A stretch of DNA of 57,226 nucleotides from Candidatus Woesearchaeota archaeon (lineage in GTDB: Archaea; Nanobdellota; Nanobdellia; Woesearchaeales; GW2011-AR9). Positions within the stretch are counted from its first letter, which is position 1, and the number at the start of each line of letters is the position of its first letter. The notes below the pieces were generated by a model. That model saw only the letters and a list, made by a program, of their open reading frames with translations. It was not told the DNA's origin and did not search any database. The position numbers and the translations under genes are program-made. The stretch covers positions 1 through 57,226 of the forward strand of contig JACOZP010000009.1 of the NCBI GenBank assembly GCA_016181265.1, given 5' to 3'. Positions 1 through 57,226 of this stretch are shown here, piece by piece.

Positions 1-99
1 AACTATCAGTTTTCTGGAACAGCGACCGAGTCGCTTGTTTCTGACGCTGAGCTTTCCACTCGTGAACACACGAGGAGAAAGCTCAGCTTCTACAGAGCC
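1..99. repeat. Palindromic MITE/REP-like element, left end outside window
   Basis: Hairpins AACAGCGAC/GTCGCTTGTT and GCTGAGCTTT..CTCGTG/CACGAG..AAAGCTCAGC; ends in TTCTACAGAGCC (88-99), identical to the right end of the 26580-26698 element. Confidence 0.65.
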
Positions 100-144
100 T
101 GAAAATTCATAATCCTTATTAATCTCCTCCATCAAGAAGCACTA

Positions 145-798
145 ATGAATAAAAAAATAGTTATTGTCGGGGCGGGAGGACAGGGCAAAAATATTTCGCT
201 GCTTATCGAGCAGATTGGGGGATGGGATATTTTAGGATATGTTGACGATAACCCTCAGTTGAAAGGAAGTATGGTTCGGGGGTATCTAGTCCTGGGCTCT
301 TTTCAGGATGTTTTTAACTCATTGAACAATGTTGCTGTCGTTTTTGCTATTGGTAAAAGCGAAATTGTTAAAGAAAAAGTCTCCTTGTTGAAGTCTATGC
401 GGAAAGATTTATCATTCCCTAACATTATTCACCCCACTGTAAGTTTTAGTGCAAAAGATGTAGCCATCGGTGAAGGAAATGTTATTAATGCTAATGTGGT
501 CCTGACGACAGGAATTGCTCTGGGCAGTTTTAACTATTTTAATCGCTGTAGTAGTGTTAGTCATGATGTTTCAATAGGAAGTTTTTGTTTTATTCATGCG
601 GGTGTTCATCTTTCCGGAAATTGTGTAATCGGAGATAATGTCTGGCTCGGGGTCAATTCGACGCTCATCGAAGGACTGAAAATAGGCAGTGACGCAACTG
701 TTGGTGCAGGAGCGGTTGTTCTAAATGATGTGAGAGCCAGAGCGATTGTTGTAGGTAATCCCGCGAAGATTCTTCGTTTTAAAAACGAAGATAAATGA
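145..798 (+). CDS. NeuD/PglD-family sugar acetyltransferase (hexapeptide repeat)
   Basis: N-terminal VIVGAGGQG, IIHPT, SHD catalytic motif, left-handed beta-helix repeats, C-terminal VVGNPAK. Confidence 0.9.
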   Translation: MNKKIVIVGAGGQGKNISLLIEQIGGWDILGYVDDNPQLKGSMVRGYLVLGSFQDVFNSLNNVAVVFAIGKSEIVKEKVSLLKSMRKDLSFPNIIHPTVSFSAKDVAIGEGNVINANVVLTTGIALGSFNYFNRCSSVSHDVSIGSFCFIHAGVHLSGNCVIGDNVWLGVNSTLIEGLKIGSDATVGAGAVVLNDVRARAIVVGNPAKILRFKNEDK

Positions 799-804
799 AA
801 ACAA

Positions 805-1716
805 ATGAAAACCATAGTTACTGGTGTGTTGTATCGCGGTGTCGAGTCGTTTCTTCAGGATTATTTTGAGAGTATAGCAGGACAATCGACCAAGGAATTC
901 CAACTTTATCTCTTTAATAATCATCAAGATTCCTCTTTTAATCTCGAACGTTGGACATCATTTATCTCCGGTATTCATTTGACAGTTATTGATATCCCTG
1001 GCCGACCCGTGCCACCCCCTACTCTGCGTCAATATATGGTTGACATTCTCAGAACTCAAAGAGCTGATTTCCTCATTTTTACTGATACTGATGATTATTT
1101 TGACCAGAAAAGGTTTGAAATGACAATCAAAGCGTTACGGGAAAATGATATTGTTTTTAATGATTTAACTCCCTTTGATTCTGAGACGAAGCAACGAAAA
1201 TTATCTATTTTTTCTCAGAGACCGATCTCTACGATAACTTTTAAAGATATCCTTGATTATAATCTTCTGGGCTATTCTCATACGGGGATAAAAGCACGTT
1301 GTTTAGATAGAGCTCTTCCCTTACCAATGGATGCGGCGTCTAAAGTCACTGATTGGTTTTTCTTCGGCGGACTGCTTTCTCAGGGGTTACGGGCGACATT
1401 CGTTCCTGGGACAACTACGTATTATCGACAATATGCAGAGAATACTGCGGGGATTGTCGAGACTTTTGACGAGCAAAAAATTCGATCAGGTGTAAAAGTT
1501 AAGAAAAGTTATTATCAATATCTACTTCCCAATCTTGATCTAAAATCTGCTTTGTCGATCAGTACTCGTCTTCAGAAGATCAAACAGTTGGAGAAAGAGT
1601 TGTCCGATCCAGAGAAAATGAGAAAGTACCTAAAGCAGGTTAATGCGAAGGTACAACAGCAGAAGATGTATTGGTGGGAACAGATTGATTTTAGCTTTTT
1701 AGATGATGTACCCTAG
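805..1716 (+). CDS. Glycosyltransferase family 2-like (GT-A fold) protein
   Basis: FLQDYFESIAGQS, FTDTDD (DxD), TDW and YYRQY..N motifs; glycan-locus context. Confidence 0.7.
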   Translation: MKTIVTGVLYRGVESFLQDYFESIAGQSTKEFQLYLFNNHQDSSFNLERWTSFISGIHLTVIDIPGRPVPPPTLRQYMVDILRTQRADFLIFTDTDDYFDQKRFEMTIKALRENDIVFNDLTPFDSETKQRKLSIFSQRPISTITFKDILDYNLLGYSHTGIKARCLDRALPLPMDAASKVTDWFFFGGLLSQGLRATFVPGTTTYYRQYAENTAGIVETFDEQKIRSGVKVKKSYYQYLLPNLDLKSALSISTRLQKIKQLEKELSDPEKMRKYLKQVNAKVQQQKMYWWEQIDFSFLDDVP

Positions 1717-1757
1717 TTTAATTAACTTTATATAGGCTGGTTTCGCATACTATTTTA

Positions 1758-3338
1758 ATGACGAAACGCTACGCTCTTGTTGTGCAACTTCCCGAGATCA
1801 TTAAGGAAGGAGCAATGACTCTCACTAAAGAGATTATGCAAAAGTTTAATGTTCCTAATATCTGGTTCTATCCACCACATATTCCAATTAAGTATGGTTT
1901 TAACTTTGATGATGAGGAAAAGTTAAAGCGTATTGTGGGAGTATTCAATAAGACTCTTTCTGCTTTTCATGTAGAAATTGCAGGCTTACGGTCGGGGAGT
2001 AAGCTGTTCCATTTAGCAGTTACACCTAACTCAATGTTAAAAGAAGTGCAGCGACAGCTTCACGCTACCCTCAGAGAAAAACTCCCTCTGGAGGACTTTC
2101 GACTCGAGGAAAGTTCTGATAATTATGAGTTTCATTTCAGTTTAGCTGAGAGTACTGTTGATGAAAGAAAGGTTGAGGAAATACGTCGCTTTATTGAAAC
2201 CAAAAATATGCATTTCTCGTTTACGGCAAGAAGCATTGGTATTATGGTTAAAGAAGGAGATGCTTTTGTTGATTTGTCTTTGGAGGCAACTCCATCAAGT
2301 GTTTATCAAAGGCTAACTAATCCACAGAGGCCATTTATTATTGCTGAGATCGGTTCTAATCATAATGGTGATCTTGCTAAAGCGAAGCAGCTAATCGACG
2401 TTGCCGTAGAAGCGGGCTGCGATGCAGTAAAATTTCAGTCTTGGGATTATAATAGCCTTTTTTCACAAAGTGTGTTTGATGCACATAAAGACTTTACGGC
2501 GAAGGGAATTGATGTCGTTAGTCTGGAAGCTGTTCAAAAGAAATTGGCGTTGTCTAAAGAGGATCACGTCGAATTAAAGAACTATGCTGACAAAAAAGAG
2601 ATTCTATTTTTTTCTTATCCCTTGAGTACAAAGCATGTTGATTGGTTAGTTGAACTTGATGTTCCTTTTATTAAAGTTGGTTCTCCCGACTTACCTAATC
2701 TCCCCCTATTAAAGTATATTGCTCAACAGGGAAAACCAATTATTCTCTCTGTGGGGATGGGTATGCTCGCTGAAATTGAACGTGCCCTTGAAACTATTTA
2801 CTCGCAAGGCAACAAACAAGTAATCTTACTCCATTGTGTAGCCGTATACCCACCGAAGAATGAAGAGAATAATTTACGAAATATCCCTATGTTGAAAGCC
2901 GCATTTGATGTTCCCGTTGGTTTTTCGGATCACTCAACAAGTACGGCTATTCCTGCCGCTGCGATCGCTCTCGGAGCTACAGTGATTGAGAAACACATTA
3001 AATTAGACGATCATCATTGTCGGGACGAAGCAGTGTCTCTTACTCCCGCCGAGTTGAAAAGACTAGTGAAAGATGTCCGTGACGTAGCAGCATCGCTGGG
3101 AGCAAGTAAAAAGATTCTTTCCGAGGATGAGAAGAAAAGACGTGTCTCCACTTTCGGCCGAAGAAGTATTCTTACAAATAAAGTGATGACAGCAGGTGAA
3201 ATAGTCACTGAATCAAATGTTGTTTTCAAAAGACCAGGGACAGGAATTTCTGTAGATAAGCTGGAATTTGTTATTGGCAGGAAACTGAAGGCGGCTAAGG
3301 GACCCGAGGAAGTAATTATGTGGGATGATCTAGAGTAG
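1758..3338 (+). CDS. neuB: N-acetylneuraminate (nonulosonate) synthase with C-terminal SAF domain and N-terminal 2H-phosphoesterase-like domain
   Basis: From about aa 190: FIIAEIGSNHNGD, DAVKFQ, LLHCVAVYP, GFSDHS, IEKH, KRPGTGI. First ~175 aa carry two spaced His motifs (PPHIPI, FHFSLA) typical of 2H phosphoesterases. Confidence 0.88.
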   Translation: MTKRYALVVQLPEIIKEGAMTLTKEIMQKFNVPNIWFYPPHIPIKYGFNFDDEEKLKRIVGVFNKTLSAFHVEIAGLRSGSKLFHLAVTPNSMLKEVQRQLHATLREKLPLEDFRLEESSDNYEFHFSLAESTVDERKVEEIRRFIETKNMHFSFTARSIGIMVKEGDAFVDLSLEATPSSVYQRLTNPQRPFIIAEIGSNHNGDLAKAKQLIDVAVEAGCDAVKFQSWDYNSLFSQSVFDAHKDFTAKGIDVVSLEAVQKKLALSKEDHVELKNYADKKEILFFSYPLSTKHVDWLVELDVPFIKVGSPDLPNLPLLKYIAQQGKPIILSVGMGMLAEIERALETIYSQGNKQVILLHCVAVYPPKNEENNLRNIPMLKAAFDVPVGFSDHSTSTAIPAAAIALGATVIEKHIKLDDHHCRDEAVSLTPAELKRLVKDVRDVAASLGASKKILSEDEKKRRVSTFGRRSILTNKVMTAGEIVTESNVVFKRPGTGISVDKLEFVIGRKLKAAKGPEEVIMWDDLE

Positions 3339-3725
3339 GTCAATGATTTTTTTCTCCAGCTAAATTGCTTCTTATTTTTTCTGTAAGTGAGAAATCGGTA
3401 CTCTTCTTTGGTTTATGCAAGAAGACGTTATACCCTTTCTCATCAAATCGTGGGACGAGATGCCAGTGAACTTGTTTTACATTAAATAGGTTAAATATAC
3501 CTTTTCGATTTTAAACGTCTTTATTAACGCATTTCTCACTTCGTTCACTTTGTCCATTAAATATTCATAATCATTTTTGGAGAGCAGATGCAAGTCCTGC
3601 ACTGTTTTTTTCCACACAATTATGGTGTGTCCCTTAACGATGGGATAATTTGCCAGGCAAGCATACAATTTAGTATCCTCATAAATCATTGCTTCTTTTT
3701 GCGGTATTGGTAGTCTTTCATTCAT
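3330..3725 (-). pseudogene. HIT-family protein, frameshifted just before the histidine triad
   Basis: ORF 3725-3477 has the HIT N-terminus (YPIVKGHTIIVWK); the triad VKQVHWHLVPRFDEKG continues in a different frame from ~3480 to a TAG at 3330-3332. Confidence 0.75.
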
Positions 3726-3786
3726 GAAGAGAAATAAGTCTAGTAAGTATATAACATTTTAGAAAAAAATAATCTAAAGATTAAAA

Positions 3787-3859
3787 CGCGGAGTATTCCA
3801 CCACTCTTTTGAGTGGTGGTTTGCGAGCAAACCACTTATTTATTTGTGGAATACTTGCG
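3787..3859. repeat. Branched palindrome (outer stem enclosing two hairpins)
   Basis: Outer stem GAGTATTCCAC/GTGGAATACTT; inner hairpins CACCACTC-TTTT-GAGTGGTG and GTGGTTTGC-GA-GCAAACCAC. Confidence 0.6.
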
Positions 3860-4138
3860 GGTTCAAAATTAGGCATGGCCTATTTTGATAACTAAAATTT
3901 GTAAACATTAGCAGATACTTGATATCTTATTCCTGTAACATCAAACTCTGCAGGATCTCCCAATCCCTTTCTTTCCACTAAAAATAGTCTTGTTGATTCA
4001 TCTGCTTGATATCTATCGGCGGCTTTCCGAATTAAGCTTTCTTTAACTTCATCATTCTCCCTATCACCGGTTTTATAACACCAGTAAAATGGTTAAAATA
4101 CATTGTGAAATGGTGTTCTCAAAGATATATATCAAAAA

Positions 4139-4764
4139 CTAATTGGTTCTCTTCTTCATTAGAAATTCTGCAATATCAAAATCGATTTGGGTATCGATAT
4201 CAACTGATCATACACTGCTCCATTTGGGGAAAATACTTTTTGATAATCTGCTCTGTTTTTAAGGACAATCTCTCCCGTATTATAATTTTCAATTCTTCCA
4301 TCTGCTTTAATAATTCTTGCCCGTTCGATGGGGTGTTCGTATTCAACAACGCTGATCACTGAATCAGCACTTTTCTCCAGAAAGAGCGCGATAGCGTTGT
4401 CGATATCTTCAACGGTCCTCAAAGGAGATGTTGGCTGCAGCACAACAAATAGATCTGCTTTATAGCCTTCTTCTGTTTCCAGACGTTGTAACGTGTAGAT
4501 ATAATTATCAACGGCCAATGCGGTGTCGGTAGCCAATTCGACGGGCCGCATAAAAGGGATTTCAGCTCCATATTCCCGGCCAACAGCTGCGATCTGCACA
4601 TCGTCTGTGGAAAGAATGATTCTGGTGATATATTTTGATTTCTTTGCTTCTTCAATAGCATAAGCAATTAATGGTTTCCCTAAAAGAATTTTAATATTCT
4701 TGCCAGGGAGGCCTTTCGATCCTCCTCGTGCAGGGATGATGGCGATGATGTTTTTTTCTTTCAT
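4139..4764 (-). pseudogene. neuA: Acylneuraminate cytidylyltransferase (CMP-nonulosonate synthetase) with internal deletion and frameshift
   Basis: IIPARGGSKGLPGKN, STD, RP..LA, LQPTSPLR and NGAVY in frame; conserved SVDIDTQIDFDIAEFLM follows immediately in another frame, and the segment normally between these motifs is missing. Confidence 0.8.
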
Positions 4765-4782
4765 CTTTGGCTTCGATTTTTT

Positions 4783-5925
4783 CTATTTTCTCTGGGTGGA
4801 GAACAATTCCTCCACAACGTCAGCAAGACGTTTTCCGGCTTCTCCATCGACTGCGAATCTCTTTCGATTTGTACGGAGAATATTACTTTCTAAGTCGATT
4901 GGGGAACAGCAGAGTCGGACGAGTTCAGGGATTTCATTCCAATGTTGAGTATAAGGAATGGCTCTTCTGTCAACGGCAGGAAAAGGGTGGATTTCGTCGA
5001 TACCTGGTAGAAGAGCTCCTGTGTTTCTGTCTAAAAGACAAGCCTCGGTGAGTACCGTACTTCTACTTGCAAGGATAGAAGTAGAAGCAAGCATAAGTTC
5101 TTCTGCTGAACCGGCTTGTGGTGGCGAATATACGAAATCATGGTGGTTAACGAGTTTTTCCGTCTCTCCCATTTCCCGCGGGTGAGGTTTTACTACTAAG
5201 CGTAGACCTAAATCAGAGGCTGCTTCAAAAACTGCTGTGGTTATCGCCAGCTCGTAGCCGAGCCAAGCAGGGTCCCTACTTAAATTAACATTTGTCGAGA
5301 AATAACTATAAATTGTTTCGGGTAGGATTACTCCTTCTCTTCTCATAGCAGTTAAGTATGCTTCTCTTTTACGATTATCGTATGAATCTTTTTTAAGTTG
5401 AAGCTCATCGAATGCCGTCCAACCGACAATTCTCGTTCTGGCAGCTACTTTTTGGCCTACGTCATCTCCTAATTCATTTACCAACGTTTCGCGACATTGC
5501 TCATCCATGATGGCTAAGACTGTGGGGTAGTCTTCAATCCCACTACCAAAGAGATGCGCATAGTTCCCGTCTCTTGTGTTTACAGAGATGGAGGGAATAT
5601 TTTTTTGATTTGCTGCATTTACAAAATAGCGATCTGATGTACCTTCTCCAGAAGCACCAGTGATCACGCAGTCAAAACCACTTACTAATCTGTTGATGTC
5701 TTCTGGAGACGGTTGGACAAGATTATATTTCAGATCTCCAAATCCTTTTGCCTCACTTTCATTTCCAGTGGCGTATATTGTCACAGCGTGGCTGCGAGCT
5801 TGTAGTTCATGGATACCTGTCCTCAGAGATTTTCCTGCTAGAGTTTCTTTAGCAGTAGCAAGTATATTCATATAAGGAAATGCTTTTAATTGATTTATAT
5901 AACTTATGGAATAAAGTATTTTCAT
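4783..5925 (-). CDS. GT-B fold protein (nonulosonate transferase / CDP-glycerol glycerophosphotransferase-like)
   Basis: VKPHPRE and ST...EA motifs; paralog of 14629-15639; upstream of neuA on the same strand. Confidence 0.55.
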   Translation of the reverse strand: MKILYSISYINQLKAFPYMNILATAKETLAGKSLRTGIHELQARSHAVTIYATGNESEAKGFGDLKYNLVQPSPEDINRLVSGFDCVITGASGEGTSDRYFVNAANQKNIPSISVNTRDGNYAHLFGSGIEDYPTVLAIMDEQCRETLVNELGDDVGQKVAARTRIVGWTAFDELQLKKDSYDNRKREAYLTAMRREGVILPETIYSYFSTNVNLSRDPAWLGYELAITTAVFEAASDLGLRLVVKPHPREMGETEKLVNHHDFVYSPPQAGSAEELMLASTSILASRSTVLTEACLLDRNTGALLPGIDEIHPFPAVDRRAIPYTQHWNEIPELVRLCCSPIDLESNILRTNRKRFAVDGEAGKRLADVVEELFSTQRK

Positions 5926-5966
5926 TCATAAACTTAATAAGAGGAACGCTATAACCTGTGTTACCC

Positions 5967-7085
5967 ATGAGATATTGTGTAAAATGCGTTCAGCCTGATA
6001 CTCGACCAGGAATTAAATTTAATGACGAAGGAGTTTGTCCCGCATGTGTCTACGCTGAAAATATGAAATCCATAGACTGGACAGAGCGAAAGAAAGAATT
6101 AATGAAACTTGTTGAAGAGCATAAGAAACATAACAAGCTTCTTCAATATGATTGTATCATCGGAGTCAGTGGCGGAAAAGATAGTACGAGGCAGGCGCTT
6201 TATGTGAAAGAGGTATTAGGATTGAAACCTCTGCTAGTTTGTTGTACTTATCCTCCAGAGCAGCAGACAGAGCGCGGAGCTTATAACTTGGGGAATCTGA
6301 TATCTCAGGGTTTTGATACGATTTCAGTTAGTCCTAGCCCCCACATTTGGAAACGTTTAATGAGACAAGGATTTTTAAAATATGGGAACTGGGCGCGCTC
6401 GACAGAGATGGCTCTTTTTGCCAGCGTTCCTCGGGTAGCGATTGCCTATCACATTCCACTCATTTTCTGGGGTGAAAATCCAGCAACACAATTCGGAAAT
6501 CTCGGAGTCGGATCACTTAATTGGAATGGTAACTTAATGAGGAATAGCAATACTATCTCCGGCGGTCCGGATGTTCTTCTAGAGCAAGACATGCATGAGA
6601 ATGATATTATCTGGTACCGCTACCCTTCTCTTACAGAAATGGAACAAGCTAATTTACAGATTGTTTACCTTGGCTATTTTTGGAAAGATTGGAGCAAGTT
6701 AAATAACGGAAATTTTTCAATAGCACATGGTTTAGAGATACGAGACGATCCTCCGGAAAATCAAGGTGCACTAAATCCTTTTGATGCTCTTGATGATGAT
6801 TTTGTTGTTGTTAACCAAATGATAAAACATATTAAGTACGGTTTTGGCAAGGTGACAGATGAAGTTTGTGAACAGATTCGGGTTGGAACATTAACTCGCG
6901 CGGAGGGGGTTGAGCTTGTTAAAAAGTATGATGGGAGATGTGCTTCCTCATATATTCAACGCTTTTGTAAATACATTGACATTTCTGGAGATACTTTCTG
7001 GGAAGTTGTGGAATCTTTCCGTAATCAAGATGTTTGGACAAAGGATCCAGTCGCGGGGTGGAAATTAAAGTGTCCTCTCAAATAG
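5967..7085 (+). CDS. N-acetyl sugar amidotransferase (WbuX/PseA/AglX family), copy 1
   Basis: YCVKCVQPDTRP, CPAC, PP-loop YDCIIGVSGGKDS, KYGFG. Alternative GTG start at 5958. Confidence 0.9.
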   Translation: MRYCVKCVQPDTRPGIKFNDEGVCPACVYAENMKSIDWTERKKELMKLVEEHKKHNKLLQYDCIIGVSGGKDSTRQALYVKEVLGLKPLLVCCTYPPEQQTERGAYNLGNLISQGFDTISVSPSPHIWKRLMRQGFLKYGNWARSTEMALFASVPRVAIAYHIPLIFWGENPATQFGNLGVGSLNWNGNLMRNSNTISGGPDVLLEQDMHENDIIWYRYPSLTEMEQANLQIVYLGYFWKDWSKLNNGNFSIAHGLEIRDDPPENQGALNPFDALDDDFVVVNQMIKHIKYGFGKVTDEVCEQIRVGTLTRAEGVELVKKYDGRCASSYIQRFCKYIDISGDTFWEVVESFRNQDVWTKDPVAGWKLKCPLK

Positions 7086-7735
7086 ATGTAGTCGTGATTG
7101 ATTATGGTGTTGGTAATATCCTTTCCATAACTAATGCTCTCACGACTCTTGGTTATGATTTTGTTGTTTCTAATAAAAAGGAAGATATTACCCGCGCTCA
7201 GGCTTTAATTCTACCGGGAGTGGGAGCATTTAACGAGGCAATGCAAAATCTTCAGCAGTTGAATTTAATCGAACTCTTACGAGAAGAAGTACTGCTTAAA
7301 GAGAAGCCATTATTAGGAATATGCTTAGGAATGCAGGTTCTCGCAGAAGAATCTGAAGAAAATGGAATTCACCGTGGTCTCGGTTTAATCCCCGGGCGGG
7401 TTATTAAACTTGAAGGTGATGATGTTGTTCGTATTCCTCATGTTGGGTGGAATGACGTTGTAGCTTGGAAGAATTCTCCTTTGTTTTTAAATATGGAAAG
7501 AAGTCCCCATTTCTATTTTGATCATAGTTACCACTTTATTTGTGACCGGACTATCGTGGCGGGAACGACGTTGCATGGTCAAGAAATTGTTGCTGCCGTA
7601 CAGAAAGGAAATATCTTTGGGGTTCAGTTTCACCCGGAGAAGAGTCAAAATAACGGTTTGCGCCTCTACCGAAATTTTTTTAATTACATTAAAAATTATC
7701 ATCCTCAACATGTTAAAGAAACGAATCATAGCTAA
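7070..7735 (+). CDS. HisH-like glutamine amidotransferase of glycan acetamidino cassette (WbuY/AglY-like)
   Basis: IDYGVGN, LPGVGAF, GICLGMQ, PHVGWN, QFHPEKS. GTG start at 7070 preferred (GGGGTG upstream). Confidence 0.88.
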   Translation: MSSQIDVVVIDYGVGNILSITNALTTLGYDFVVSNKKEDITRAQALILPGVGAFNEAMQNLQQLNLIELLREEVLLKEKPLLGICLGMQVLAEESEENGIHRGLGLIPGRVIKLEGDDVVRIPHVGWNDVVAWKNSPLFLNMERSPHFYFDHSYHFICDRTIVAGTTLHGQEIVAAVQKGNIFGVQFHPEKSQNNGLRLYRNFFNYIKNYHPQHVKETNHS

Positions 7736-8582
7736 TTTGGTTGTCAGAGATGGCATCGTTGTACAAAGCATCGGATTTGAGAGATATCTCCCCGTAGGGA
7801 AACCCGAAGTAGCAGTTGAATTCCTTAATGCTTGGGGTATTGATGAGATTATCATCGCAGATATCAATGCGGGTATAGAAAGGCGTATCCCTGATTTACA
7901 AATGATCTCTTCTATTTCAAAAAAATGCTTTGTTCCGGTAACAGTTGCAGGGGGTATAAAATCCATTGAGATGATGAGGGAATTAATTCGCTGTGGAGCA
8001 GATAAAATTGCAATTAACACTGCTGCTGTCGAACATCCCTCTTTAATTTCTGAGGGTGCAGAAGTATTTGGGTCACAGTGTATTGTTGTTTCTATTGATG
8101 TTCGTAAGAACAGTGAGGGGAAGTATGAAGTCTTTTCGCGGGGAGGAAGAAGACCCACAGGGCTTAACCCCGTTGAGTTTGCCCAGACCTGTGAGCAGCT
8201 CGGTGCGGGCGAAATAATCATCAATTCTATTGACCGCGATGGATCCAGAAAAGGATACGACCTCTCTCTCGTTGCCTCTGTCTCTGATGCAGTCTCTATT
8301 CCAGTTATCGCTCTGGGGGGAGCAGGCCATCCTCGTCATTTTGTTGACGCTCTTACTACTGGAAAAGCAACCGCTGCGGCTGCAGGAAATTTTTTCCACT
8401 TCTGTGAACAGAGTGTTGTCCTAACCAAGGAATTCTTAACCCGCAATCAAGTTAATGTCCGGCACGATACTTATGCCCAATACGCTGATTTTCTCTTTGA
8501 TGGTGGAGGAAGAATTCAGCGAAGATCCGATGATGAATTACAGGGTCTTCGTTTTAAATTTCTTCCGAAGGAGTCCATATGA
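7710..8582 (+). CDS. HisF-like cyclase paralog of glycan acetamidino cassette (WbuZ/AglZ-like)
   Basis: MLKKRII, GGI, GADK..NT, FGSQCIVVSID, SIDRDG..GYD, GGAG motifs; start taken at ATG 7710. Confidence 0.88.
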   Translation: MLKKRIIANLVVRDGIVVQSIGFERYLPVGKPEVAVEFLNAWGIDEIIIADINAGIERRIPDLQMISSISKKCFVPVTVAGGIKSIEMMRELIRCGADKIAINTAAVEHPSLISEGAEVFGSQCIVVSIDVRKNSEGKYEVFSRGGRRPTGLNPVEFAQTCEQLGAGEIIINSIDRDGSRKGYDLSLVASVSDAVSIPVIALGGAGHPRHFVDALTTGKATAAAAGNFFHFCEQSVVLTKEFLTRNQVNVRHDTYAQYADFLFDGGGRIQRRSDDELQGLRFKFLPKESI

Positions 8583-9835
8583 AATATTGCCAACGTTGCC
8601 TTTATCCTGTAAATCACCCACTGCGCTTGACTTTTGATGAAGAAGGGGTATGTAGTGGCTGTCGTGTTCACGAGGAGAAAGATAACGGAATTTTCTGGGA
8701 TACCCAGAGAAAGCGTTTGGGGGAAATCCTCTCTGCTTTTAAGAGTACCTCTCAGAGCCAATACGATTGTATCATTCCGGTAAGTGGTTCCCGTGATTCT
8801 TACTTTATCGTTCATTTAATCAAGAAGGTATTTGGAATGAAGCCACTTCTTGTTACCTATAACAAACAGTACAATACTGACATTGGGATTCGTAATCTCG
8901 CATATCTTAGAACTCTTTTTGATTGCGATCTTTTGACAATGACGGTTAGTCCGGAAACTGTAAAGAGAATAACTCGAGTTACTCTTCAGAAGATGGGCAG
9001 TATTTACTGGCATTGTCTTGCTGGTCAAACTGTTTTTCCTGTTCAAGTTGCTGTGCGTTTTAAGATCCCCCTCATCATTTGGGGGGCGCATCAAGGAGTT
9101 GATCAAGTAGGAATGTTCTCTCATCTTGACGAAGTGGAAATGACCAGGAAATATAGAAAAGAACATGACTTAATGGGATTCGAAGCTGAGGATTTAATTG
9201 ATGAGGCGATGGGGTTAACAGCGAGTGACTTGTCTCCCTACTTCTACCCTCATGATAAAGAAATCGAGATGGTCGGTGTTCGAGGAATTTATTTAAATAA
9301 TTATATCCGCTGGGATTCCAAGAGACAGCATGAAGAGATGATCAAACTCTATGGGTATGAAACAACCCCCCAGCAGAGAACATTTGATACCTATAATGAT
9401 GTTGATTGTTATACTTATTCGGATGTTCATGATTATATCAAATTTTTAAAGTATGGTTTTGGCAAGGCGACTGACCATGCCTGTCGGGAGATTAGATTGG
9501 GACGAATGAGTCGGGAAGAAGGGATAGAAGTAGTAAAACAGTACGAGGATAAAAAGCCAAAATATCTCCCCCTTTTTTTGGAATGGTTAGGGATCACAGA
9601 GAAAGGCTTTTATTATTTTATTAACCGTCATCGTGATCCTACAATCTGGCTGAAAATGGATGGCGGTCTCTGGCAGCTGAAAGACTCGATTATCAACTAT
9701 AAAGAAGATAGCAACGTTAATCAAGTTCGTTTACCTGTGAGAGAAAAATGTACATTTCAATGTACTCCGCTAAGAGCGACTTCGTTAGGGGATAAGTACA
9801 TTCTTATCGGGCGCGGTTTTGTTGATTCTAAATAA
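8579..9835 (+). CDS. N-acetyl sugar amidotransferase (WbuX/PseA family), copy 2
   Basis: YCQRCLYP, CSGC, YDCIIPVSGSRDS, KYGFGKATDHACREIR. Confidence 0.9.
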   Translation: MKYCQRCLYPVNHPLRLTFDEEGVCSGCRVHEEKDNGIFWDTQRKRLGEILSAFKSTSQSQYDCIIPVSGSRDSYFIVHLIKKVFGMKPLLVTYNKQYNTDIGIRNLAYLRTLFDCDLLTMTVSPETVKRITRVTLQKMGSIYWHCLAGQTVFPVQVAVRFKIPLIIWGAHQGVDQVGMFSHLDEVEMTRKYRKEHDLMGFEAEDLIDEAMGLTASDLSPYFYPHDKEIEMVGVRGIYLNNYIRWDSKRQHEEMIKLYGYETTPQQRTFDTYNDVDCYTYSDVHDYIKFLKYGFGKATDHACREIRLGRMSREEGIEVVKQYEDKKPKYLPLFLEWLGITEKGFYYFINRHRDPTIWLKMDGGLWQLKDSIINYKEDSNVNQVRLPVREKCTFQCTPLRATSLGDKYILIGRGFVDSK

Positions 9836-9841
9836 GAATGC

Positions 9842-10783
9842 TTAAATAATCTTTAGTGGGTCAGATAGTTTAGCACGATCTTCTTTACGGATAACTTTCC
9901 GCAGTTGAAGGTCACCAACACCAATGGCGTTGAACCTGCTTGCGTACATTATCTCGATGATTAAACGAGGCTTTTTGCGTGATCGTGAACCGTAGTGAAA
10001 ACATCTCGAGGCATTTATCATCAATGTTGATCCCGCTTTTCCCGTAAAGGGGATGGTCTCTTTAGGAGAGATATATTGATACATCTTCTCATCTGGAACG
10101 CGACCATCATAGTAGTTCATTTTCCGGGCAATCTCCGTTGATTTGTCTGCAGGGATAAGAGTAAACGGTCCAGCATCGTGATCAACATCGTGGACAGCAA
10201 TAAAAAATTGGAACCGGTTATGATCCCTTTTATCAAAATGAAATTTTTGTGAGTCTATGGTTTTATCATTAACATCAGTGTGCATTAAGAAGATGTTTCC
10301 TAATAAAGGCATTTCGCCAAGATAGTTAGCAACCATGCTGACAATATCTGGTCTGGTGGCAAATTCAATGAGCGGTTTTATCTCTTGAAAATCACAATAT
10401 CTTTTTTTCTCTCCATGTTTACCAATCAGAAATACTTTTGATTTGAAGTCTTGACTCTTCTGGTAATATGCTTCTACGTCATCTTTTCGCTGCTCAAATA
10501 CTTTTTGACAATGTGCGACGATGTCGCTAATGCCGGGGATATCTTCTGGTTGAAGAAAGAGGAACTGGCTCGTTTCTGGTAAGGAGAGGCGTGGGGGGTA
10601 CTGGCGCACGAGATCTTTTATTTTCCGTTTTCTGGTAATATATGCATACGGATGGGCAGTGATTTTTGCTCTTTTTATTATTTTCCAGCGATATTTAGCG
10701 GAAAAGCCCATCTTATTGAGAATGAAATTAAAGATCCGATCACTTCCTATTTTTCTTAGCCGAGCGATACTGTATTTATTCAT
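9842..10783 (-). CDS. 2-oxoglutarate/Fe(II) dioxygenase (phytanoyl-CoA dioxygenase-like)
   Basis: SQKFHFD (HxD), GPFTLIP, G.AG, FHYGSR...R motifs. Confidence 0.7.
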   Translation of the reverse strand: MNKYSIARLRKIGSDRIFNFILNKMGFSAKYRWKIIKRAKITAHPYAYITRKRKIKDLVRQYPPRLSLPETSQFLFLQPEDIPGISDIVAHCQKVFEQRKDDVEAYYQKSQDFKSKVFLIGKHGEKKRYCDFQEIKPLIEFATRPDIVSMVANYLGEMPLLGNIFLMHTDVNDKTIDSQKFHFDKRDHNRFQFFIAVHDVDHDAGPFTLIPADKSTEIARKMNYYDGRVPDEKMYQYISPKETIPFTGKAGSTLMINASRCFHYGSRSRKKPRLIIEIMYASRFNAIGVGDLQLRKVIRKEDRAKLSDPLKII

Positions 10784-10876
10784 GATCTATTTGCGAGAGA
10801 TATATTTTATTTATAATGCTTTCGGAAATTGGCTTCGGAATCCGAAATATTTAAAAAAAGACTGGTTTTCGCCTAA

Positions 10877-11680
10877 ATGATGACTTTTCACTCACTAAAA
10901 GATAAGAAGAAAGTGATCCGCCGAAGATCGTTCAAAGAAACCATCAAGCTAGCTGTTGTCAGAACTAGCAAACAGTTCTTAATGATTGATCTTGTGCGAT
11001 ATTGTATTGCCTTACTAAGATTTATCTACTTTACGAAGATTAGAAAGCGATTTCGCGTGTATAAAGGAGATAGAGAAAAAATTAGTGATAATACGATCTT
11101 TCATAATTTCCCCCGCTTTAAGAGTCTTGCTGTGATTAGATCAAACCTTCTCATTCGTCCACTTTCGATCATTGATCCCATTTATTCTCGATTAGAACAG
11201 ACAAGCGTTCTTTCGATTGGCCCAAAAGCGGAGGGAGAGCTCTTTAATCTGGTTGGCTATGGCTTCTCTCCCTCTAAAATAAGGGGTGTTGATCTCGTGT
11301 CTTACTCTCCTTGGATAGATGTGGGAGATATGCATCATCTCCCGTATCGTAATAACTCTTTTGATGTTGTAATGAGTGGCTGGGTTATTGAGGGATATAG
11401 TCGCGATCCGAAACAAGCAGCTGCCGAGATGCTTCGTGTCGTAAGAGATGGAGGTATTATCGCTGTTGGTATTGGCTGGTCTCCGGATTCATTTCGCCAA
11501 AAGTTAAAACAAACACGTGGCTACAATTTCGAGCGACGCTTAACTAGTGTGCAAGATATCCTTAATCTATATGGTAATTCAGTTGGTTCTATCTACTTTT
11601 CTCAAGACCTGCGTGAAGAGGCGAAAACAAGGGCATTCGGTCAAGATATTATGGTCATTTTTTCTGTTAAGAAGAATTGA
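10877..11680 (+). CDS. Class I SAM-dependent methyltransferase
   Basis: VLSIGPK, GVDL, GDMHHLPY..NSFDVV, EMLRVVRDGG. Confidence 0.8.
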   Translation: MMTFHSLKDKKKVIRRRSFKETIKLAVVRTSKQFLMIDLVRYCIALLRFIYFTKIRKRFRVYKGDREKISDNTIFHNFPRFKSLAVIRSNLLIRPLSIIDPIYSRLEQTSVLSIGPKAEGELFNLVGYGFSPSKIRGVDLVSYSPWIDVGDMHHLPYRNNSFDVVMSGWVIEGYSRDPKQAAAEMLRVVRDGGIIAVGIGWSPDSFRQKLKQTRGYNFERRLTSVQDILNLYGNSVGSIYFSQDLREEAKTRAFGQDIMVIFSVKKN

Positions 11681-11726
11681 TCTTCGTTTAATAATACTTA
11701 TAAAGAATTCTCTCTAATATCCCTGG

Positions 11727-12272
11727 ATGGGTTTGTATTTCTCTAAAGGGAAGAATGTCGTTCTACGACCACTGCTTTCTCGGGATATAACAGAAGATTA
11801 TATCTCCTGGTTTAATGATCCAGAAGTAAATATGTACTCCCGTAGGAGACTCTTTCCAACAAATGAATGGCAGGCGAAAGATTATCTTTTGCAAGGACAA
11901 GCAGATGGAGCAATCTTAGCAATTTGCAATAATGAGGGAAAACATGTTGGAAATATCAAGTTTGGACCGATTAATTGGGTTCATCGCTCTACGGAAATAA
12001 TGATTATAATTGGTGATAAGAAAGAATGGGGAAAGGGTTATGCACGGGAAGCGATGTACCTGATCGCGAAACACTTATTTAACGTCTTAGGACTGCATCG
12101 GATTGAGGCAGGAACAGTTAATCCAGCTTTTCTTACTGCTGTAGAAAAAATTGGCTGGAAACGAGAGGGCACTTTTCGCGAGGCTTACTTCTTAAATGGT
12201 AAATTCAAAGATATTGTAAAAGTTTCGTTATTACATCATGAGTTTATTGAGAGAGCTGAATTTGAACCATGA
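11727..12272 (+). CDS. GNAT N-acetyltransferase (RimJ/RimL, PseH-like)
   Basis: LRPL, WFNDPEV, IGDKKEWGKGYA, GWKREGTFRE. Confidence 0.85.
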   Translation: MGLYFSKGKNVVLRPLLSRDITEDYISWFNDPEVNMYSRRRLFPTNEWQAKDYLLQGQADGAILAICNNEGKHVGNIKFGPINWVHRSTEIMIIIGDKKEWGKGYAREAMYLIAKHLFNVLGLHRIEAGTVNPAFLTAVEKIGWKREGTFREAYFLNGKFKDIVKVSLLHHEFIERAEFEP

Positions 12273-13348
12273 CACTGAATGTTGGGATTATTGGTTGTGG
12301 AAATATTGCATCGTTGTATAGTAATGATTTCTCTCGCTGGCCAGTCACACATTTAGCGGCTTATACCGATCACCCTATGACAAAAGTAGTTGCTGTTTGT
12401 GATACCGATCCCTCGCGAGCACGTTCCTGCGCGGAGAGGTGGGATATTCCAAAATGGTACGCGAGCTATGTTGAGATGCTGCAACAGGAGAAGTGTGATA
12501 TCATTAGCATTTGTACCTCTTATGAAAGCCACGCGGAGATTATTAGAGAGATTGCTCGGTATCGTGTCCGTGCGATTCTTTGTGAAAAGCCGTTTACTCA
12601 TAATCTTGATGATGCTCGGGAAGTAACAGATTTGTGCAAGAAGAAGGGGATTTCTCTCGCCGTCAATTTTCAGAGAAGACATGACCGGTTGCATGAGTAT
12701 GTCAAAGAGAATCTTTCTTCTCTAGTTGGCGATGTTAAAAAAGTTACTTTCCTTTATTCTGGTGGAATTATTAATAATGGGAGTCATGCTTTTGACCTTC
12801 TTCGCTTCTATTTTGGAGAGATCTCATCTTTATCTTCCATTGTTGAAGATGGCACATCTGACGGTTCCTTTGCTATGGATCCTAATTTGACTGTCCATCT
12901 TCGGTTTACATCCGGCCTTTCGGTAGTACTGACTTCTTGTACAATCCCAAATCATTCTACTTTTGAAATGTCGATACTTGGTACGAAAGCAAGATTAGAT
13001 CTTCTGAACAAACCTTTCTTTGGTTATGATTATCGTTATTTTCCCTACGTTTCTTCTGAAACGCTTCCTTCTGTTACTTGTTCTTCGAGCGTTTTGAAAC
13101 ACACTCTCCCTAATGATTTCTCTCGTGATTTGCTTGTTAGGGCTATTGATAATCTAATTCAGAGTATAGAAAATAACGACCCTCATTTTGAACTTGTCTC
13201 TTCCGCTGAAAATGGTATTTCTGCATTAGAGTTAGTTTCAGCGGCGATCTTTTCAGCAAGAACACACCAAGAGATTACATTCCCTTTCACGCAGTCTCTG
13301 ACTTTACCACGATTACAAGGGGTGTTCACAACATGGAAGAGAAATTAG
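12269..13348 (+). CDS. Gfo/Idh/MocA-family oxidoreductase
   Basis: GIIGCGNI, CEKP, VNFQRR, NNGSHAFD. Confidence 0.9.
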   Translation: MTLNVGIIGCGNIASLYSNDFSRWPVTHLAAYTDHPMTKVVAVCDTDPSRARSCAERWDIPKWYASYVEMLQQEKCDIISICTSYESHAEIIREIARYRVRAILCEKPFTHNLDDAREVTDLCKKKGISLAVNFQRRHDRLHEYVKENLSSLVGDVKKVTFLYSGGIINNGSHAFDLLRFYFGEISSLSSIVEDGTSDGSFAMDPNLTVHLRFTSGLSVVLTSCTIPNHSTFEMSILGTKARLDLLNKPFFGYDYRYFPYVSSETLPSVTCSSSVLKHTLPNDFSRDLLVRAIDNLIQSIENNDPHFELVSSAENGISALELVSAAIFSARTHQEITFPFTQSLTLPRLQGVFTTWKRN

Positions 13349-14622
13349 CGCTGTTTGGAGGAGAGCCAACGTTTACGGGGGCTTTGCCGATAACAAATAC
13401 TATTGGTGTTGAGGAAAAGGAGGCAGTTAATAGGGTTATGGATCGCGGTATCCTTTCTAGCTTTGTGGGGAGATGGGATGATCGTTTTTATGGAGGGCCA
13501 GAGGTACGACGGTTTGAAAGTATATTTGCTCAAAAATTCAAAGTTAACAATGCGGTCTCGTTTAACTCAGCGACGACTGCTCTACAGGCAGCAATCGCTG
13601 CCGCCGGTATTGGGCCAGGAGATGAAGTAATTACCAGCCCTTATACTATGTCGGCAACAGCTTCGTGTATTCTTGCTAATCATGCTATACCTATTTTCGC
13701 AGATATCGATGAACATACTTTTTGTCTTGATCCGGTTGATGTTAGGAAAAAGATTACTCCTCGGACGAAAGCGATTCTATCAGTAAATATCTTTGGTCAT
13801 GTTCCTGACTATGATCAACTCTTAGCGATTGCTCGTGAGCATGGGTTGTTGTTGATTGAGGATTGCGCGCAATCGCCTGCTGCTTTTTATAAAGGAAGAT
13901 ATGCTGGAACAATCGGTGATATGGGAGTTTTTAGTTTTAACTTCCATAAGACGATGCATTGTGGTGAGGGGGGTGTTTTAGTAACTCAGGATGAACGTTT
14001 AGCTTTCCGCGCCCAGCTTGTGAGAAATCACGGTGAAGTGGTCTTGGATGAAGTTCCAGTGAGTGATTCTCGGAAACAAGAAATAGTTCTTGGTAGTAAT
14101 TATCGGTTAAGTGAGTTGCATGCTGCTATTGCGACCGAGCAGCTTCAAAAACTCGATTTTTTGACTAAAGCGCGTGTAGCTCTCGCGGATTACCTTACGC
14201 TAAAGCTTAAAGGAATTCCAGGTCTAGAATCCGTCTTTGTCAGATCTGGCTGTACTCATGTTTACTACATTTATCCACTGAAGTACGATGAGAATTATTG
14301 GGGTTTCCCTCGATCTAAATTCGCGCAAGCATTGAAAGCGGAAGGCGCGCCGATTGCAGAAGGGTATGTTAAGCCGTTATACTTAATCCCCCTTTATCAG
14401 CGCAGGAAAATGTATCCCAGAACTGCTTTTCCTTTTGTCTCTCTAGATTCTTCTGATGATCCCCATTATCAGAAGGGCAGCTGCCCTGTTGCTGAACGGA
14501 TGTATGAAAAGGAGTTACTCACTACAAATATCTGTCGATATCCACTGACGAGAGATGAAATAGATCGATTTATTTCTGCAATCCAAAAGATTGATCGCCA
14601 TAAAAGAGAATTACGGAGTTAG
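13333..14622 (+). CDS. DegT/DnrJ/EryC1/StrS PLP-dependent sugar aminotransferase
   Basis: NSATTAL, GPGDEVI, IEDCAQS, FSFNFHKTMHCGEGG. Confidence 0.93.
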   Translation: MEEKLALFGGEPTFTGALPITNTIGVEEKEAVNRVMDRGILSSFVGRWDDRFYGGPEVRRFESIFAQKFKVNNAVSFNSATTALQAAIAAAGIGPGDEVITSPYTMSATASCILANHAIPIFADIDEHTFCLDPVDVRKKITPRTKAILSVNIFGHVPDYDQLLAIAREHGLLLIEDCAQSPAAFYKGRYAGTIGDMGVFSFNFHKTMHCGEGGVLVTQDERLAFRAQLVRNHGEVVLDEVPVSDSRKQEIVLGSNYRLSELHAAIATEQLQKLDFLTKARVALADYLTLKLKGIPGLESVFVRSGCTHVYYIYPLKYDENYWGFPRSKFAQALKAEGAPIAEGYVKPLYLIPLYQRRKMYPRTAFPFVSLDSSDDPHYQKGSCPVAERMYEKELLTTNICRYPLTRDEIDRFISAIQKIDRHKRELRS

Positions 14623-14628
14623 GTCTAC

Positions 14629-15639
14629 ATGGTTAAGACGATCTTTTTTTTTAGCCAAGACCCTGGCAGTGCTAATGCCCTTTTTCCGGTGATAAAGAAG
14701 ATACAAGAAAGAAAATGGCTTTTTAATGTATTCGTTTTCGCCACAAGACAAAGCAAAGAAATTTTTCGAGGCGAAGGAATTGATTTCACTGATCTTGATG
14801 TTCATCATTTCTCTCCGGAGAATTTCCCTTCCCCTGCGTTGATTATAGTTGGAGCGAGCGCGGGGTTATGTCCCGAAAAGTCAGCGATCCTTTTCGGGAA
14901 AGAAAGAGGTATTCCTACGCTTTCTATACTTGATTTTTGGAGCAATTACTCCTCTAGATATAGTGAGAAAGAAAATGATTTTGCGTATCTTCCTGATTTC
15001 GTCTTGGTGATGGATCAAAATGCTAGGGACCAAATGATTGAGTTAGGATTTTCTCAGAAAAAAGTTATCGTGACAGGTAATCCTTTTTTTGATACTTTCA
15101 AGCTTGCTTCTGTTCAAAACGATACGCGAGACATCCTTTATGTTTCTCAGCCAGAAGTGAAAGAAGGAAAGTACTCTCCGAACTATACTCTTCTTAAAGA
15201 TATTTTGGACGTCAAAAAAGAATTGAACATTCCCTCTTCTTTGATCATACGTCCTCATCCGAAAGAGGATTGTAATGCATACAATGAGTATTGCACCAGC
15301 GATATCGTTGTCGATTGTACTTCTTCCATTCGCTCCTTGTTACAGAAATCATCAATAGTTATTGGAAGACATTCCATGGTCCTCTTCGAAGCTGTTTTTT
15401 CGGGGAAATTGGTTCTGAGCTATCAACCAGAAAATGAATCTGTTGATCGTTTAATTACCAATATGATGGGCCTCTCTTATTGTGCGAGATCGAAAGAAGA
15501 GTTAATAGTTCTCTTTAAGAAAGCAACAAGTGGTGAATTAAAAAAGAAGGAGATTGGTATAGTTCCTTATCTTAATGATGGGAAATGTACCGAACGGGTT
15601 GTTGCAGAGATCGAAAAAATGTTGGTTTTATTTACATAA
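14629..15639 (+). CDS. GT-B fold protein (possible nonulosonate transferase)
   Basis: DPGSAN, DFWSNY, VTGNPFFD, RPHPKE, SMVLFEA. Confidence 0.6.
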   Translation: MVKTIFFFSQDPGSANALFPVIKKIQERKWLFNVFVFATRQSKEIFRGEGIDFTDLDVHHFSPENFPSPALIIVGASAGLCPEKSAILFGKERGIPTLSILDFWSNYSSRYSEKENDFAYLPDFVLVMDQNARDQMIELGFSQKKVIVTGNPFFDTFKLASVQNDTRDILYVSQPEVKEGKYSPNYTLLKDILDVKKELNIPSSLIIRPHPKEDCNAYNEYCTSDIVVDCTSSIRSLLQKSSIVIGRHSMVLFEAVFSGKLVLSYQPENESVDRLITNMMGLSYCARSKEELIVLFKKATSGELKKKEIGIVPYLNDGKCTERVVAEIEKMLVLFT

Positions 15640-17164
15640 ATCTCTTTACGATTTTCTTAGCTTTACCAAGATCTATTCCAAATTTTCTTTCGATTGCTAA
15701 CAAGATCTGTTGATCTTCAACAGCGATGGCTCGTAAGAATAATGCGCTCAAAAAGTAGATTGAGATGAAAAATATGGAGAACAGCATAAACTTGACAAAA
15801 GATAGTGTCCCAGCGTATTGTAGATAAGAGTAGCCTAGTCCTAATGTAATGATCCCGCTGGCGATATATTTTAAGTAATATTTGCCTTGATAGTGAAATT
15901 TAAGGAGTCGCTTTGTTTCAAATAGGAAGATTACCTCGCGTAAGAAGATAGCTGTTGCCGTCGCGATAGCAGCTCCCATCAGACCATAGAGAGGAATTAG
16001 TACAATATTTAACGTAATGTTTAGCAAAGCTACAGAGATATTTATAGAGAGGATGAATTTTAATCGTTCGAATGTCTTGAGAACTTCTTCGGTCGGTCCG
16101 CTCATAACGCTGGCGAATGTTCCTCCCAGTAGAATTATCAAAGAAAGCGCAGCCGGTAGATATTCTTCTCCAAATAAGTATTTGATGATGGAGGAGGGAG
16201 AGAGTACGAGCAAAAGGAAGAATGGTAAGCTGGTGAAAAATATCCATCGCGCGACGACCGAGAAGAGAGCGGCAATTTCATCTACTTTTTCATTCGCTTT
16301 TAATTCGGCGATGATCGGGAAGAAAATTGAGGAGAATGTGGCGAGGAAGATGATAGCTGTTCCAGATAGAGAGAGGGCAATATTATAAATTCCTACTGCC
16401 GTGGCATCGGCAAGATAACCAAGCATGAATGTGTCTGTCCAACTAACAATATCAATAAAAACTGCTGAAAGAAAAAGCGGCAAGGAAAAACGCATAAGTT
16501 CTTTGTATTCTGGTATTGGCTTTACATTTGACTGGAAGAGAGGAGAGACACGATTTAAGAGAAAGAAAGCGATGATCAGCGCGAGGAGCGCTGAGACTAA
16601 AAAGGTAATAGAAATGGAAAGGACAGAACCTTCAATAAGGATTATGACTCCTACGAGAAATAAAGATATTGACTCTTTGCCAAAAGTGTTTGAATAAATG
16701 TTATATTCCGGCTTCTTAAATGCAGTAAACGCTTTACCAATTAATTTGAGCATTGTAAACGCAGGAATGCTTAACACCATGATTAGGAGAATCCAGCGAA
16801 GTTTTTGGTTATGAAAGACTTGTTCAGCAATAAACGGAGAGAAACTGACTAAGATAATGACGATGATGCTTGAAATAATTCCGGACGTTTTTAGGGCAGC
16901 GATGAGTGTTCCTTTAACTCGCTCTTTATCTCCAAGGCCGTTATAATGCGCGATAAACTTTACAATGCCATTATTTAATCCGACAGTGGCGAGCAGCGAA
17001 GAGATGTTAACTACCATTAGTCCTAAAGAGAAAAGACCAAAATCCTCTGGTCCAAGATAACGAGAGACAAGAAGTTTATAACAAAAACGGAAGATGTATA
17101 GTACGAAAGCCCCTAAGAAGATTATCCCTGCCCCTCTTGCTACTTTGCTAATTCCACTATCCAC
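15632..17164 (-). CDS. Oligosaccharide flippase (Wzx / MOP superfamily)
   Basis: About 12-14 hydrophobic segments; RYLGPEDFG, TDTFMLG..VGIY, LNIVLIPLYGLMGAAIAT. Confidence 0.92.
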   Translation of the reverse strand: MDSGISKVARGAGIIFLGAFVLYIFRFCYKLLVSRYLGPEDFGLFSLGLMVVNISSLLATVGLNNGIVKFIAHYNGLGDKERVKGTLIAALKTSGIISSIIVIILVSFSPFIAEQVFHNQKLRWILLIMVLSIPAFTMLKLIGKAFTAFKKPEYNIYSNTFGKESISLFLVGVIILIEGSVLSISITFLVSALLALIIAFFLLNRVSPLFQSNVKPIPEYKELMRFSLPLFLSAVFIDIVSWTDTFMLGYLADATAVGIYNIALSLSGTAIIFLATFSSIFFPIIAELKANEKVDEIAALFSVVARWIFFTSLPFFLLLVLSPSSIIKYLFGEEYLPAALSLIILLGGTFASVMSGPTEEVLKTFERLKFILSINISVALLNITLNIVLIPLYGLMGAAIATATAIFLREVIFLFETKRLLKFHYQGKYYLKYIASGIITLGLGYSYLQYAGTLSFVKFMLFSIFFISIYFLSALFLRAIAVEDQQILLAIERKFGIDLGKAKKIVKRFM

Positions 17165-17214
17165 TAGCTATCTTTTACATAAACTATTTATAAGGCTTGT
17201 TAAAGAGGAGTCTC

Positions 17215-18735
17215 ATGGCTACGATTATCCTTGGTTTGGATGGAATGAGTTTAGAGCTCCTTGAATTATGCCAGAAGGATATGCCTAATCTCCATGGACT
17301 CCTTTCGAAGAGTGCTTATACTAGTGCCAAGAGTGTATTTCCCATTCTGTCTGGCCCGGCGTGGACGAGTATCCTCACTGGCCAGGGTGTTGGGAAGCAT
17401 GGCTTTCTTAATTCTTTTTATTATGATGATAAGATGCAGGTTAGGATTACCCAACCGGAAGATGTATCAGAAGAGCATTTGTACGAAACTCTTTCCCGAT
17501 TTGGGAAGAGAGTATTTGTGATGGATGTTCCTTTCTCTACTTCTCGTAAGATTAAAGGAGATTTCCTTGATTCTTATTTTTCTACAAAGGAAAAACGTGA
17601 TCAGATTGTGCCTGCCGATTTAGTTACACGATTTCCTAGCATCAGGAATTATCTTAACTACAAGCCGAAGATCAAAAATATGAATAAAAATATTCGAAGT
17701 TTTATTGAGATCATCAATAACAATGGGGAGATCATTAAAGATATCATCAATTCTAAGAGCTATGATCTCATGTTTTTTCAGCTTAGTATTGTTGATTGGA
17801 TCCAGCATAAAGCGTTGATTGAGATAAAGCACCGACCACGAAGTAGGAAAGCGAGAGTTTCTGTTTTGGTGCTTAGAGAGTTGGATCATTTAATTGGATG
17901 GATAATTTCTCACCTTTGTCCCGAGGATCATTTCTTTGTGATTAGCGATCATGGTGGGACAGAATTGGAGGGTACATTCTTCATCAATAGCTGGCTGCGC
18001 AAGGAAGGTTTCTTGAGATTAATGGAACCGGTGAAAAGGAAGAACAATCTAGATGGCAGTAGCAGCTCCCGTCTCTCAAATTTTCTGGGAGAGACTATTG
18101 GCTTTCTCGCTAAGACTGCTAAGAGTAATAGGCTTCTCTTGAACATGGCAAAACCAATTCATCGAAAAATGAGATCCTATTTTGGAAAAGATTTCAGCAG
18201 TGAAGAAAAGATTAATTACCAAGAAAGCAAAGCGGTATGTCTAATTAAGAATATTCCTATCATCAAGATTCTGGAAAAGGATTTCGTTAAGAGGGAGCAG
18301 TTAAAGAGGGATATAATGGCCCGGCTTCGTGATGATTTAGCTTTTACCTCGTGGGATATTCTTGATTATTATCATTGTTGTGATGCGTCTTCAGAGATTA
18401 AGGGGAGGTTACGCCATTTTGGAGATATTGTTGTTGATTTAGAGAAACAGGAATTAGATGTATTTTTAGGTAATCGGATTTTCCTGAAAGGTAAAACAAT
18501 GTTCCATGATGAGAATTCCATCTTTATTGGCTATGGTCCAGAGATTAAAGTTGGCAAAATCAAGCAAGAAATCTCTATTATGGATATTTGTCCAACAGTC
18601 CTTTACTTTTTCGGTATTCCTATCCCAAACAGTAAAGACGGAAAAGTAATGGATATTTTTAGGAAAGAATTTATCCCTCCCTCTCTGGAGTCACCAAAGC
18701 CCGATGATGAAAACATCGAGATGATAGATTGGTGA
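17215..18735 (+). CDS. Alkaline phosphatase superfamily phosphodiesterase/phosphotransferase (COG3379-like)
   Basis: ILGLDG, P..SGPAWTSILTG, DWIQH, VISDHG, FH...IFIGYG, MDICPT; GAGGAG upstream of ATG 17215. Confidence 0.8.
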   Translation: MATIILGLDGMSLELLELCQKDMPNLHGLLSKSAYTSAKSVFPILSGPAWTSILTGQGVGKHGFLNSFYYDDKMQVRITQPEDVSEEHLYETLSRFGKRVFVMDVPFSTSRKIKGDFLDSYFSTKEKRDQIVPADLVTRFPSIRNYLNYKPKIKNMNKNIRSFIEIINNNGEIIKDIINSKSYDLMFFQLSIVDWIQHKALIEIKHRPRSRKARVSVLVLRELDHLIGWIISHLCPEDHFFVISDHGGTELEGTFFINSWLRKEGFLRLMEPVKRKNNLDGSSSSRLSNFLGETIGFLAKTAKSNRLLLNMAKPIHRKMRSYFGKDFSSEEKINYQESKAVCLIKNIPIIKILEKDFVKREQLKRDIMARLRDDLAFTSWDILDYYHCCDASSEIKGRLRHFGDIVVDLEKQELDVFLGNRIFLKGKTMFHDENSIFIGYGPEIKVGKIKQEISIMDICPTVLYFFGIPIPNSKDGKVMDIFRKEFIPPSLESPKPDDENIEMIDW

Positions 18736-18738
18736 TCA

Positions 18739-19374
18739 CTAGTGCAAAATCTCGTGCAGTCTCTCAGCGAGCTGGCATAATCTTCTTTCAGTAATCTTAG
18801 TTTTTCGAATTGGCTTCATCTTAACGAATTCTTCCTTTGTAAGAGGATCATAATGAATCTGCTTCTTGCCGAAAGTGCTATCAACGATAGAAGGTTGTCC
18901 CAGATCGCCGCGGAAAGGAAATAGTTTGAGATGGAGATGCTCTTTTTTCTCTTTCCACGTCGTAGTCTTACCGTACACTGCGACAGCGACACCTTCTTCT
19001 CGAGTAGATGAGATCGCTTTAAAGTTCGGCTGCTCCTCTGCCATGATTCTCGTCATTGCCGCATTCAGTTTGCTAAAAGCAAGACCATAATTCTTTGCAA
19101 GTTCAGGATTCCCTGCCAGCTGAGCAAAATGAGAAAAATGCCCTAAAGTCATCAGTTGTATTGTAAAATCTCGCTGATGATCCCCTCCTGTCTGGGGAGA
19201 TAATGTCGCAAACCAGCCGTTGACAATGGAATCGCCGATGCGAAAGATGACGATCGCATTATATTTTGTCCGCGTCCCGACGGGCAATATTGCTTCTTGG
19301 CACCAGACACAATCATCTTTGAGAGAAATGTCTTCTGCTAAGAGAATTTTTAATTGCTGTACAGTATTATGCAT
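18739..19374 (-). CDS. HIT-like protein with CxxC and HxHxK motif, paralog A
   Basis: DDCVWC, GHFSHFAQL, NYGLA, YGK, EHLHLKL; clearly similar to 19436-20050. Start at ATG 19374, as the longer ORF overlaps the divergent gene. Confidence 0.6.
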   Translation of the reverse strand: MHNTVQQLKILLAEDISLKDDCVWCQEAILPVGTRTKYNAIVIFRIGDSIVNGWFATLSPQTGGDHQRDFTIQLMTLGHFSHFAQLAGNPELAKNYGLAFSKLNAAMTRIMAEEQPNFKAISSTREEGVAVAVYGKTTTWKEKKEHLHLKLFPFRGDLGQPSIVDSTFGKKQIHYDPLTKEEFVKMKPIRKTKITERRLCQLAERLHEILH

Positions 19375-19402
19375 GAACCATCTAACATCAAAAATGCCGT
19401 AA

Positions 19403-19414
19403 CATTTATAAAAG
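19403..19414. promoter_or_regulatory. Palindromic TATA box in the divergent intergenic region
   Basis: TTTATAAA about 25-30 bp from both divergent start codons (19374 and 19436). Confidence 0.5.
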
Positions 19415-19435
19415 ATGTGAAAGGGGAATTTTTTC

Positions 19436-20050
19436 ATGACGCTTAGCGACTTGTTAGAACAAGCAACTACAACCAGTAGCGACTGTGTCTTTTGTGATTT
19501 TTCCACAGCCGATGTCGGAGACAAAGATAGCCGCGGTGCAGTAAAAGTATTCCAAACAGGTTCTAGTTTCGGGCAGGATTGGTATGGTATCCTCCAAACC
19601 GGTGTGATGTCTGATCCAATGAGTGGTTTTCGACTGTTACTTGTTCCTTTAGGTCATATTCAATCTTTTGCTGAAATCGCTAAAGATAGACGACTAGCAG
19701 AAAATTATGGAATTGCAACTGCACAGCTAAGCTTAGCGATGCAAAGAATCAGAGAAGAAGAATATGCTGGTACAGATACATTTACACCGGGTCAAATCGT
19801 CTATGGAAAATGTCATACTCCCGTAAATTCACAATCTCATCTTCATTTAAAACTGGATGAATTTAGCGGGGGGTTAGCACAAGCATTTCCTCCTGACGCG
19901 GGATGGATAAAAAAGCAGACCGGGCAGAGTGAAGGATCCATGGGAGAATTATATGTCAGAGCACGACCAGTCACAACAGTAGAATTAGAGTTGGAACGTA
20001 TCACCTCACTAGCCGATAGGTTGATTGACTACGCTAAGAGATCAATTTAA
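19436..20050 (+). CDS. HIT-like protein with CxxC and HxHxK motif, paralog B
   Basis: SDCVFC, LLVPLGHIQSFAEI, NYGIA, YGK, QSHLHLKL. Confidence 0.65.
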   Translation: MTLSDLLEQATTTSSDCVFCDFSTADVGDKDSRGAVKVFQTGSSFGQDWYGILQTGVMSDPMSGFRLLLVPLGHIQSFAEIAKDRRLAENYGIATAQLSLAMQRIREEEYAGTDTFTPGQIVYGKCHTPVNSQSHLHLKLDEFSGGLAQAFPPDAGWIKKQTGQSEGSMGELYVRARPVTTVELELERITSLADRLIDYAKRSI

Positions 20051-21119
20051 TATACTCTTTCTCTCTTCTCTCATCAAGATAAGCATCAAAGTAACCGACG
20101 ACCAAACGATAATACGCCTCCCCGGATTTCATCTGAACATGCTCCACTATCCCCGAAGCCCTTATCCTCTCGCCGGGGTATGCTAACATGCAATAATCAC
20201 GAGAATAAAACACTATTTTGGAGATCGGAATGAGAGCTACCTGAGGATCGTTCTCGATTATCGTTGAATTCTTGATATTATAACAACCCGGCCTTACCAC
20301 CGAGCTAAAGTTATCAACTACTTCTCCTTCAATCACTGCCTGGCCCACAGAGGTGTATTTCTCCTCTCCCCATTTGAACCAAACTTCTTCTTCTTTTTCC
20401 GCTGCGAAGATGACAAAAAGGCTACCATCAAAGTAACCTTCTGTTTTCCGGCGTTTCATCGAATGAAGGAATTCTTTTTCTTGGGAGATTGAGAAGCGAT
20501 TGCGCTTCTTATGAAACGCAAGCCACTCTTCATCCGTCTTCCAATGTAAGAACGGATGGGTTGCACTTTCGAGATAAGACATCAATTTCCAGAAATTCTC
20601 TTTGCCATACACGACAATATTAATATCTGAGATTGCAGGATTATAATGGCCCATCAAAGTAGAATATGTTATCCCGAAATCTTTGATCCTCAGGCCGCTT
20701 TGGAGGAGAAATTGAGAGAAAGAAAATACCCTGAAGAGATATTGATCCAAAGATGCGGGTGGCATGGACATCAGTTCTTTAAAGCCCCTTCGAGGGAAAT
20801 AGATTCGTTCAATCTTGTCGATCGGGATCGAAAAGAAAAGATGGTTCTTATCATGAAAAGGACTGGTATACACATACGAGGAATACGCTTCACGGAAACG
20901 AGCGATATAAGACTTCAGCTCTTCCTTCTCTGCCCACATATTCAGTCGATTCATCTTTCGTCCCATAATGAAACGATACGCAAGAGCACTGCTCTCGACA
21001 GTGGAGGTAGGAATATATTTTGGTTTAACTAAAATAGAAGAAGAAGGATGTTCATTACCATAGACTTGGCATTGCAGACCATCTTTAGTGGTGATAATTG
21101 ATGACTCATAAAAATGCAT
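20034..21119 (-). CDS. Archaeal Pol-beta-type nucleotidyltransferase-like protein (COG1665-like) with degenerate DxN motif
   Basis: GITYSTLMG...SDINIVVYG; C-terminal OB-like region (A.PGERIRASG.VE); paralog of the C-terminal third of 21145-24408; GGAGG upstream of ATG 21119. Confidence 0.7.
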   Translation of the reverse strand: MHFYESSIITTKDGLQCQVYGNEHPSSSILVKPKYIPTSTVESSALAYRFIMGRKMNRLNMWAEKEELKSYIARFREAYSSYVYTSPFHDKNHLFFSIPIDKIERIYFPRRGFKELMSMPPASLDQYLFRVFSFSQFLLQSGLRIKDFGITYSTLMGHYNPAISDINIVVYGKENFWKLMSYLESATHPFLHWKTDEEWLAFHKKRNRFSISQEKEFLHSMKRRKTEGYFDGSLFVIFAAEKEEEVWFKWGEEKYTSVGQAVIEGEVVDNFSSVVRPGCYNIKNSTIIENDPQVALIPISKIVFYSRDYCMLAYPGERIRASGIVEHVQMKSGEAYYRLVVGYFDAYLDERREKEYIKLIS

Positions 21120-21144
21120 TTCTTCAAGCCTCCAGTCACAACAT

Positions 21145-24100
21145 TCAATCGAGTAATGCTTTAAGGTATTCTTTCTCACCTTGTTCATTGGTATACGTAT
21201 TCATGTAACCGATAACTAATTGATAGAACTCACGCCCTTTCGGCGTCGTCACCTTTTCCAGCAAACCGCAGGCTTCTACTCTTTCCCTTTCTTTTGCCTG
21301 CAAAGCAAAAGGCCGCGACCAAAATACAATGCGTTCTATAGGAACTTCCTGATAACCTTCCAGAATTCTGGATTGGATAATTTCATAATAGCCCGGCCTG
21401 ACGTGAGAATAACGACAATCCTTCACGACACCCTGCATAACGACTGTAGCCAAAGGCTCATGCTTATCTTCCCAATCATACCACTCGGAAGTTCCCATCT
21501 CAACAACAAAGATTGAAAAGACATTTCCATCAAAAAGACCGTCATCACGTTTTCGCACCATGTTATGGACATATTCTCCTTCCGTAAACACTTTTGACAC
21601 GACTCGGTCCTTATAATAGCGAGCCCAATCCTCTCTCGACTTCCATTTTAAGAGTGGGTGCTGTACCGTCTCCATGTGTTTCAAGACCCGCCAGCCATTT
21701 TCAATACCAAAGATCAAAATATCAATGTCTGACTTTCCTGGAGTATAATTTCCCAACAACGTAGAATGGCTTATTCCCAGATCACTGACAGAAACTCCAC
21801 TCTGTAAGATAAGATTAATGATCCCTCGTGTCGCTTTTAGGTAAGGATCTAAATCTGCATCCGGAACTTTCAGGAATTGGCATAACCCTGCTCGAGGATC
21901 GTGAACTGTCAACACGTCTGTCTCCGGCACGGCAAAGAACCACTGTTGATGATTTTTATCAGAGAGAAGCAAGTGAGGGAGATTTCGTTTCAGAACAGCA
22001 AGATTCTCTCTCCCACTCTCTTTATCATTAAAGAGATTAAAGCGAAAAACACTTTTCTGAAAGAGAAACCTCTTCTTCAGTTTCCGAAACGAGTCTCCGT
22101 CTTGTAGCAGATCTTCAGGGATGTATTTTGGCTTGACAATCACCCGTCCAGAGGGATGATGAGTAGCGTAGACTTTACATTGGATGCCCTCTTTAGTAGT
22201 AATTAATGATGATTCCGGGTAGCGAGGATAATCAGCATCAGGAGATCTTCTAGGATGAACAACTTCCATCTGTGCAGAAAGATTATAGTTACTTTCCAAT
22301 TCCTTCACTCTCTCATTAAAAACTGCAAGGCACAATTGGTTGTAATCTGTTCTACCAGTAGTAAGATTATCAACAAAACTGCGGACTTTCAGTAACTTTC
22401 CTTGAAGACGGATTTTTCTCTCTTGCTCAGGAAGTTCTAGCACATATTCCAGATCCATCAGATCAGAAAGCCGATCGATGATCTCCGTGTTCACCACTTC
22501 ACGAGGTGCGCCGATTAACCGCGAGATATGCTCGCGATAACGCGGTGGAAGACTAGAGGGGTGAGGATCACGTGAAAGAGACTTGTTTTCTGTCAGAAGA
22601 GAAAGATGCTGGATAACCTGAGGGTACTGTCGCAAAAAAGGTTGTTGAGATAGAGTTCTGACCGTGACCGGAGTATCTTCGAGAACATCATGCAATGCAG
22701 TAGTAAGTATAGAAGAAACGTCTCTCTCACCGCATGCGTAAAGCAACCTGACAAGATAGATTGAGTGAAAAACTAGAGGAGTGATACCATCATTCCTTTT
22801 CTGATCACCAAATGCCGTTACGAGAAAATGAAAGACCTCTTTAAAGAGATCTTGCTTTTCGCCAAAAGAATGTGCAACTTCATCCGCAGCCCGACTAACA
22901 TCTTCCTGGAACTGCTCTTTAACCCGAACATAATCCGGACGTACTTCTTTTAAGAGAGGATCTGACCCGAAAGCAATACGTGATTTTTCATCTAAGACAA
23001 ATTGAGAGATACTCGAATTCTTCTCTTCTCTAAAGCAATTGATCGGCCCAACAACAATATCTTTAGGAACGGCAACATTCAAAGCAGTTAATATTGTTGG
23101 TGCGACCTGACGAATATCCACATCATTCATCAGTCCTCGTCTCTTAACTTCTGGTCCGCTAATGATAAAGAGCCCTTGTCGTGAATGCCCAGCACTATCT
23201 GCGCCAATCGCCGTGTGCCAAGAATAGAGATCCTCCGGTACAAGATCAGGGTTAGAGGCCCAACGTAAATCGTCAAAATAGATCGTTAAATCAGGACACT
23301 CAGGATGAGATACATTTTGGTATATTTCTTCCGCAGTGTAAACTTTCGTTTGGAGTTGATTCCCCTTATCATCAGGAATCTTTGTAATCTTCTCTGCAAT
23401 TTCATCGCGAACATCTCTCCATTTGCTGCCTAACTTCTCTTTATTGATACTGATTCTACCGTTGTATGCTCCTCCACCCCAAGCCAAGCTTCGGTCCATA
23501 TCTACAAGTTCCATCTTAAAACGCGTGCTCTTGCTAAGATCAACACCCTCTTTCAAGACGAGGTAGCCCTCTTTAATGAGCCAGTTGTTAATGTTGATCT
23601 TGCCCTCCTGTTTGATCATCCCATGATCAGATGCAACGATAACAGTAGTATCGTGTGGTAGAAGTTGTAGTACTTCTCCCAGTTTCTGATCGATATAAAC
23701 GTAAAAATCTCTAATTGCATTCGCATGGGGGGAATCCACGATGAAGCGACGATGCCCCTCATCAAAATGACGCCAAAGCATATGTTGAAGTCGATCAGTT
23801 CCTAGCATGACTGCCATGCAGAAATCCCATTCTTCATTGACGATGAGATCTTTCAAGAGAGAAACCTGCATATTAGTCATCTCTTTTGCCCGGCTGACCA
23901 GCTCACCAGGATCAAGGCTTTTATGGCTGCCCAACCCCACCGCAACATCGAAGAAACCTTCTGGATTACCTAATGCTTTAATTTTATCTTTGAGGCTTTC
24001 TGGGTAAGCGCAGTTACTTTCAACTCCCGGTGTCATGAAATCGGTAACGATACACCCTGGAAACATCGTGACTGGATAGGAAAGAGGGACATAAAGAGCA

Positions 24101-24408
24101 ATGCTCTTTCGTTTCTCATCGCCGATAATATCCCAAACCAATCTCGCTTTATTGTTCTTAGAACTGACAAGACGATATTCTCCCTGCTCATCCTTATAGG
24201 TGTAGTTAAAGACACCGATCTCACTTGGATCTTTTCCAGAGATCATGGCATTCCACGCCACAATCGTAGAGGGAGGAATAGTGCTATTCATCCGAGCGTA
24301 CGTGCCATGTTCCATTAGTTTCTGGATATTAGGCAAAAGATTGTTCCAACGCTCAAAAACAAGATCTGGAACGCCGCCATCAATACCAAATAAGAAGACT
24401 TTTCCCAT
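21145..24408 (-). CDS. Three-domain fusion: AlkP-superfamily phosphodiesterase + RelA/SpoT(Mesh1)-type HD domain + COG1665-like nucleotidyltransferase
   Basis: aa 1-460: GIDG, PPSTIVAW, DRLQH, ASDHG, GHS..G, VAPTIL. aa ~520-660: QKRNDG.TP..FH, LHDVLED, DRLSD. aa ~730-1087: GISHSTLLG..KSDIDILIFG. Confidence 0.75.
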   Translation of the reverse strand: MGKVFLFGIDGGVPDLVFERWNNLLPNIQKLMEHGTYARMNSTIPPSTIVAWNAMISGKDPSEIGVFNYTYKDEQGEYRLVSSKNNKARLVWDIIGDEKRKSIALYVPLSYPVTMFPGCIVTDFMTPGVESNCAYPESLKDKIKALGNPEGFFDVAVGLGSHKSLDPGELVSRAKEMTNMQVSLLKDLIVNEEWDFCMAVMLGTDRLQHMLWRHFDEGHRRFIVDSPHANAIRDFYVYIDQKLGEVLQLLPHDTTVIVASDHGMIKQEGKININNWLIKEGYLVLKEGVDLSKSTRFKMELVDMDRSLAWGGGAYNGRISINKEKLGSKWRDVRDEIAEKITKIPDDKGNQLQTKVYTAEEIYQNVSHPECPDLTIYFDDLRWASNPDLVPEDLYSWHTAIGADSAGHSRQGLFIISGPEVKRRGLMNDVDIRQVAPTILTALNVAVPKDIVVGPINCFREEKNSSISQFVLDEKSRIAFGSDPLLKEVRPDYVRVKEQFQEDVSRAADEVAHSFGEKQDLFKEVFHFLVTAFGDQKRNDGITPLVFHSIYLVRLLYACGERDVSSILTTALHDVLEDTPVTVRTLSQQPFLRQYPQVIQHLSLLTENKSLSRDPHPSSLPPRYREHISRLIGAPREVVNTEIIDRLSDLMDLEYVLELPEQERKIRLQGKLLKVRSFVDNLTTGRTDYNQLCLAVFNERVKELESNYNLSAQMEVVHPRRSPDADYPRYPESSLITTKEGIQCKVYATHHPSGRVIVKPKYIPEDLLQDGDSFRKLKKRFLFQKSVFRFNLFNDKESGRENLAVLKRNLPHLLLSDKNHQQWFFAVPETDVLTVHDPRAGLCQFLKVPDADLDPYLKATRGIINLILQSGVSVSDLGISHSTLLGNYTPGKSDIDILIFGIENGWRVLKHMETVQHPLLKWKSREDWARYYKDRVVSKVFTEGEYVHNMVRKRDDGLFDGNVFSIFVVEMGTSEWYDWEDKHEPLATVVMQGVVKDCRYSHVRPGYYEIIQSRILEGYQEVPIERIVFWSRPFALQAKERERVEACGLLEKVTTPKGREFYQLVIGYMNTYTNEQGEKEYLKALLD

Positions 24409-24459
24409 TATGCTTGAAACCTTTTAGTTCTCATTTATTTTGTTTGGCTGTTATCTCCT

Positions 24460-24684
24460 CTAATCTAGATATCCTAACTCTGCCAACCTTTTCTTTACTT
24501 TTTCTTCGTTTTCTAGAGAGTTTTCTTTTGCTCTTTTTTCTTCTTCTCTGATTTTTCCCGCTATCTGACAGAGAACATCTTCTATGTATGCTGAAAGAGA
24601 TGGTATTCCTTTCTCCTGACTCCTCTTCAGAAGAAGTGCTATTATTTCTGAGGAAAGATCAATCCGTAAGGTCTCTTTTTCCAT
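24460..24684 (-). CDS. Small CopG/RHH-like protein with C-terminal EEKVKKRLAELGYL motif
   Basis: Beta-alpha-alpha pattern (LRIDLS..I...L...G..SLSAYIEDVL) plus the LGYL tail seen in small archaeal proteins encoded beside AlkP genes. Confidence 0.7.
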   Translation of the reverse strand: MEKETLRIDLSSEIIALLLKRSQEKGIPSLSAYIEDVLCQIAGKIREEEKRAKENSLENEEKVKKRLAELGYLD

Positions 24685-24740
24685 TTTTTAATTTTGGTTT
24701 TAGATGTGGGGATTCTAAAGTCGTTCTTGGAAAATCCAAT

Positions 24741-24990
24741 GTCATGAGAAATTCGCCGAAAGCGCGAAATGAAGTAGTTTCAAGAAATGAGAAATCAGTC
24801 TCATTTCTGAACAGAAAAGAAATATTTTTTCTTTTCTTGTTCTTCATTTCGCGCTTTCTTTGATAGGCGAATTTCTGTGACACAAAAAGGCAACAGCTTT
24901 TTGTGCAAAAACGAAGTTTTCTGCACCAGAAAAGCAGAACGATAGCATTCATCCCGATCTAAAGATCGGAGCTTCCTGCTTTTCTCAGTG
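24741..24990. repeat. Composite nested palindromic element / structured region
   Basis: Stems AGAAATTCGCC/GGCGAATTTCT and GAAAGCGCGAAATGAAG/CTTCATTTCGCGCTTTC enclose two hairpins; then CACAAAAAG/CTTTTTGTG, and AGAAAAGCAG/CTGCTTTTCT around CCGATCT-AA-AGATCGG. Confidence 0.75.
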
Positions 24991-25082
24991 TAACCCTGAA
25001 TGATGTTGGTTTTAGGATTCTAAAAGCCTGACTGGGTTTATTAAAGATTGTGAAACTATTCTTTGGTCGCATTGAAATGTTC

Positions 25083-26552
25083 TTAGGTAGGAGTTCTATT
25101 CAAATATTGCTCCATTCCCTCAACTAATAACGAGATATTTGCTGGTTCTAATGAACGCATTTGACAATCTCCTGGTAAAGCTCCCGTACCTTGAAATGAA
25201 GCTTTATGTATTGCAGCAACGAATTTTAATGTTTTTGTTTTGTCTGTTTTTTGATCTAATTTCTCTTTTATAACTTGGGGCAATGTTTCAATTTCCTTGA
25301 TGTTCAGTACTTCGTCAAAAATGTTATAATAAATGTTACCAAAAGTAATTACGGGTTTTTGGAGAAGAATTGCTTCCCAGCCCGATGTTCCCGTAATTGT
25401 TAATACTAGTGAACTATTTTTGATCAGTTCGATGGAGTTAGCACGGGGCGAGATTAATCTAATATTTGGAAATTTCTTAATCCACTTGTGAAAATAACGG
25501 GGTCGGCTTGAATAACAGAAAGTGTGTTCTTTGACGTAGAGTTTATACCCACAGGGTAGACTCCGAGAAATGTTTTCGATCAACGCGAGCTGATTGACGT
25601 ACCATTTTCCGTAGAGCGAGGTTGATGCTTCAGGGTCTTTGTGTAAAGGGTAATAAACGTATCTCTCCCCACTTTCAGGCATATCAAAGATCCCACCCAT
25701 ATCTAATAATTTATCGGTAATTGGCCACAAGTACTGTCTTAGGTCGGGGAGTTGTTTTCGGTAGCGTAAGGTTTTTAGATGTCCCATATATTTCTTTATC
25801 TTTTGGGAAGCGCTTACTTTTACTTTCGCTGAATCATCTGGCTTACATGGATTTTCTCTAAAATGGTTGATAAAATTCTCCGCAATTTCTGTCTCTTCTT
25901 TTGTTAGATTTCTCCCTTTAATTTCCTGGTACTCTTTGACCAAAAGAGGCCATCGATCTTCAAAGTTATTGTTAAACGTGAATCGTTTTGGGACTCGTGC
26001 ATTTACAATATCGAGCTGCAAAATTCTGTTCTTTCGGAGTGTACTACAGATAATGACACTTGCAAAACTAGAAGTTCCGAGTGAGACAAAATAATCAAAT
26101 TTTGTACTTTCGATAATTTTTTCCATTTTTCTGACGAAGTATTCAACCCAATAGAGAACTTTCTCTGGCGTGAATTTCAGCCTTTCTTTTCTTCGAGGAG
26201 CAGTAATTTGCCAGATGTCCCAACTTTTGAATCCGTATTTTTCTTCTGCTGCTCTGACGAATTCAATATCAGGGGAGAATGATGTTTCGCTGTTATTACT
26301 TATTGATTCAATGGGGAGATAATCATTAAAATCAATAAAGAAGATTTTTTCTGTCGAGATTCCTTCGTTTTTATAGAGAAGATCTTTTCCTTTTCCAATA
26401 ACTAAAAAAGATGCTTCTACACCATGTTTTTTTTCTAATTCTTTGGCGAGAGCTAGCATTAATTGGTCTCGTCCGGTAGACCCACCAAGAAAGAGGACCC
26501 TCTTTCCCGATAAATGTTTATTTTCACTCATGTTTTTTCTGATGGTTGACAT
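25083..26552 (-). CDS. Capsule polysaccharide biosynthesis (KpsS-like GT-B) protein
   Basis: YYPLHKDPEAS, LYVKEH, TITGTSGWEAILLQKPVITFG. Confidence 0.75.
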   Translation of the reverse strand: MSTIRKNMSENKHLSGKRVLFLGGSTGRDQLMLALAKELEKKHGVEASFLVIGKGKDLLYKNEGISTEKIFFIDFNDYLPIESISNNSETSFSPDIEFVRAAEEKYGFKSWDIWQITAPRRKERLKFTPEKVLYWVEYFVRKMEKIIESTKFDYFVSLGTSSFASVIICSTLRKNRILQLDIVNARVPKRFTFNNNFEDRWPLLVKEYQEIKGRNLTKEETEIAENFINHFRENPCKPDDSAKVKVSASQKIKKYMGHLKTLRYRKQLPDLRQYLWPITDKLLDMGGIFDMPESGERYVYYPLHKDPEASTSLYGKWYVNQLALIENISRSLPCGYKLYVKEHTFCYSSRPRYFHKWIKKFPNIRLISPRANSIELIKNSSLVLTITGTSGWEAILLQKPVITFGNIYYNIFDEVLNIKEIETLPQVIKEKLDQKTDKTKTLKFVAAIHKASFQGTGALPGDCQMRSLEPANISLLVEGMEQYLNRTPT

Positions 26553-26579
26553 TCTTTTTATTAATTTTGTGATTCTACG

Positions 26580-26698
26580 GGCTCTGTAAGAACAAGCAAT
26601 ATATCCTAGTTATTGGGGCTTCTTAGCTTTGGTCTGGGTGACTGGAGAAGCATGAACGCAACAGTCAAGCTGACTTTTTCGAGATTTTCTACAGAGCC
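26580..26698. mobile_element. 119-bp MITE-like element with terminal inverted repeats
   Basis: Left GGCTCTGTAAGAA and right TTCTACAGAGCC (one-base indel); the same right end occurs at 88-99; no ORF; no target duplication seen. Confidence 0.6.
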
Positions 26699-26760
26699 TC
26701 CACCACCAAAAACTTTAATAACCAGCAAGACAGTTCGATAGACAAAGAGGGGCAATATCC

Positions 26761-27393
26761 ATGGTGAAAACATTTTTCCGTAAGTTTTTCAAAAAATTTA
26801 ATCCATTCAATAAGAAAGCGAATCTAAAAGTGGGATTATATGGTCCTCCCAACGGAGGTAAATCGACGCTTGCGAATCGTATCTGTATGGATTGGTTGGG
26901 CGAAGAGATGTCTTCGGTCTCTCATATCTCTCACGAGACGCGTGAGATCAAGATCAAAGAACAAGTGACGATCAAAAATAAAAAAGGAAAAGAATTGATG
27001 TTCTCTTTGGTCGACACTCCCGGGATTGCTACCAAGATTGATTACGAAGAATTTCTGAAGAAAGGAATCAAACGGACAGAAGCCAAAAAACGGGCGAAAG
27101 AAGCGACCAAAGGCGTCATCGACGCGATCAAATGGCTTGATAACATGGATTTTGTTGTCGTCGTTCTCGATGCAACAAAAGACCCTTACTCTCAAGTTAA
27201 CATCACGATTATTGGAAACTTACAGGCGCGGAATATCCCCGTACTGATTGCTGCCAACAAAGTTGATCTCAATAAAGCAAGCATCGATGCGATCAAAGCA
27301 GCCTTTCCCCAGTACGAAGTTGTCGGCATCTCTGCGAAATACGGCAAGAACGTTGAAGATTTTTACGACAACCTCTTCAAGTTGGTGAACTAA
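26761..27393 (+). CDS. oapA: Era-like GTP-binding protein (OapA)
   Basis: YGPPNGGKSTLANRI, HETR, DTPG, ANKVD, ISA; followed by DUF2073- and DUF2072-type genes. Confidence 0.85.
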   Translation: MVKTFFRKFFKKFNPFNKKANLKVGLYGPPNGGKSTLANRICMDWLGEEMSSVSHISHETREIKIKEQVTIKNKKGKELMFSLVDTPGIATKIDYEEFLKKGIKRTEAKKRAKEATKGVIDAIKWLDNMDFVVVVLDATKDPYSQVNITIIGNLQARNIPVLIAANKVDLNKASIDAIKAAFPQYEVVGISAKYGKNVEDFYDNLFKLVN

Positions 27394-27459
27394 CAATACG
27401 TCTGCAGCATAAAGATTTAAAAATGATGAAAGTTTCCTCCATATTGGAAAAGAGGTACT

Positions 27460-27867
27460 ATGGTAACATTTCAGTTTGTCCCCTATCAAGATATTGAGGC
27501 TTTGACTTCTGCTAAGCGCATTAACAAGCTCTTAAATATTGTCAAAGGTGATCGTATTGTCATTATGGAAGGTCGTCTCCGCAAAGAAGAAGAAGCGGAT
27601 TTGATCGAAATTACCATGGAAGAGATCGGTTCTAAATTTCGTGGAATAGAGTTAAGCGTCATTTATCCTGATAAGACAAAATTAGATGCGATGCAAAAAT
27701 TACGCAGCATGTTCACCAATATGATTCTCGGAGACCGTCAAGGGTTGACGATCATCGGTCCGGCTTCGATTGTCAAGCGCATTGAGAAAGACCCCGATAA
27801 AATTGAACTGTTTACCAAAGATAACGTGAATTCACCCCGCTACCGCGGTAAGCGAAAAAATAAATAG
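27460..27867 (+). CDS. oapB: DUF2073 family protein (OapB)
   Basis: EEEADLIEITMEEI..F.GIE, GLTIIGPA. Confidence 0.85.
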   Translation: MVTFQFVPYQDIEALTSAKRINKLLNIVKGDRIVIMEGRLRKEEEADLIEITMEEIGSKFRGIELSVIYPDKTKLDAMQKLRSMFTNMILGDRQGLTIIGPASIVKRIEKDPDKIELFTKDNVNSPRYRGKRKNK

Positions 27868-27888
27868 GGGTAGCACTTCTGGAAGCGT

Positions 27889-28290
27889 ATGCCACACCAA
27901 TGTGTTCGTTGCAGTACGCTCTATCCTGATGGAGCACAAGAGATTCTGAAAGGCTGCCAGTGCGGCGCACGCCTCTTTTTCTACATCAAGAAAAAACATA
28001 TCGAAGAAGGTAAAGAACTGATTAATAATCTTTCTGTTGAAGACAAAAAACAGATCGAAACAGATATTGCTGAGATCATGACCATCAAAGAGGAAGATCT
28101 TGATAAGCCCGTTATCCTTGACATTGAGGCCATTCGTGTTCTCCAACCGGGGAAATATGAACTAGATCTAGTTCATCTATTCAAAAAAGACCCATTGATT
28201 ATCAAATTGGAAGAAGGGAAATATATGATTGATCTAGGGCAGTTGTTTGCCAAAGGCAAAGAAGGGATGGATAACGAAGAAGAGGATTAA
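27889..28290 (+). CDS. oapC: Zn-ribbon DUF2072 family protein (OapC)
   Basis: MPHQCVRC..ILKGCQCG, IRV..PGKYELDL, EEGKY.IDL. Confidence 0.88.
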   Translation: MPHQCVRCSTLYPDGAQEILKGCQCGARLFFYIKKKHIEEGKELINNLSVEDKKQIETDIAEIMTIKEEDLDKPVILDIEAIRVLQPGKYELDLVHLFKKDPLIIKLEEGKYMIDLGQLFAKGKEGMDNEEED

Positions 28291-28302
28291 ACACCTATTT
28301 CT

Positions 28303-28740
28303 ATGGGCCATTCCAATTTAGATGATATCATTAGATCGAGCAAAGTGATTGTACGTCGTGGTCGATATGCTTATTTGAAAGCACAAGAAACAGCAATAAA
28401 TGAGCATTTCTTCATTTCAAAGGATAAAGATGAAGTTACGGTTGTTACTGAAGAGAAGAATGTTTCAAAAACAAAACACGATCAAGAAGTGAAATGGTTC
28501 AAACTTATTGAAATTAAAGTTTCTCTACCGTTTCTTGCTAAAGGTTTTCTTGCTAAAGTTACAGACACGATTAGTAACAAAGATTTGAATATTCTTGTAA
28601 TCTCAACATTTTCAAAAGACTATATTCTTCTTCGTGAAGAAACCTACAGTATCGCTGTTGAAGCATTAAGAAGAGTTGGGTTCTCTATTGAAGTTGAAGA
28701 AGACGGAACAGCTAAAGTTATAAATTTTCCTCCACGTTAG
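28303..28740 (+). CDS. ACT-domain protein (CASTOR/ACT_7-like)
   Basis: DKDEVTVV, GFLAKV, NILVISTFSKDYILL. Confidence 0.75.
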   Translation: MGHSNLDDIIRSSKVIVRRGRYAYLKAQETAINEHFFISKDKDEVTVVTEEKNVSKTKHDQEVKWFKLIEIKVSLPFLAKGFLAKVTDTISNKDLNILVISTFSKDYILLREETYSIAVEALRRVGFSIEVEEDGTAKVINFPPR

Positions 28741-29253
28741 TTATAACTTACTCTTCTGCGCTTTATCTGAAATAATCGCGCTATTCCCCGAAGGGTCTTC
28801 CAGAATGATTTTAATTTTCTCCCGTCCGACAAGCGCTTTATTTAATTTCTTGATCAGATTCCGTGCTTTATCTTTTGCCCCATCGTCTTCCTCCGAATCA
28901 AGGGACGATTGGATGATTGCTTTCACCCTCTCCAAGACCCCCTCTACGTTGGTGACGTACCCATCTGAAGCCGGGCCGGATTCGATCGTGATCACGTGAG
29001 GAATTTTTAATGTTGCCTCACCGGATTTAACAACTTTGATGTTCAAGTCCTCTTCAGACTCTACCTCTAAAGTAAATTTGCATGGTTCTTTCCGTTCAGC
29101 CGGTTCAACGTCCGATTTCCTCGCACCACAAGCATCACATTCCATCGAGAGAACAAATACTCTTCCAAAGAAAGGAATGTCTAACTCTTCTTCACGGAGA
29201 CTACATTTCTTCTCTCCGCAGAATGGACAATCTTGGTTCTTGATTTCGGCCAT
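28741..29253 (-). CDS. ZPR1 zinc-finger protein
   Basis: CPFC...IPFFG...C..CG, VVKS, GP.S.GYVTNVEG, EDPSGNS; start at ATG 29253. Confidence 0.92.
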   Translation of the reverse strand: MAEIKNQDCPFCGEKKCSLREEELDIPFFGRVFVLSMECDACGARKSDVEPAERKEPCKFTLEVESEEDLNIKVVKSGEATLKIPHVITIESGPASDGYVTNVEGVLERVKAIIQSSLDSEEDDGAKDKARNLIKKLNKALVGREKIKIILEDPSGNSAIISDKAQKSKL

Positions 29254-29352
29254 AGCCTGTTTAAAGAGGAGTGGTTTAAAAACATTTCTGAAAAAAAATT
29301 TGTTTGTCACCAAAACTTTAATAAACAAAAGTAAAAAATCATCTACTCCGTT

Positions 29353-29448
29353 GCACCGGTGGTATAATGGCTAGTATCTCAGCCTTCCATTTTCGGATGA
29401 AGGTTTAGAAGAGAGCTGATGATCCGGGTTCGAATCCCGGCCGGTGCA
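29353..29448 (+). tRNA. tRNA-Gly(TCC) with 24-nt intron at 37/38 (29390-29413)
   Basis: Acceptor GCACCGG/CCGGTGC, anticodon stem TCAGC/GCTGA, loop CT-TCC-A, T-loop TTCGAAT; CTTC/GAAG helix between 3-nt bulges. Confidence 0.93.
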
Positions 29449-29521
29449 CTCATTCTTTAACTAGGTCAAAAATATTTTCAACAGCGTTAAATTTATAAAT
29501 AACAAATTTATACTCCCCAAT

Positions 29522-30355
29522 ATGCCTATTTCAATAGAACCAGAACGACCACGTGTAAACGTCAGTGTCAATGAGGTTCGGCGTCAGGAGTCACGCCAGG
29601 ACAATTCTTTCCGCTTTGCTGAACCGGTTCAAGCACAAAAAGAACAGAAAAGAGAACTGGTCGAAGAGCGGGAAGACAGAACAGAAGCGCGTGAACCACG
29701 CGCACCTCGTGAAATTCACTTTAGTATTCGACCTTGGAAGGTATTCAAATTCTTTCTCGTACTGGTATTATTATCCGGTCTTTTCTTCACCGGAAGATGG
29801 AGTGTCGATCAAAACGCAATCTTTGATTTCTCTTCTCAAGGACCGACAGCAGCAGCCGTAGCTGAAAACGCCGCTGAAAAAGTTGTTCCTACTACGGAAG
29901 AAAAAGTTGCCCCTACCGAAACTAAAGAGGCGGCTCCTGTAGAAACGACTGCCGAAGAGCCTGCTAGCGATGCTCCTGAAGTGATTATCACCAAGTACAC
30001 AAAAGTTGCTCTCGCCATTCCTTCTGTCAAAAAAGATTGGCATGAAGATTGGGGAAAGATTACTCAACTTGCCATTACCATTAAGAATAACGAAGAAGGA
30101 ACGATCAAACCTGCTTACTTTATCATGAATGTAGAAGGATACGATGATTTCGATAAAAAAGTACCTCTTCCTACAACTGCGCAAACAGTCAGCGCAGGTC
30201 AGAAATTAGAGGGTACGGTGAACATCCCCAGCGGTTTTGCCTATAATTCCGTAACTGCAGGAGACCTCGCCAGCGTCCATATCACTACTCGGCTATATGA
30301 CGCCAAAGATGTTTTGATCACTGGGTATGAAACTGACTTTAACCTCCAAGGGTAA
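29522..30355 (+). CDS. Single-pass membrane protein with Ala/Glu/Thr/Pro-rich linker and beta-rich external domain
   Basis: Charged N-terminus, TM segment FFLVLVLLSGLFFTG, low-complexity linker; TATA (TTTATAAA) about 30 bp upstream. Confidence 0.7.
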   Translation: MPISIEPERPRVNVSVNEVRRQESRQDNSFRFAEPVQAQKEQKRELVEEREDRTEAREPRAPREIHFSIRPWKVFKFFLVLVLLSGLFFTGRWSVDQNAIFDFSSQGPTAAAVAENAAEKVVPTTEEKVAPTETKEAAPVETTAEEPASDAPEVIITKYTKVALAIPSVKKDWHEDWGKITQLAITIKNNEEGTIKPAYFIMNVEGYDDFDKKVPLPTTAQTVSAGQKLEGTVNIPSGFAYNSVTAGDLASVHITTRLYDAKDVLITGYETDFNLQG

Positions 30356-30392
30356 GAAAGTCTTATATATTTTATTTCATTATTCACTTCTG

Positions 30393-30483
30393 CCGGGTAA
30401 GAGTGATAACAGAGGAGTTTGGCTTAGAAAATCCAGCTGGTTTGCTTCTGCTGTAAAACTTCCTGTTCACAAGACTTACCTGG
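30393..30483 (+). ncRNA. Candidate structured small RNA (long imperfect hairpin)
   Basis: CCGGGTAAG/CTTACCTGG, GTGA/TCAC, AACAG/CTGTT, AGGAGTTT/AAACTTCCT; purine-rich BRE plus TTATATAT about 25 nt upstream. Confidence 0.45.
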
Positions 30484-30552
30484 ATACATTTTCCACTATC
30501 TAATACCAACACAACGTTTATAAACTAAAAACATAACCTTCTCCCCTGAACG

Positions 30553-33500
30553 ATGACGAGAATTAATCGTATTACTATCCAGGGATTCAAGAGTTTCGCA
30601 CACAAGACAGAGATACCTCTGGAAGGCAAATATAACTGTATCCTTGGGCCCAACGGATCGGGGAAGAGCAATATTGGCGATGCCCTCTGTTTTGTTTTAG
30701 GAAGACTTTCCGCTAAATCCATGCGTGCTGAAAAAGCCTCTAATCTCATCTTTAATGGCGGGAAGAACAAAAAACCTGCTGGTGCCGGAACAGTCCAAAT
30801 CGCTTTTTCTAATACCGAGAAAACATTCCCTTTAGTAGACAAAGAAATTGTTGTTGAACGAACAATAACTAAGAAAGGGAGCAGCGTCTATCGGGTTAAT
30901 GGCAAGACTAAAACGAGAACGGAAATCTTAGACCTACTCTCGCTAGCTCGTATCAATCCTGATGGCTATAATATTGTCTTACAAGGCGACATCACTCGCT
31001 TTGTCACCATGCCAACCTTAGAACGGCGTAAGACCATCGAAGAAATCAGTGACGTTTCTATTTACGAAGACAAGAAGCACAAAGCCATCCTTGAATTGAA
31101 CAAAGTAGAGGAAAAGTTAAACAGTGCCGAGATTATTCTTAAAGAACGAGGAACCTATTTGAAAGAACTAAAGAAAGATCGCGACCAAGCTCTCAAATTC
31201 AAAGAGTTGAAAGATAAAATTGATTCTCATCGCGCCACGTTCATTCATCATCATATCCAAGAAAAAGAAGTGGAGAAAGAAAAATTAGATAATGAGATCA
31301 ACAAGCATCAGGAAACGATCACAAAAGCCGAAGAGCGTATCGCTGAACTGAAACGGAAGATCGAAGAAAGCCGCCAGCACACGGCTGCAATCAATAAAGA
31401 GATCGAGCAGAAAGGAGAAAAAGAGCAAGTGCGTGTGCATAAAGAAGTTGAAGACCTGAAAATAATGATCGCTAAAGATCGCACCAGAATGTCTACGTTA
31501 AAAGACGAACTCAATAAAATCGCACAGCGGAAAGATCAATTTCAACAGGAGATGAAAGATCTCCGTGATAAGAACAGCTCATTCCAGCAGAAACAGAAAG
31601 AGACACAAGCACAGATTCAGAAAAAGACTAAAGAGTTGCAGGAAACCGAACAGAAGATCAGCGAATTCAAGAAAAAAAATAATATTGAATCCTCTCAGGA
31701 ATTAGAACAAAATATTGAGGAAAAGGATAAGCTGATTGAAAAAAGGCAAGAAGAGATCCAGCAGATCCGTCAGAAGCAACAAGAATTATTACGTGAAAAA
31801 GACCGTCTCGAATACCAAGTCCAGACCATTGATGAACGTATCAAGAAAGTCAAAGAAGTTGAAGATCAGAACAAAGAACAAGTCAAGAAATTACAAAATC
31901 TCAAGACCGATTTCAAGTCCGCCACATTAAAGCTAAACCAATGCCTCGATCAAGACAGCGGCTTCGCTTCACAGTTAGCCAATGCTCGTAAGAAGATTGG
32001 CGATCTCCAAGAACAACATGCTAAACTCAATGCGAAAACATTGTCGATGCAGGCCGGCTTAGCGACCAATAAGGCGTTGCAAAGCATCATCACCAATAAA
32101 AAGAAATTTGGCGGAGTACATGGTACCGTCGCAGAATTAGGACAAGTTTCTAAGAAATATGCCGAAGCTCTGGAAGCAGCTGCCGGCGGGCGGATGCAGC
32201 ACCTCGTCGTCGATAGCGATAAGACTGCTGCGGAGTGCATCAATTATCTCAAGTCAAACAAACTTGGCTCGGCATCATTCATCCCTCTTAATAAGGTCCG
32301 TTCTGCAGAAATCACTCCTGAAGACAAAAAACTTCTCAAAGAAAAAGGAGTCCACGATTTTGCGCTCAGCCTCGTCTCGTTCAAGCCACAATTCCAGAAA
32401 GCGTTCTCCTATATCTTCGGAAATACGCTCGTCGTCGATGATATCGAGACCGCCCGCAGCGTCGGCATCGGTCGGATAAAGATTGCGACGTTAGATGGAA
32501 ACATCGCTGAAGCCAGTGGCGTAATGCATGGTGGATTTAATACTCGTAAAAGTTCTCTTGCTTTCCAAGAAAAAGATTCTCTCGCCGATCTAGAAAAATT
32601 AGAAGAAGAATTATCTCTAACGGAAGGGGTCATCGCCAATATCGGCGTCAAACGTGAAGCCAATGAGAAAGAAATCACTTTCCTCCGTACAAAAAGGGCA
32701 GAGATGGAAGCTGAGATCATCACGTTAGAAAAGACGCTTCATCTCAAAACTGACGACTTAGATGCTTCTGCTGGATTGAAAAAAGAGATGCAGGAAAAAT
32801 TAATCACCGTCAATGCCGACTTAGCGTCGATCCAAAAAGACATTGCTTGGGTTAACAAGGATCTTGCTACTTTCAAGATGGAAAAACAAGCTTTCCGTGA
32901 TCAGATCAGCGAATTGCGTAATCCTCGTCTTCTCGCCCAATTGAGCGCTTTTGAGGAAGTCCGTCAACAGTGTCGTGAAGCGGTCCTTCGTTTAGAAAGT
33001 GATTTGAAAAATAGTGGCATGCACATGGACCAGCTGCTTGGTTCGGAACAGGCGAAGATTAAAGAGATTGTTAAACAGCACGAGAAAGAAGAGGCGGCAT
33101 TTACAGAAGAGATTAAGACTCTTGGTGAGCGGGTAGATGTTGTCGAACAAGAACTGAAAATCAAAGAACAAGCCAGCAAAGAATTCTACGCAAAATATCA
33201 TCAGTTATTTGCCGAAAGAGAAAAGATCAACAGTGAGATCAGCAAGCAGGAGCATGACATCGAATCTGTTCGTGAAAAGAGCCGTGCTAGCGAACGTGAA
33301 GTAAATCTCGTTTCATTGAAGAATGCGGAAATCAAAGCAAAGTTAGCAGGATTGCAGGAAGAATTCTCTCGTTATAAAGATGCCGAGATCCTCAAAAATA
33401 TTCCCGTCCAAGACATCCAAAAAGAGATCAATAAATTCGAAGTGATGTTGGCACAGATGTCTGCGGTCAACATGAAAGCGCTGGAAGTCTACGAACTTGT

Positions 33501-34044
33501 AGAAAAAGAATTCAATGAATTAATCAAGAAGAAAGAAGAACTTACCACTGAAAAGACAGACGTCTTGACGATGATGAATGAGATCGAGACGAAAAAGAAA
33601 GATCATTTCATGAAGACGTTCCACCGCGTCAACGAGAACTTCCAGCGCGTCTTCGAAAGCCTTTTCACTAAAGGGAAAGCCTATCTTCAATTAGATAACA
33701 TAGACAGCCCTTTCGACGACGGGATGAGTATCCAGGTTAAAGTCAGCGGCAACCGCTTCATGGATCTAAAATCATTATCCGGTGGAGAGAAAACACTTAC
33801 GGCATTAGCGTTTATCTTCGCTATCCAAGAATTCCAGCCCGCAACATTTTATATCCTTGACGAGATCGATGCTGCATTAGACAAGCACAACTCTGAAAAG
33901 CTGGCAAAATTGATCAAGACCTATTCTGATCGCGCGCAATATATCGTCATCTCTCACAATGACTCCCTGATCGCTGAAGCCGACACGCTCTTTGGCGTCA
34001 GTATGGTTGATGGCGTGAGTAAAATTACCAGCATCACGATTTAG
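30553..34044 (+). CDS. smc: Chromosome segregation protein SMC
   Basis: GFKSF, GPNGSGKSN, hinge GVHGTVAEL..FIPLN, signature LSGGEK, Walker B LDEIDAALD. Confidence 0.97.
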   Translation: MTRINRITIQGFKSFAHKTEIPLEGKYNCILGPNGSGKSNIGDALCFVLGRLSAKSMRAEKASNLIFNGGKNKKPAGAGTVQIAFSNTEKTFPLVDKEIVVERTITKKGSSVYRVNGKTKTRTEILDLLSLARINPDGYNIVLQGDITRFVTMPTLERRKTIEEISDVSIYEDKKHKAILELNKVEEKLNSAEIILKERGTYLKELKKDRDQALKFKELKDKIDSHRATFIHHHIQEKEVEKEKLDNEINKHQETITKAEERIAELKRKIEESRQHTAAINKEIEQKGEKEQVRVHKEVEDLKIMIAKDRTRMSTLKDELNKIAQRKDQFQQEMKDLRDKNSSFQQKQKETQAQIQKKTKELQETEQKISEFKKKNNIESSQELEQNIEEKDKLIEKRQEEIQQIRQKQQELLREKDRLEYQVQTIDERIKKVKEVEDQNKEQVKKLQNLKTDFKSATLKLNQCLDQDSGFASQLANARKKIGDLQEQHAKLNAKTLSMQAGLATNKALQSIITNKKKFGGVHGTVAELGQVSKKYAEALEAAAGGRMQHLVVDSDKTAAECINYLKSNKLGSASFIPLNKVRSAEITPEDKKLLKEKGVHDFALSLVSFKPQFQKAFSYIFGNTLVVDDIETARSVGIGRIKIATLDGNIAEASGVMHGGFNTRKSSLAFQEKDSLADLEKLEEELSLTEGVIANIGVKREANEKEITFLRTKRAEMEAEIITLEKTLHLKTDDLDASAGLKKEMQEKLITVNADLASIQKDIAWVNKDLATFKMEKQAFRDQISELRNPRLLAQLSAFEEVRQQCREAVLRLESDLKNSGMHMDQLLGSEQAKIKEIVKQHEKEEAAFTEEIKTLGERVDVVEQELKIKEQASKEFYAKYHQLFAEREKINSEISKQEHDIESVREKSRASEREVNLVSLKNAEIKAKLAGLQEEFSRYKDAEILKNIPVQDIQKEINKFEVMLAQMSAVNMKALEVYELVEKEFNELIKKKEELTTEKTDVLTMMNEIETKKKDHFMKTFHRVNENFQRVFESLFTKGKAYLQLDNIDSPFDDGMSIQVKVSGNRFMDLKSLSGGEKTLTALAFIFAIQEFQPATFYILDEIDAALDKHNSEKLAKLIKTYSDRAQYIVISHNDSLIAEADTLFGVSMVDGVSKITSITI

Positions 34045-34086
34045 GATTGATCATCCGCTTACAGAGAAAAAAGAGGTAGAAAATCA

Positions 34087-34473
34087 ATGGCACAGAAAAA
34101 GGTACGTTCTAAAAAAAACACTTCCCGAAAAGCCGTTCCGAACAGGTTACGGTATGATACTTCCCGCCTCGGTTCTTCCACGTTGACCTCTGAACCATTA
34201 CGGCCGATCCAGATCCATTCTCTTCCCGCGAAACAAACGCTTAATGTTTTGGGGCTAGGGTACGCATTAGGTGCAGTCCGCTTTGCTCTCGTTTTAGTCA
34301 TCTCTGTCCTTGGTCTATTTGGTTATGCATCAGAAGCGGTATCTCTCCTCGAATCAGTGCATTTCACTTTCTCCCTCACGCCGCTAGGGATCATTGCCGG
34401 TTTATTAGAAACGACATTATGGGGATTCCTCATGGGATTACTCTTTGGCTGGGTCTATAATCGTTTCATCTAG
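34087..34473 (+). CDS. Small membrane protein
   Basis: Basic N-terminus, two to three hydrophobic segments, ends GWVYNRF. Confidence 0.7.
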   Translation: MAQKKVRSKKNTSRKAVPNRLRYDTSRLGSSTLTSEPLRPIQIHSLPAKQTLNVLGLGYALGAVRFALVLVISVLGLFGYASEAVSLLESVHFTFSLTPLGIIAGLLETTLWGFLMGLLFGWVYNRFI

Positions 34474-34479
34474 AACTTT

Positions 34480-35016
34480 CTATTCTCTTTTCTGTTCTGT
34501 ATTCTTCTTTCCTTGATAGGAGCCTGAAGAAAGTTTCTCTCCCTGTGGAAGATGGATCTCTACGTACGTTAATGGAACTAACCGATCATCTTCTCCCCAC
34601 GCTCGGACAAAACAAGCATCAAGAGTATATCGTAGGATGTTTGCATACCTTTCTTGTCCTTCTGCAAGATCATCAAAGATCACGACCGCCGAACCATGAT
34701 AATGATCAAGTCCCAGAAAAGGGTGAGTTCCTTCTAATATCGGTAAGGGCACCCAAGGGTACACTCTTTCCCCATTTCCCGAACCAAAAAAACGTAGTTC
34801 GTGGATGTTCTTTTTCGCATCATGGTAATAGACACGCACAAATGATTGATCGACGTAAATCTCTTCGAAAGCTAATCGTTCGATTGAGCTACGATATGGC
34901 ACTGCAAAACTGTGTTCTAAGCAGCTAGAATTGGGAGATTCTGAACAGGCAGAAACGGCGGCAATGGTAAGTGCGCTAACGACGCCACAGAGAGTTTTTC
35001 TCGCAGAAAAAGACAT
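34480..35016 (-). CDS. Hypothetical secreted/lipoprotein-like protein
   Basis: Signal-like N-terminus with lipobox-like VSAC; TATA upstream. Confidence 0.55.
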   Translation of the reverse strand: MSFSARKTLCGVVSALTIAAVSACSESPNSSCLEHSFAVPYRSSIERLAFEEIYVDQSFVRVYYHDAKKNIHELRFFGSGNGERVYPWVPLPILEGTHPFLGLDHYHGSAVVIFDDLAEGQERYANILRYTLDACFVRAWGEDDRLVPLTYVEIHLPQGEKLSSGSYQGKKNTEQKRE

Positions 35017-35072
35017 CTATTTTCTACTGCAAAAATAGCTTATAAAACTTCTTTGCAATAAGATTATTATAG

Positions 35073-35588
35073 ATGTCTCCATTCAAACGGATAATGGTTA
35101 TTTCATTTTCCGTTAATCTGCTAGAAGTGTTGATGATCATCAAATGCAATGGAGAACGGAAATCACTCTTTTTAGACAAAGAGGCACAACGAAGGATAGA
35201 CCTGTATGGAAACGCAAAGTGGGCAATCGTCGATCTATTGAATGAAACGTATTCTTCTCATTTTGCTGCTCCGATCGACCTCTACCATTGGTTGTATTTT
35301 CAAGAACACGATGAAGTTGCCTATTTCCTTAACGAAGCTGGTTCAAATGTCTTGAACTATGGCGAGAATAAACTACCCTTGGCATTTCATCTTTGGCTCG
35401 GCGAGAAGGGTTTTATCATTGGTATCGAACAAGAAGGGAAAGGCTTTAATGCCCTTCAAATTGACGAATTACGTCTCAAAGAAAATGAAGGTGCCGGGTT
35501 TGAATTCTTTCGGAATTGTCACGCCACTATTTTTTTCGACAACCCGCGGAACGCAAATGTTATCTATTTTATGCAGACGTGGCAGTAG
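35073..35588 (+). CDS. Stand-alone GHKL/HATPase-like protein
   Basis: N-box-like NEAGSNVLNYG, G1-like QEGKGF, G2-like EGAGF. Confidence 0.5.
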   Translation: MSPFKRIMVISFSVNLLEVLMIIKCNGERKSLFLDKEAQRRIDLYGNAKWAIVDLLNETYSSHFAAPIDLYHWLYFQEHDEVAYFLNEAGSNVLNYGENKLPLAFHLWLGEKGFIIGIEQEGKGFNALQIDELRLKENEGAGFEFFRNCHATIFFDNPRNANVIYFMQTWQ

Positions 35589-37371
35589 GATAACGTTCTC
35601 CCATCAATAATTCAAAATACTCTTTCATCTCTCCGCCATATTGGATCGTATTCGTCCGTGCGTGGCAAGAGGTACATACTGTTACTAAGTTATCTGGTCG
35701 AGTATCTTTGTGATTGTAATTGATGTGGTGGACATGAAAATTGTGCCCTGACTGGCCTCTTTGTTCAGCGGGAGATTTATGACACCATTGGCAGGCATGT
35801 CCGTCTCGCTCTAAGATCTCCGGCTTAAGCTGTTGGAAGAGACGTTCATTGGAAGGTGTTCCATTTATTCTTGTCTGCGTTGCCTTATATGCGGCGATCA
35901 ATTGCCAAGAATATCTTGGTTTTCCTTCATCATCTTCAAATAACCCGACAATCTCCGTAGCTTTATATCCATCTTCAAGAAGTCCGGCGATTACTTCGAG
36001 GTCGTTGGAGGGAAAATGAGAGCCTTTTCCTTTTGGAGAAGTTTTGGCGTGATTCCGTTGTCTAGTGTGTGCTGCTTTATACCCTGCTAGTTCCATTTTT
36101 GTGAGACTGTAATTTTGCATGATCTCTGCGTCGGGAGTATTAGATGAGAGAGCAACATAGATAGACTCACGAAGACCACCCTTACTGTTCCTTCTCGTTG
36201 TCTCGCTGTTATGTCCCCTGAAACTAGCTCTTTCCGGTTCTAAAATGATGCGATCTAAAGGTTGAAGAGCACTTCGATGAAACCCATCCATGTTTTCGGT
36301 ATGCCATCGGTCGTATTGCTGAATCAGCTGGAGCGTTTTTCTTCGATCTCGAATATCAAAAACAAATTTCCCTTTGAGAAGCTTGTACTTTACGATGTTA
36401 TCTAACCTCTGTCCCTTAGTAAATGGAAGCATTATTCCTCCAAAAAGATAAAAATCACTGACCATTGGGGTTCTGGAATCACTGACATAAGCATATGCCT
36501 CATGGGCCTCTACTTTCTGTTGTCTCGTTTCTAAGAAAGAGAAAATATTGAGCAATGTTTTCCCAAAATCATCAGGAGCAGATTCACTAAAAACACGCCC
36601 GAGATAACCCGTAACTAACTTTGCCCGTCCATCATTGGCATCAGCAAGAACTCTCACCATTACTTCTTGAACGTCCGGAGTTAGTGATCTCATCCATGTC
36701 CGATAGATTGGGCTATTCCAAAAGCCGGTACCATTGAACATTTTTTGAATAGGAAGAACTTGAATAACCCTGTCTCGTGTTTCTGTTATATCAAAATCCC
36801 CCGAACTTTGCTCACCAATAGTCAGATAGAGCTGTCCCATTTCCTGTGCAGTCATACTTGGTAAATCTTTTTCAAAAGGGAAGTATTTGGATGTGTGTTC
36901 TAAACTATCTCGGACGTCCTGATTCTCTCGTCCTTTTTGGTAGTTAGTGATCAGGACGCCATGAGGAGCAAGCCACTTGTTGTGGGCGATTCGATCTAAT
37001 GTTTTACACTTCTCATCATTAAAATACCCGCAGTAATCCAGACTTATCACGTCAAACGGCTGCGTCGCCGGATGAGAAAGGTAATCTAAAGCAGAAGCTG
37101 GAACTATTTTAATTCGCTGTTCTAATGTTTCATTTACTGCACACATCGCGTCGTATTCTCGTGGGTCACATTCCAAGCTAACAACATTTTTTCGCTTGAC
37201 GCCCAGCCGATCATACACATCAAACACTTCCGTCATCTCTCGACCCGCGAAACAAAGGACACGAAAATTTCTGATCTGATGAGGAGTATAATGCTTTCTC
37301 ACAAAATCAACGATTCTCTCCCGCCATAATGATTTGGCAGGGTCTGTGGAAAACGATTTTACACTGCCCAT
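35569..37371 (-). CDS. Methyltransferase-like (Rossmann) N-terminus + two helical repeats + C-terminal HNH endonuclease
   Basis: VLCFAG, VVSLECD, FDVISLDYCG, LAPHGVLITNY; repeats LAGYKAAHTR / IAAYKATQTR; ERDGHACQWC..HVHHIN....NLVTVCTSCH. Confidence 0.7.
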   Translation of the reverse strand: MGSVKSFSTDPAKSLWRERIVDFVRKHYTPHQIRNFRVLCFAGREMTEVFDVYDRLGVKRKNVVSLECDPREYDAMCAVNETLEQRIKIVPASALDYLSHPATQPFDVISLDYCGYFNDEKCKTLDRIAHNKWLAPHGVLITNYQKGRENQDVRDSLEHTSKYFPFEKDLPSMTAQEMGQLYLTIGEQSSGDFDITETRDRVIQVLPIQKMFNGTGFWNSPIYRTWMRSLTPDVQEVMVRVLADANDGRAKLVTGYLGRVFSESAPDDFGKTLLNIFSFLETRQQKVEAHEAYAYVSDSRTPMVSDFYLFGGIMLPFTKGQRLDNIVKYKLLKGKFVFDIRDRRKTLQLIQQYDRWHTENMDGFHRSALQPLDRIILEPERASFRGHNSETTRRNSKGGLRESIYVALSSNTPDAEIMQNYSLTKMELAGYKAAHTRQRNHAKTSPKGKGSHFPSNDLEVIAGLLEDGYKATEIVGLFEDDEGKPRYSWQLIAAYKATQTRINGTPSNERLFQQLKPEILERDGHACQWCHKSPAEQRGQSGHNFHVHHINYNHKDTRPDNLVTVCTSCHARTNTIQYGGEMKEYFELLMGERYPTATSA

Positions 37372-37372
37372 T

Positions 37373-38749
37373 CTACACCCTGAATTTCAATAAGTCATCG
37401 TGAGGGTCGTGTTTCTCGCGGACAAAACGGCCAATATCCGTCGTACAGTTTGCATCATAACCATGTTCCATTACGCGCGCCCACAGCAATCTTTCCATCT
37501 CCGTATGATTCAGCGTTCTCTTCGCTGTCCGTTTTGATCCTTCTTTTTTATGTTCGATCATGATCGTCTGTCCACGCAGGCGATCGACATAATCCATCAT
37601 GTCCTTCGTTGGCAGGACGAAGGGCAGCAAAGCGATCGTCTCCTTTGGATCGTGTTGATACATCCGGCGCAAACTATGGACTGCCGCAATCTCATGCGGG
37701 CAGAAGAAATCTTCATCGTTGCCCAGATGAGCTGCTTTTCGTCGGCGATCGCTGCGGAACGTTTTATCTTCACAATAACAGACGCCTCGGACTTCCCATG
37801 TTTGACTATATGCAATCTCACTGCCACGTGGAAGGAGCGGGATTCCCGTCAATTGGAGAGTGTACGGTCCTTTGCCCGGCCTTGATCGAGAAGGGACGCG
37901 CATAACTCGTCCGCTATGTCGGGCAAAAGGAATAGAAACAGGTTCGATCAGATCATTAAATGAAACATCCAAGCTATTCACAAGCCATTGCAGTTTTTTA
38001 CCATCTCTCTCGCGTTGAAGATATCTCTTGTATTTCTCTAATTTTGCTTCAATGATTTTCTTTTCTTCTACAGTAAGATCGTCTTTATAGCGGCTACTCG
38101 CACTCTTTCCCTGTCTTAGTTCTTTTTCCATCACGGGAATTAACAGTTTGTAGGCGGCAAAATCTTGGAATGCGCGCAACTCTGCTCCTTGGATTGCGCG
38201 ATATAATGAGACAACACGGCGGTGGCTATCCTTTCCGAACCACGAATAACTCGTACATGTTTCTTCTCCTAATTCTTCCTTATGCTCATGCAGATAATCA
38301 AACGCAGCTTTGAGGACTTTTTCTGGTGCCCATTGCGCTTCTCGCTTTTTTCTCTGAGAAAGCCTCCCACTTTTTGCATCTTCTCCCAACAGTGCTCGTT
38401 TGACGTGGGCCGCATCTAGATTAACCAACGTCCCTACGTCATAGACTACGCGCTGGCGAGCTTCGTCTGCAGGAATTCGATATTCTTCTGGTAAGACGAG
38501 AAGGGCATCCGCGGGAAGCGCATCAATTTTTCGCACGAGACCAAGAGTATCGAGGGTATATTCTCCTCCCCCCAATAAAGACCCTAAATCTCCTTCCGCC
38601 GTCCCGACAACGACTCTTCCCTGCAACGCCAGATCACGTACGTCCTCTACGGTGATAGGATTTTTATCCGGAAAGTGCTGCCGCATAACATCCGTCGCCG
38701 TAGCATCAGCAAAGTAGTCCTCTCTTTTACTTCTCAAATCAAGGTACAT
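37373..38749 (-). CDS. Hypothetical protein with SWIM-type zinc finger
   Basis: VPSRS..G..Y and CYCED...(~19 aa)...FCPHEIAA (CxC-xn-CxH); stop 1 bp from the start of the downstream gene. Confidence 0.65.
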   Translation of the reverse strand: MYLDLRSKREDYFADATATDVMRQHFPDKNPITVEDVRDLALQGRVVVGTAEGDLGSLLGGGEYTLDTLGLVRKIDALPADALLVLPEEYRIPADEARQRVVYDVGTLVNLDAAHVKRALLGEDAKSGRLSQRKKREAQWAPEKVLKAAFDYLHEHKEELGEETCTSYSWFGKDSHRRVVSLYRAIQGAELRAFQDFAAYKLLIPVMEKELRQGKSASSRYKDDLTVEEKKIIEAKLEKYKRYLQRERDGKKLQWLVNSLDVSFNDLIEPVSIPFARHSGRVMRVPSRSRPGKGPYTLQLTGIPLLPRGSEIAYSQTWEVRGVCYCEDKTFRSDRRRKAAHLGNDEDFFCPHEIAAVHSLRRMYQHDPKETIALLPFVLPTKDMMDYVDRLRGQTIMIEHKKEGSKRTAKRTLNHTEMERLLWARVMEHGYDANCTTDIGRFVREKHDPHDDLLKFRV

Positions 38750-38818
38750 AAAGCTCTTTTATAGCGAATAATTTATAAACTTTGCGTTATTTTTATCACT
38801 AAACAGTGATGTTAAAAA

Positions 38819-39847
38819 ATGATGTACCGTATCAAACAGATCCCTGAAGACTTCGTTGTCAAAGAGAAGAGTATCATTACGCCTGAAACACAGGGCAGAT
38901 ACTGCTACGTTCTTCTGCGAAAAACACAGCGCAATACTCTTGATGTCATCAAAGAAATAAGCCGGCAATTACACCTCAAAGAAAAACAGATCGGTTTCGC
39001 CGGTACAAAAGACAAGCATGGTATTACCGAGCAAGTGATTTCGCTCTTCGCTGTATCCCCCACACGGATTACTGCTCTTCACCTAGAAAACGTCGTATTA
39101 ACTATCCTCGGGTTCGGACATAAACCTATTTCTCTCGGTGATTTAGAAAGCAATTATTTTAAGATAGTTGTACGCAATCTGGAGCCCGAAAGTGCGGCAG
39201 ACACTCTGCCTCTATCTCCTTACTTAGAAAATTATTTCGATGAACAACGTTTCTCTACTGATAACGTCTCCGTAGGGAAAGCTTTGCTAAAGAAGAACTT
39301 CGCTGAAGCCATAGAACTAATGCGCAACGATGTCTGCCTTTCTCATTTGCAAGAGCATCCTCGAGATTATGTCGGAGCTTTAAAAAAAATCCCTCTCCGT
39401 TTATTACGTATGTATATCAACGCATTCCAAAGTTCATTATGGAACCAGACGGCTGCTGAATATCTCCGAAGGAAAGGAAAGGTCTGCAAAAAAGTATCCT
39501 CTTCGCAGGGAGAGTTAGTTTTCGTCAACGAAATGACAACCATTAAAGATATACAACTTCCTCTCGTCGGTTTTGGTGACCTCCTTACTGACGAGCCACT
39601 CATCCGTGAGATCGTCGATAATCTTTTACGTGAAGAAAACATTTCCCAGACTGATTTTATTATTCGTCAGATCCCTGAATTAACGGTTGAAGGAGAACTA
39701 CGTTCTTTGTTTGTGCCCGTAACAGAGATCGCTCTTGATCAGCTAAACGATGATGAACTCAATGGAGGAAAGAAGAAAATAAGGATTCAATTTACTCTTC
39801 CCAGAGGCAGTTATGCTACTATGGTCATCAAGAAATGGCTCGAGTAG
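38819..39847 (+). CDS. truD: tRNA pseudouridine(13) synthase
   Basis: PEDFVVKE, GFAGTKDKHGITEQ, NYFDEQRFS, AFQS.LWN, FTLPRGSYAT. Confidence 0.95.
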   Translation: MMYRIKQIPEDFVVKEKSIITPETQGRYCYVLLRKTQRNTLDVIKEISRQLHLKEKQIGFAGTKDKHGITEQVISLFAVSPTRITALHLENVVLTILGFGHKPISLGDLESNYFKIVVRNLEPESAADTLPLSPYLENYFDEQRFSTDNVSVGKALLKKNFAEAIELMRNDVCLSHLQEHPRDYVGALKKIPLRLLRMYINAFQSSLWNQTAAEYLRRKGKVCKKVSSSQGELVFVNEMTTIKDIQLPLVGFGDLLTDEPLIREIVDNLLREENISQTDFIIRQIPELTVEGELRSLFVPVTEIALDQLNDDELNGGKKKIRIQFTLPRGSYATMVIKKWLE

Positions 39848-39885
39848 AGCAAATATTTTTATACCAACACTTCTCCTCTCTCCTC

Positions 39886-40530
39886 GTGATAGATAAATTA
39901 GGTCCCAAAGAAATTGCCCTTTTTCGGAAATTAGATACCCCTCAGAAGATTCAGGATTTTCTAGACAATATTCCCGTCAATTTCGAGCCGGAAGGAGATA
40001 CCTGTCTCTCTCCACGCATGGTACTGAAACAAAATCGCGCCCATTGTATTGAAGGAGCGCTTCTTGCCGCGCTCATCCTTCGGTTTCATGGGCATACTCC
40101 TCTCTTAGTTGATTTAGAGACGACCCGGGATGATTTTGATCACGTCCTTGCCATCTTCAAACAGCACGGACATTGGGGGGCGATCTCTAAAACGAACCAC
40201 GCCGTTCTTCGCTATCGCGAACCGGTTTATCGTTCTCTTCGAGAATTAGTCATGTCTTTTTTCCATGAATATTTCAAAAATGATACTGGTGAAAAGACAC
40301 TTCGTCGGTTCTCAAAACCAATCAATTTAAAAATCTTTGATGATCACGGTTGGATGACATCCGAAGAAGAGGTATGGTATATCGCTGAACATCTAGCGCA
40401 AGTACCGCATGTTGAACTCTTGTCTCAGAAACAGATCAAAGCATTGCGTCCAGCGACCAACGTCGAGCGCAGATTGGGAAGTATTGTCGAATGGGAGAAA
40501 AATGGAAAACTTAGTTGTCAAAAACACTGA
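39886..40530 (+). CDS. Transglutaminase-like (Cys-His) protein
   Basis: AHCIEGALLAA, DHVLA, WGAISKTN, LRYREPVY; GTG start chosen from TATA position (ORF open from 39835). Confidence 0.6.
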   Translation: MIDKLGPKEIALFRKLDTPQKIQDFLDNIPVNFEPEGDTCLSPRMVLKQNRAHCIEGALLAALILRFHGHTPLLVDLETTRDDFDHVLAIFKQHGHWGAISKTNHAVLRYREPVYRSLRELVMSFFHEYFKNDTGEKTLRRFSKPINLKIFDDHGWMTSEEEVWYIAEHLAQVPHVELLSQKQIKALRPATNVERRLGSIVEWEKNGKLSCQKH

Positions 40531-40936
40531 CTACGGTGCGGGGAAAGGTGTATATGCTTCGCGTGAGTTCAAAAAAAAGGCAGAAGTCTTTATCTTCAGC
40601 GAACAGATCTTTCCTTGGGCGAAAGTGACCCACCGCGCCATCCAATTAGGTCGAAACCGTTGGTTAGAACCCGTCAAAGAAAGCTTTGGCCATTATCTTA
40701 ACCATTCCTGCTCACCATCTTGTGCCTTCCAATTGCCCAATAAGATTGTTGCCTTGCGTCAGATAGGGGAAAGAGAAGAGATCACCATTGATTATTCAAC
40801 GGTTGTCCATACGCCGAAGTGGGAGATGGATTGTCTCTGCCAGAGTTCGCACTGCCGAAAGATCGTCAAAAGTTTTCCCAATATGCCCGCTGAATTTCAA
40901 GAGAAGTATAGAGACTTGAATTCGTGGGAGAAATAG
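40502..40936 (+). CDS. SET-domain protein with post-SET cysteines
   Basis: GKGVYA, YLNHSCSP, EEITIDY, CLCQSSHCR. Confidence 0.9.
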   Translation: MENLVVKNTDYGAGKGVYASREFKKKAEVFIFSEQIFPWAKVTHRAIQLGRNRWLEPVKESFGHYLNHSCSPSCAFQLPNKIVALRQIGEREEITIDYSTVVHTPKWEMDCLCQSSHCRKIVKSFPNMPAEFQEKYRDLNSWEK

Positions 40937-40959
40937 GATCAATATTCAAAAAAGGAATG

Positions 40960-41547
40960 TTATCTTTTAACTTTAAACATCTTTCCATGTCCGGGAATAA
41001 TATAATCGGCCCATTCTATTAATTTTCTTCGACTCTCAATCAATGTTTCCATGTTCATTCCTTTTGCTTGGGAATGGTCTTTTTGTTTTACATCAAATAT
41101 CTGTTCCTCCCCTTCCATCCACCAAATAACATCGCCGGCAATTGCTATTTTTCCAGTTGAAGAATTGATCAGAAGCGAAAGATGCTCAAGCACATGTCCT
41201 GGAGTTTCAATAATTTCGATGTCTTTTCCTAATTCGTGCTTGTCAAATTCAAGCAGGAGATCTTTATCATACATCAGATTAGTATCGAAGGTGATAAATT
41301 TCGCTTTTTCAAAGATGCCTGCGAGTAAGATATGGTCAGGATGACAATGAGATAAGAAAACATAATCAATATCCCCTACTTGTAATTTCTCTTTTTCCAA
41401 TGCTTCTAATAGATTTTTACGATTACAGCCGGGGTCTGTAATTATTCTTTTATCTTTTGTAGTAATCAAGCAAGTAGTAGAACTCGCTGTCCATCCGTTC
41501 TTAATTTTCTTTGCATAACCTTCAATCAGTACTTTGACTTTAGTCAT
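40960..41547 (-). CDS. MBL-fold metallo-hydrolase
   Basis: DPG, SHCHPDH, TPGH, AGD, IPGHG. Confidence 0.9.
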   Translation of the reverse strand: MTKVKVLIEGYAKKIKNGWTASSTTCLITTKDKRIITDPGCNRKNLLEALEKEKLQVGDIDYVFLSHCHPDHILLAGIFEKAKFITFDTNLMYDKDLLLEFDKHELGKDIEIIETPGHVLEHLSLLINSSTGKIAIAGDVIWWMEGEEQIFDVKQKDHSQAKGMNMETLIESRRKLIEWADYIIPGHGKMFKVKR

Positions 41548-41941
41548 AAATATTCCCCCTTGCAATATAATCAAAGAGAATTTCATAAATGCAGCTTTCA
41601 ACTGCCGTTCTAACTTCTCTTCCGGTTAATGAAATCCCTCTGTTTTCTTTAAGTGCGCGTACTTGATCATGGCTATTCCCAGTGGGGGTTAGAATAACAG
41701 TTTCGACAAGTGTTCTTTCTCTCTTTTTCAAATCGTTTGTGGGAACAAGATAAACAGAAACCATCGGCGGACAGAAGCCGTTGTAAAAACCAAGACCATT
41801 ACGAAGAACTAGCCGTACGTTTTGATCAGGTAGAAGATCGCTTAGGCTTTCTGGAACGGGAACATATTGGCTTTTCAAGTAATTCTCGTTTGCACCTTCT
41901 ACTTTAAATCCTGATTTTTGTCTTCGAGCAAGGTATACCAT
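41540..41941 (-). CDS. Hypothetical protein
   Basis: Open frame between tRNA-Arg and the MBL gene; stop overlaps the MBL start; upstream extension into the tRNA rejected. Confidence 0.4.
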   Translation of the reverse strand: MVYLARRQKSGFKVEGANENYLKSQYVPVPESLSDLLPDQNVRLVLRNGLGFYNGFCPPMVSVYLVPTNDLKKRERTLVETVILTPTGNSHDQVRALKENRGISLTGREVRTAVESCIYEILFDYIARGNIYD

Positions 41942-41969
41942 TTTTTGTCCGATTGATATTAAAATAAAA

Positions 41970-42079
41970 TGAGCCTGCCCGGATTCGAACCGGGGTCCTA
42001 TGGTCTCTTCTGCGTAAGCAGCCGAAGCCACATGTCCTATATGCCTTATCCTAAGATATCCAGGCTAGACTACAGGCCC
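41970..42079 (-). tRNA. tRNA-Arg(TCG) with two introns (D-loop 42041-42059; canonical 42005-42021)
   Basis: Acceptor GGGCCTG/CAGGCTC, anticodon stem TGTGG/CCATA; both inserts form bulge-helix-bulge motifs (GCCT/AGGC and CTTC/GAAG); removal gives a standard cloverleaf. Confidence 0.92.
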
Positions 42080-42152
42080 AATTACTAGTCTCAAAATCCA
42101 TATAGTTTTTAAAGTTAATGTATTTTCTTCATACTACAAAAAGGTGATTTTA

Positions 42153-42677
42153 ATGAATGAAAAGATTCTCATCAATCAATCCGTTGCTATCTTATGTGAC
42201 GGCAATAATATCGAACGCAGTATCCATGAACAAAGTGGAACAAATACGGCGATGGTCAATTTTAACACGATTATTCCTAAGCTACTCAATGGAAGAGGAT
42301 TAAATCGGCTGATCTATTTTCGAGAAGGACAAAACATCTCTTCCAAATTAGCAGAGCGGCTACACGACCAATATTATGGTTCCGTTGTTCCCTGCCATAA
42401 GTCCGCCGATATCCCTCTTTCCATTAAAGCGACACAACTTGCTTCGAAAGTTGATACGATCATCATTATGTCTGGTGATTCAGATTATGTGGAACTCGTC
42501 ACGCACTTGAAATCAGAAGGTGTTCGTGTTGAGATTGCTGCTGTCAAAGAGACAACAGCTAAGATCTTGATTGAGGAAGCAGATTTCTTTCATCCGATCA
42601 CGCGAGAGGATTGGTTTATGTTTACACCACAGCGAGCTGGTGGCCGAGGAAAGAGAGAAAGAACACATCACGAATAA
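42153..42677 (+). CDS. NYN/LabA (DUF88) PIN-like nuclease domain protein
   Basis: ILCDGNN, KSADI, SGDSDY, G.RVE, ADFF. Confidence 0.88.
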   Translation: MNEKILINQSVAILCDGNNIERSIHEQSGTNTAMVNFNTIIPKLLNGRGLNRLIYFREGQNISSKLAERLHDQYYGSVVPCHKSADIPLSIKATQLASKVDTIIIMSGDSDYVELVTHLKSEGVRVEIAAVKETTAKILIEEADFFHPITREDWFMFTPQRAGGRGKRERTHHE

Positions 42678-42679
42678 GC

Positions 42680-42892
42680 TACGTATTTAGTTAGTTGGCC
42701 AAGATGTTCGTCTCGCAGTGGTTCATGAAATGAAACGGGGATTTCATTTCAGCACAGAAAATTGATAGTTTTCAATTTTCTTGTTAGCAAAGCAGAAAGG
42801 ACGGGACGGAAAATAATCTGATCTTATCTTTCTTTTGGAATAAATGATTCCCTACTTATTTTCCGCGAGGCGAACGGCCAACTAAATACGTA
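42680..42892. mobile_element. TA-bounded nested palindromic MITE-like element
   Basis: Termini TACGTATTTAG(TTAG)TTGGCC / GGCCAACTAAATACGTA; inner stems GTTCGTCTCGC/GCGAGGCGAAC and CGGAAAATAA/TTATTTTCCG; twin hairpin shared with 24779-24842. Confidence 0.7.
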
Positions 42893-42936
42893 CAATAAAG
42901 CTAAACCTTTAAATAAGCGCTTTATTTCAATGTTCT

Positions 42937-44277
42937 ATGGTCCTCGAAAAGCTTGGAGACTCGTTAAAAAGTACGTTAAGCAAGATCACTAAGTCGCTGT
43001 TTGTCGATGAGAAACTGATCAACGAGCTTGTCAAAGACATCCAACGAGCATTATTACAATCCGATACCAACGTCCAATTAGTTCTGGAGTTAAGCAAGAG
43101 TATCAAAGAACGAGCAAAAGATAACCCGCCACCAGGCATCACCAAACGCGAACAGCTGGTTAAGATCGTCTACGAAGAATTAACTAATTTCTTAGGGAAA
43201 GAAGCAAAAGACATCACCATCTCTAAGAAACCGACCCAGATCATGTTAGTTGGTCTTTTCGGCTCCGGTAAGACAACTACTGCCGGCAAGTTAGCAAAAT
43301 TCTACAAAAAACGTGGATCTAAAGTAGCCATCATGCAGACAGATACCTGGCGTCCTGCTGCGTATGAACAGCTCGAACAGCTTGCCAAGACCGTAGGCGT
43401 TGATTTCTTGGGCATTAAGAAAAGTAAAGATCCCGTCGCGATTTATCATTCATTTGAAAAACAACTCAAAGAGTATGATGTCGTGATCGTTGACACAGCA
43501 GGACGTGATGCGTTGTCTGACGAGTTGATCAAAGAGTTAAATGAATTAAATAACGCCGTGCATGCTGATGAACGCTTACTTGTCATCTCCGCAGATATTG
43601 GACAAGCGGCACAGAAACAAGCGCAGGCTTTCCACGACACCTGTAAAGTAACTGGTGTGATTGTCACTAAACTTGAAGGCACAGCAAAAGGCGGTGGCGC
43701 GTTATCTGCCTGTTCCGTGACGCAGTCTCCAATTGTCTTCATCGGAGTCGGAGAAAAGATTGATGATTTGGAAGCATTCCATCCGCAGCGCTTCGTCGGA
43801 CGCTTGTTAGGGATGGGAGATATCGAATCGCTTCTTGAGAAAGCGCGTGAAGTCATCACCGAGAAAGATGCCGAAAAGATGCAGGAGAAATTTCTCAAAG
43901 GCGATTTTAATCTCGTCGATCTTTATGACCAGATGAAGTCATTGAAGAAAATGGGTTCGTTTCGTAAGTTGGTAGAGATGATCCCAGGCATGGGTTCATT
44001 ACAGCTGCCCAAAGAGATGCTCGATGTGCAGGAAGGAAAACTAGAAAGCTGGAAGTTTGCCATGGATAGTATGACTAAAGAAGAGTTAGAAAATCCAGAT
44101 CTCCTTGGCGCAGAACGCATTGACCGTATCTCCGCCGGTTCCGGCGTACGCGTGGCGGAAGTGCGTGAGATGATCAAGCAGCACCGCCAAAGCAAGAAGA
44201 TGATGAAGATGTTCAAAGGCGAGAAAGACATGGGCAAGCTGATGAAGCAGATGAAAGGCAAGATGCCGAAAATGTGA
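42937..44277 (+). CDS. srp54: Signal recognition particle protein SRP54
   Basis: GLFGSGKTTT, DTWRPAA, DTAGR, TKLEGTAKGGG, Met-rich M domain. Confidence 0.97.
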   Translation: MVLEKLGDSLKSTLSKITKSLFVDEKLINELVKDIQRALLQSDTNVQLVLELSKSIKERAKDNPPPGITKREQLVKIVYEELTNFLGKEAKDITISKKPTQIMLVGLFGSGKTTTAGKLAKFYKKRGSKVAIMQTDTWRPAAYEQLEQLAKTVGVDFLGIKKSKDPVAIYHSFEKQLKEYDVVIVDTAGRDALSDELIKELNELNNAVHADERLLVISADIGQAAQKQAQAFHDTCKVTGVIVTKLEGTAKGGGALSACSVTQSPIVFIGVGEKIDDLEAFHPQRFVGRLLGMGDIESLLEKAREVITEKDAEKMQEKFLKGDFNLVDLYDQMKSLKKMGSFRKLVEMIPGMGSLQLPKEMLDVQEGKLESWKFAMDSMTKEELENPDLLGAERIDRISAGSGVRVAEVREMIKQHRQSKKMMKMFKGEKDMGKLMKQMKGKMPKM

Positions 44278-44370
44278 TCTTGAATAGTTTTCTCTCCCTG
44301 GATATTGTTGTAACTTCTAAGTGAGAATTCTCAAGAAAAGTTTATAAAGTGACGAGTGTAAAACTGGTTA

Positions 44371-45483
44371 ATGACCACCGCCAAACTCACCGGACTTGCA
44401 CCCGAATTTGCTAATGTTAACGTTACCATTAGCAGACCGACGCTTCTCGGAAGAAGCCTTCCGGATAGAGACGGAAAAATAAAATTAACGTCTGCAGTAG
44501 ATCATTACTTGCCTCCCGATCTCCGTGGGACAGCCGTTGATTCCATCTTCACCTTTGGTCCTGGAACGGAAGCTACTTCCCGTCATCATGCTTTAATCTA
44601 CCCTGTTGGAGAACGATTTATGCTCACTGATTTGGGCGCAACGAATGGTACTTTTTATTCGTTTATGGATGACCGCCGTAGACTCTTTCGTGGGTCAACC
44701 TATCTCCTTCGAGATAACGACATCATTCATCTCGGCAATCCTCACGGAGGAATCAGGTTTAGGATTGAATATGTTTCCTCTCCTCCACCTCCCAAGCCAG
44801 AATCACTACCCTCTTTCCATCAACGTCTTGATCAGCTGGCCTACGAAGCAACCCAAAATTATGCTCTTCTTGTAGGAAGTCAAGGGAATCTTAAGGGGGT
44901 TGAAAATGATACTGCTGCGGTAAAAAGGACTCTGGAGAGCCGACGTGGTTTCTCGGGAAACATCGAGACATTATTGGGAGAACGAGCGAATTTTAATACT
45001 GTCGTCCATAAACTGGAACAGCTTGAACATCGTGCTACTCCTCAATCACTTACCGTTTTCTATTACTCTGGACATGGGATGGAGGACGGCGGTGATTTAG
45101 ATCTTCACGGCGTCGCTAAGATATCACCTCGCGAATTATATCTTTTCTTAAGAGATATTCCCGGCAGGAAAGTTGTTATTATTGATGCTTGTAATTCCAG
45201 CCATTTTGCTGACAAAGAGATCATCACTCCACAAACATTAGTCCTTGCTGCATCGCGAGAAAATGCATACGAAGGAGATGTTGGAGATGGGAGAAGAATG
45301 GGTTACTTCACTCGCGCACTCCTGCGTCTCATTGATTCCTCTCAAACACGACTTAACCTGAAAGAGCTACAAGAACAACTCGGCGCCGATGTTAAACTCG
45401 CCCGGAAGGGACAAGAACCGCAAGTTGTTGGAGAAACCATTTTCGTTGGAACACAAATGATTAACGTTGAAGAGTTATTGTAG
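44371..45483 (+). CDS. FHA domain-metacaspase (peptidase C14) fusion
   Basis: FHA: LLGR, SRHHA, DLG.TNGT, D.I.LG. Pro-rich linker. Caspase: YALLVG, ND, YYSGHG, IIDACNS, GYFTRAL. Confidence 0.85.
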   Translation: MTTAKLTGLAPEFANVNVTISRPTLLGRSLPDRDGKIKLTSAVDHYLPPDLRGTAVDSIFTFGPGTEATSRHHALIYPVGERFMLTDLGATNGTFYSFMDDRRRLFRGSTYLLRDNDIIHLGNPHGGIRFRIEYVSSPPPPKPESLPSFHQRLDQLAYEATQNYALLVGSQGNLKGVENDTAAVKRTLESRRGFSGNIETLLGERANFNTVVHKLEQLEHRATPQSLTVFYYSGHGMEDGGDLDLHGVAKISPRELYLFLRDIPGRKVVIIDACNSSHFADKEIITPQTLVLAASRENAYEGDVGDGRRMGYFTRALLRLIDSSQTRLNLKELQEQLGADVKLARKGQEPQVVGETIFVGTQMINVEELL

Positions 45484-45600
45484 GGGCCTTTCTTCCCTAA
45501 AACCGCAATTCTTACAATATTTCACCGTATATAAGCCATCTGGAAACTTATGCTGACCTTCATGGAGCTTCCGTTTGCATTCTGGGCAGGTGATGAGCAT
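45475..45600 (-). CDS. 41-aa zinc-ribbon microprotein (not in ORF track)
   Basis: MLITCPECKRKLHEGQHKFPDGLYTVKYCKNCGFREERPLQ with two CxxC pairs. Confidence 0.75.
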   Translation of the reverse strand: MLITCPECKRKLHEGQHKFPDGLYTVKYCKNCGFREERPLQ

Positions 45601-45702
45601 GTATTAAATAAGAGGGTGGGGCTTTTAATACTTTATAATCCTCGAATGGTAAGAACACTTACTGACAAAAGATTTTAATACGAAGAAGATATCTTTTCTT
45701 TT

Positions 45703-47403
45703 ATGTGGCCTTCTCTAGGAGCTCTCTTTGAAAAGAAAGATGTAATTCAAAGAATTGATAAAAAATTAGCCCAAGAGATAGAACTTCTTTTACGTCTCAG
45801 AGACGTATATAAAAAGAAACTAAACTATTTCAATACTCTCCTTCTGGATTATTATACAGATGCGAAGATTAAACAGTTCCAAAAACTTCGATCTACTTTC
45901 CTCCAAAACGATCTGTTCAGTAGGGAAGTCGAAAGTATCGAGGAAGCAGCATTACGCATCGTTGAACAAAATGAAGCTGTATTAGAAAAGCGGTCAATAA
46001 CTGGCGATCAAAAGAAGATACTGCTCGATTTGAAGAGAATATTGGCAAGAGAAGAGAGCCAGAGATTAAAACGAGTTCTCTTCATTCAGAAAAAACTTCT
46101 CGCTAAAAGTTTTGCAGATTTCTTCCCCTTAGTCCAAGAATTCAAGCACAGCTTGGAAGAAGAAGGAAAGATTCTCGGATTGGAATTGGAGACCTTAACT
46201 CAGATTGAAGATCGTCTCGAAACACTCTTTCATCTTAAAGATCCGTATGCCACATTTGATGCCAACAGTATCACTTCAGTATTACGCCAGGCATTATTGC
46301 TTATCGGCATCACCGATTTTAAATTAGAGTCGACCGGATCAACGGCGCGTGGTACTTCCATCACTATCTCCGACCTCGATTTCGTCCTTCTTCTTGAAAA
46401 GAAATGGTTTGATCTTATCATTAATTCAACCTCCTTCGCAGCCCTCCTGAACAAGCACATCCCCGATTTGATTACCTCTTTAGCAGAAATTAACGCCGTC
46501 CTCTTTGAAGAGAAGAGACCACATATCCAAAAAGCAGTAAATCTGCTGGAAGTGGAAGGTAAACTAGTCTTTAGAAACGGGAAAAAAGCGGTGATCCATC
46601 TTGAATTGATAGATGATTTAGAGGGCTACGAGCAACTCTTGTCATTTCGTGGTGAGCACGAAGAATGGTTTAGTGTTATCAGCAAGAAGAGAAAAGCGCA
46701 ATTTGTAACTGAAGTCAAAACGTTGAAAGAATATCTCCTTGCTGTTAATCTCTATTCCTCAACAAGAAAAGCGATCACCGGGATATCAATTGAAATAATT
46801 CTACGTCGTTATCGCTTGAAACGCTTTCTAAGTATGGTGATTTCAGAATGTCTTCCTTGGACGGACAATTCTCCTGAGAAATTTAGAATTCTTCTTCATG
46901 ATGCCGGAATCAGCAAAGGCGAAATCACTCGCTTCTTTGAAAGCGCACTAAAGTTCGCACCTTGGGAGAATGAGAGAATTAAGACGCAGCGTTTTCTTGC
47001 TGCGGCGTGGCGCTATCTCCACGGTGAGAAACCAGGATTCGCTCTCGCTGACTTCCTGAGAATCCATCCTCGTTCATTTTGTTGTAGTGTTATGATCAGT
47101 AGTCCTAAGCATCTCGCTTTGTTCATCCAATTGATGCAGGTCCTCTTTCCCCTGGAAGATATCGTTTTCATTCAAGAAAAGGAACGCAGTGTTCTCTACC
47201 TCTCTTTCCACAACGGCCGTACCGGCACTTACGAATACCCCCATATTGTTCCCATCACTAAAATCGACGAGCTCCTGAGATTGCCAATAAAAGAAATTAA
47301 CTCAGCAATAAAAGGGGAATATCCTCCATCTTGGTCAGTTGAACTCAGAAAATCATACATTATTGCTTTCTATCAAAACGTCAGGAGAAATCTTTACTCG
47401 TAG
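45703..47403 (+). CDS. Coiled-coil N-terminus + diverged class I CCA/OAS-like nucleotidyltransferase
   Basis: TGSTARGTSITISDLDFVL (GS...DxD); later EVKTLK..L....LYS....ITGISIEII resembles the helical domain of archaeal CCA enzymes. Confidence 0.6.
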   Translation: MWPSLGALFEKKDVIQRIDKKLAQEIELLLRLRDVYKKKLNYFNTLLLDYYTDAKIKQFQKLRSTFLQNDLFSREVESIEEAALRIVEQNEAVLEKRSITGDQKKILLDLKRILAREESQRLKRVLFIQKKLLAKSFADFFPLVQEFKHSLEEEGKILGLELETLTQIEDRLETLFHLKDPYATFDANSITSVLRQALLLIGITDFKLESTGSTARGTSITISDLDFVLLLEKKWFDLIINSTSFAALLNKHIPDLITSLAEINAVLFEEKRPHIQKAVNLLEVEGKLVFRNGKKAVIHLELIDDLEGYEQLLSFRGEHEEWFSVISKKRKAQFVTEVKTLKEYLLAVNLYSSTRKAITGISIEIILRRYRLKRFLSMVISECLPWTDNSPEKFRILLHDAGISKGEITRFFESALKFAPWENERIKTQRFLAAAWRYLHGEKPGFALADFLRIHPRSFCCSVMISSPKHLALFIQLMQVLFPLEDIVFIQEKERSVLYLSFHNGRTGTYEYPHIVPITKIDELLRLPIKEINSAIKGEYPPSWSVELRKSYIIAFYQNVRRNLYS

Positions 47404-48009
47404 TTTGGTTTTGCCGATGGAAGAATGATACGGTAGATGAAAATGACCGTGATAGACGCGTGATGGTTGCGTCTCTCTGATAAAATCAGTAAGGACAGAC
47501 GAGCCTTTTCGACGCTCAGGATTATACGGGCCGTCGTGTAGCAAGAGAACATCGAATCCTGCAACGGTAAGCGCGTCCAATTCACCAATTGTGAAATGTC
47601 GGCGACGTTGTAATGTTGGTCGTGCCTCATAAAAATAACGAGGAGAAAAGTTTCCTCCTAACGCCCCGAAACGAATGCCATCCAGCTCGATGATTGATCC
47701 GTTAGGAACGTAACGAAGGTTAGGCACAATCAAGCCCCCTTTTGCTTTAACCGAGTCAAGGTATTCGAAATCCTCATGATTTCCTTTAATGACCCATGTT
47801 GGAATTGGAACTGGTTTACCACCTTGTAGATATGGTAAAAACTCCTGGCACGCACCATGACGACGAGTTGCGGCATCGACCTGTGAGGGGTCGGGAAAAA
47901 TGCCCGTATCTCCTACCTGCAAAATCACATCAGCACCAAGATCAGCAGCTTTCGCAAAGAGAATGTCAAAATGACCGTGAACATCGCCCGCAATTGCAAT
48001 CTTTACCAT
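47353..48009 (-). CDS. Calcineurin-like metallophosphoesterase
   Basis: GDVHG, QVGD, GNHED, LLHD, HGHFH; 3' end overlaps the convergent gene by 51 bp. Confidence 0.85.
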   Translation of the reverse strand: MVKIAIAGDVHGHFDILFAKAADLGADVILQVGDTGIFPDPSQVDAATRRHGACQEFLPYLQGGKPVPIPTWVIKGNHEDFEYLDSVKAKGGLIVPNLRYVPNGSIIELDGIRFGALGGNFSPRYFYEARPTLQRRRHFTIGELDALTVAGFDVLLLHDGPYNPERRKGSSVLTDFIRETQPSRVYHGHFHLPYHSSIGKTKLRVKISPDVLIESNNV

Positions 48010-48074
48010 TATCGGCTATCTTAATCTTTTATTTATAAATATTCTTCTTGAAACTACCTGCTTGGGACAAATCA

Positions 48075-48674
48075 TCACAGCTCAATAATTCTTCCAGTCT
48101 TACCTACGTTGATCACACGCGTGCTGCCAATTACTTCTTCGATGCCATGCGTCTCATGGATATGGCCGCAGATGTGGACATTCGGCTTTAGCTCTTCGAT
48201 TGCCCGACGCACGCCTGAACTTCCCCAGCCTGGCATCTTTAAGCCGATAATGCTGTCATTCGGCTGGACATGGGTGACCATCAATTTTTTTCTAACTCCC
48301 GTTAATGAGTCATGTGCTTTCTTCAACGTCTTAAAAAAATCCTCGTCCTCTAATTGATGAACACCAACATCCGCATACCCGCAACCGAAAATTCCTACAT
48401 CTCCTCTCTTTACGGCATACCCATGTAAATTCTTGATGCCATATTTCTCCGTCAGAAAACCGATCTCAGCCATCCCCTCGTGATTGCCGGGAATGATTGC
48501 CACTTCTAATCCTTTCTCTTTAAACGGGCCGATCAGGCCATGTACATTCCCTGCATGATCTGCCAGATCACCAGCAAGGATGACCAAGTCTACTTTCTCT
48601 TTGGCGCCTTTCTCCGCCATCTGCTTGATGAACGTGCGGTCGCCGTGTACATCGCTGAGTGCTAAGATCTTCAT
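48075..48674 (-). CDS. Calcineurin-like metallophosphoesterase (Icc-related)
   Basis: SDVHG, AGD, PGNHE, TH.QP, CGHIHE. Confidence 0.9.
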   Translation of the reverse strand: MKILALSDVHGDRTFIKQMAEKGAKEKVDLVILAGDLADHAGNVHGLIGPFKEKGLEVAIIPGNHEGMAEIGFLTEKYGIKNLHGYAVKRGDVGIFGCGYADVGVHQLEDEDFFKTLKKAHDSLTGVRKKLMVTHVQPNDSIIGLKMPGWGSSGVRRAIEELKPNVHICGHIHETHGIEEVIGSTRVINVGKTGRIIEL

Positions 48675-48754
48675 CAATGCTCTTTTTCTAAGCAAAGTTT
48701 TTAAATATTTTGCTTACTAACTGATAGGTAGTAATAAATACCAACTAACCCCCC

Positions 48755-49641
48755 ATGAACCGAAGAAAAAAGATCATCCTTGGAATTGCCGGAGTTGGAA
48801 CGCTCATCAGCAGCTGGTTAACCTATACTAAAATTCCCAAATAGTCGAATATTTAATAGGGAATTTTATATATATAAAATGCCATTATTTGTTCGGGATC
48901 TATGGCATTTTAGTATATGATTTCGGCGACGAAATGCTCCACGCCTCTCCACGTGAGATCGCTGTCGAAAAGAAAGTTGGCCGAGAGATCTTCATGAATT
49001 GGACTGATGAGCAAGAACAACGTGATCAGAAAGCGACTCTCGTAGAAAAACTGTATGATGGTGTCCAGCTTTGTTGGGATCATTTTACCAAGCAATGGCA
49101 ACAGGTCGCGTTCATCGAAGTCGATGATCTTGGTGAAGCTATCAACGCCACGATGAATAGCTCTGTGTTTTATCCTAACACTCTTCGTTTGAATTCTCGT
49201 CCTCTTTTCCTTCAAGAAGGGACACTTGTTCACGAACTCGCTCATGCTTGGTATGGATCATTGTCGTGGAAAGAACAGGACCACTTTCGGAAACGGTGGC
49301 TAGACGTGTCTAACAAAGCATATCACCACTGCGGCCCGTATGAAGAGACAGATACTTGCCGTAATCCATTTAAATCGTGTAAAGACTATGTCCGTGAAGC
49401 GGCCACGACAAGCTGTTACGGCGCCTCTTCATTTGAAGAAGACGTAGCTGAAGTTGTCCGGACAGTTTTCTCCCTTAATCGCTATCCTCAAACTTTCCAA
49501 CTCTATCTTCAGAATATTGATCCTCTTTCTTATCGACGTGTTGTTGCGAAGATTCAGCTCGCGGGAGAATTCAATTTTTTCTCAAAAAGAGAAGAAGAGA
49601 CAGCAACAACGCTAATTCGCACTCACTTCGCGCGGAGATGA
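48755..49641 (+). pseudogene. Secreted zincin-like metallopeptidase interrupted by a palindromic insertion
   Basis: HELAH and downstream YG....EEDVAE; signal-like MNRRKKIILGIAGVGTLISSWLT (48755) joins YDFGDEM (48916) in frame when 92 bp are removed. Confidence 0.7.
48824..48917. mobile_element. 90-bp MITE with TACTAAAAT/ATTTTAGTA termini and TA target duplication
   Basis: TA-TACTAAAAT...ATTTTAGTA-TA; internal twin hairpins TAAAATTCCC/GGGAATTTTA and TAAAATGCCAT/ATGGCATTTTA. Confidence 0.75.
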
Positions 49642-50199
49642 CGGCCGGCGGAGTTTAAGGTCCAACACCAAGTCTTCTAACTTACGCAGTTCATACTTCA
49701 CCGCATCGACTTTTCGTCTGATCTCATTATCTCGGAAATCAAACTTTAATAATTCACCATACATCTTGTCGACTTCATCTTTGATCTTGCCTACCTTGTC
49801 TACTTCACCTTTTCCAGCAAGAAAAACTGCTTTCCGCACCAATTCGCCGGGAAGATCGGCCAATCCTAAGACGAAGTGTTCTGGGGCAACATCCAGATCG
49901 ACGAGTTTTCCTTCTTTGACAAACGAAAAATATAAAGCTGCTTCAACATATTCCTGAACAGCCACTTTATAGCTGCCTTCACATTCCAGACGGAGATTCT
50001 TACGCGCGATCGTATCCATCTCTTTCTTCTCTTTCTCCATCCTTTTTAGGAGATCAGCTGCTTCTTTCATCTCGTCGCGATGGATTGCGTAGATAACTTG
50101 TTTTGTCAGCTTTAGAACGTCACGGCTCTTCTTGATCAGATTCTCGCGTTCCGAATCATAATCCTGGATATGTTTTTGTAATTGCGCAAAATGAATCAT
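49612..50199 (-). CDS. Translin/TRAX-family protein
   Basis: RE.LIK.SRD, IYAIHR, QEYVEA, GLADLPGELVR, RRKVD. Confidence 0.85.
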   Translation of the reverse strand: MIHFAQLQKHIQDYDSERENLIKKSRDVLKLTKQVIYAIHRDEMKEAADLLKRMEKEKKEMDTIARKNLRLECEGSYKVAVQEYVEAALYFSFVKEGKLVDLDVAPEHFVLGLADLPGELVRKAVFLAGKGEVDKVGKIKDEVDKMYGELLKFDFRDNEIRRKVDAVKYELRKLEDLVLDLKLRRPSSPREVSAN

Positions 50200-50288
50200 A
50201 AAATTACAAATATCTCCTTTCTTTATAAGACTTTTTCATTAAATTTAAATATCATTTCTCCCTCCTCCTAGAAAGAGGTGAATGAGTG

Positions 50289-50552
50289 ATGGCAAATAAA
50301 TTTCAAAAAGTGTATGATCAGATCCTTAAGCTAACAGATAAAACCAAAGATAAAGTTCTCTTCGATCTGCTCGTTCTGATTACGGGAGACGACGAGCTAA
50401 ATAAGATTTCCGGTATAGAAAGAAACATGTTCATTCGTCAGGCGAAAGACTACTTTGTCGCTAAGGGAAATTTCTCTTATAGATACCGTACTGGTATTCT
50501 AAGCACACTCAAAGTCTACGCGCAAAATATTGTCAGCGCGCGTAAGTTGTAA
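50289..50552 (+). CDS. Hypothetical protein
   Basis: 87-aa ORF with GAGGTGA ribosome-binding site upstream. Confidence 0.6.
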   Translation: MANKFQKVYDQILKLTDKTKDKVLFDLLVLITGDDELNKISGIERNMFIRQAKDYFVAKGNFSYRYRTGILSTLKVYAQNIVSARKL

Positions 50553-50640
50553 GCTTTCAAAAAAGACAATTTCCGATAGATTTATATAGAAAACTCGTTC
50601 CTGAACATTAAAATTATTTAATTATCAAGAGGGAAAAACA

Positions 50641-50871
50641 ATGGAAGAAACTGGCTCACGACCATTAGACGCATTAAACATTGCGCGTAACAAGACCGTC
50701 ATGGTCGATCTCAAGAATGGCTTACGTTACATTGGTAAATTAAAAGCATTTGACATTCATATTAATGTCGTTCTCAGCGATGCTGAAGAACATTTCAACG
50801 GTGAAGTAAAACGGAAATTAGGAACCGTTTTTATCCGTGGAGATACGATTACAATCATCTCTCCTCCTTAA
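50641..50871 (+). CDS. Sm-like archaeal protein (Lsm/SmAP1)
   Basis: RPLDAL, G.LKAFDIHINVVL.DAEE, IRGD; adjacent to L37e as is usual in archaea. Confidence 0.95.
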   Translation: MEETGSRPLDALNIARNKTVMVDLKNGLRYIGKLKAFDIHINVVLSDAEEHFNGEVKRKLGTVFIRGDTITIISPP

Positions 50872-50899
50872 GGAGATGAAATTATTTTAGTGATGCACT

Positions 50900-51073
50900 A
50901 TGTCAAAAGGAACAGCAAGTCACGGAAAAAAGAGTGGAAAGAAAACCCACATTCGTTGCCGCCGTTGCGGTGAACATACATATCATGTTCAGAAGAAGCG
51001 TTGCGCTTCCTGTGGGTATGGAGAAACAGCCCGCCTCCGAAAATTCACTTGGAATAAGAAGAATAAAAAATAG
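50900..51073 (+). CDS. rpl37e: 50S ribosomal protein L37e (not in ORF track)
   Basis: [41 protein letters not shown]. Confidence 0.97.
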
Positions 51074-51281
51074 AAAAGGGACGATTGGCAGTTCTTCACC
51101 CATCCTAATTTTTTAGTTTTATCTTTCTCGTTTATCTTTTTCAGATGATTTCAAAAAAAATTACAGGCCCTATATTCTCTTTGCTTTTATTCTCCTTTCT
51201 GCGTTTGCCGGAAGTCGGCCTTCTCAAAAGTTGATCACTTCAGAATATTCTATCAGAAAGAGAAAAGTGGTAAGTACATTC

Positions 51282-52010
51282 CTACTGTTTTACAAATCCT
51301 GCTTTAACCGGCTTCTCTTCTTTGACTGTTTCATAACATCGCTTCTTGATGAAGTCATCTCCGATATAATCACAGTACATCGTGTCCCCCGTGACTTCAG
51401 CCAGTCGTGTTCGACAACTGTCACGGACGATGGGACCAACAAGCTGCTGGCAGATCTCGATATCAACGGTTTCCACAGCAACACTAAAAAGACAGGACTG
51501 CTGTCGTTGTTGTGGCAAGATCGGTTGACACAACGCGGAATTATTCGTATCAACGGCAATCTTGTTAAAACAGGTCGATTTCTGCTCTTGATCAAAGATT
51601 AGGGAGCAGTCCTCTCCATTGACGGTACTCGTCGCAAAATGAAAGAAGCAGTTATCTTTCCAATACTGATCTTTAATCTCTAGACAGAGAGACTGGTCGT
51701 TCTTCTCTTCAGCAAACTTCTCTTGACAATATCCTTTTGTCTTTTCTGATGTGATCAAGTTACAGACCGAACTATCTTCTTTCTTGAACGCGAGATCAGC
51801 AACACAAGAATCTCTTATCGTCTTGTCATCAACTTTGCTGCAACGAAGATGGTCTGCATAACAATTATCCTGTGCCATTCCCTCTAGAGAAGCACAAGCA
51901 GTGTCAGCTGCTGCTCCTCCGGTTAAAGAATCATCCGGGATCGTAGTGCCATACGCAACGATTAAAAACGCAAGTGCAATCAGCACTACTCCAATAAACC
52001 ACTGTTTCAT
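51282..52010 (-). CDS. Membrane-anchored cysteine-rich repeat protein
   Basis: N-terminal TM, LTG motif, about 8 repeats of ~25 aa of the form C..I......D.C...A....D...C. Confidence 0.75.
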   Translation of the reverse strand: MKQWFIGVVLIALAFLIVAYGTTIPDDSLTGGAAADTACASLEGMAQDNCYADHLRCSKVDDKTIRDSCVADLAFKKEDSSVCNLITSEKTKGYCQEKFAEEKNDQSLCLEIKDQYWKDNCFFHFATSTVNGEDCSLIFDQEQKSTCFNKIAVDTNNSALCQPILPQQRQQSCLFSVAVETVDIEICQQLVGPIVRDSCRTRLAEVTGDTMYCDYIGDDFIKKRCYETVKEEKPVKAGFVKQ

Positions 52011-52128
52011 AGAAGCGTTCTTGATGGCTTCTTCTTTTAAATCTTATGGAATTCGATTATAGTGGAAAGAGACGAAGTAGAATCTAATCGAAAGATATAA
52101 AAAAGGTGATTAAAACAGACATTCTAGC

Positions 52129-52289
52129 GTGGGCGTGCCGGAGCGGTCAACGTGTTATCAGCAAAGGCGGATAATATGACCATACGGGATAGGCTTAGGT
52201 TAATCACGCAGGTGTGATGAGCATGATGCGATGACAAGAAGACACCTATTAGCTTAGTGCTTACTCAGGTTCAAATCCTGACGCCCACA
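52129..52289 (+). tRNA. tRNA-Leu(TAG) with two introns (D-loop 52151-52183; canonical 52200-52243)
   Basis: Acceptor GTGGGCG/CGCCCAC, anticodon stem ATAGG/CCTAT, long variable arm; D-loop BHB GGTC/GACC with AAC and ATA bulges; relaxed BHB at 37/38. Confidence 0.9.
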
Positions 52290-52340
52290 TATTCATTTCT
52301 TACAGAACATATTTTAAATAAAACATTCTTTTTCTAAAAG

Positions 52341-52991
52341 ATGAGCACTTTCCGTAAAAACAGGGAATACTTTGACCAACAATGGACTGCAGAGAAAGTC
52401 AAAGAAGAAGTAGAAAATGGATTATCTTTGTTGAATGGCATTAATCACAAGATCGTCACTATATTTGGTTCGGCAAGACCAACTCCCCAAGATAAAGTCT
52501 ATCTCCACTGTGAAAACGTAGCACATACTCTTGGAGAGAAAGGATATGCGTTGATCTCCGGTGGCGGGCCGGGAATCATGCACGCCGCAAATAGTGGTGC
52601 AATGCGTGCCAAAGTTCCTTCGATCGGTATGCGCGCGACCTTACTTACTGCAGAACGCATTCACGATCCCATTTTTACTCACGATCTTCAATTTCACTTC
52701 CTCTTCATCCGACGCTTTTTGATGTCCATCAAGAGCGAAGCATTGATTTTCTATCCCGGCGGCTATGGCACGCTCAACGAATTATTCGAGTACGCCGTTT
52801 TGATGCAGACGGGTGTTGTCGATACAGTGCCGATGATTTGTGTTGATAAAGAATATTGGCGGGGCTTGCTTAAATGGTTGGAAGATTCCACGCTGAGAAA
52901 AAAGTTCCTCGACATAACTGATTTACATCTACTCTCATTCGCTGACACGGCTGAAGAAATCATTGCCCAAATTGAAGGAGGGAGAGCATGA
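52341..52991 (+). CDS. LOG family (TIGR00730-type) nucleotide phosphoribohydrolase
   Basis: VTIFGSAR, SGGGPGIM.AAN, PGGYGTLNELFE. Confidence 0.9.
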   Translation: MSTFRKNREYFDQQWTAEKVKEEVENGLSLLNGINHKIVTIFGSARPTPQDKVYLHCENVAHTLGEKGYALISGGGPGIMHAANSGAMRAKVPSIGMRATLLTAERIHDPIFTHDLQFHFLFIRRFLMSIKSEALIFYPGGYGTLNELFEYAVLMQTGVVDTVPMICVDKEYWRGLLKWLEDSTLRKKFLDITDLHLLSFADTAEEIIAQIEGGRA

Positions 52992-53362
52992 CTAAAGACC
53001 GCTATCTTCCCTCGTATTCTCCGGGAGAGATACTTGTCTGTTTTAAAAGGAACTTAAACGTCGGTCAAGAATTTGCACAAGTATTTGGTGAAGGCATAGG
53101 TTATACTTTAGTCAGTGTATGGGAAATAGGAGATGATGTTTTTGTCTATCGGACAGAAGCGGGAAAAGAAGAAAAGGCTTGTTCTGATTTTAAAGAACAA
53201 GGACAGTTTGTGGACTGGGCGGGGCGGCGGGATGCTGGTCTGGAGAAACGTTGGGAATCGCTGGATGATGCGATTGCCGCATTGGAAGAATTACGTGACG
53301 ACTGTGAAATACCAGAAAGAGAATATGGACGAAGAATTGATGAAATTAAAAAGAAGTTGTAA
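52988..53362 (+). CDS. Hypothetical protein
   Basis: ATGA overlap with the LOG gene; YSPGEILVCFK resembles subtilase propeptide-like N-termini. Confidence 0.55.
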   Translation: MTKDRYLPSYSPGEILVCFKRNLNVGQEFAQVFGEGIGYTLVSVWEIGDDVFVYRTEAGKEEKACSDFKEQGQFVDWAGRRDAGLEKRWESLDDAIAALEELRDDCEIPEREYGRRIDEIKKKL

Positions 53363-53369
53363 AGTGGAG

Positions 53370-54020
53370 TTAGGGACGGATATTTCTACTAGCACAATAT
53401 TCCTCTACTCTTCTTTCTAAATCGGGATAGTATGTGGAGGATAATGGACCTCTCGCTTTTTGATGGTAATAGAAAGCAAAAAACCAGGCAAAATGTTCTC
53501 TTAAATTGGCATTGTGCTCAAAGCCATCCTTTTCAAATTTTTCTTTGAATTCCCGAAAATTCCGGCGCGAGGACAAGCTTTCTCCAAAGAGCGCCCTGCC
53601 GACGACATGATCTACAGAATGACCGATTTCATGGATCGTAACTTGTTCTATTGTCATCTCTTTCGTGAAATAATCGCCATGGACCCCAATATAGATATCT
53701 CCTAGTTTAATAGAATAACCATTTTGGGAATGAGCTCTAATGACACCACTATGGTCCACACAAAGCCCGGCTACTTTGTCCCACGTATACCCATTAAATC
53801 CATGAATGTCATTCCTCTTACTCCGCGCGAGATCTTTAAACTCTGGAAATTGCGTTACTGCGCCGTTAAAATAAACGATTCTGACTCCTTGTTGAAAGAG
53901 TATTTCCAGAAAAGAAGGGGGTATCTTATTAAGAACTTCCAACGATTCAATTATTTTTGGCTCGAATGGCGTTAAGCTAGAACGATATTCTATTGTAAAG
54001 GGTGGAACATAATCAATCAT
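53370..54020 (-). CDS. Anthrax lethal factor (ATLF)-like zinc metallopeptidase
   Basis: LNKIPPSFL, W..VAG, IHEIGHSVDH, REHFA..F..YY. Confidence 0.7.
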   Translation of the reverse strand: MIDYVPPFTIEYRSSLTPFEPKIIESLEVLNKIPPSFLEILFQQGVRIVYFNGAVTQFPEFKDLARSKRNDIHGFNGYTWDKVAGLCVDHSGVIRAHSQNGYSIKLGDIYIGVHGDYFTKEMTIEQVTIHEIGHSVDHVVGRALFGESLSSRRNFREFKEKFEKDGFEHNANLREHFAWFFAFYYHQKARGPLSSTYYPDLERRVEEYCASRNIRP

Positions 54021-54023
54021 TGT

Positions 54024-55643
54024 TCACGCCGAAGAGAATAATTTCGCCACTTTCTTCGCTCCAATCGCTAAAATAAACGAAGCTAATCTCGGACCTTTCT
54101 CTTTATTGATGAGAACTCTGTATGCCGCCGTAAAGAAATCTTTCGGTTGCACATCATTATTCTTACAAAGGATATACATCTCCTCGTGAAGCTCCGTATC
54201 TGTCCAAGCGCGTTCAGCTAATTTCTCTGCAACTTGGTGAAGAAGCTTTTGCTCAACGGGTGATACACTCACTGTAGGTTTAGCTTGCACCGTAAACGTA
54301 AACTCTTCCGGTGCATGCGTCAATAACCAATTCTTTGCACACTCTGCTCTTGCGCGCAGCCGTTTCCGATCGTGTTCATTTTTTAATTCTTTTTCGAAAT
54401 AGACGATTGCTTTCTCCACGTCCAATTCATGGATTTGTAATAATGTTGTCAGATGACGGAAGCCAGGTTGATACGGAATTGTTTGGGGAATCGTTCCGAT
54501 ATAACTGAATTCATAGGCGACTTTCTGTTTGATCTCTTCTTTTTCACTGACTTTTTCCAAGCCGAAATAGATCCGTTCACATTTATCAAAATCCTCATAT
54601 ACTTTGAGAACATCGGCATCAAAACTGATGGCAAATTCTTTATTTGGCCGTGTACCTGCAAAAATATACCGCGCAATTTCCGGCTCATAGATCTCGAGAA
54701 CATCTTTAAGGGTGATCACATCTCCTTTAGAACTCGACATTTTCCCCCCGGCGCCTTTGATGGTGATAAAATCATACATCACATACGTTGGCGCATCGCG
54801 ATTCCACACTGCGGTGATGATTTTCTTCCCCGTATCATAACTGCCGCCAACAGTGGAATGATCTTTTCCGCCCGGTTCAAAATCGACGTTCTCGTAATTC
54901 CACCGCATCGGCCAATCGATCCGCCATTTCAATTTGACCAGCGGCTTTTTCTTGAAATCAAAAGTCTCTTGATGTCCACATTCACAAACGTACGAAACCG
55001 TATACCCCCCCAGCCATCTCAGTTTCGTTAGTGTATCTTTATGACATCTCTCGCAGAACATCGTGATCGGCAGCCAATGCTCATCAACGTCTTCCTCACG
55101 ATATTCATTGAGGCATTCTTTGATCAGATCATTATGTTCTAAAGCTTTCTTGATTTCATCAGCATATTCACCAGATCGATATTTTTTTGCTTGATAAAGA
55201 AATTCTGGATTGATTCCCACCCGGGTGATCGTTGTTTCTACTTCTGATTCGTGATGTCGGGCATAGCTTTCATGACAGCCAAATGGATCCGGCGTATCAA
55301 CGATTGGAAAACGTAGATGTTTCAGTAACAAATCCTGTTTTGGCATATTCTTCGGAACTTTGCGGAAAACGTCATAATCATCCCACGAGTAGATGAACCG
55401 TACTTTCTTACCGCGCTTTTCCAGCGCCCGCTTCACCAAATCGACAGTGATAATTTCCCGGAAATTACCGATGTGAACTGTTCCACTGGGAGTAATGCCT
55501 GCGGCAACGGTATATGTTTTCTTATCCCCCTTCTCACGGATAACTTTCTCCGCAGCGACATCCGACCAGTGATAAAGGTTCTCCTGCTCATCACCATGGT
55601 TCTGGTTCTCTTTTTTGAGGGAAGTTCCCTTTGTTTTTGCCAT
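54024..55643 (-). CDS. lysS: Lysine--tRNA ligase, class I
   Basis: HWSD, GITPSGTVHIGNFRE, WRIDWPMRW, EPGGKDH, KMSSSKG, GPRLA. Confidence 0.97.
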   Translation of the reverse strand: MAKTKGTSLKKENQNHGDEQENLYHWSDVAAEKVIREKGDKKTYTVAAGITPSGTVHIGNFREIITVDLVKRALEKRGKKVRFIYSWDDYDVFRKVPKNMPKQDLLLKHLRFPIVDTPDPFGCHESYARHHESEVETTITRVGINPEFLYQAKKYRSGEYADEIKKALEHNDLIKECLNEYREEDVDEHWLPITMFCERCHKDTLTKLRWLGGYTVSYVCECGHQETFDFKKKPLVKLKWRIDWPMRWNYENVDFEPGGKDHSTVGGSYDTGKKIITAVWNRDAPTYVMYDFITIKGAGGKMSSSKGDVITLKDVLEIYEPEIARYIFAGTRPNKEFAISFDADVLKVYEDFDKCERIYFGLEKVSEKEEIKQKVAYEFSYIGTIPQTIPYQPGFRHLTTLLQIHELDVEKAIVYFEKELKNEHDRKRLRARAECAKNWLLTHAPEEFTFTVQAKPTVSVSPVEQKLLHQVAEKLAERAWTDTELHEEMYILCKNNDVQPKDFFTAAYRVLINKEKGPRLASFILAIGAKKVAKLFSSA

Positions 55644-55742
55644 TCTGCCTGTGAACAAAGTGAGTTATATAAAGATTGTGGGAGAAATTCGTCGTTACTT
55701 TTATATACCACAAAACCCTCCTTTAGAAAAAAGAGGTTTGTC

Positions 55743-56624
55743 ATGATTATCACCAGCTGCGGCAATTCTTTATCCATCGCTAAGAACGTAGCACGTCAGC
55801 TGCACGCCACGTTCTCTCCCCTTACTATCTCTTCTTTTCCTGATGGAGACATCTATCTCAAATTCAATACCTCGGTAAAAGGAAAGAAAGTAGTGATCAT
55901 CCATAGTTTTCAGCCAGATGCCGATAAGAGTCTGTTTGATGTTATCTTTGCTGCTGAGACCGCTAAAGATCTCGGTGCGAAAAAAGTCATCCTCGTCGCC
56001 CCTTATTTGGCGTATATGAGACAAGACAAACGCTTCCATCCGGGAGAAGCGATCTCATCTCGCATCATGGCTAAACATCTTAATCCTTGTATTGACAAGA
56101 TCATCACCATTGATCCCCACTTACATCGCTACAAATCATTAAAAGACATCTTTACCGTTTCTACCGTGAAATTAACTGCCAATCACGCCATCGGACACTA
56201 CGTCAAGAACCACATTAAAGATCCCGTCATCATCGGTCCGGACTGGGAATCGTATCAATGGGCGGAAGTGATCGCCAAAGAAGTTGGTTGCGAACATACC
56301 GTTCTGGAAAAAACCCGCTTCTCCTCGCGCCGCGTAGAAAGCAAAATGGTCCGGCCCATCACGTTGAAAGGAAAAAATGTTGTTATCGTTGATGACATTA
56401 TTTCTACGGGCCATACCATGATCGAAGCGTTGAAAAAAGCGAAACAAGAGAAAGCGCGTAGCATTATTGGCATCGGGGTGCATGGTCTCTTCGTAGAAGA
56501 CGGATTCTCTAAGATGAAAAAAGCCGGTTTCAATCAGATTCTTACTACCAATTGTATCGAACATCTGACCAATAAGATTGATATCACTTCTTTACTAGTA
56601 GATGAATTAAAAAAAGAAAGATAA
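55743..56624 (+). CDS. prs: Ribose-phosphate pyrophosphokinase
   Basis: FPDGD, PYLAYMRQDKRF, IDPH, IGPD, IVDDIISTGHT. Confidence 0.95.
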   Translation: MIITSCGNSLSIAKNVARQLHATFSPLTISSFPDGDIYLKFNTSVKGKKVVIIHSFQPDADKSLFDVIFAAETAKDLGAKKVILVAPYLAYMRQDKRFHPGEAISSRIMAKHLNPCIDKIITIDPHLHRYKSLKDIFTVSTVKLTANHAIGHYVKNHIKDPVIIGPDWESYQWAEVIAKEVGCEHTVLEKTRFSSRRVESKMVRPITLKGKNVVIVDDIISTGHTMIEALKKAKQEKARSIIGIGVHGLFVEDGFSKMKKAGFNQILTTNCIEHLTNKIDITSLLVDELKKER

Positions 56625-56654
56625 TTTGGGCTTTATTTTCTCAGTACATCAGGA

Positions 56655-57226
56655 TTATTTTGTTTTGGCTTCAAGATCTGCCGCCCACTTCTGAATGATC
56701 TTAACCAGAGTAATGTTTGTATTAATCCATTGTAAAAGCTCTTTAAGATCAGACTCGAGACGCTGAATCTCTCTTTCCAAGCGGAGCTTAATTGCGCCTG
56801 CTCCTTTTGCCCCATGCTCTTTGTTTTCAAATGAGCGGAGTAGTTCTTCTTCTAGTTCAATCTCTTTTAAATCCATCCTCATCGCACCTTTATAAAATGA
56901 TGCCAGTTTCTCTAGTTTCTTGTCGGCGACAGAAAGTTGACTTTTCATCGTTGGAACGATATGATGTGCTTTGTCCGATAGCTTTTGTTCTAATTCTGAT
57001 AATAAACTATCAAGCTGTCCATCACCTCGGGCAGTTTTCTTTTCTGCCTTGGCCAACCACTTATAGACATGGAGCATCTTATTGGCCAAACGGATAGATT
57101 CATCTACATGAGCTTCTTCTTTTTTCAATTTGTCAAATGCGAGCGACCACCACCGGTGGAACTCTACACCGGATGGCATGCTCGCCTACGGGCTCGGGTC
57201 GCTCGCAGCTTCAAGCAAAGGCAAAG
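56655..57226 (-). pseudogene. Coiled-coil hypothetical protein, 5' end outside window, carrying a 66-bp palindromic insertion with an in-frame stop
   Basis: Frame is open to the window edge apart from a TAG inside the insert; removing the insert gives LPLLEA-AFDKLKKEEAH. Confidence 0.5.
57138..57207. repeat. GC-rich palindromic insertion
   Basis: Termini TGCGAGCGACC / GGTCGCTCGCA; inner hairpin CCGGTG/CACCGG. Confidence 0.65.

Follow-up and report, generated by a model that had tools for sequence, protein, structure and literature searches.

A conserved module of nucleotidyltransferase, HIT-fold and phosphatase genes in DPANN glycan loci: a possible replacement for ATP sulfurylase

Why should a nonulosonate glycan locus of an archaeon contain an array of paired HIT-like, nucleotidyltransferase (NTase) and AlkP proteins, together with an HD domain and a small RHH-like protein? 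This question is raised by six adjacent genes (17215-24684) in the window, a stretch of 57,226 nucleotides from a Candidatus Woesearchaeota genome (G000) that is 89% complete. We found that the six-gene set is one conserved module, for which no description was found in the literature searched. Since it sits where related genomes hold the standard sulfate-activating enzyme, it is probably an undescribed route to activated sulfate for glycans.

Gene inventory of the locus

The genes, the domains of the fused protein E and the two flanks are as follows.

15632..17164, minus strand: MOP/Wzx-type flippase, flank of the module (PF01943, E 1.2e-32)
17215..18735, plus strand: A, AP2, second and divergent AlkP-superfamily protein, 512 aa (PF01663, E 1.9e-24)
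18739..19374, minus strand: B, HITb, module-type HIT-fold protein, 211 aa, counted from M51 of a 261-aa ORF
19436..20050, plus strand: C, HITc, second HIT paralogue, found in few lineages, 204 aa
20034..21119, minus strand: D, N1, Pol-beta-type NTase paralogue with C-terminal OB fold, 361 aa
21145..24408, minus strand: E, fusion of AP1, HD and N2, 1087 aa
22999..24408, minus strand: AP1 domain of E (residues 1-470), AlkP/NPP-type (PF01663 at residues 4-384, E 1.1e-35)
22234..22998, minus strand: HD domain of E (residues 471-725), Rel/SpoT/MESH1-like 3'-(pyro)phosphohydrolase domain
21145..22233, minus strand: N2 domain of E (residues 726-1087), NTase paralogue with intact SDxD
24460..24684, minus strand: F, small RHH-like protein, 74 aa, translationally adjacent to AP1
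25083..26552, minus strand: KpsS/Capsule_synth-like transferase, flank of the module (PF05159, E 3.6e-7)

The sequence-only reading of this region had described the gene set, its glycan surroundings and its paralog pairs, and all of these are real. NeuB, CTP_transf_3, PglD-like, DegT, GATase/HisF-like and Epimerase_2-like genes confirm the nonulosonate locus, and the flippase and transferase named as flanks were matched by Pfam profiles. The ORF of AP2 opens at TTG 17197, and its first ATG is at 17215. The similarity within the pairs far exceeds what chance would give: identity is 32% between B and C (E 5e-32), 37% between D and residues 730-1085 of E (E 2e-86), and 19% between A and residues 6-462 of E (E 3e-16).

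No match to B, C or D was found in Pfam or NCBIfam (Pfam HIT: none at E <= 0.01), and a PDB sequence search with HITb, profile included, gave no match; the folds of these three proteins are taken from predicted models. The HITb model (pLDDT 94.5) is most similar to the Ap4A phosphorylase Rv2613c (3ano_A, Z 13.2, rmsd 3.3, 130 residues aligned), and 18 chains match with a Z of at least 8. Both HIT proteins carry the predicted HxHxK motif as HLHLK, as well as an N-terminal CxxC; C22, C25, H79, H146, H148 and K150 are invariant in HITb. HIT-superfamily enzymes such as GalT, yeast Apa1/2 and the Thiobacillus denitrificans adenylylsulfate:phosphate adenylyltransferase (ADP-sulfurylase) swap the leaving group on AMP via a His-AMP intermediate, and some interconvert APS and ADP or Ap4A. 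HITb is a candidate adenylyl-transfer enzyme of this kind.

The two NTases differ in their metal motif, which reads SDxD in every upstream copy read (N2; SDIDILI in the window) and is degenerate, SDxN, in every downstream copy read (N1). N2 is presumed to be the catalytic subunit and N1 is probably its non-catalytic or modified partner. In the N1 model (pLDDT 96), the NTase core resembles GLD-2, TUT7 and cGLR (Z 7.1-7.6), and the OB fold, recognized at Z 7-8, is most like ssDNA/RNA-binding and tRNA-anticodon-binding domains.

In AP1, residues D10, D205, H209, D261, H262 and H408 are invariant and T48 is nearly so, and the CxPxR formylglycine motif is absent. The HD domain matches TIGR00691 over residues of about 520-675, below the cut-off of that model (E 4e-5 and 3.6e-6), and PDB entry 7oiw (E 1.2e-4), with MESH1 and a (p)ppApp hydrolase among the weaker matches. 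Protein F has no Pfam match and shows a strand-helix-helix pattern by eye; its C-terminal RLxxLGYL(D) tail is the most conserved part, with R66, L67, L70, G71 and Y72 invariant.

Conservation of the module in DPANN genomes

The window and 49 other DPANN genomes yielded 50 loci for comparison, in addition to a phylum sample of 151 genomes; the genomes are MAGs whose completeness is partial or not established. The order N2(DxD)-N1(DxN)-HIT-PHP recurs in the 49 other genomes, with an RHH-AlkP pair upstream of this core and/or APS kinase linked to it. N2 and N1 lie in tandem in 46 of the 50 loci, HITb follows 3' of N1 in 40 of the 43 that extend far enough downstream, and homologues of N1 across DPANN are 57-92% identical. 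Natural fusions join AP1 and N2, AP1, HD and N2, HD and N2, N1 and HIT (four loci, and the database proteins P0037, P0044 and P0107), and PHP and CysC. The HIT-like, NTase and AlkP genes are thus linked in one conserved and often fused unit. Its spread is patchy (7 of the 151 sampled genomes), and 22 of 50 loci have a flippase gene no more than 10 kb away.

Some features of the window do not carry over to the module in general. The HD domain is no regular part of the module; in 35 of 42 loci its slot is held by a PHP phosphatase. One or the other follows in 40 of these 42 loci, never both: none of the five loci with HD has PHP, and none of the 35 with PHP has HD. Likewise, two HIT genes are present in the window, but HITc occurs in only 3 of 50 loci (WIN, L008 and L009), and the HIT genes closest to it, those of G049 and G100, stand alone among unrelated neighbours. 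In 16 of 50 loci the module ends, on its far side, with a second AlkP gene, and an RHH-like gene lies upstream of AP1 in 18 of the 39 with at least 2.5 kb of upstream sequence. AP1 itself is always directly 5' of N2 or fused to it, and its orthologues beside N2 are 54-66% identical.

Relation to sulfate activation and rival explanations

ATP sulfurylase (Sat, PF01747) was found in none of the 49 module genomes, nor in any of the six from the phylum sample that carry the module, which include G000 and G003; as the other four are apparently among the 49, this amounts to 0 of 51 distinct genomes. The search was sensitive: it did detect PF01747 in 10 DPANN genomes other than these and in 5 of the 14 controls. 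A full-length APS kinase (CysC, E <= 1e-39) is present in 23 of the 49 module genomes, mostly in the same operon as the module, and scores 170 bits on TIGR00455 against a cut-off of 138.7; 19 of these 23 genomes lack a strong PF01507/CysD match. Checking for co-occurrence and mutual exclusion, as had been suggested, showed the module to be complementary to Sat: among CysC-positive genomes, Sat occurs in none of the 23 that carry the module and in 9 of the 14 that lack it (Fisher p 1.6e-5, with no correction for phylogeny). G160 and G167 apparently have CysD and CysN-CysC in addition to the module, so the replacement is not strictly exclusive.

The same complementarity is seen in gene order. 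In DPANN relatives without the module, PK::PUA_2::Sat or PK::PUA_2::Sat::CysC occupies the same slot, with CysC or CysC-CysQ and PF00685 sulfotransferases, and a PK-like gene lies 5' of N2-N1-HIT-PHP-CysC in L034, L035, L040 and L051. The clustering of this AlkP type and the small RHH protein with sat/cysC, named in the sequence-only reading, was borne out by L063, whose order RHH-AP1-PK::Sat::CysC places RHH-AP1 as before N2 in the window, and by the AP1 orthologues (E < 1e-110) in the phylum sample: all nine genomes that hold one have either the module (five) or Sat and CysC (four). All loci that extend far enough upstream have AP1 or CysC, with a negative association between the two (22/6/17/5, p 1.5e-4, shared ancestry ignored). 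PF00685 sulfotransferases adjoin the module or CysC in five loci, and PF00884 sulfatase-family genes do so in eight.

We therefore consider it somewhat more probable than its negation (about 0.55) that the module replaces ATP sulfurylase without being homologous to it and supplies APS/PAPS for surface-glycan sulfation; the substituent on the glycan is most probably sulfate. The sequence-only reading had already proposed that the genes make an activated nucleotide donor by an alternative route and transfer its substituent to the glycan. Gene linkage and context, from comparative genomics, fit this proposal, and the chemistry is inferred. N2, with its intact DxD, would pair with the degenerate N1, which is often fused to HIT, and together with the GalT/Ap4A-phosphorylase-like HIT protein the pair would transfer AMP from ATP to sulfate, giving APS. 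Either the NTase would use sulfate directly as nucleophile, or a His-AMP intermediate would form on HIT, as in ADP-sulfurylase or in Ap4A phosphorylase run in reverse; the division of labour between N2, N1 and HIT is guesswork. The unfavourable equilibrium would be pulled by a product-consuming partner, APS kinase (yielding PAPS) in one variant and AP1 in the other, to which the window, with AP1 fused to HD and N2, would belong. The nucleotide by-product would be cleared by a 3'-phosphonucleotide phosphohydrolase: PHP in most loci, the SpoT-like HD in the window, CysQ in one locus. In G000, no APS kinase was found, and the genome search gave no PF00685 or PF13469 match and no recognizable sulfotransferase; AP1 and/or AP2 are thus candidates for using APS, which they would phosphorylate or whose sulfate they would pass to the glycan.

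Several observations count against the sulfate reading. G000 and 21 other AP1-type genomes are without APS kinase, yet keep a pAp-phosphatase-type gene, which a simple PAPS scheme fails to explain; module-type PHP orthologues track the module, not CysC. A PF00685 match is present in only 10 of 50 module genomes, and distant NTase relatives are found in H4MPT/methanofuran gene clusters, where phosphodiester-linked groups are built, and not sulfur genes. The module might activate another oxyanion or phospho-substituent (for example phosphoramidate, phosphate, phosphonate or a selenate derivative) as a PAPS-like 3'-phospho-nucleotide donor, with transfer by AlkP via phospho-Thr. Thr-nucleophile AlkP/NPP enzymes typically handle phosphoryl or nucleotidyl groups, in keeping with T48 and the missing CxPxR in AP1, and CysC-family kinases can also act on other nucleotide anhydrides, as Cj1415/Cj1416 do in C. 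jejuni MeOPN synthesis. We regard this as unlikely, however, given that the module takes the place of a bona fide PUA_2 and ATP sulfurylase protein within parallel gene arrays, that AP1 co-occurs with true Sat and CysC, that sulfotransferase and sulfatase-family genes are recurring neighbours, and that the kinase scores above the adenylyl-sulfate-kinase equivalog cut-off.

A nucleic-acid substrate would suit the NTase, as the OB fold resembles nucleic-acid-binding domains, and this also argues against sulfate. In a set for RNA or nucleotide end processing or salvage in nucleotide-poor DPANN, NTase and OB fold would add to RNA/tRNA ends, HIT would remove 5'-adenylates like aprataxin, PHP would be an RNase AM-type exonuclease, AlkP an end phosphatase and the CysC-like proteins kinases. 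N1 does join a TUTase/GLD-2-like core to an SSB/AspRS-type OB fold, the module PHP matches RNase RNM (E 8e-57) almost as well as pAp phosphatase, and aprataxin is among the structural matches of HIT, albeit low (Z 6.1-6.5). Such a function is improbable for a module that is patchily distributed, is always part of a glycan locus, among flippase and glycosyltransferase genes, complements Sat in its occurrence and has ties to APS kinase, to sulfotransferases and to the AP1 unit. Conserved neighbours include neither an RNA ligase or cyclase nor a tRNA gene, and the wider NTase family adjoins small-molecule cofactor genes. The sequence-only reading had also considered a nucleotide-signal circuit controlling glycan synthesis. 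Here, as a second-messenger or defence system, the NTases would make a signal nucleotide that HD, PHP and HIT break down, with RHH as the regulator of glycan genes. NTase, SpoT-like HD hydrolase and small RHH protein do recall synthetase/hydrolase/regulator triads, the sporadic spread is typical of accessory systems, and the fold matches of the NTase include a cGAS-like receptor (Z 7.1). This proposal found no support and is very improbable: none of the six proteins has a PADLOC match, even at E 0.1, conserved effector or sensor domains are missing, HD is confined to 5 of 50 loci, and the genes that regularly accompany the module are metabolic (APS kinase, pAp-phosphatase family, PK-like, sulfotransferases).

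Comparison with known systems

HITb shares with the HIT-superfamily nucleotidyl phosphorylases and transferases the fold and two conserved His in the HxHx motif, and its CxxC and further His resemble the zinc site of GalT. It differs in the third motif position, which is Lys (HxHxK) and not His or Gln, and in its constant coupling, sometimes by fusion, to an NTase paralogue. AP1 belongs to the NPP branch of the alkaline-phosphatase superfamily according to Pfam (PF01663), and conserves the ligands of its two metals as well as the position of the Thr nucleophile; unlike this branch, it is cytoplasmic, has about 460 aa and no close solved relative, is paired with the small RHH-like protein, is fused to NTase and HD domains, and is tied in its occurrence to sulfate-activation genes.

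The module PHP is similar to pAp phosphatases of the PHP/COG0613 type, such as Cv1693, and of the CysQ type. Its best family is the 3',5'-nucleoside bisphosphate (pAp) phosphatase NF041577 (E 1.3e-57), in L012 and L041 it forms one protein with CysC, and CysQ takes its place in L052; the window HD resembles SpoT/MESH1-type enzymes that cut 3'-(pyro)phosphate off nucleotides. In contrast to true pAp phosphatases, the module PHP stays below the equivalog cut-off (195 versus 400 bits) with RNase RNM close behind, and its gene still comes after the NTase-HIT core where a genome has no APS kinase.

In its logic, the module is reminiscent of the Campylobacter jejuni O-methyl-phosphoramidate pathway (Cj1415-Cj1418), in which a small oxyanion is joined to a nucleotide as an anhydride by an NTase, a CysC homologue adds the 3'-phosphate, and the group is then moved to a surface glycan. 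That pathway uses another NTase family and has no HIT, AlkP or PHP partner, whereas the module of DPANN takes the place of a true ATP sulfurylase. With Sat (PF01747 and PUA_2) or CysDN, the module has no relationship in sequence or fold: it combines a pair of Pol-beta-type NTase paralogues with a HIT-fold protein and a phosphohydrolase, lacks the GTPase of CysN, and in half of the module genomes has an AlkP-type protein in place of CysC. Nevertheless, its inferred role is the same as that of Sat or CysDN followed by CysC, its phyletic spread is complementary to that of Sat, and it occupies the same genomic slot, 5' of or beside CysC, beside a PK-like gene and behind RHH-AP1, in glycan loci with sulfotransferases.

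Module genes and their glycan surroundings

The six module genes A to F are flanked by a flippase gene on one side and a KpsS/Capsule_synth-like gene on the other:

15632-17164, minus strand: MOP flippase, one flank of the module
17197/17215-18735, plus strand: A, AlkP family protein AP2 (PF01663, E 1.9e-24)
18739-19374, minus strand: B, HIT-like protein HITb, 211 aa from M51
19436-20050, plus strand: C, HIT-like protein HITc, 204 aa
20034-21119, minus strand: D, putative nucleotidyltransferase (NTase) N1, 361 aa
21145-24408, minus strand: E, 1087 aa; AlkP domain AP1 (PF01663, E 1.1e-35), then an HD-like middle, then a D-like C-terminus (NTase N2)
24460-24684, minus strand: F, small RHH-like protein, 74 aa
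25083-26552, minus strand: KpsS/Capsule_synth-like gene, other flank of the module

The sequence-only reading had described paralogue pairs inside a nonulosonate glycan locus, and both descriptions are borne out. The pairs are genuine at 32% identity for B and C (E 5e-32), 37% for D and the C-terminus of E (E 2e-86) and 19% for A and the N-terminus of E (E 3e-16). Around the module lie genes for NeuB, a CMP-sugar-type cytidylyltransferase, a PglD-like acetyltransferase, DegT and a GATase/HisF-like pair; an Epimerase_2 match was weak and sub-threshold. The NeuB-family nonulosonate synthase (1758-3338, plus strand; PF03102 at residues 212-452) is fused at its N-terminus to a domain that resembles 2H-phosphoesterases / 2'-5' RNA ligases (PF13563, E 2e-7), an unusual combination. 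Five sizeable ORFs of the glycan locus (805-1716, 4783-5925, 5958-7085, 8579-9835 and 9842-10783) gave no Pfam match at E ≤ 1e-3, and the missing glycan-modifying transferase could be one of them. Elsewhere in the window, ARAGORN reports a tRNA-Lys(UUU) at 29353-29449 (plus strand) whose length of 97 nt suggests an intron. The genome (G000; 1.0 Mb, 23 contigs, 89% complete) also carries, away from the module, a CysQ/inositol-monophosphatase-like gene that adjoins a small PHP-domain ORF (G000:C4:22547-25002); it is 26-29% identical to the CysQ part of locus L005.

Histidine-triad proteins carry HxHxHxx in the Hint/Fhit branch and HxHxQ in the GalT branch. B and C lack the classic triad, since they retain the first two histidines and have a lysine in the third place (HLHLK), and neither matched PF01230, the Pfam HIT profile, at E ≤ 0.01. 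The HIT alpha/beta fold is nevertheless present in a model of B (pLDDT 94.5): the best VIA-align hit was the Ap4A phosphorylase Rv2613c (3ano_A, Z 13.2, rmsd 3.3 Å over 130 residues), the next 17 chains with Z ≥ 8 were HIT, Fhit or GalT-like without exception, and Foldseek returned a probability of 0.99, though with an E-value of just 9e-3. Across 37 HIT sequences, residues C22, C25, H79, H146, H148 and K150 never vary. The resulting pattern is CxxC...H...HxHxK, which we take to resemble the zinc site and nucleophile histidine of GalT. HITc was rejected as a module-specific component and is peripheral, being found in 3 of the 50 loci, with its closest relatives in two genomes (G049, G100) standing alone beside unrelated genes.

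Neither Pfam nor NCBIfam profiles matched B, C or D, and no NTase profile of Pfam matched D or E. The family-wide NTase consensus is GxTGS...SDIDL. N2 carries the [DE]x[DE] metal motif, with SDxD in each upstream copy read, and N1 lacks it, with SDxN in each downstream copy read; by these motifs the two look like an active and a degenerate partner, which may form an N2:N1 heterodimer. The AlphaFold model of D (pLDDT 96) has a beta-rich N-terminal domain, a core (residues 122-240) and a C-terminal OB fold. The core aligns with GLD-2, TUT7, cGLR/cGAS-like proteins, Pol X and MEAT1 at Z 6.4-7.6, a range open to chance arrangements, and Foldseek detected the OB fold alone. PDB sequence searches with D, C, the AP1 domain and the NTase-family and HIT-family profiles yielded nothing useful.

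A and the N-terminus of E belong to PF01663 (87.4 and 124.3 bits; cut-off 23). In 22 AP1 sequences D10, D205, H209, D261, H262 and H408 are invariant and T48 nearly so. The middle domain of E (residues 471-725) resembles the HD hydrolase of Rel/SpoT/MESH1: its LHDVLEDT aligns to LHDVIEDT of Rel (PDB 7oiw, E 1.2e-4), with a TIGR00691 score of 25.6 bits that is well under the cut-off of 499 and no Pfam HD match in E at E ≤ 0.01. F shows a strand-helix-helix pattern by eye and a conserved C-terminal RLxxLGYL(D), and matched no RHH profile of Pfam or NCBIfam. Complex prediction for F with the AP1 domain scored 0.52 (best of three controls 0.32), with at least 77% of contacts shared between runs and partner pLDDT of at least 80. 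This value earns the mark "weak support". In calibration the mark went to 58 of 80 solved complexes and to 2 of 110 mismatched pairs; with a score of at most 0.60 it went to just 7 of the 80 and to both mismatches, and the result was counted neither way. PADLOC-DB 2.0 defence models gave no families for any of the six proteins at E ≤ 0.1.

Linkage of the module genes across loci

The locus set consisted of 49 loci from a scan with one genome per species, plus the window (n = 50), in which ORFs were called, clustered and labelled. The counts include two unpublished genomes, G161 (locus L018) and G179 (L036), and the claims are independent of both. Tandem NTase genes were found in 46 of the 50 loci. 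HITb follows N1 in 40 of the 43 loci whose downstream sequence extends for 800 nt or more, and all three exceptions have a ProRS-like gene after N1. A PHP protein (~290 aa; 35 loci) or a SpoT-like HD (five loci, the window among these) follows in 40 of the 42 loci that have 2 kb or more of downstream sequence, never together; of the two remaining loci, L036 and L052, the latter has CysQ genes instead. Upstream, AP1 precedes N2 in 25 of the 39 loci with at least 2.5 kb, and an RHH gene is present in 18 of these 39. The parts are also fused: AP1+N2 in L025, L044 and L047, AP1+HD+N2 in the window, L008 and L031, HD+N2 in L015, N1+HIT in L016, L044, L047 and L049, and PHP+CysC in L012 and L041. 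The gene-neighbourhood comparison that the sequence-only reading had proposed thus upholds the linkage of the module genes, by conserved order and by fusion.

The ProRS-like gene (436 aa, tRNA-synt_2b + ProRS-C_1; L011:11085-12395, also L045 and L056) lies between N1 and PHP in the usual HITb place; we considered it as a functional HIT substitute and regard it as an insertion. A membrane protein of ~97 aa, by eye with three transmembrane helices and PQ-loop/SemiSWEET-like, directly adjoins N2 or AP1 in L020 (2296-2589), L022, L038 and L044 and could be a pathway-linked transporter.

Homologues of D that are 57-92% identical occur in Woese-, Nano-, Aenigm- and Iainarchaeota, the named ones being Woesearchaeota and other DPANN; those of 536-580 aa are D fused with a B-type HIT. 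Identities of 57-70% had suggested a universal DPANN housekeeping gene, an explanation we rejected because the NTase is sporadic, with 7 carriers among the 151 genomes of our phylum sample. The archaeal family comprises 492 clusters (50% identity) at E ≤ 1e-3, its proteins are named "hypothetical" or "predicted nucleotidyltransferase" throughout, and no description of its function or of the module itself was found in the full-text literature searched. PF01909 matched one distant relative (L067, E 1.2e-5) and is carried by 28-49% of the members of Atlas clusters neighbouring the NTase.

The distant relatives are 37-51% identical to the database protein P0163 and 24-30% to D. On metagenome contigs (L071-L150) they have an intact DxD in all cases and two to four paralogues in 48 of 80 loci, and their neighbours encode Ftr, Fwd-like (formylmethanofuran-dehydrogenase-like) subunits, Mch, CitG, a UbiX-like flavoprotein, a RimK-type ATP-grasp protein and DUF6513+PterinBD proteins. 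They seem to represent an enzyme, so far uncharacterised, from gene clusters for H4MPT/methanofuran-type cofactors, and nucleotidyl transfer to a phosphate oxyanion would be plausible chemistry for them. The NTase family is used in small-molecule pathways, as this cofactor context shows.

Complementarity with ATP sulfurylase

The commonest additional partner of the module is an APS kinase (CysC; PF01583, E 2.4e-44), which scores 170 bits against TIGR00455 (cut-off 138.7). ATP sulfurylase (Sat, PF01747) was found in none of the 49 module genomes. The phylum sample has six genomes with the module, including G000 and G003, and all of these lack it as well; the same search was positive for 10 other DPANN genomes and 5 of the 14 controls. 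The mutual exclusion with sat that the sequence-only reading had put forward for checking is observed among these genomes. Of the 49 module genomes, 23 encode a full-length APS kinase, and 19 of these 23 are also without a strong PF01507 (CysD/CysH) match; G160 and G167 seemingly carry CysD plus CysN-CysC. Among CysC-positive genomes, Sat occurs in 0 of 23 with the module vs 9 of 14 without it (Fisher p 1.6e-5, an overstated value since kin are non-independent).

Relatives that have Sat encode it within a fusion protein, either PK::PUA_2::Sat or PK::PUA_2::Sat::CysC. The fusion genes lie in glycan loci alongside PF00685 sulfotransferases and CysC or CysC-CysQ, and in parallel gene arrays the module holds the place that Sat has in these relatives. 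In L034, L035, L040 and L051, N2-N1-HIT-PHP-CysC is preceded by a MarR+PK-like gene, and the Sat locus L063 has an operon RHH-AP1-PK::Sat::CysC, a mirror of RHH-AP1...N2 in the window. This operon also contains the clustering of the AlkP type and the RHH protein with sat and cysC that the sequence-only reading had named as frequent in archaea. Two more genes of L063 are a second, divergent AlkP gene and one that resembles sulfatase-family cluster c14 (21%, BLAST alone). AP1 orthologues (E < 1e-110) were found in 9 of the 151 sampled genomes, five with the module and four with Sat and CysC (p 1.3e-10).

The fusion of canonical Sat to a full pyruvate-kinase barrel in DPANN relatives (L057:130-2394; L063:9110-11851, minus strand; also L058, L059, L061, L062 and L064) measures ~750 aa as PK::PUA_2::Sat and ~915 aa as PK::PUA_2::Sat::CysC. 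We know of no description of it; it points to a coupling between sulfate activation and ATP regeneration.

By AP1 and genomic CysC, the 50 loci divide into 22 with AP1 and without CysC, 17 with CysC and without AP1, 6 with both and 5 with neither, a negative association (p 1.5e-4); all five of the last type end within 500 nt upstream. The window is an AP1-type locus. In G000 (89% complete), PF01583 gave nothing beyond a 22.9-bit P-loop match, and PF01747, PF01507, PF00685 and PF13469 gave no match, nor did two custom sulfotransferase HMMs at E ≤ 1; the PF01747 and PF01507 profiles likewise matched none of the six module proteins. A complete PAPS pathway, i.e. APS kinase plus a PAPS-dependent sulfotransferase, was thus not found in G000. 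The PF03567 profile had no match even among control genomes and is hence uninformative on G000; PMC11625862 describes the putative sulfotransferases of PF03567 type in Woese- and Pacearchaeota as uncharacterised. A close relative with the same AP1+HD+N2 architecture (L008 in G151) is also without Sat and CysC. AP1-type genomes without CysC retain a pAp-phosphatase-type gene, and three of them (G156, G168, G174) have PF00685-type matches, which suggests a 3'-phosphorylated donor there.

Proposed function

The analysis shows that the module genes are linked and fused, that they are complementary with Sat, and that they associate with glycan loci, CysC, AP1 and a pAp-phosphatase-type gene. As an explanation, we favor a sulfate-activation/PAPS-type pathway that serves glycan sulfation and has unrelated proteins in place of its key enzyme, and put its probability at roughly 0.55; the assignment of any single step is considerably less probable. 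N2:N1 and HIT would convert ATP and sulfate to APS, consumption of the product by CysC or AP1 would pull the reaction, and a 3'-phosphonucleotide would be cleared by PHP, HD or CysQ. PF00685 sulfotransferases in five module loci and PF00884 sulfatase-family genes in eight speak for such a pathway, and in L052, where CysQ takes the place of PHP, a CysC-CysQ fusion and a sulfotransferase flank N2-N1-HIT. Several observations count against sulfate: only 10 of the 50 module genomes have a PF00685 match, the C-terminal OB fold of N1 (Z 7-8) is closest to nucleic-acid-binding OB folds, and the context of the distant NTase relatives is cofactor, not sulfur. PHP bears on the question in both directions. 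In favor of sulfate, its best-scoring model is NF041577, 3',5'-nucleoside bisphosphate phosphatase (195 bits, E 1.3e-57); the score is below the equivalog cut-off of 400 and nearly equalled by RNase RNM (192.6 bits), so that its putative membership in NF041577-type phosphatases holds at the family level only. The idea that the module-type PHP is a general follower of CysC was dropped, as its orthologues track the module, not Sat/CysC genomes, and this too counts against sulfate.

AP1 is a candidate APS kinase analogue, as it is the sole gene regularly present where CysC is absent; alternatively, it may be a transferase that depends on APS. That AP1 is fused with N2 and HD suggests action on a soluble nucleotide rather than on the glycan, and AP2 (gene A), which adjoins the flippase, would be the better candidate for a glycan-directed enzyme. 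A bolder version, which we consider rather unlikely, is a third non-homologous sulfate-activating class, with N2:N1 and a Zn-bearing HxHxK HIT making APS and AP1 in place of APS kinase. AP1 might then phosphorylate the 3'-OH of APS with PPi from the first step, which would pull both products of an unfavourable reaction together, or might move sulfate from APS to the glycan via a covalent Thr intermediate. Either route, if true, would be sulfation chemistry without a described counterpart, and the pattern of AlkP for CysC makes a concrete, testable prediction, namely that an enzyme of the AlkP fold acts on APS.

The reaction at issue, sulfate activation, is central. If true, a third solution from unrelated folds would assign a role to a large NTase family of archaea that is so far uncharacterised, account for the orphan APS kinases of DPANN genomes, point to sulfated surface glycans on DPANN episymbionts and provide new enzymes for APS/PAPS production in vitro. 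To our knowledge, there are only two enzyme solutions to sulfate activation, Sat and CysDN. The module is proposed to work like Sat but not to belong to the Sat family, and its HIT motif has a lysine in the third position, where Hint has histidine and GalT has glutamine.

Follow-up and report, generated by a model that had tools for sequence, protein, structure and literature searches.

What is the role of a single archaeal protein that unites an alkaline-phosphatase-superfamily domain (AlkP1), an HD domain and a Pol-beta-type nucleotidyltransferase domain (NTa)? The window, the complete 57,226-nt stretch of a Candidatus Woesearchaeota contig analysed here, encodes such a protein (P0001) on the minus strand at 21145..24408. 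The preliminary description reported a single 1087-aa reading frame, which is borne out by translation: it has an ATG start and no internal stop. That description read the protein as an enzyme that makes and breaks an unusual (pyro)phosphorylated nucleotide, or that removes a 3'-phosphate by-product such as PAP. The three domains, the RSH/Mesh1-type HD, the intact D-x-D of the nucleotidyltransferase and the PAP-removal option are supported, while the make/break pair is not. With middling confidence, we propose that the protein belongs to a module for the self-contained making and recycling of a PAPS-type sulfate donor for surface-glycan sulfation, the functions being read from gene context.

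The three-domain reading frame is a genuine fusion

HMM searches delimit the domains of P0001 at residues 1-459, 491-722 and 732-1086. The junctions were previously placed near positions 23030 and 22230, that is, residues ~459 and ~726, in agreement with these limits. The motifs quoted before are also where they were said to be: QKRNDG at 536-541, H548, LHDVLEDT at 572-579, DRLSD at 645-649 and SDIDI at 893-897.

Most relatives encode the three parts as individual neighbouring genes, arranged in the identical order, so an apparent fusion could result from loss of a stop codon or from chimeric joining. We regard an assembly or gene-calling artefact that merged adjacent genes as next to impossible. 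The preliminary description proposed looking for the same architecture in other genomes, where it is found, uninterrupted, in at least five further sequences (P0002, P0004, P0005, L001 and L003); identity to P0001 is 87% for P0002, 57% for P0005 and 56% for P0004. L001 is an independent assembly, collinear with the window through both domain junctions, and a single blastn HSP of 5639 nt at 84% identity covers the full gene together with the genes downstream. The three domains differ little in GC content (0.436, 0.433 and 0.427), and the 57-kb window contains no N. On the NTa tree, the fused proteins form a single clade (support 0.965). The 1087-aa reading frame is a genuine fusion of three module proteins, not a chimera.

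The fused domains are parts of a conserved module

We compared 72 loci, comprising 71 related, mostly DPANN-archaeal loci and the window. The loci were retrieved with patterns derived from the nucleotidyltransferase (NT) family, so NT is present in 72/72 by design; the sample is also unevenly spread over the phylogeny. The module consists of a ribbon-helix-helix-like gene, AlkP1, NTa, its paralogue NTb, a HIT-like protein and a phosphatase, with APS kinase (CysC), pyruvate kinase (PK), sulfotransferase and sulfatase-fold genes as frequent extras. The HIT-like gene is present in 49 loci, AlkP1 in 37, CysC in 24, sulfatase-fold genes in 20 and PK in six. Sulfotransferases of PAPS-type families (PF00685, PF13469 and PF03567) occur in eight.

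The 74-aa protein upstream of the fusion (24460..24684, minus strand) resembles a ribbon-helix-helix protein by eye and has no match in Pfam. Its gene lies directly upstream of AlkP1 in 25/72 loci, and it is likely to be the regulator of the operon. The window also carries glycan genes: nonulosonic-acid genes, an aminotransferase, a flippase and glycosyltransferase-like genes. Against a role in sulfation, no APS kinase, sulfotransferase or sulfurylase was found in the 57-kb window.

The central HD domain is of the RSH/Mesh1 type

The central domain (residues 491-725; 22234..22938, minus strand) had been assigned to the RSH/Mesh1 type from its motifs, and profile searches agree. A profile of 16 sequences matches Mesh1 (3nqw, E 1.8e-11; 3nr1, 2.4e-10) and the Rel hydrolase domains (7oiw, E 8.5e-11; 1vj7, 5.6e-9) in the PDB. 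Residues R538, H548, H573-D574, E577-D578 and D645 align to Rel/Mesh1 active-site positions, and H573, D574, E577 and D578 are invariant in 16/16 sequences. TIGR00691 matches P0001 at residues 532-615 only, within the HD part (22 bits against a cut-off of 499), and PRK11092 gives a weaker match, at residues 521-599, likewise confined to the HD part. Pfam HD_4 does not match P0001; the homologue P0016 reaches 19.7 bits, below the cut-off of 27.2.

RSH synthetases also have the nucleotidyltransferase fold. A true RSH/Mesh1-family HD with intact catalytic residues, placed N-terminal of a Pol-beta-fold transferase in the order of long RSH proteins, might point to a RelA/SpoT-like enzyme, in which NTa makes and HD breaks an unusual (pyro)phosphorylated signalling nucleotide. 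We consider this very unlikely. The NCBIfam RSH matches are confined to the HD part, and the NT region matches PF01909 as well as Polbeta and MTPAP-like models (PF18765, PF22600) but no RSH synthetase; the preliminary description had likewise placed the partner in a different NTase family. HD is missing from 62/72 loci, swapped for PHP or CysQ-like phosphatases, and the HD-NTa fusion arose once, within one small clade of the NTa tree. The conserved neighbours of the module belong to sulfate activation and glycan synthesis: APS kinase, pAp-type phosphatases, sulfotransferases and an ATP-sulfurylase-linked AlkP.

PHP, HD and IMPase genes share one phosphatase slot

The phosphatase slot of the module is held by a PHP gene in 43 loci, by the RSH/Mesh1-type HD in ten and by a CysQ-like IMPase fused to APS kinase in two (L012 and L030; PF00459 and PF01583). 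No two of these types occur together in any of the 72 loci, and exactly one is present in 50 of the 53 loci with at least 3 kb of sequence downstream of the last NT gene. HD loci appear at no fewer than five separate places on the NTa tree. A single tight NTa clade mixes all three types, with IMPase in L012, HD in L009 and PHP in L006 and L010. PHP-CysC fusions are found in L031 and L038.

The module PHP matches 2yb1 at E 8.9e-21. This entry is CV1693, solved with AMP and Pi according to PMC9410882 and listed as a pAp hydrolase in PMC8268124. The option of PAP-like 3'-phosphate removal, raised in the preliminary description, gains from these findings, as the place of HD is taken in relatives by Cv1693-type PHP or CysQ-like IMPase-APS kinase genes; the types are mutually exclusive and have been swapped in several distinct parts of the NTa tree. 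A PF03567-type sulfotransferase adjoins the HD gene in 3/10 HD loci. Two observations count against a link to sulfation. The module PHP scores highest in the PDB against a 5'-3' exoribonuclease, RNase AM (7ug9, E 2.8e-28), and could thus be a nanoRNase; APS kinase is found within 8 kb in 0/10 HD loci.

A probable active/inactive nucleotidyltransferase pair is accompanied by HIT-like proteins

The NTa domain (residues 732-1087; 21148..22215, minus strand) retains the catalytic motif of Pol-beta-type nucleotidyltransferases, with G878...S882 and S893-D894-I895-D896. The SDID noted before is indeed intact, and SD.D is present in 62/62 members of the NTa clade. PF01909 is matched by 57/64 NT family members at E<=1 (best 9.1e-10) and PF18765 by 25; the window copy of NTa scores 15.9 bits on PF01909 against a cut-off of 21. 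Sequence comparison with solved structures found no relative of NTa. Source annotations of the family read only 'predicted nucleotidyltransferase' or 'hypothetical'. Its members carry additional regions of ~140 residues at the N-terminus (KPKYIP motif) and ~130 at the C-terminus (RPGYYE motif).

The paralogue NTb (20034..21119, minus strand; start at M24, behind GGAGG) is 38% identical to NTa (E 2e-93) and adjoins it in nearly all loci. It has S-D-I-N in place of S-D-I-D, and SD.N is found in 57/57 members of the NTb clade. NTb, which always accompanies NTa, lacks the second catalytic Asp and is probably a non-catalytic partner subunit. The downstream partners, this D-to-N paralogue and the HIT-like proteins, had been overlooked in the preliminary description.

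HIT-like copy A (18739..19374, minus strand, about 211 aa) is 50-60% identical to a ~209-aa gene located 3' of NTb in 49/72 loci. Copy B (19436..20050, plus strand, 204 aa) is 32% identical to copy A and convergent with the operon, an arrangement repeated in L001. NTb-HIT fusions occur in seven loci. A CxxC motif and H145-L-H147-x-K149 are invariant in 19/19 HIT-like proteins. We take these proteins to be HIT-like from the H-phi-H-phi-H/Q-type motif of the HIT superfamily and from one homologue with the UniRef name 'HIT domain-co...'; a Pfam search gave no HIT match for any of the 19 members, and a profile search of the PDB gave no match. In nine loci, a ProRS-like gene replaces the HIT-like gene at its usual place, and neither NT nor the HIT-like protein has a match among characterised sulfate-activating enzymes; both findings count against sulfation.

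AlkP1 forms a clade with domains fused to ATP sulfurylase

The AlkP1 domain (residues 1-465; 23014..24408, minus strand) has an alkaline-phosphatase-superfamily core with a Ser/Thr nucleophile and matches PF01663 (Phosphodiest) at residues 4-384 with 124.3 bits, against a cut-off of 23. In 16/16 aligned relatives, D10, D205, H209, D261, H262 and H408 do not vary, and position 48 is occupied by T or S. By analogy to the NPP layout, we take these residues to be the bimetal ligands (Asp; Asp-His; Asp-His; His) and the nucleophile. No signal peptide, TM segment or hydrophobic stretch was found in AlkP1. A phmmer search of the PDB gave no match, and with the AlkP1 profile choline sulfatase, PafA, PhnA and NPPs were matched only marginally (E 0.0036-0.1). 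These PDB sequence and profile searches found no characterised member close enough to fix the substrate. The window encodes a second, distant AlkP-superfamily protein, AlkP2 (17197..18735, plus strand, 512 aa; PF01663, E 1.9e-24), which is 19% identical to AlkP1, shares its PPxS/TxxAW motif and is present in 19/72 loci.

AlkP1 is fused or adjacent to an NT gene in 31 of the 37 loci that contain it; it is missing from the other 35/72 and is therefore accessory. AlkP1 and the AlkP domains fused to ATP sulfurylase form one clade (support 0.999). Its fused sisters include ATP-sulfurylase-AlkP proteins (P0020-23) and P0019, an AlkP-PK-PUA_2/ATP-sulfurylase-APS_kinase-PHP megafusion, and their sulfurylase domains match PF01747 (E 1e-76 to 1e-96). 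In P0019, ATP sulfurylase is linked to four parts orthologous to those of the module (AlkP1, PK, APS kinase and PHP), and the PHP of this protein is ~50% identical to module PHPs. A blastp search with Sat domains from P0019 and P0020 against every ORF in the 71 loci and in the window gave no match within ~8 kb of the module. Pfam likewise detects no ATP sulfurylase (PF01747, PF14306) on P0001. Woesearchaeota genomes carry sat, as described in PMC7844129, a point against the sulfation reading.

A possible route of sulfate activation and recycling

In the PAPS-type sulfate-donor module that we propose, the NTa/NTb heterodimer and the HIT-like protein would perform the missing step, ATP + sulfate -> APS + PPi. 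Two nucleotidyl-transfer sites would be available, either of which may attack sulfate. From the gene displacement, we infer that this ATP sulfurylase role would be a functional replacement and not a matter of homology. The HD domain would act on pAp or a similar 3'-phospho-adenine nucleotide, hydrolysing its 3'-phosphate to yield AMP. AlkP1 would act as a coupling enzyme fused to the PPi-releasing enzyme, where it most likely destroys PPi and so pulls the unfavourable reaction; PPi as the molecule removed is a guess. The AlkP1-HD-NTa fusion may keep product removal beside the activating site. If this is true, sulfate is activated and recycled partly by enzyme types not known for that job.

AlkP1 might instead be a sulfotransferase, whose Ser/Thr takes sulfate from APS or PAPS produced by the adjoining enzymes and hands it to a lipid- or nucleotide-linked sugar, by analogy to the phospho-alcohol transferases of the AlkP superfamily that act on phosphodiesters. 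We consider this doubtful, yet worth weighing. Canonical sulfotransferases are found in only 8/72 loci. APS kinase is rarer in loci with AlkP1 (6/37) than in those without (18/35), which would fit direct use of APS, and the two-domain ATP-sulfurylase-AlkP would form a complete sulfation enzyme. On the other hand, we know of no precedent for a sulfo-Ser/Thr intermediate. Regular fusion to the activating enzyme would also be unexpected of an acceptor-specific transferase while the AlkP2 and sulfatase-fold paralogues vary, and 35/72 loci manage without AlkP1. In favour of a sulfotransferase, the Haloferax volcanii protein Agl7 (HVO_2046) is annotated as N-acetylgalactosamine-4-sulfatase (Table S1 of PMC3892788) and is reported to be required to sulfate dolichol-phosphate-bound hexose, which genetically connects a sulfatase-annotated member of the AlkP superfamily with the sulfation of archaeal glycans.

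The module could also make another PAPS-like donor for glycan decoration, 3'-phospho-NDP-X, with X a phosphoramidate, phosphonate or similar group. NTa would then be an NTP:X-phosphate nucleotidyltransferase and the 'APS kinase' a 3'-kinase, and the 3',5'-bisphosphate by-product would be left for HD or PHP to remove. Cj1415 of Campylobacter jejuni is an APS-kinase homologue. Together, Cj1415-Cj1418 make CDP-phosphoramidate 3'-phosphate in the O-methyl-phosphoramidate pathway, as reported in PMC11800397, and provide a precedent. The location of the module in glycan clusters agrees with such a donor, as do the membrane protein with a CDP-alcohol-transferase-like motif after CysC or PHP in 22 loci and the lack of the C/SxPxR motif in 15/17 sulfatase-fold neighbours. 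We nevertheless find this reading improbable. The sisters of AlkP1 are fused to bona fide ATP sulfurylase, P0019 unites the four module-part orthologues with it, and eight loci contain PAPS-type sulfotransferase families. In addition, no glutamine-kinase-like or amidohydrolase gene is recurrent in the top 40 neighbour clusters.

Comparison with known systems

The proposed sulfate-donor module resembles several systems in part. Among glycan-modifying pathways, Agl7, from an N-glycan cluster of an archaeon, is likewise an AlkP-superfamily protein by its sulfatase annotation and is required for the sulfation of a lipid-linked sugar. The Cj1415-1418 product is a glycan-decorating donor built like PAPS, 3'-phospho-NDP-X. 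To our knowledge, the whole Campylobacter pathway works without AlkP, HIT-like or Pol-beta NTase parts.

With minimal Pol-beta nucleotidyltransferases (PF01909, PF18765), the NT family shares the core with G-S ... S-D-I-D; it differs in its N- and C-terminal additions and in the predicted pairing of an active with an inactive paralogue. AlkP1, PK, APS kinase and PHP are common to the module and the ATP sulfurylase megafusion P0019. Unlike Sat, the predicted replacement is a Pol-beta NTase heterodimer (D-x-D and D-x-N subunits) with a HIT-like protein. The principle of coupling sulfate activation to PPi removal by fusion has a parallel in the ATP sulfurylase-inorganic pyrophosphatase fusions of stramenopiles and haptophytes, described as shifting an unfavourable equilibrium (PMC2275785).

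As in long RSH proteins and Mesh1 (HDDC3), the central domain is an HD of that family, and its position before an NTase-fold domain is that seen in long RSH. In contrast to long RSH, the partner is a PF01909-type NTase with GS...D-x-D and not an RSH synthetase. The Asn of the D-R-L-H-N motif is Asp in the HD of P0001, and loci of the module can lack the domain or carry a pAp-type phosphatase in its stead. Human MESH1 is reported to strip the ribose phosphomonoester off NADPH (10.1101/325266), an activity closer than ppGpp hydrolysis to the predicted HD substrate, the 3'-phosphomonoester pAp. Three known families of pAp phosphatases are listed in PMC8268124: CysQ (FIG/IMPase), NrnA (DHH) and Cv1693 (PHP). 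In sequence, the HD domain is unrelated to all of them, and it shares its gene position and predicted role with the Cv1693-like PHP and CysQ-like genes. If the prediction is correct, the RSH-type HD would represent a fourth, undescribed family of pAp phosphatases.

A three-domain fusion protein present in several genomes

The region 21145..24408 on the minus strand is one ORF without interruption, encoding a protein of 1087 aa (P0001). It consists of an AlkP-superfamily domain (AlkP1, residues ~1–465), a central HD domain (491–725) and a nucleotidyltransferase domain (NTa, 732–1087). The motifs quoted in the preliminary description are present: QKRNDG..TP..FH at 536–548, LHDVLEDT at 572–579, DRLSD at 645–649 and SDIDI at 893–897. 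The three-domain architecture it described also occurs elsewhere. The homologues P0002 (87% identity), P0004 (56%) and P0005 (57%) span all 1087 residues, and proteins of the related loci L001 (1087 aa) and L003 (1105 aa) carry the same three HMM domains. A single 5639-nt HSP between the window and L001 (84% identity) crosses both domain junctions and the downstream genes. The three domains of P0001 hardly differ in GC content, and the window contains no N. The triple fusion is almost certainly not an artefact.

Residues 4–384 match PF01663 with 124 bits against a Pfam cut-off of 23, and the AlkP core residues D10, T/S48, D205, H209, D261, H262 and H408 are kept in 16/16 relatives. Neither a signal peptide nor a hydrophobic segment was found in a sequence scan of AlkP1. 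A phmmer search of the PDB returned no match for this domain, and a close characterised relative was not found.

As a single sequence, the HD region gives weak matches (TIGR00691, E 4e-5; Rel 7oiw, E 3.7e-4). Searched against the PDB as a 16-sequence profile, it finds Mesh1 of Drosophila (E 1.8e-11) and human (2.4e-10) as well as hydrolase domains of Rel (8.5e-11, 5.6e-9). Both dyads, HD and ED, are invariant in the alignment of the 16 sequences. Motifs and profile assign the central domain to the RSH/Mesh1 HD family, yet under the curated cut-offs.

The C-terminal 356 residues belong to a separate family (NT) with a Pol-beta nucleotidyltransferase core. PF01909 is matched by 57 of 64 family members (best E 9e-10), with the window copy under the cut-off. 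Sequence and profile searches of the PDB with NT gave no match, and the source databases annotate the family merely as 'predicted nucleotidyltransferase' or 'hypothetical'. Judged by its sequence, the fusion protein is not an RSH enzyme; its transferase domain falls outside the RSH family.

Organization of the module loci

A pattern scan covering one genome per GTDB species yielded 71 related loci. Their ORFs were called and scanned with HMMs from in-house alignments; neighbouring genes were clustered, and cluster representatives were named by Pfam. Counts out of 72 comprise these loci and the window. As the loci were retrieved by NT patterns, the ubiquity of NT is built in. The closest relatives of the window are Woesearchaeota and other DPANN MAGs. 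Many loci, including L003, L007 and L010, are labelled 'uncultured Methanosarcinales archaeon' and have DPANN MAGs as closest relatives, and L056 (JAGXBC010000002.1) comes from a MAG labelled Patescibacteria, which are bacterial. These labels hint at errors of binning or labelling, or at horizontal transfer.

In most loci, the three domains are separate neighbouring genes. The usual order is a small RHH-like gene, AlkP1, NTa, its paralogue NTb, a ~209-aa protein, a phosphatase and often an APS kinase (CysC). The AlkP1-HD-NTa fusion is found in the window, L001 and L003, the HD-NTa fusion in L002 and P0016–18, and the AlkP1-NTa fusion in L008, L014, L018, L022 and the ~815-aa proteins P0006–14. 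NTb is fused to the ~209-aa HIT-like protein in 7 loci, and the phosphatase PHP to CysC in L031 and L038. The HD-NTase fusion has one origin, within the NTa tree (support 0.965). This single origin and the RSH membership result speak against the alarmone-like make/break pair that had been suggested for the two domains.

The gene immediately upstream of the fusion gene (24460–24684, minus strand) encodes 74 aa, and it is kept upstream of AlkP1 in 25/72 loci. Its product, for which Pfam has no family, resembles ribbon-helix-helix proteins and has a conserved C-terminal tail (R-L-x-x-L-G-Y-L-D). It is possibly the operon regulator.

Three phosphatase types alternate in one slot

PHP occupies the phosphatase slot in 43 of the 72 loci, the RSH-type HD in 10 (the window, L001, L002, L003, L009, L020, L025, L026, L039 and L056) and a fusion of IMPase (PF00459) with APS kinase in 2. 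Two types are never found in one locus. Where the sequence extends 3 kb or more beyond the last NT gene on its downstream side (53 loci), exactly one type is present in 50. The zero overlap of PHP and HD has a hypergeometric P of 3.7e-5, a value that ignores relatedness. The scatter of slot types over the NTa tree is, in our assessment, more telling: HD loci lie at no fewer than five separate places, and one tight clade holds L012 (IMPase), L009 (HD) and L006/L010 (PHP).

PF00459 is the CysQ family. In the PDB, the module PHP finds 7ug9 (RNase AM, E 2.8e-28) and 2yb1 (E 8.9e-21). The latter is CV1693, whose structure is described with AMP and phosphate (PMC9410882) and which is cited as a pAp hydrolase alongside CysQ and NrnA (PMC8268124). 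Three unrelated phosphatases thus share one slot, two of them from known pAp-phosphatase families, and the HD domain is therefore probably a pAp-type 3'-phosphatase. The alternation lends support to PAP removal by the HD domain, which the preliminary description had listed as an alternative. Human MESH1 is reported to take the 2'-phosphate off NADPH (10.1101/325266).

A HAD-like phosphatase domain (D-L-N-G-T, by eye) is fused behind NTb-HIT in L014 (10429–12867, C-terminal ~267 aa) and is a separate gene in L008 (12092–12913) and L017 (10917–11732). It is an extra phosphatase in loci that already have PHP.

APS kinase was found within 8 kb in 0/10 HD loci, compared with 22/43 PHP loci. A sulfotransferase adjoins the HD gene in 3 of the 10. 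HD-type modules may have their kinase elsewhere or use a different form of the donor.

NTb and the HIT-like proteins

The preliminary description covered the fusion ORF and did not include its partner genes, NTb and the HIT-like proteins, which lie downstream. NTb (20034–21119) follows directly, with the start set to M24 behind GGAGG, and shares 38% identity with the NTa domain (E 2e-93). Three clades emerge in a tree built from 127 NT segments. The SD.D motif is present in all 62 NTa members and in all 8 members of a single-copy clade, and all 57 NTb members have SD.N. Paralogy, adjacency and the D-to-N change are the grounds on which we infer an active/inactive NTa/NTb heterodimer. Pfam has no family for the window NTb, and its sole NCBIfam match, to a DNA-ligase model, is sub-threshold (E 0.024; 13.8 bits, where 337 are required).

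The window contains two adjoining paralogues of the ~209-aa module protein, at 18739–19374 (minus strand) and at 19436–20050 (plus strand, convergent with the operon). They have diverged to 32% identity. The pair is arranged alike in L001, and two copies are also present in L013, L014 and L020. The family has invariant CxxC and H-L-H-x-K motifs, which we take to be of the histidine-triad type, as in the transferase branch, and the UniRef name of one homologue begins 'HIT domain-co'. As Pfam and PDB profile searches returned no match, the HIT assignment is a lead rather than a result. For comparison, a regex scan of the loci for canonical H-x-H-x-H proteins found none.

A ProRS-like gene separates the NT gene(s) from PHP in L028, L059, L061, L063, L064, L065, L068, L069 and L070. 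Its position (e.g. L068, 9068–10441) is the HIT-like slot of 49 other loci, and the two are never found together. In 7 of these 9 loci, NT is single-copy with D-x-D intact, in a clade sister to NTb. We considered the ProRS-like neighbour as a divergent adenylate-forming paralogue and dropped this idea, as it resembles an ordinary ProRS (1h4q, E 3e-85). P0138 (505 aa), a distant relative within the NT family, has a fused HPPK of bacterial type (FolK, PF01288, E 3e-40). P0075 (2039 aa) contains nine short repeats matching residues 264–307 of the NT query.

Link to sulfate activation

Glycosyltransferases, epimerases and flippases recur in the module neighbourhoods. APS kinase (PF01583) is found in 24/72 loci, sulfatase-fold proteins in 20, PAPS-type sulfotransferase families in 8 and pyruvate kinase (PK) in 6. 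The idea that NT replaces APS kinase was dropped, since 24 loci contain both NT and CysC.

The nearest non-module relatives of AlkP1, P0020–23, are fused to a canonical ATP sulfurylase, and P0019 has the architecture AlkP-PK-PUA_2/ATP-sulfurylase-APS kinase-PHP. In the AlkP tree, the five AlkP domains of P0019–23 group with the 37 AlkP1 sequences of the module (support 0.999). AlkP2, a second, distant AlkP-superfamily protein of the loci (17197..18735, plus strand, in the window), lies outside this group. The PHP of P0019 is ~50% identical to module PHPs. A blastp search with sulfurylase domains gave zero matches among the ORFs of the 71 loci and the window. Orthologues of AlkP1, PK, CysC and PHP accompany either ATP sulfurylase or NTa/NTb with HIT-like, and for this reason we propose the latter set for sulfate adenylylation, a tentative assignment that falls somewhat short of being probable. 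As a nucleotidyl transfer releasing PPi, the reaction would fit a Pol-beta nucleotidyltransferase and a HIT-type transferase alike. The reading of the module as a whole seems to us evenly poised between right and wrong.

It is possible that the module makes a PAPS-like donor other than sulfate, for which Campylobacter is described as a precedent (PMC11800397). Woesearchaeota genomes are reported with sat (PMC7844129), and another paper reports a PAPS route in only 2/19 genomes (PMC5994134). No APS kinase, sulfotransferase or sulfurylase was found in the 57 kb of the window, and no account of such a system was found in the open-access literature.

Further genes recur in these neighbourhoods. 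A multi-span membrane protein of ~279 aa often follows PHP or APS kinase (22/72 loci, absent from the window; e.g. L016, 12274–13128, and L006, 4808–5647, minus strand). Pfam gave no match at E<0.01. Its motif resembles what we take to be the CDP-alcohol phosphatidyltransferase signature (D-G-x2-A-R...G...D...D), and it could be a membrane transferase using the activated donor. The formylglycine motif C/S-x-P-x-R is missing from the first 140 residues in 15/17 PF00884 'sulfatase' neighbours, which have no N-terminal signal peptide (e.g. L007, 5660–6985, minus strand). Their sequences suggest cytoplasmic enzymes of sulfatase fold that act as transferases or esterases, not classical sulfatases. 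In 4 loci, Radical-SAM/SPASM genes are found.

Role of AlkP1

In 31 of the 37 loci with AlkP1, it adjoins an NT gene or is fused to one; outside the module, it is fused to ATP sulfurylase. Both partners would release PPi. The equilibrium of ATP sulfurylase is strongly unfavourable, and ATP sulfurylase-pyrophosphatase fusions have been described in stramenopiles and haptophytes (PMC2275785). On these grounds, removal of PPi is the AlkP1 function we favour, held with considerable doubt. As the main alternative, AlkP1 could be a sulfotransferase in its own right. Agl7 of Haloferax, annotated as a sulfatase, is reported to be required for sulfation of a dolichol-phosphate-hexose, and fewer AlkP1 loci (6/37) than other loci (18/35) have an APS kinase.

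Other genes of the window

The window carries archaeal genes, including ZPR1, SMC and the origin-associated oapB/oapC (27460–28290). The adjoining tRNA-Lys(UUU) gene (29353–29449, plus strand) has 97 nt and thus carries an intron. A large nonulosonic-acid/surface-glycan cluster (145–15639) contains NeuB fused to a 2H-phosphoesterase domain (1758–3338), a PglD-like acetyltransferase, a CMP-sugar synthetase-like gene, a HisH/HisF-like pair, a methyltransferase, a GNAT, a GFO oxidoreductase and a DegT aminotransferase. A 216-aa ATLF metalloprotease-like ORF (53370–54020, minus strand; PF07737, E 3.8e-15), an FHA-caspase protein (44371–45483, plus strand; PF00498 and PF00656) and a protein of 600 aa whose C-terminal part weakly matches HNH (35569–37371, minus strand) have no relation to the fusion ORF.

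Discussion

Sulfate activation by a nucleotidyltransferase fold, if true, would be a textbook non-orthologous displacement by a non-homologous enzyme, and PAPS metabolism would be escaping routine annotation across many DPANN genomes. The RSH/Mesh1-type HD would then be a 3'-phosphomonoesterase beyond alarmone signalling, with a non-alarmone job in archaea, which would bear on the function of Mesh1-like proteins in organisms without (p)ppGpp. The module would point to sulfated glycans on the surface of ectosymbiotic archaea, which make host contact through it. A compact enzyme set for activation, PPi removal, pAp removal and ATP regeneration would also be of the type wanted for enzymatic PAPS regeneration.

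To our knowledge, there are two kinds of sulfate-activating enzyme, the homo-oligomeric ATP sulfurylase (Sat) and CysDN. DPANN might use a third, formed by a heterodimer of NTa and the D-to-N paralogue NTb with the HIT-like protein, driven forward by a fused AlkP-fold PPi remover and kept free of pAp by an RSH/Mesh1-type HD as a fourth pAp-phosphatase family; in this full form, the proposal is speculative and less likely than not. The PAPS-type pathway of sulfate activation and recycling is itself known; several enzymes that we propose for it are not.

Follow-up and report, generated by a model that had tools for sequence, protein, structure and literature searches.

Small genomes with few recognised defence genes are typical of DPANN archaea. 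Among described proteins, those closest to the locus considered here are of several kinds. RsmD is a housekeeping rRNA enzyme, and the RsmD-like structures 2ift and 3p9n (Cons_hypoth95, PF03602) comprise about 160-200 residues. The Type IIG/IIC enzymes, among them Eco57I and MmeI, are about 1000 residues long and combine an N-terminal PD-(D/E)XK nuclease with a gamma-class N6-adenine methyltransferase bearing the motif NPPY. The wH-HNH enzymes, of 224-496 residues and found in archaea, carry small HTH-type DNA-reading modules right before an HNH domain. HNH domains are also seen in IscB and in ZorE of Zorya type II systems.

The locus lies in a window, the whole stretch of 57,226 nucleotides analysed here, from a Candidatus Woesearchaeota archaeon (contig JACOZP010000009.1). 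Its features are as follows.

38819..39847, plus strand: TruD (tRNA pseudouridine synthase D), usually next to gene 1 and divergent from it
37373..38749, minus strand: gene 1, a 458-aa ORF (table 11)
37694..37780, minus strand: SWIM-like zinc knuckle with a CxC-x23-CxH motif, gene 1 residues 324-352
35569..37371, minus strand: gene 2, a 600-aa ORF (table 11) with methyltransferase-fold, HTH and HNH parts
36922..37371, minus strand: N-terminal helix and strands 1-5 of a predicted class I (RsmD-like) methyltransferase fold, gene 2 residues 1-150
36520..36921, minus strand: helical hypervariable insert, a candidate specificity module, gene 2 residues 151-284
36232..36519, minus strand: long beta hairpin, conserved YxYVSDSxxPMxSDFYLF block, two more strands and a long helix, gene 2 residues 285-380
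35866..36183, minus strand: two small helical (HTH-like) modules ending [LI]A[GA]YKA..TR, gene 2 residues 397-502
35593..35853, minus strand: zinc-type HNH nuclease domain (CxxC ... HVHH ... DNL ... CxxCH), gene 2 residues 507-593
35073..35588, plus strand: o171, a 171-aa ORF without annotation, usually next to gene 1 and convergent with it

As a sequence-only reading of this DNA had reported, gene 1 and gene 2 are both present as minus-strand ORFs 1 bp apart, with a junction that reads TAG-A-ATG. With this spacing a promoter has no room between the genes, a sign that the two may be co-transcribed. At its other end gene 2 overlaps the 3' end of o171 by 20 bp. That reading had also placed an insertion among housekeeping genes, and gene 2 does appear as an accessory gene between SMC, TruD (Pfam TruD, E = 2.1e-69), SRP54, class I LysRS and OapB/OapC. 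A recent insertion at gene 2 is not marked by repeats, an integrase or a clear break in composition; its GC3 is 0.374 and that of its neighbours 0.41-0.52. Searches of o171, including those of Pfam, NCBIfam and PHROGs, gave no family match above noise.

The two genes had been put forward as a candidate two-gene system, and the test set beforehand was whether they are linked elsewhere or whether one is a core gene of its lineage. Synteny was assessed at 26 gene 1 loci from 26 genomes of other species, a sample that excludes the window's own clade (8 gene 1 sequences). TruD lies in the gene 1 flank at 17 of the 26 loci (within 300 bp at 13) and o171 beside gene 1 at 19 (within 300 bp at 15), the usual order being TruD, gene 1, o171, with TruD divergent and o171 convergent. 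A gene 2 homologue adjoins gene 1 at none of these 26 loci of other species, all from outside the window's 8-member clade; at one of them, L013, a weak methyltransferase-domain match is found 3.3 kb from gene 1, past o171. All three genes are present in 17 genomes, namely those of 16 of the 26 loci and of the window; across these, pairwise identity averages 0.46 for gene 1 and 0.49 for both TruD and o171, and the pairwise identities of gene 1 and TruD show a Spearman correlation of 0.47. Gene 1 is thus conserved in the lineage, with divergence like that of TruD, and this comparison does not support the two-gene system.

The junction between gene 1 and o171 is instead a slot for accessory cargo, including toxin-antitoxin-like pairs. 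It is closed at 15 loci, with gaps of -1 to 253 bp, and holds an insertion at four, with gaps of 447-2125 bp. The cargo comprises a nucleotidyltransferase, a PIN and a MazE-like gene at L006, DUF5678 with a partner ORF at L013, two paralogous ORFs at L009 and one small ORF at L002. The first cargo gene is on the strand of gene 1 at three of the four, and at L009 it starts 8 bp past the gene 1 stop. Since unrelated cargo takes the same downstream position elsewhere, tight spacing is a property of the slot.

Gene 1 and gene 2 are probably not a matched pair. We favour, with moderate confidence, the reading that they are separate genes that happen to abut and that gene 2 is a self-contained accessory modification-linked nuclease; what survives of the modification-linked nuclease system first proposed is the methyltransferase fold and intact HNH domain of gene 2, and what does not is the pairing with gene 1. 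A phage and a bacterial plasmid each carry the gene 2 core on its own. It is quite unlikely that a true two-gene system exists but is confined to the window's clade, an older gene 1 having been recruited there as a sensor, DNA-binding or regulatory subunit and co-transcribed with gene 2. Such a system would fit the shared strand and 1-bp spacing, and the two genes may indeed be stably linked within the clade, given that it has 7 close gene 2 proteins (the window's included) and 8 gene 1 proteins, and that two more contigs, to judge by their equal sizes, probably hold both genes (those of the gene 2 protein P0005 and the gene 1 protein P0015, 11737; those of P0006 and P0021, likewise a gene 2 and a gene 1 protein, 10158). 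The tree of the gene 2 regions flanking the insert, which pairs the window with P0005 (support 85/94), also agrees with the gene 1 tree, which pairs it with P0015. However, gene 1 keeps its length and conserved residues in all 26 other species with no gene 2 adjoining, the same slot receives different and similarly placed cargo elsewhere, the gene 2 core stands alone in phage and plasmid and, a weak point, five further close homologues of gene 2 lie on contigs that have no equal in size among the gene 1 contigs listed.

Gene 1 itself is a vertically inherited protein across the Woesearchaeota/Nanobdellota. Its family comprises 53 full-length homologue clusters, all of about 410-485 residues, and the few named homologues are from Woesearchaeota or Nanoarchaeia/Nanoarchaeota archaea; there are no matches to gene 1 in Pfam, NCBIfam, PADLOC or PHROGs. 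A predicted model (pLDDT 92.1, pTM 0.92) finds no fold match in the PDB with E ≤ 0.001, the best E-value being 0.14. According to this model the fold of gene 1 is compact, is predicted with confidence and has no relative among solved structures; a Cys/His knuckle in it is mostly conserved, and the protein may be the first member of a new fold family. The knuckle consists of CYC at residues 324-326 and CPH at residues 350-352, the latter opening a predicted helix (351-363). Its four ligand columns hold C, C, C and H in 47, 50, 49 and 52 of the 53 family members, respectively, and the complete CxC-x(n)-CxH motif is present in 43. The spacing (n = 23) and the CxH at the start of a helix are shared with the SWIM zinc finger (PF04434), but the Pfam model matches none of the 53 members at E ≤ 0.05, 10 of the 53 lack the full motif, and an Atlas lead from gene 1 to a cluster with 25% SWIM has a score of only 0.82. 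The description of gene 1 as a SWIM-finger protein is therefore upheld as to the motif and lacks profile support.

The N-terminus of gene 2 is supported, from its model, as a class I methyltransferase fold with the motif I glycine and an acidic motif II. VLCFAG, SLECD and LDYCG, the segments from which a Rossmann methyltransferase-like region had been recognised, are found at residues 38-43, 65-69 and 111-115. In Foldseek searches the model gave 112 PDB matches at E ≤ 0.001, the best 50 of which are all methyltransferases or SAM/SAH-bound enzymes; residues 1-150 match RsmD-like 2ift_B (E = 2.2e-6, TM 0.63 by target, 137 columns) and also 3p9n. A profile of the gene 2 family also reaches 2ift (E = 1.6e-4), with LDYCG aligned on the RsmD LDPPF, in line with the earlier remark that it stands where amino-methyltransferases have DPPY; Pfam methyltransferase scores are sub-threshold (16 bits, cut-off 24). 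In an alignment of 50 members with a mean identity of 24% (A4), invariance is complete at K13, R17, E67 and D112 and almost complete at G43. Family-wide, motif IV takes the form D-[YF]-x-G, most often DYTG (47/157), DYCG (21/157) or DYKG (10/157), although 41 of the 157 members do not match the regular expression. The (D/N/S)PP(Y/F/W) motif IV of the amino-methyltransferases, which act on DNA (N6A/N4C) or RNA (m2G), is not kept, so DNA methylation by gene 2 is not assured. With E67 and D112 invariant, G43 nearly so and the HNH signature retained (see below), the pattern of conservation suggests that the enzyme is likely to be live. Gene 2 thus shares with the RsmD-like proteins the Rossmann fold, the acidic E67 and the motif IV aspartate, and differs from them in having D-[YF]-x-G rather than DPPF, a 134-residue insert within the fold, and appended HTH modules and HNH domain.

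The insert is hypervariable. Its helices span residues 151-282 of the model, and it comes in two unrelated types, A (in P0001-3) and B (in P0004-7). From one type to the other the 134 residues are only 17-23% identical, while the flanking methyltransferase part is 72-87% and the HNH domain 65-81% identical. The window's gene 2 and P0005 are sisters on the flank tree and have different insert types, but a common origin of the type A inserts survives an AU test on the flank data (p = 0.213), so that cassette exchange, as against fast divergence, is not proven. In the member carried by a Caulobacter plasmid, the two conserved blocks are about 300 residues apart. Beyond the insert, hairpin strands 285-296 and 302-313 of the model, with Y295 invariant and S297 and D306 nearly invariant in A4, are probably strands 6-7, closing the methyltransferase fold.

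Further downstream, the model has helices at 397-440 and 455-502. Two helical repeats had been described here, and a 10-residue motif does occur twice, each time on a predicted helix (LAGYKAAHTR, 428-437; IAAYKATQTR, 492-501). BLASTP between the two segments (41-51 residues) yields no alignment, so the repeat rests on the motif and its conservation in the A1 alignment rather than on statistics. Weak DUF433 matches in this region, in 2 of 13 close homologues and 3 of 46 wider family members, and a match of the gene 2 profile to the ArsR-type repressor 1y0u (E = 0.12) are the background to a tentative assignment of both modules as HTH. The zinc-binding HNH domain that follows is intact as described, with CQWC at 527-530, HVHH at 546-549, DNL at 560-562 and CTSC(H) at 566-570; it scores 21.6 bits against Pfam HNH (PF01844, cut-off 21.4) and matches PHROG HNH families down to E = 5.4e-12. 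Its signature is conserved in all eight HNH-bearing close homologues. Likeness to ZorE (PADLOC, residues 513-587, E = 6.5e-8) and IscB (NCBIfam, residues 515-577, E = 6.6e-9) is limited to the HNH domain: the rest of those proteins is unmatched, and scores fall far short of the NCBIfam cut-offs (IscB 35.3 against 175 bits, ZorE 12.7 against 600 bits). The wH-HNH enzymes resemble gene 2 in layout, with their DNA-reading modules just before the HNH domain, and unlike gene 2 they contain no methyltransferase fold.

The gene 2 core belongs to a large unannotated family, and its members or look-alikes are spread over archaea and bacteria and extend to a huge phage and a plasmid. Gene 2 has 13 close homologues including itself, and with a profile built without the HNH domain 862 representatives pass E ≤ 1e-3, of which 198 also pass E ≤ 1e-30; among the 144 new representatives listed, 97 are 400-520 residues long. 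Members are carried by the huge phage LR756511 (HMM E = 1.4e-31) and the Caulobacter plasmid (E = 4.9e-20), and in the Atlas the closest clusters come from archaea (0.95), viruses (0.94) and bacteria (0.91). The genomic context of gene 2 homologues was covered at L013, L027 and L028. PADLOC (PADLOC-DB 2.0) matches none of 50 core family members, PHROGs has nothing, NCBIfam gives no credible match and Pfam only the sub-threshold methyltransferase matches; as anticipated, neither gene of the window belongs to a PADLOC defence family, the HNH domain aside. This distribution bears on the suggestion that gene 2 is a housekeeping RsmD-like rRNA or tRNA methyltransferase, its HNH domain being an RNA- or zinc-binding module and its position near TruD a grouping of RNA-modification genes. 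The closest solved folds, 2ift and 3p9n, are indeed RsmD-type rRNA m2G methyltransferases and TruD is 1.4 kb away, but we consider a housekeeping role very unlikely: the gene is missing at this position in every one of the 26 other species, it has 13 close homologues against 53 for gene 1, its spread is patchy and takes in phage and plasmid, the DPPF of RsmD is not retained, the central insert is hypervariable and the HNH catalytic signature is intact.

The HNH domain is modular within the family. It is missing from five of the 13 close homologues (P0009-P0013) and present in only 21 of 157 family members, its gain and loss on the family tree requiring 10-11 changes, of which well-supported branches force at least 5; radical SAM and TPR domains are found at the C-terminus of other members. 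Repeated gain or loss also fits a selfish element, in which the HNH domain and HTH tail act as a homing-type endonuclease that carries the gene into empty gene 1/o171 junctions of other genomes and the core is cargo taken from a phage, such as an orphan modification enzyme. The precise insertion of a single gene between conserved genes, with no other mobile-element genes, points the same way, as do the similarity of the HNH domain to phage HNH families above all and the ORF with an HNH signature directly upstream of the huge-phage member. Set against this, the zinc CxxC type of HNH is common to McrA, IscB and ZorE-like nucleases and is not specific to homing, and a hypervariable insert is unexpected in a homing enzyme with one conserved target. 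Moreover, the 7-member HNH subfamily is monophyletic (support 98) and, for the one comparable pair, the flanks track the host gene tree, which fits vertical descent rather than frequent homing. A selfish element is therefore an unlikely explanation.

If gene 2 is instead a self-contained modification-linked nuclease, as we prefer, it would occupy the gene 1/o171 junction in the window's clade as an accessory gene, and its mode of action may be sketched from its four parts: a methyltransferase fold with D-[YF]-x-G, a cassette-like insert that follows strand 5 and precedes the closing hairpin, a pair of HTH-like modules and an HNH domain of the zinc type. The insert and HTH modules would pick a nucleic-acid site, most likely in DNA; the methyltransferase fold would bind SAM and then mark or sense the chosen site; and the HNH domain would cut. 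The analysis itself establishes how the domains are arranged and the family distributed, that the HNH is modular and the insert variable, and the synteny, while SAM use, a DNA substrate, discrimination of self from non-self and a role in defence are inferred. The overall logic would be that of a single-chain restriction-modification enzyme. The Type IIG/IIC enzymes likewise join methyltransferase fold, variable specificity region and nuclease in one polypeptide, with a specificity region that differs between otherwise similar proteins, as does the gene 2 insert. Gene 2 departs from them in its C-terminal HNH nuclease and non-canonical motif IV, and most of its family (136/157) has no nuclease. 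A broader proposal, which we advance only tentatively and regard as rather doubtful, is that gene 2 stands for a widespread and so far undescribed class of enzymes that modify and restrict nucleic acid as single proteins, characterised by the D-[YF]-x-G motif IV, a swappable specificity cassette set into the methyltransferase fold and C-terminal effectors that can be exchanged (HNH, radical SAM, TPR or none), and serving DPANN archaea and bacteria in defence and huge phages in counter-defence.

In this compact archaeal genome, tight spacing is not evidence of a functional pair, because unrelated cargo uses the position downstream of gene 1 elsewhere. The family defined by the gene 2 core runs to at least 862 sequence clusters, and its invariant residues and cassette-like insert make it tractable for biochemistry. 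If gene 2 proves to be a modification-linked nuclease that works as a single protein, its presence in a recurrent cargo slot would add to what is understood of how DPANN archaea handle foreign DNA.

The stretch is chromosomal and comes from a DPANN archaeon; its other genes include OapB/OapC, ZPR1, SMC, TruD, SRP54, class I LysRS, PRPP synthetase and tRNA-Lys. The few named homologues of both genes studied here belong to Woesearchaeota or Nanoarchaeia/Nanoarchaeota archaea, to which the locus records add Nanobdellota. Two minus-strand ORFs 1 bp apart had been proposed from the sequence, and this is borne out, the junction reading TAG-A-ATG. All the motifs named for the two genes were located in the proteins, and both start codons are backed by homologues sharing the same first residue. 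The ORFs are as follows.

35569..37371, minus strand: gene 2, an ORF of 600 aa
37373..38749, minus strand: gene 1, an ORF of 458 aa

Elsewhere in the window, a big sugar/nonulosonic-acid cluster (145-26552) contains a PglD-like acetyltransferase, a cytidylyltransferase, a DegT aminotransferase and a flippase, as well as a NeuB whose fused N-terminus is 2'-5' RNA-ligase-like; of its two type I phosphodiesterase-family proteins, one is 1087 aa long. The origin-associated proteins OapB and OapC adjoin at 27460-28290 (+) and, since they lie side by side, a replication origin may be near. Close to them is a tRNA-Lys(UUU) gene (29353-29449, +) whose 97 nt exceed the standard tRNA size, which suggests an intron. 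FHA and caspase-like Peptidase_C14 domains occur together in an ORF at 44371-45483 (+), and a 216-aa ORF at 53370-54020 (-) matches the Pfam ATLF domain family (E = 3.8e-15).

In a word-indexed search covering 5.8 billion proteins, gene 1 falls in a family of 53 clusters, the window's included, all of them full length (about 410-485 aa) and with identities of 36-86%. The SWIM finger previously read into gene 1 stands as a signature, CxC-x23-CxH being complete in 43 of the 53, but not as a Pfam SWIM domain, which none of the 53 matches; the signature is also less conserved than the residues invariant in the family (W170, E190, D266, S287, W318 and D328). Gene 1 has no model match in Pfam, NCBIfam, PADLOC or PHROG. 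Its AlphaFold2 model, made from the 53-sequence alignment, is compact (pLDDT 92.1, pTM 0.92), and Foldseek against the PDB returned nothing at E <= 0.001 (best E 0.14, TM < 0.12). A sequence search of the PDB offered ILF2, which at E = 0.24 was dismissed as noise, and no other match. An Atlas search gave scores of only 0.82, neither the 50,697 phage records nor the 72,556 plasmids searched contained a tblastn match, and a literature search linking DPANN to the SWIM zinc finger found none.

Whether the two genes belong together was assessed in 26 loci with a gene 1 homologue, drawn from one scan of species-representative genomes, neighbours being scored by tblastn with the window's flanking genes. 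TruD lies in the gene 1 flank in 17 loci, in 13 of these divergently and within 300 bp. The 171-aa ORF at 35073-35588 (+) in the window (o171) is near gene 1 in 19, of which 15 have it convergent and no more than 300 bp away, and an iterated profile search for it returned the identical 19 loci. The linkage of gene 1 and gene 2 expected across genomes was not seen: a gene 2 homologue stands beside gene 1 in none of the 26. The sole gene 2-like match among them is a methyltransferase-like domain in a separate protein of locus L013 (E = 8.6e-15), 3.3 kb off and past o171. In the seven loci without o171 the downstream room was 8 kb in five, 6.6 kb in L014 and 859 bp in L008. Where both TruD and o171 are missing, the neighbours of gene 1 show no common gene except among close relatives.

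Identities were compared in the 17 genomes holding gene 1, TruD and o171, namely the window and 16 of the 26 loci. Pairwise identity averages 0.46 for gene 1 and 0.49 for both TruD and o171, and the Spearman correlation of pairwise identities is 0.47 for gene 1 versus TruD and 0.36 for TruD versus o171. Since gene 1 tracks TruD at least as well as o171 does, it behaves like a lineage gene passed down by vertical inheritance. In 19 of the 26 species o171 keeps its convergent orientation to gene 1, even at gene 1 identities down to 33%, and it has no family match and no PDB match; it may be the real functional neighbour of gene 1. Nine gene 1-encoding records (L002, L004, L005, L007, L014-L016, L023 and L026) are titled 'uncultured Methanosarcinales archaeon', and seven of them, all except L014 and L016, also have TruD and/or o171 beside gene 1. 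The label on these nine MAGs is probably wrong.

The gene 1/o171 junction is a recurrent insertion site. The spacing is -1 to 253 bp in the 15 loci where the two abut, and four loci carry insertions.

Insertions between gene 1 and o171, with positions in each locus
L006, 9506-11296, 2.0 kb: Polbeta-type nucleotidyltransferase, 147-aa ORF, and a PIN + MazE-like pair
L013, 9383-10008, 0.9 kb: DUF5678 and a partner ORF of 133 aa
L009, 8303-10291, 2.1 kb: a pair of paralogous ORFs, each of 320 aa, unmatched in Pfam
L002, 9473-9799, 0.45 kb: one 108-aa ORF

Three of the four have their first cargo gene on the strand of gene 1; in L009 that gene begins 8 bp past the gene 1 stop. In the window the slot is filled by gene 2, which lies 1 bp after gene 1 and shares 20 bp with the end of o171. 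Because unrelated cargo is similarly placed after gene 1 elsewhere, the tight spacing of the two genes is a property of the slot and no sign of partnership. The GC3 of gene 2 is 0.374 (0.328 in its variable insert, see below), somewhat low against 0.41-0.52 in its neighbours. A search for direct or inverted repeats flanking gene 2 gave just short imperfect two-copy matches, of a type often due to chance, and scans with bacterial promoter and terminator models, which are inapplicable to archaea, did not rise above shuffles.

In a gene 1 tree of 36 sequences, the window and seven homologues (P0015-P0021) form a clade of 8 with SH-aLRT 100 that includes none of the 26 loci. The close HNH-bearing gene 2 proteins, likewise seven (P0001-P0007, P0001 being the window's), have their own clade in the family tree (support 98). 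Gene 2 protein P0005 and gene 1 protein P0015 come from equal-sized contigs (11737), as do P0006 and P0021 (10158), and P0002, P0003, P0004, P0007 and the more distant P0008 have no equal-sized gene 1 contig; such matching is weak evidence both ways, as clusters report the longest contig only. The genes may therefore be linked throughout the window's one clade, and one insertion event, inherited vertically since, accounts for such linkage as well as a functional pair does. We consider a clade-limited two-gene system the less probable reading, and the evidence favours two independent genes.

In gene 2, modelled from 13 sequences (pLDDT 75.5), the proposed methyltransferase-like N-terminus is confirmed, residues 1-150 adopting the class I methyltransferase fold. 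Its best PDB matches are RsmD-type 2ift (E = 2.2e-6, TM 0.63 on the target) and 3p9n, and the family profile finds 2ift at E = 1.6e-4, aligning FDVISLDYCG on FDVVFLDPPF. Pfam gives sub-threshold matches to Methyltransf_35 and Cons_hypoth95, and viral structures yield generic class I methyltransferases only. Likeness to RsmD could suit a housekeeping RNA methyltransferase, a reading of lower probability for gene 2. Cys114 of LDYCG was rejected as a catalytic nucleophile, since most members have Thr, Lys or Gln there; the family motif IV is D-[YF]-x-G, and the Cys of the window's subfamily is not conserved.

Helices occupy 151-282 in the model and are followed by a long hairpin (285-313) bearing a conserved YxYVSDSxxPMxSDFYLF block. 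The hairpin would supply strands 6-7 closing the fold, which would make 151-284 an insertion into the methyltransferase domain. This fits the member on a Caulobacter plasmid, which the family HMM matches in two pieces, 18-143 and 306-338, about 300 aa apart. The two helical repeats reported earlier appear in the model as modules 397-440 and 455-502, but BLASTP gives no alignment between them; DUF433 and ArsR hints weakly suggest an HTH nature. The HNH domain (507-593) is intact and of the zinc type, as predicted, matching Pfam at threshold and PHROGs to E = 5.4e-12; HNH domains of ZorE and IscB show local similarity, far under those families' cut-offs. Literature searches found nothing related on Woesearchaeota HNH/methyltransferase proteins or PP_RS20740, and none on Methyltransf_35.

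The core of gene 2 belongs to a large family. Five of the 13 close homologues stop before the HNH domain, and a repeat search with the wide 50-member alignment returned the same 13 proteins. A family profile with the HNH columns unmodelled, run against 1.84 billion 50%-identity clusters, found 862 representatives at E <= 1e-3, of which 574 reach E <= 1e-10 and 198 reach E <= 1e-30; 97 of the 144 new representatives listed are 400-520 aa long. At 24% mean identity K13, R17, E67, D112, R199 and Y295 are invariant. An HNH homologous to the window's occurs in 21 of the 157 members examined (13 + 144), and trees built on the first 165 residues of 156 members, 20 of them HNH-bearing, need 10-11 HNH gains or losses, at least 5 of them forced by well-supported branches. 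A Pfam scan left 34 of 46 representatives without any match, the others matching HNH (4), DUF433-like (3), TPR (2), weak methyltransferase (2) and radical SAM (1) models. No match to a known system had been anticipated if the system is new, and PADLOC recognises 0 of 50 members; PHROGs also gives 0 of 50 and NCBIfam two single chance-level matches in 50. Atlas look-alikes, which are leads and not alignments, fall in archaeal (0.95), viral (0.94) and bacterial (0.91) clusters.

Genomic context was seen for three relatives. A 522-aa member (HMM E = 1.4e-31) is encoded by the 595-kb uncultured phage LR756511, where the order (LR756511.1, locus L027 3858-9438) is an HNH-signature ORF (Pfam DUF968, E = 1.3e-4, under the cut-off), the family member, a PARP+WGR protein and an ATP-dependent DNA ligase. 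A sigma-70 region 4 ORF lies upstream. The typical member P0085 as query matched the same huge phage only, and no plasmid. The Caulobacter plasmid NZ_CP048816.1 (L028 5746-11369) carries a distant member of 618 aa with the motif DACG, annotated as a class I SAM-dependent methyltransferase. Two hypothetical genes and one for an 815-aa nucleoside triphosphate pyrophosphohydrolase come after it. At L013 10956-17295, a 394-aa protein with the same domain at its C-terminus (HMM E = 1.1e-42) has as neighbours two ORFs lacking any family match and a 1202-aa protein that contains three HTH_17 modules; this region may be an integrated element, 1.7 kb past o171.

Within the close HNH-bearing clade, identity is 72-87% in the methyltransferase part and 65-81% in the HNH part. 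The insert 151-284, by contrast, is of two types, A in P0001-P0003 (43-82% within) and B in P0004-P0007 (47-86% within), that share only 17-23% identity. In the tree of the flanks the window's gene 2 pairs with P0005 (support 85/94), whose insert is of the other type, and the gene 1 tree mirrors this, the window pairing with P0015, the candidate contig-mate of P0005. Exchange of the insert as a cassette is thus suggested, not proven, since an AU test on the flank data does not reject a tree keeping type A together (p = 0.213).

On the likeliest reading, gene 2 acts on its own. Its insert, together with the HTH modules, would select a nucleic-acid site, SAM would be bound by the methyltransferase fold, and cutting would fall to the HNH domain, the same logic as in single-chain restriction-modification enzymes. 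The HTH-HNH tail resembles the architecture of wH-HNH Type IV enzymes, as described in PMC11037411. An HNH-bearing gene in an insertion slot could also be a homing-type selfish gene, which we hold to be of lower probability. Several observations fit a conflict-related role for gene 2, though none demonstrates defence, methylation or that DNA is the substrate: the insert varies like a cassette, the effector tail is modular, the family is spread patchily over domains and a phage, and elsewhere the same slot contains toxin-antitoxin-like genes.
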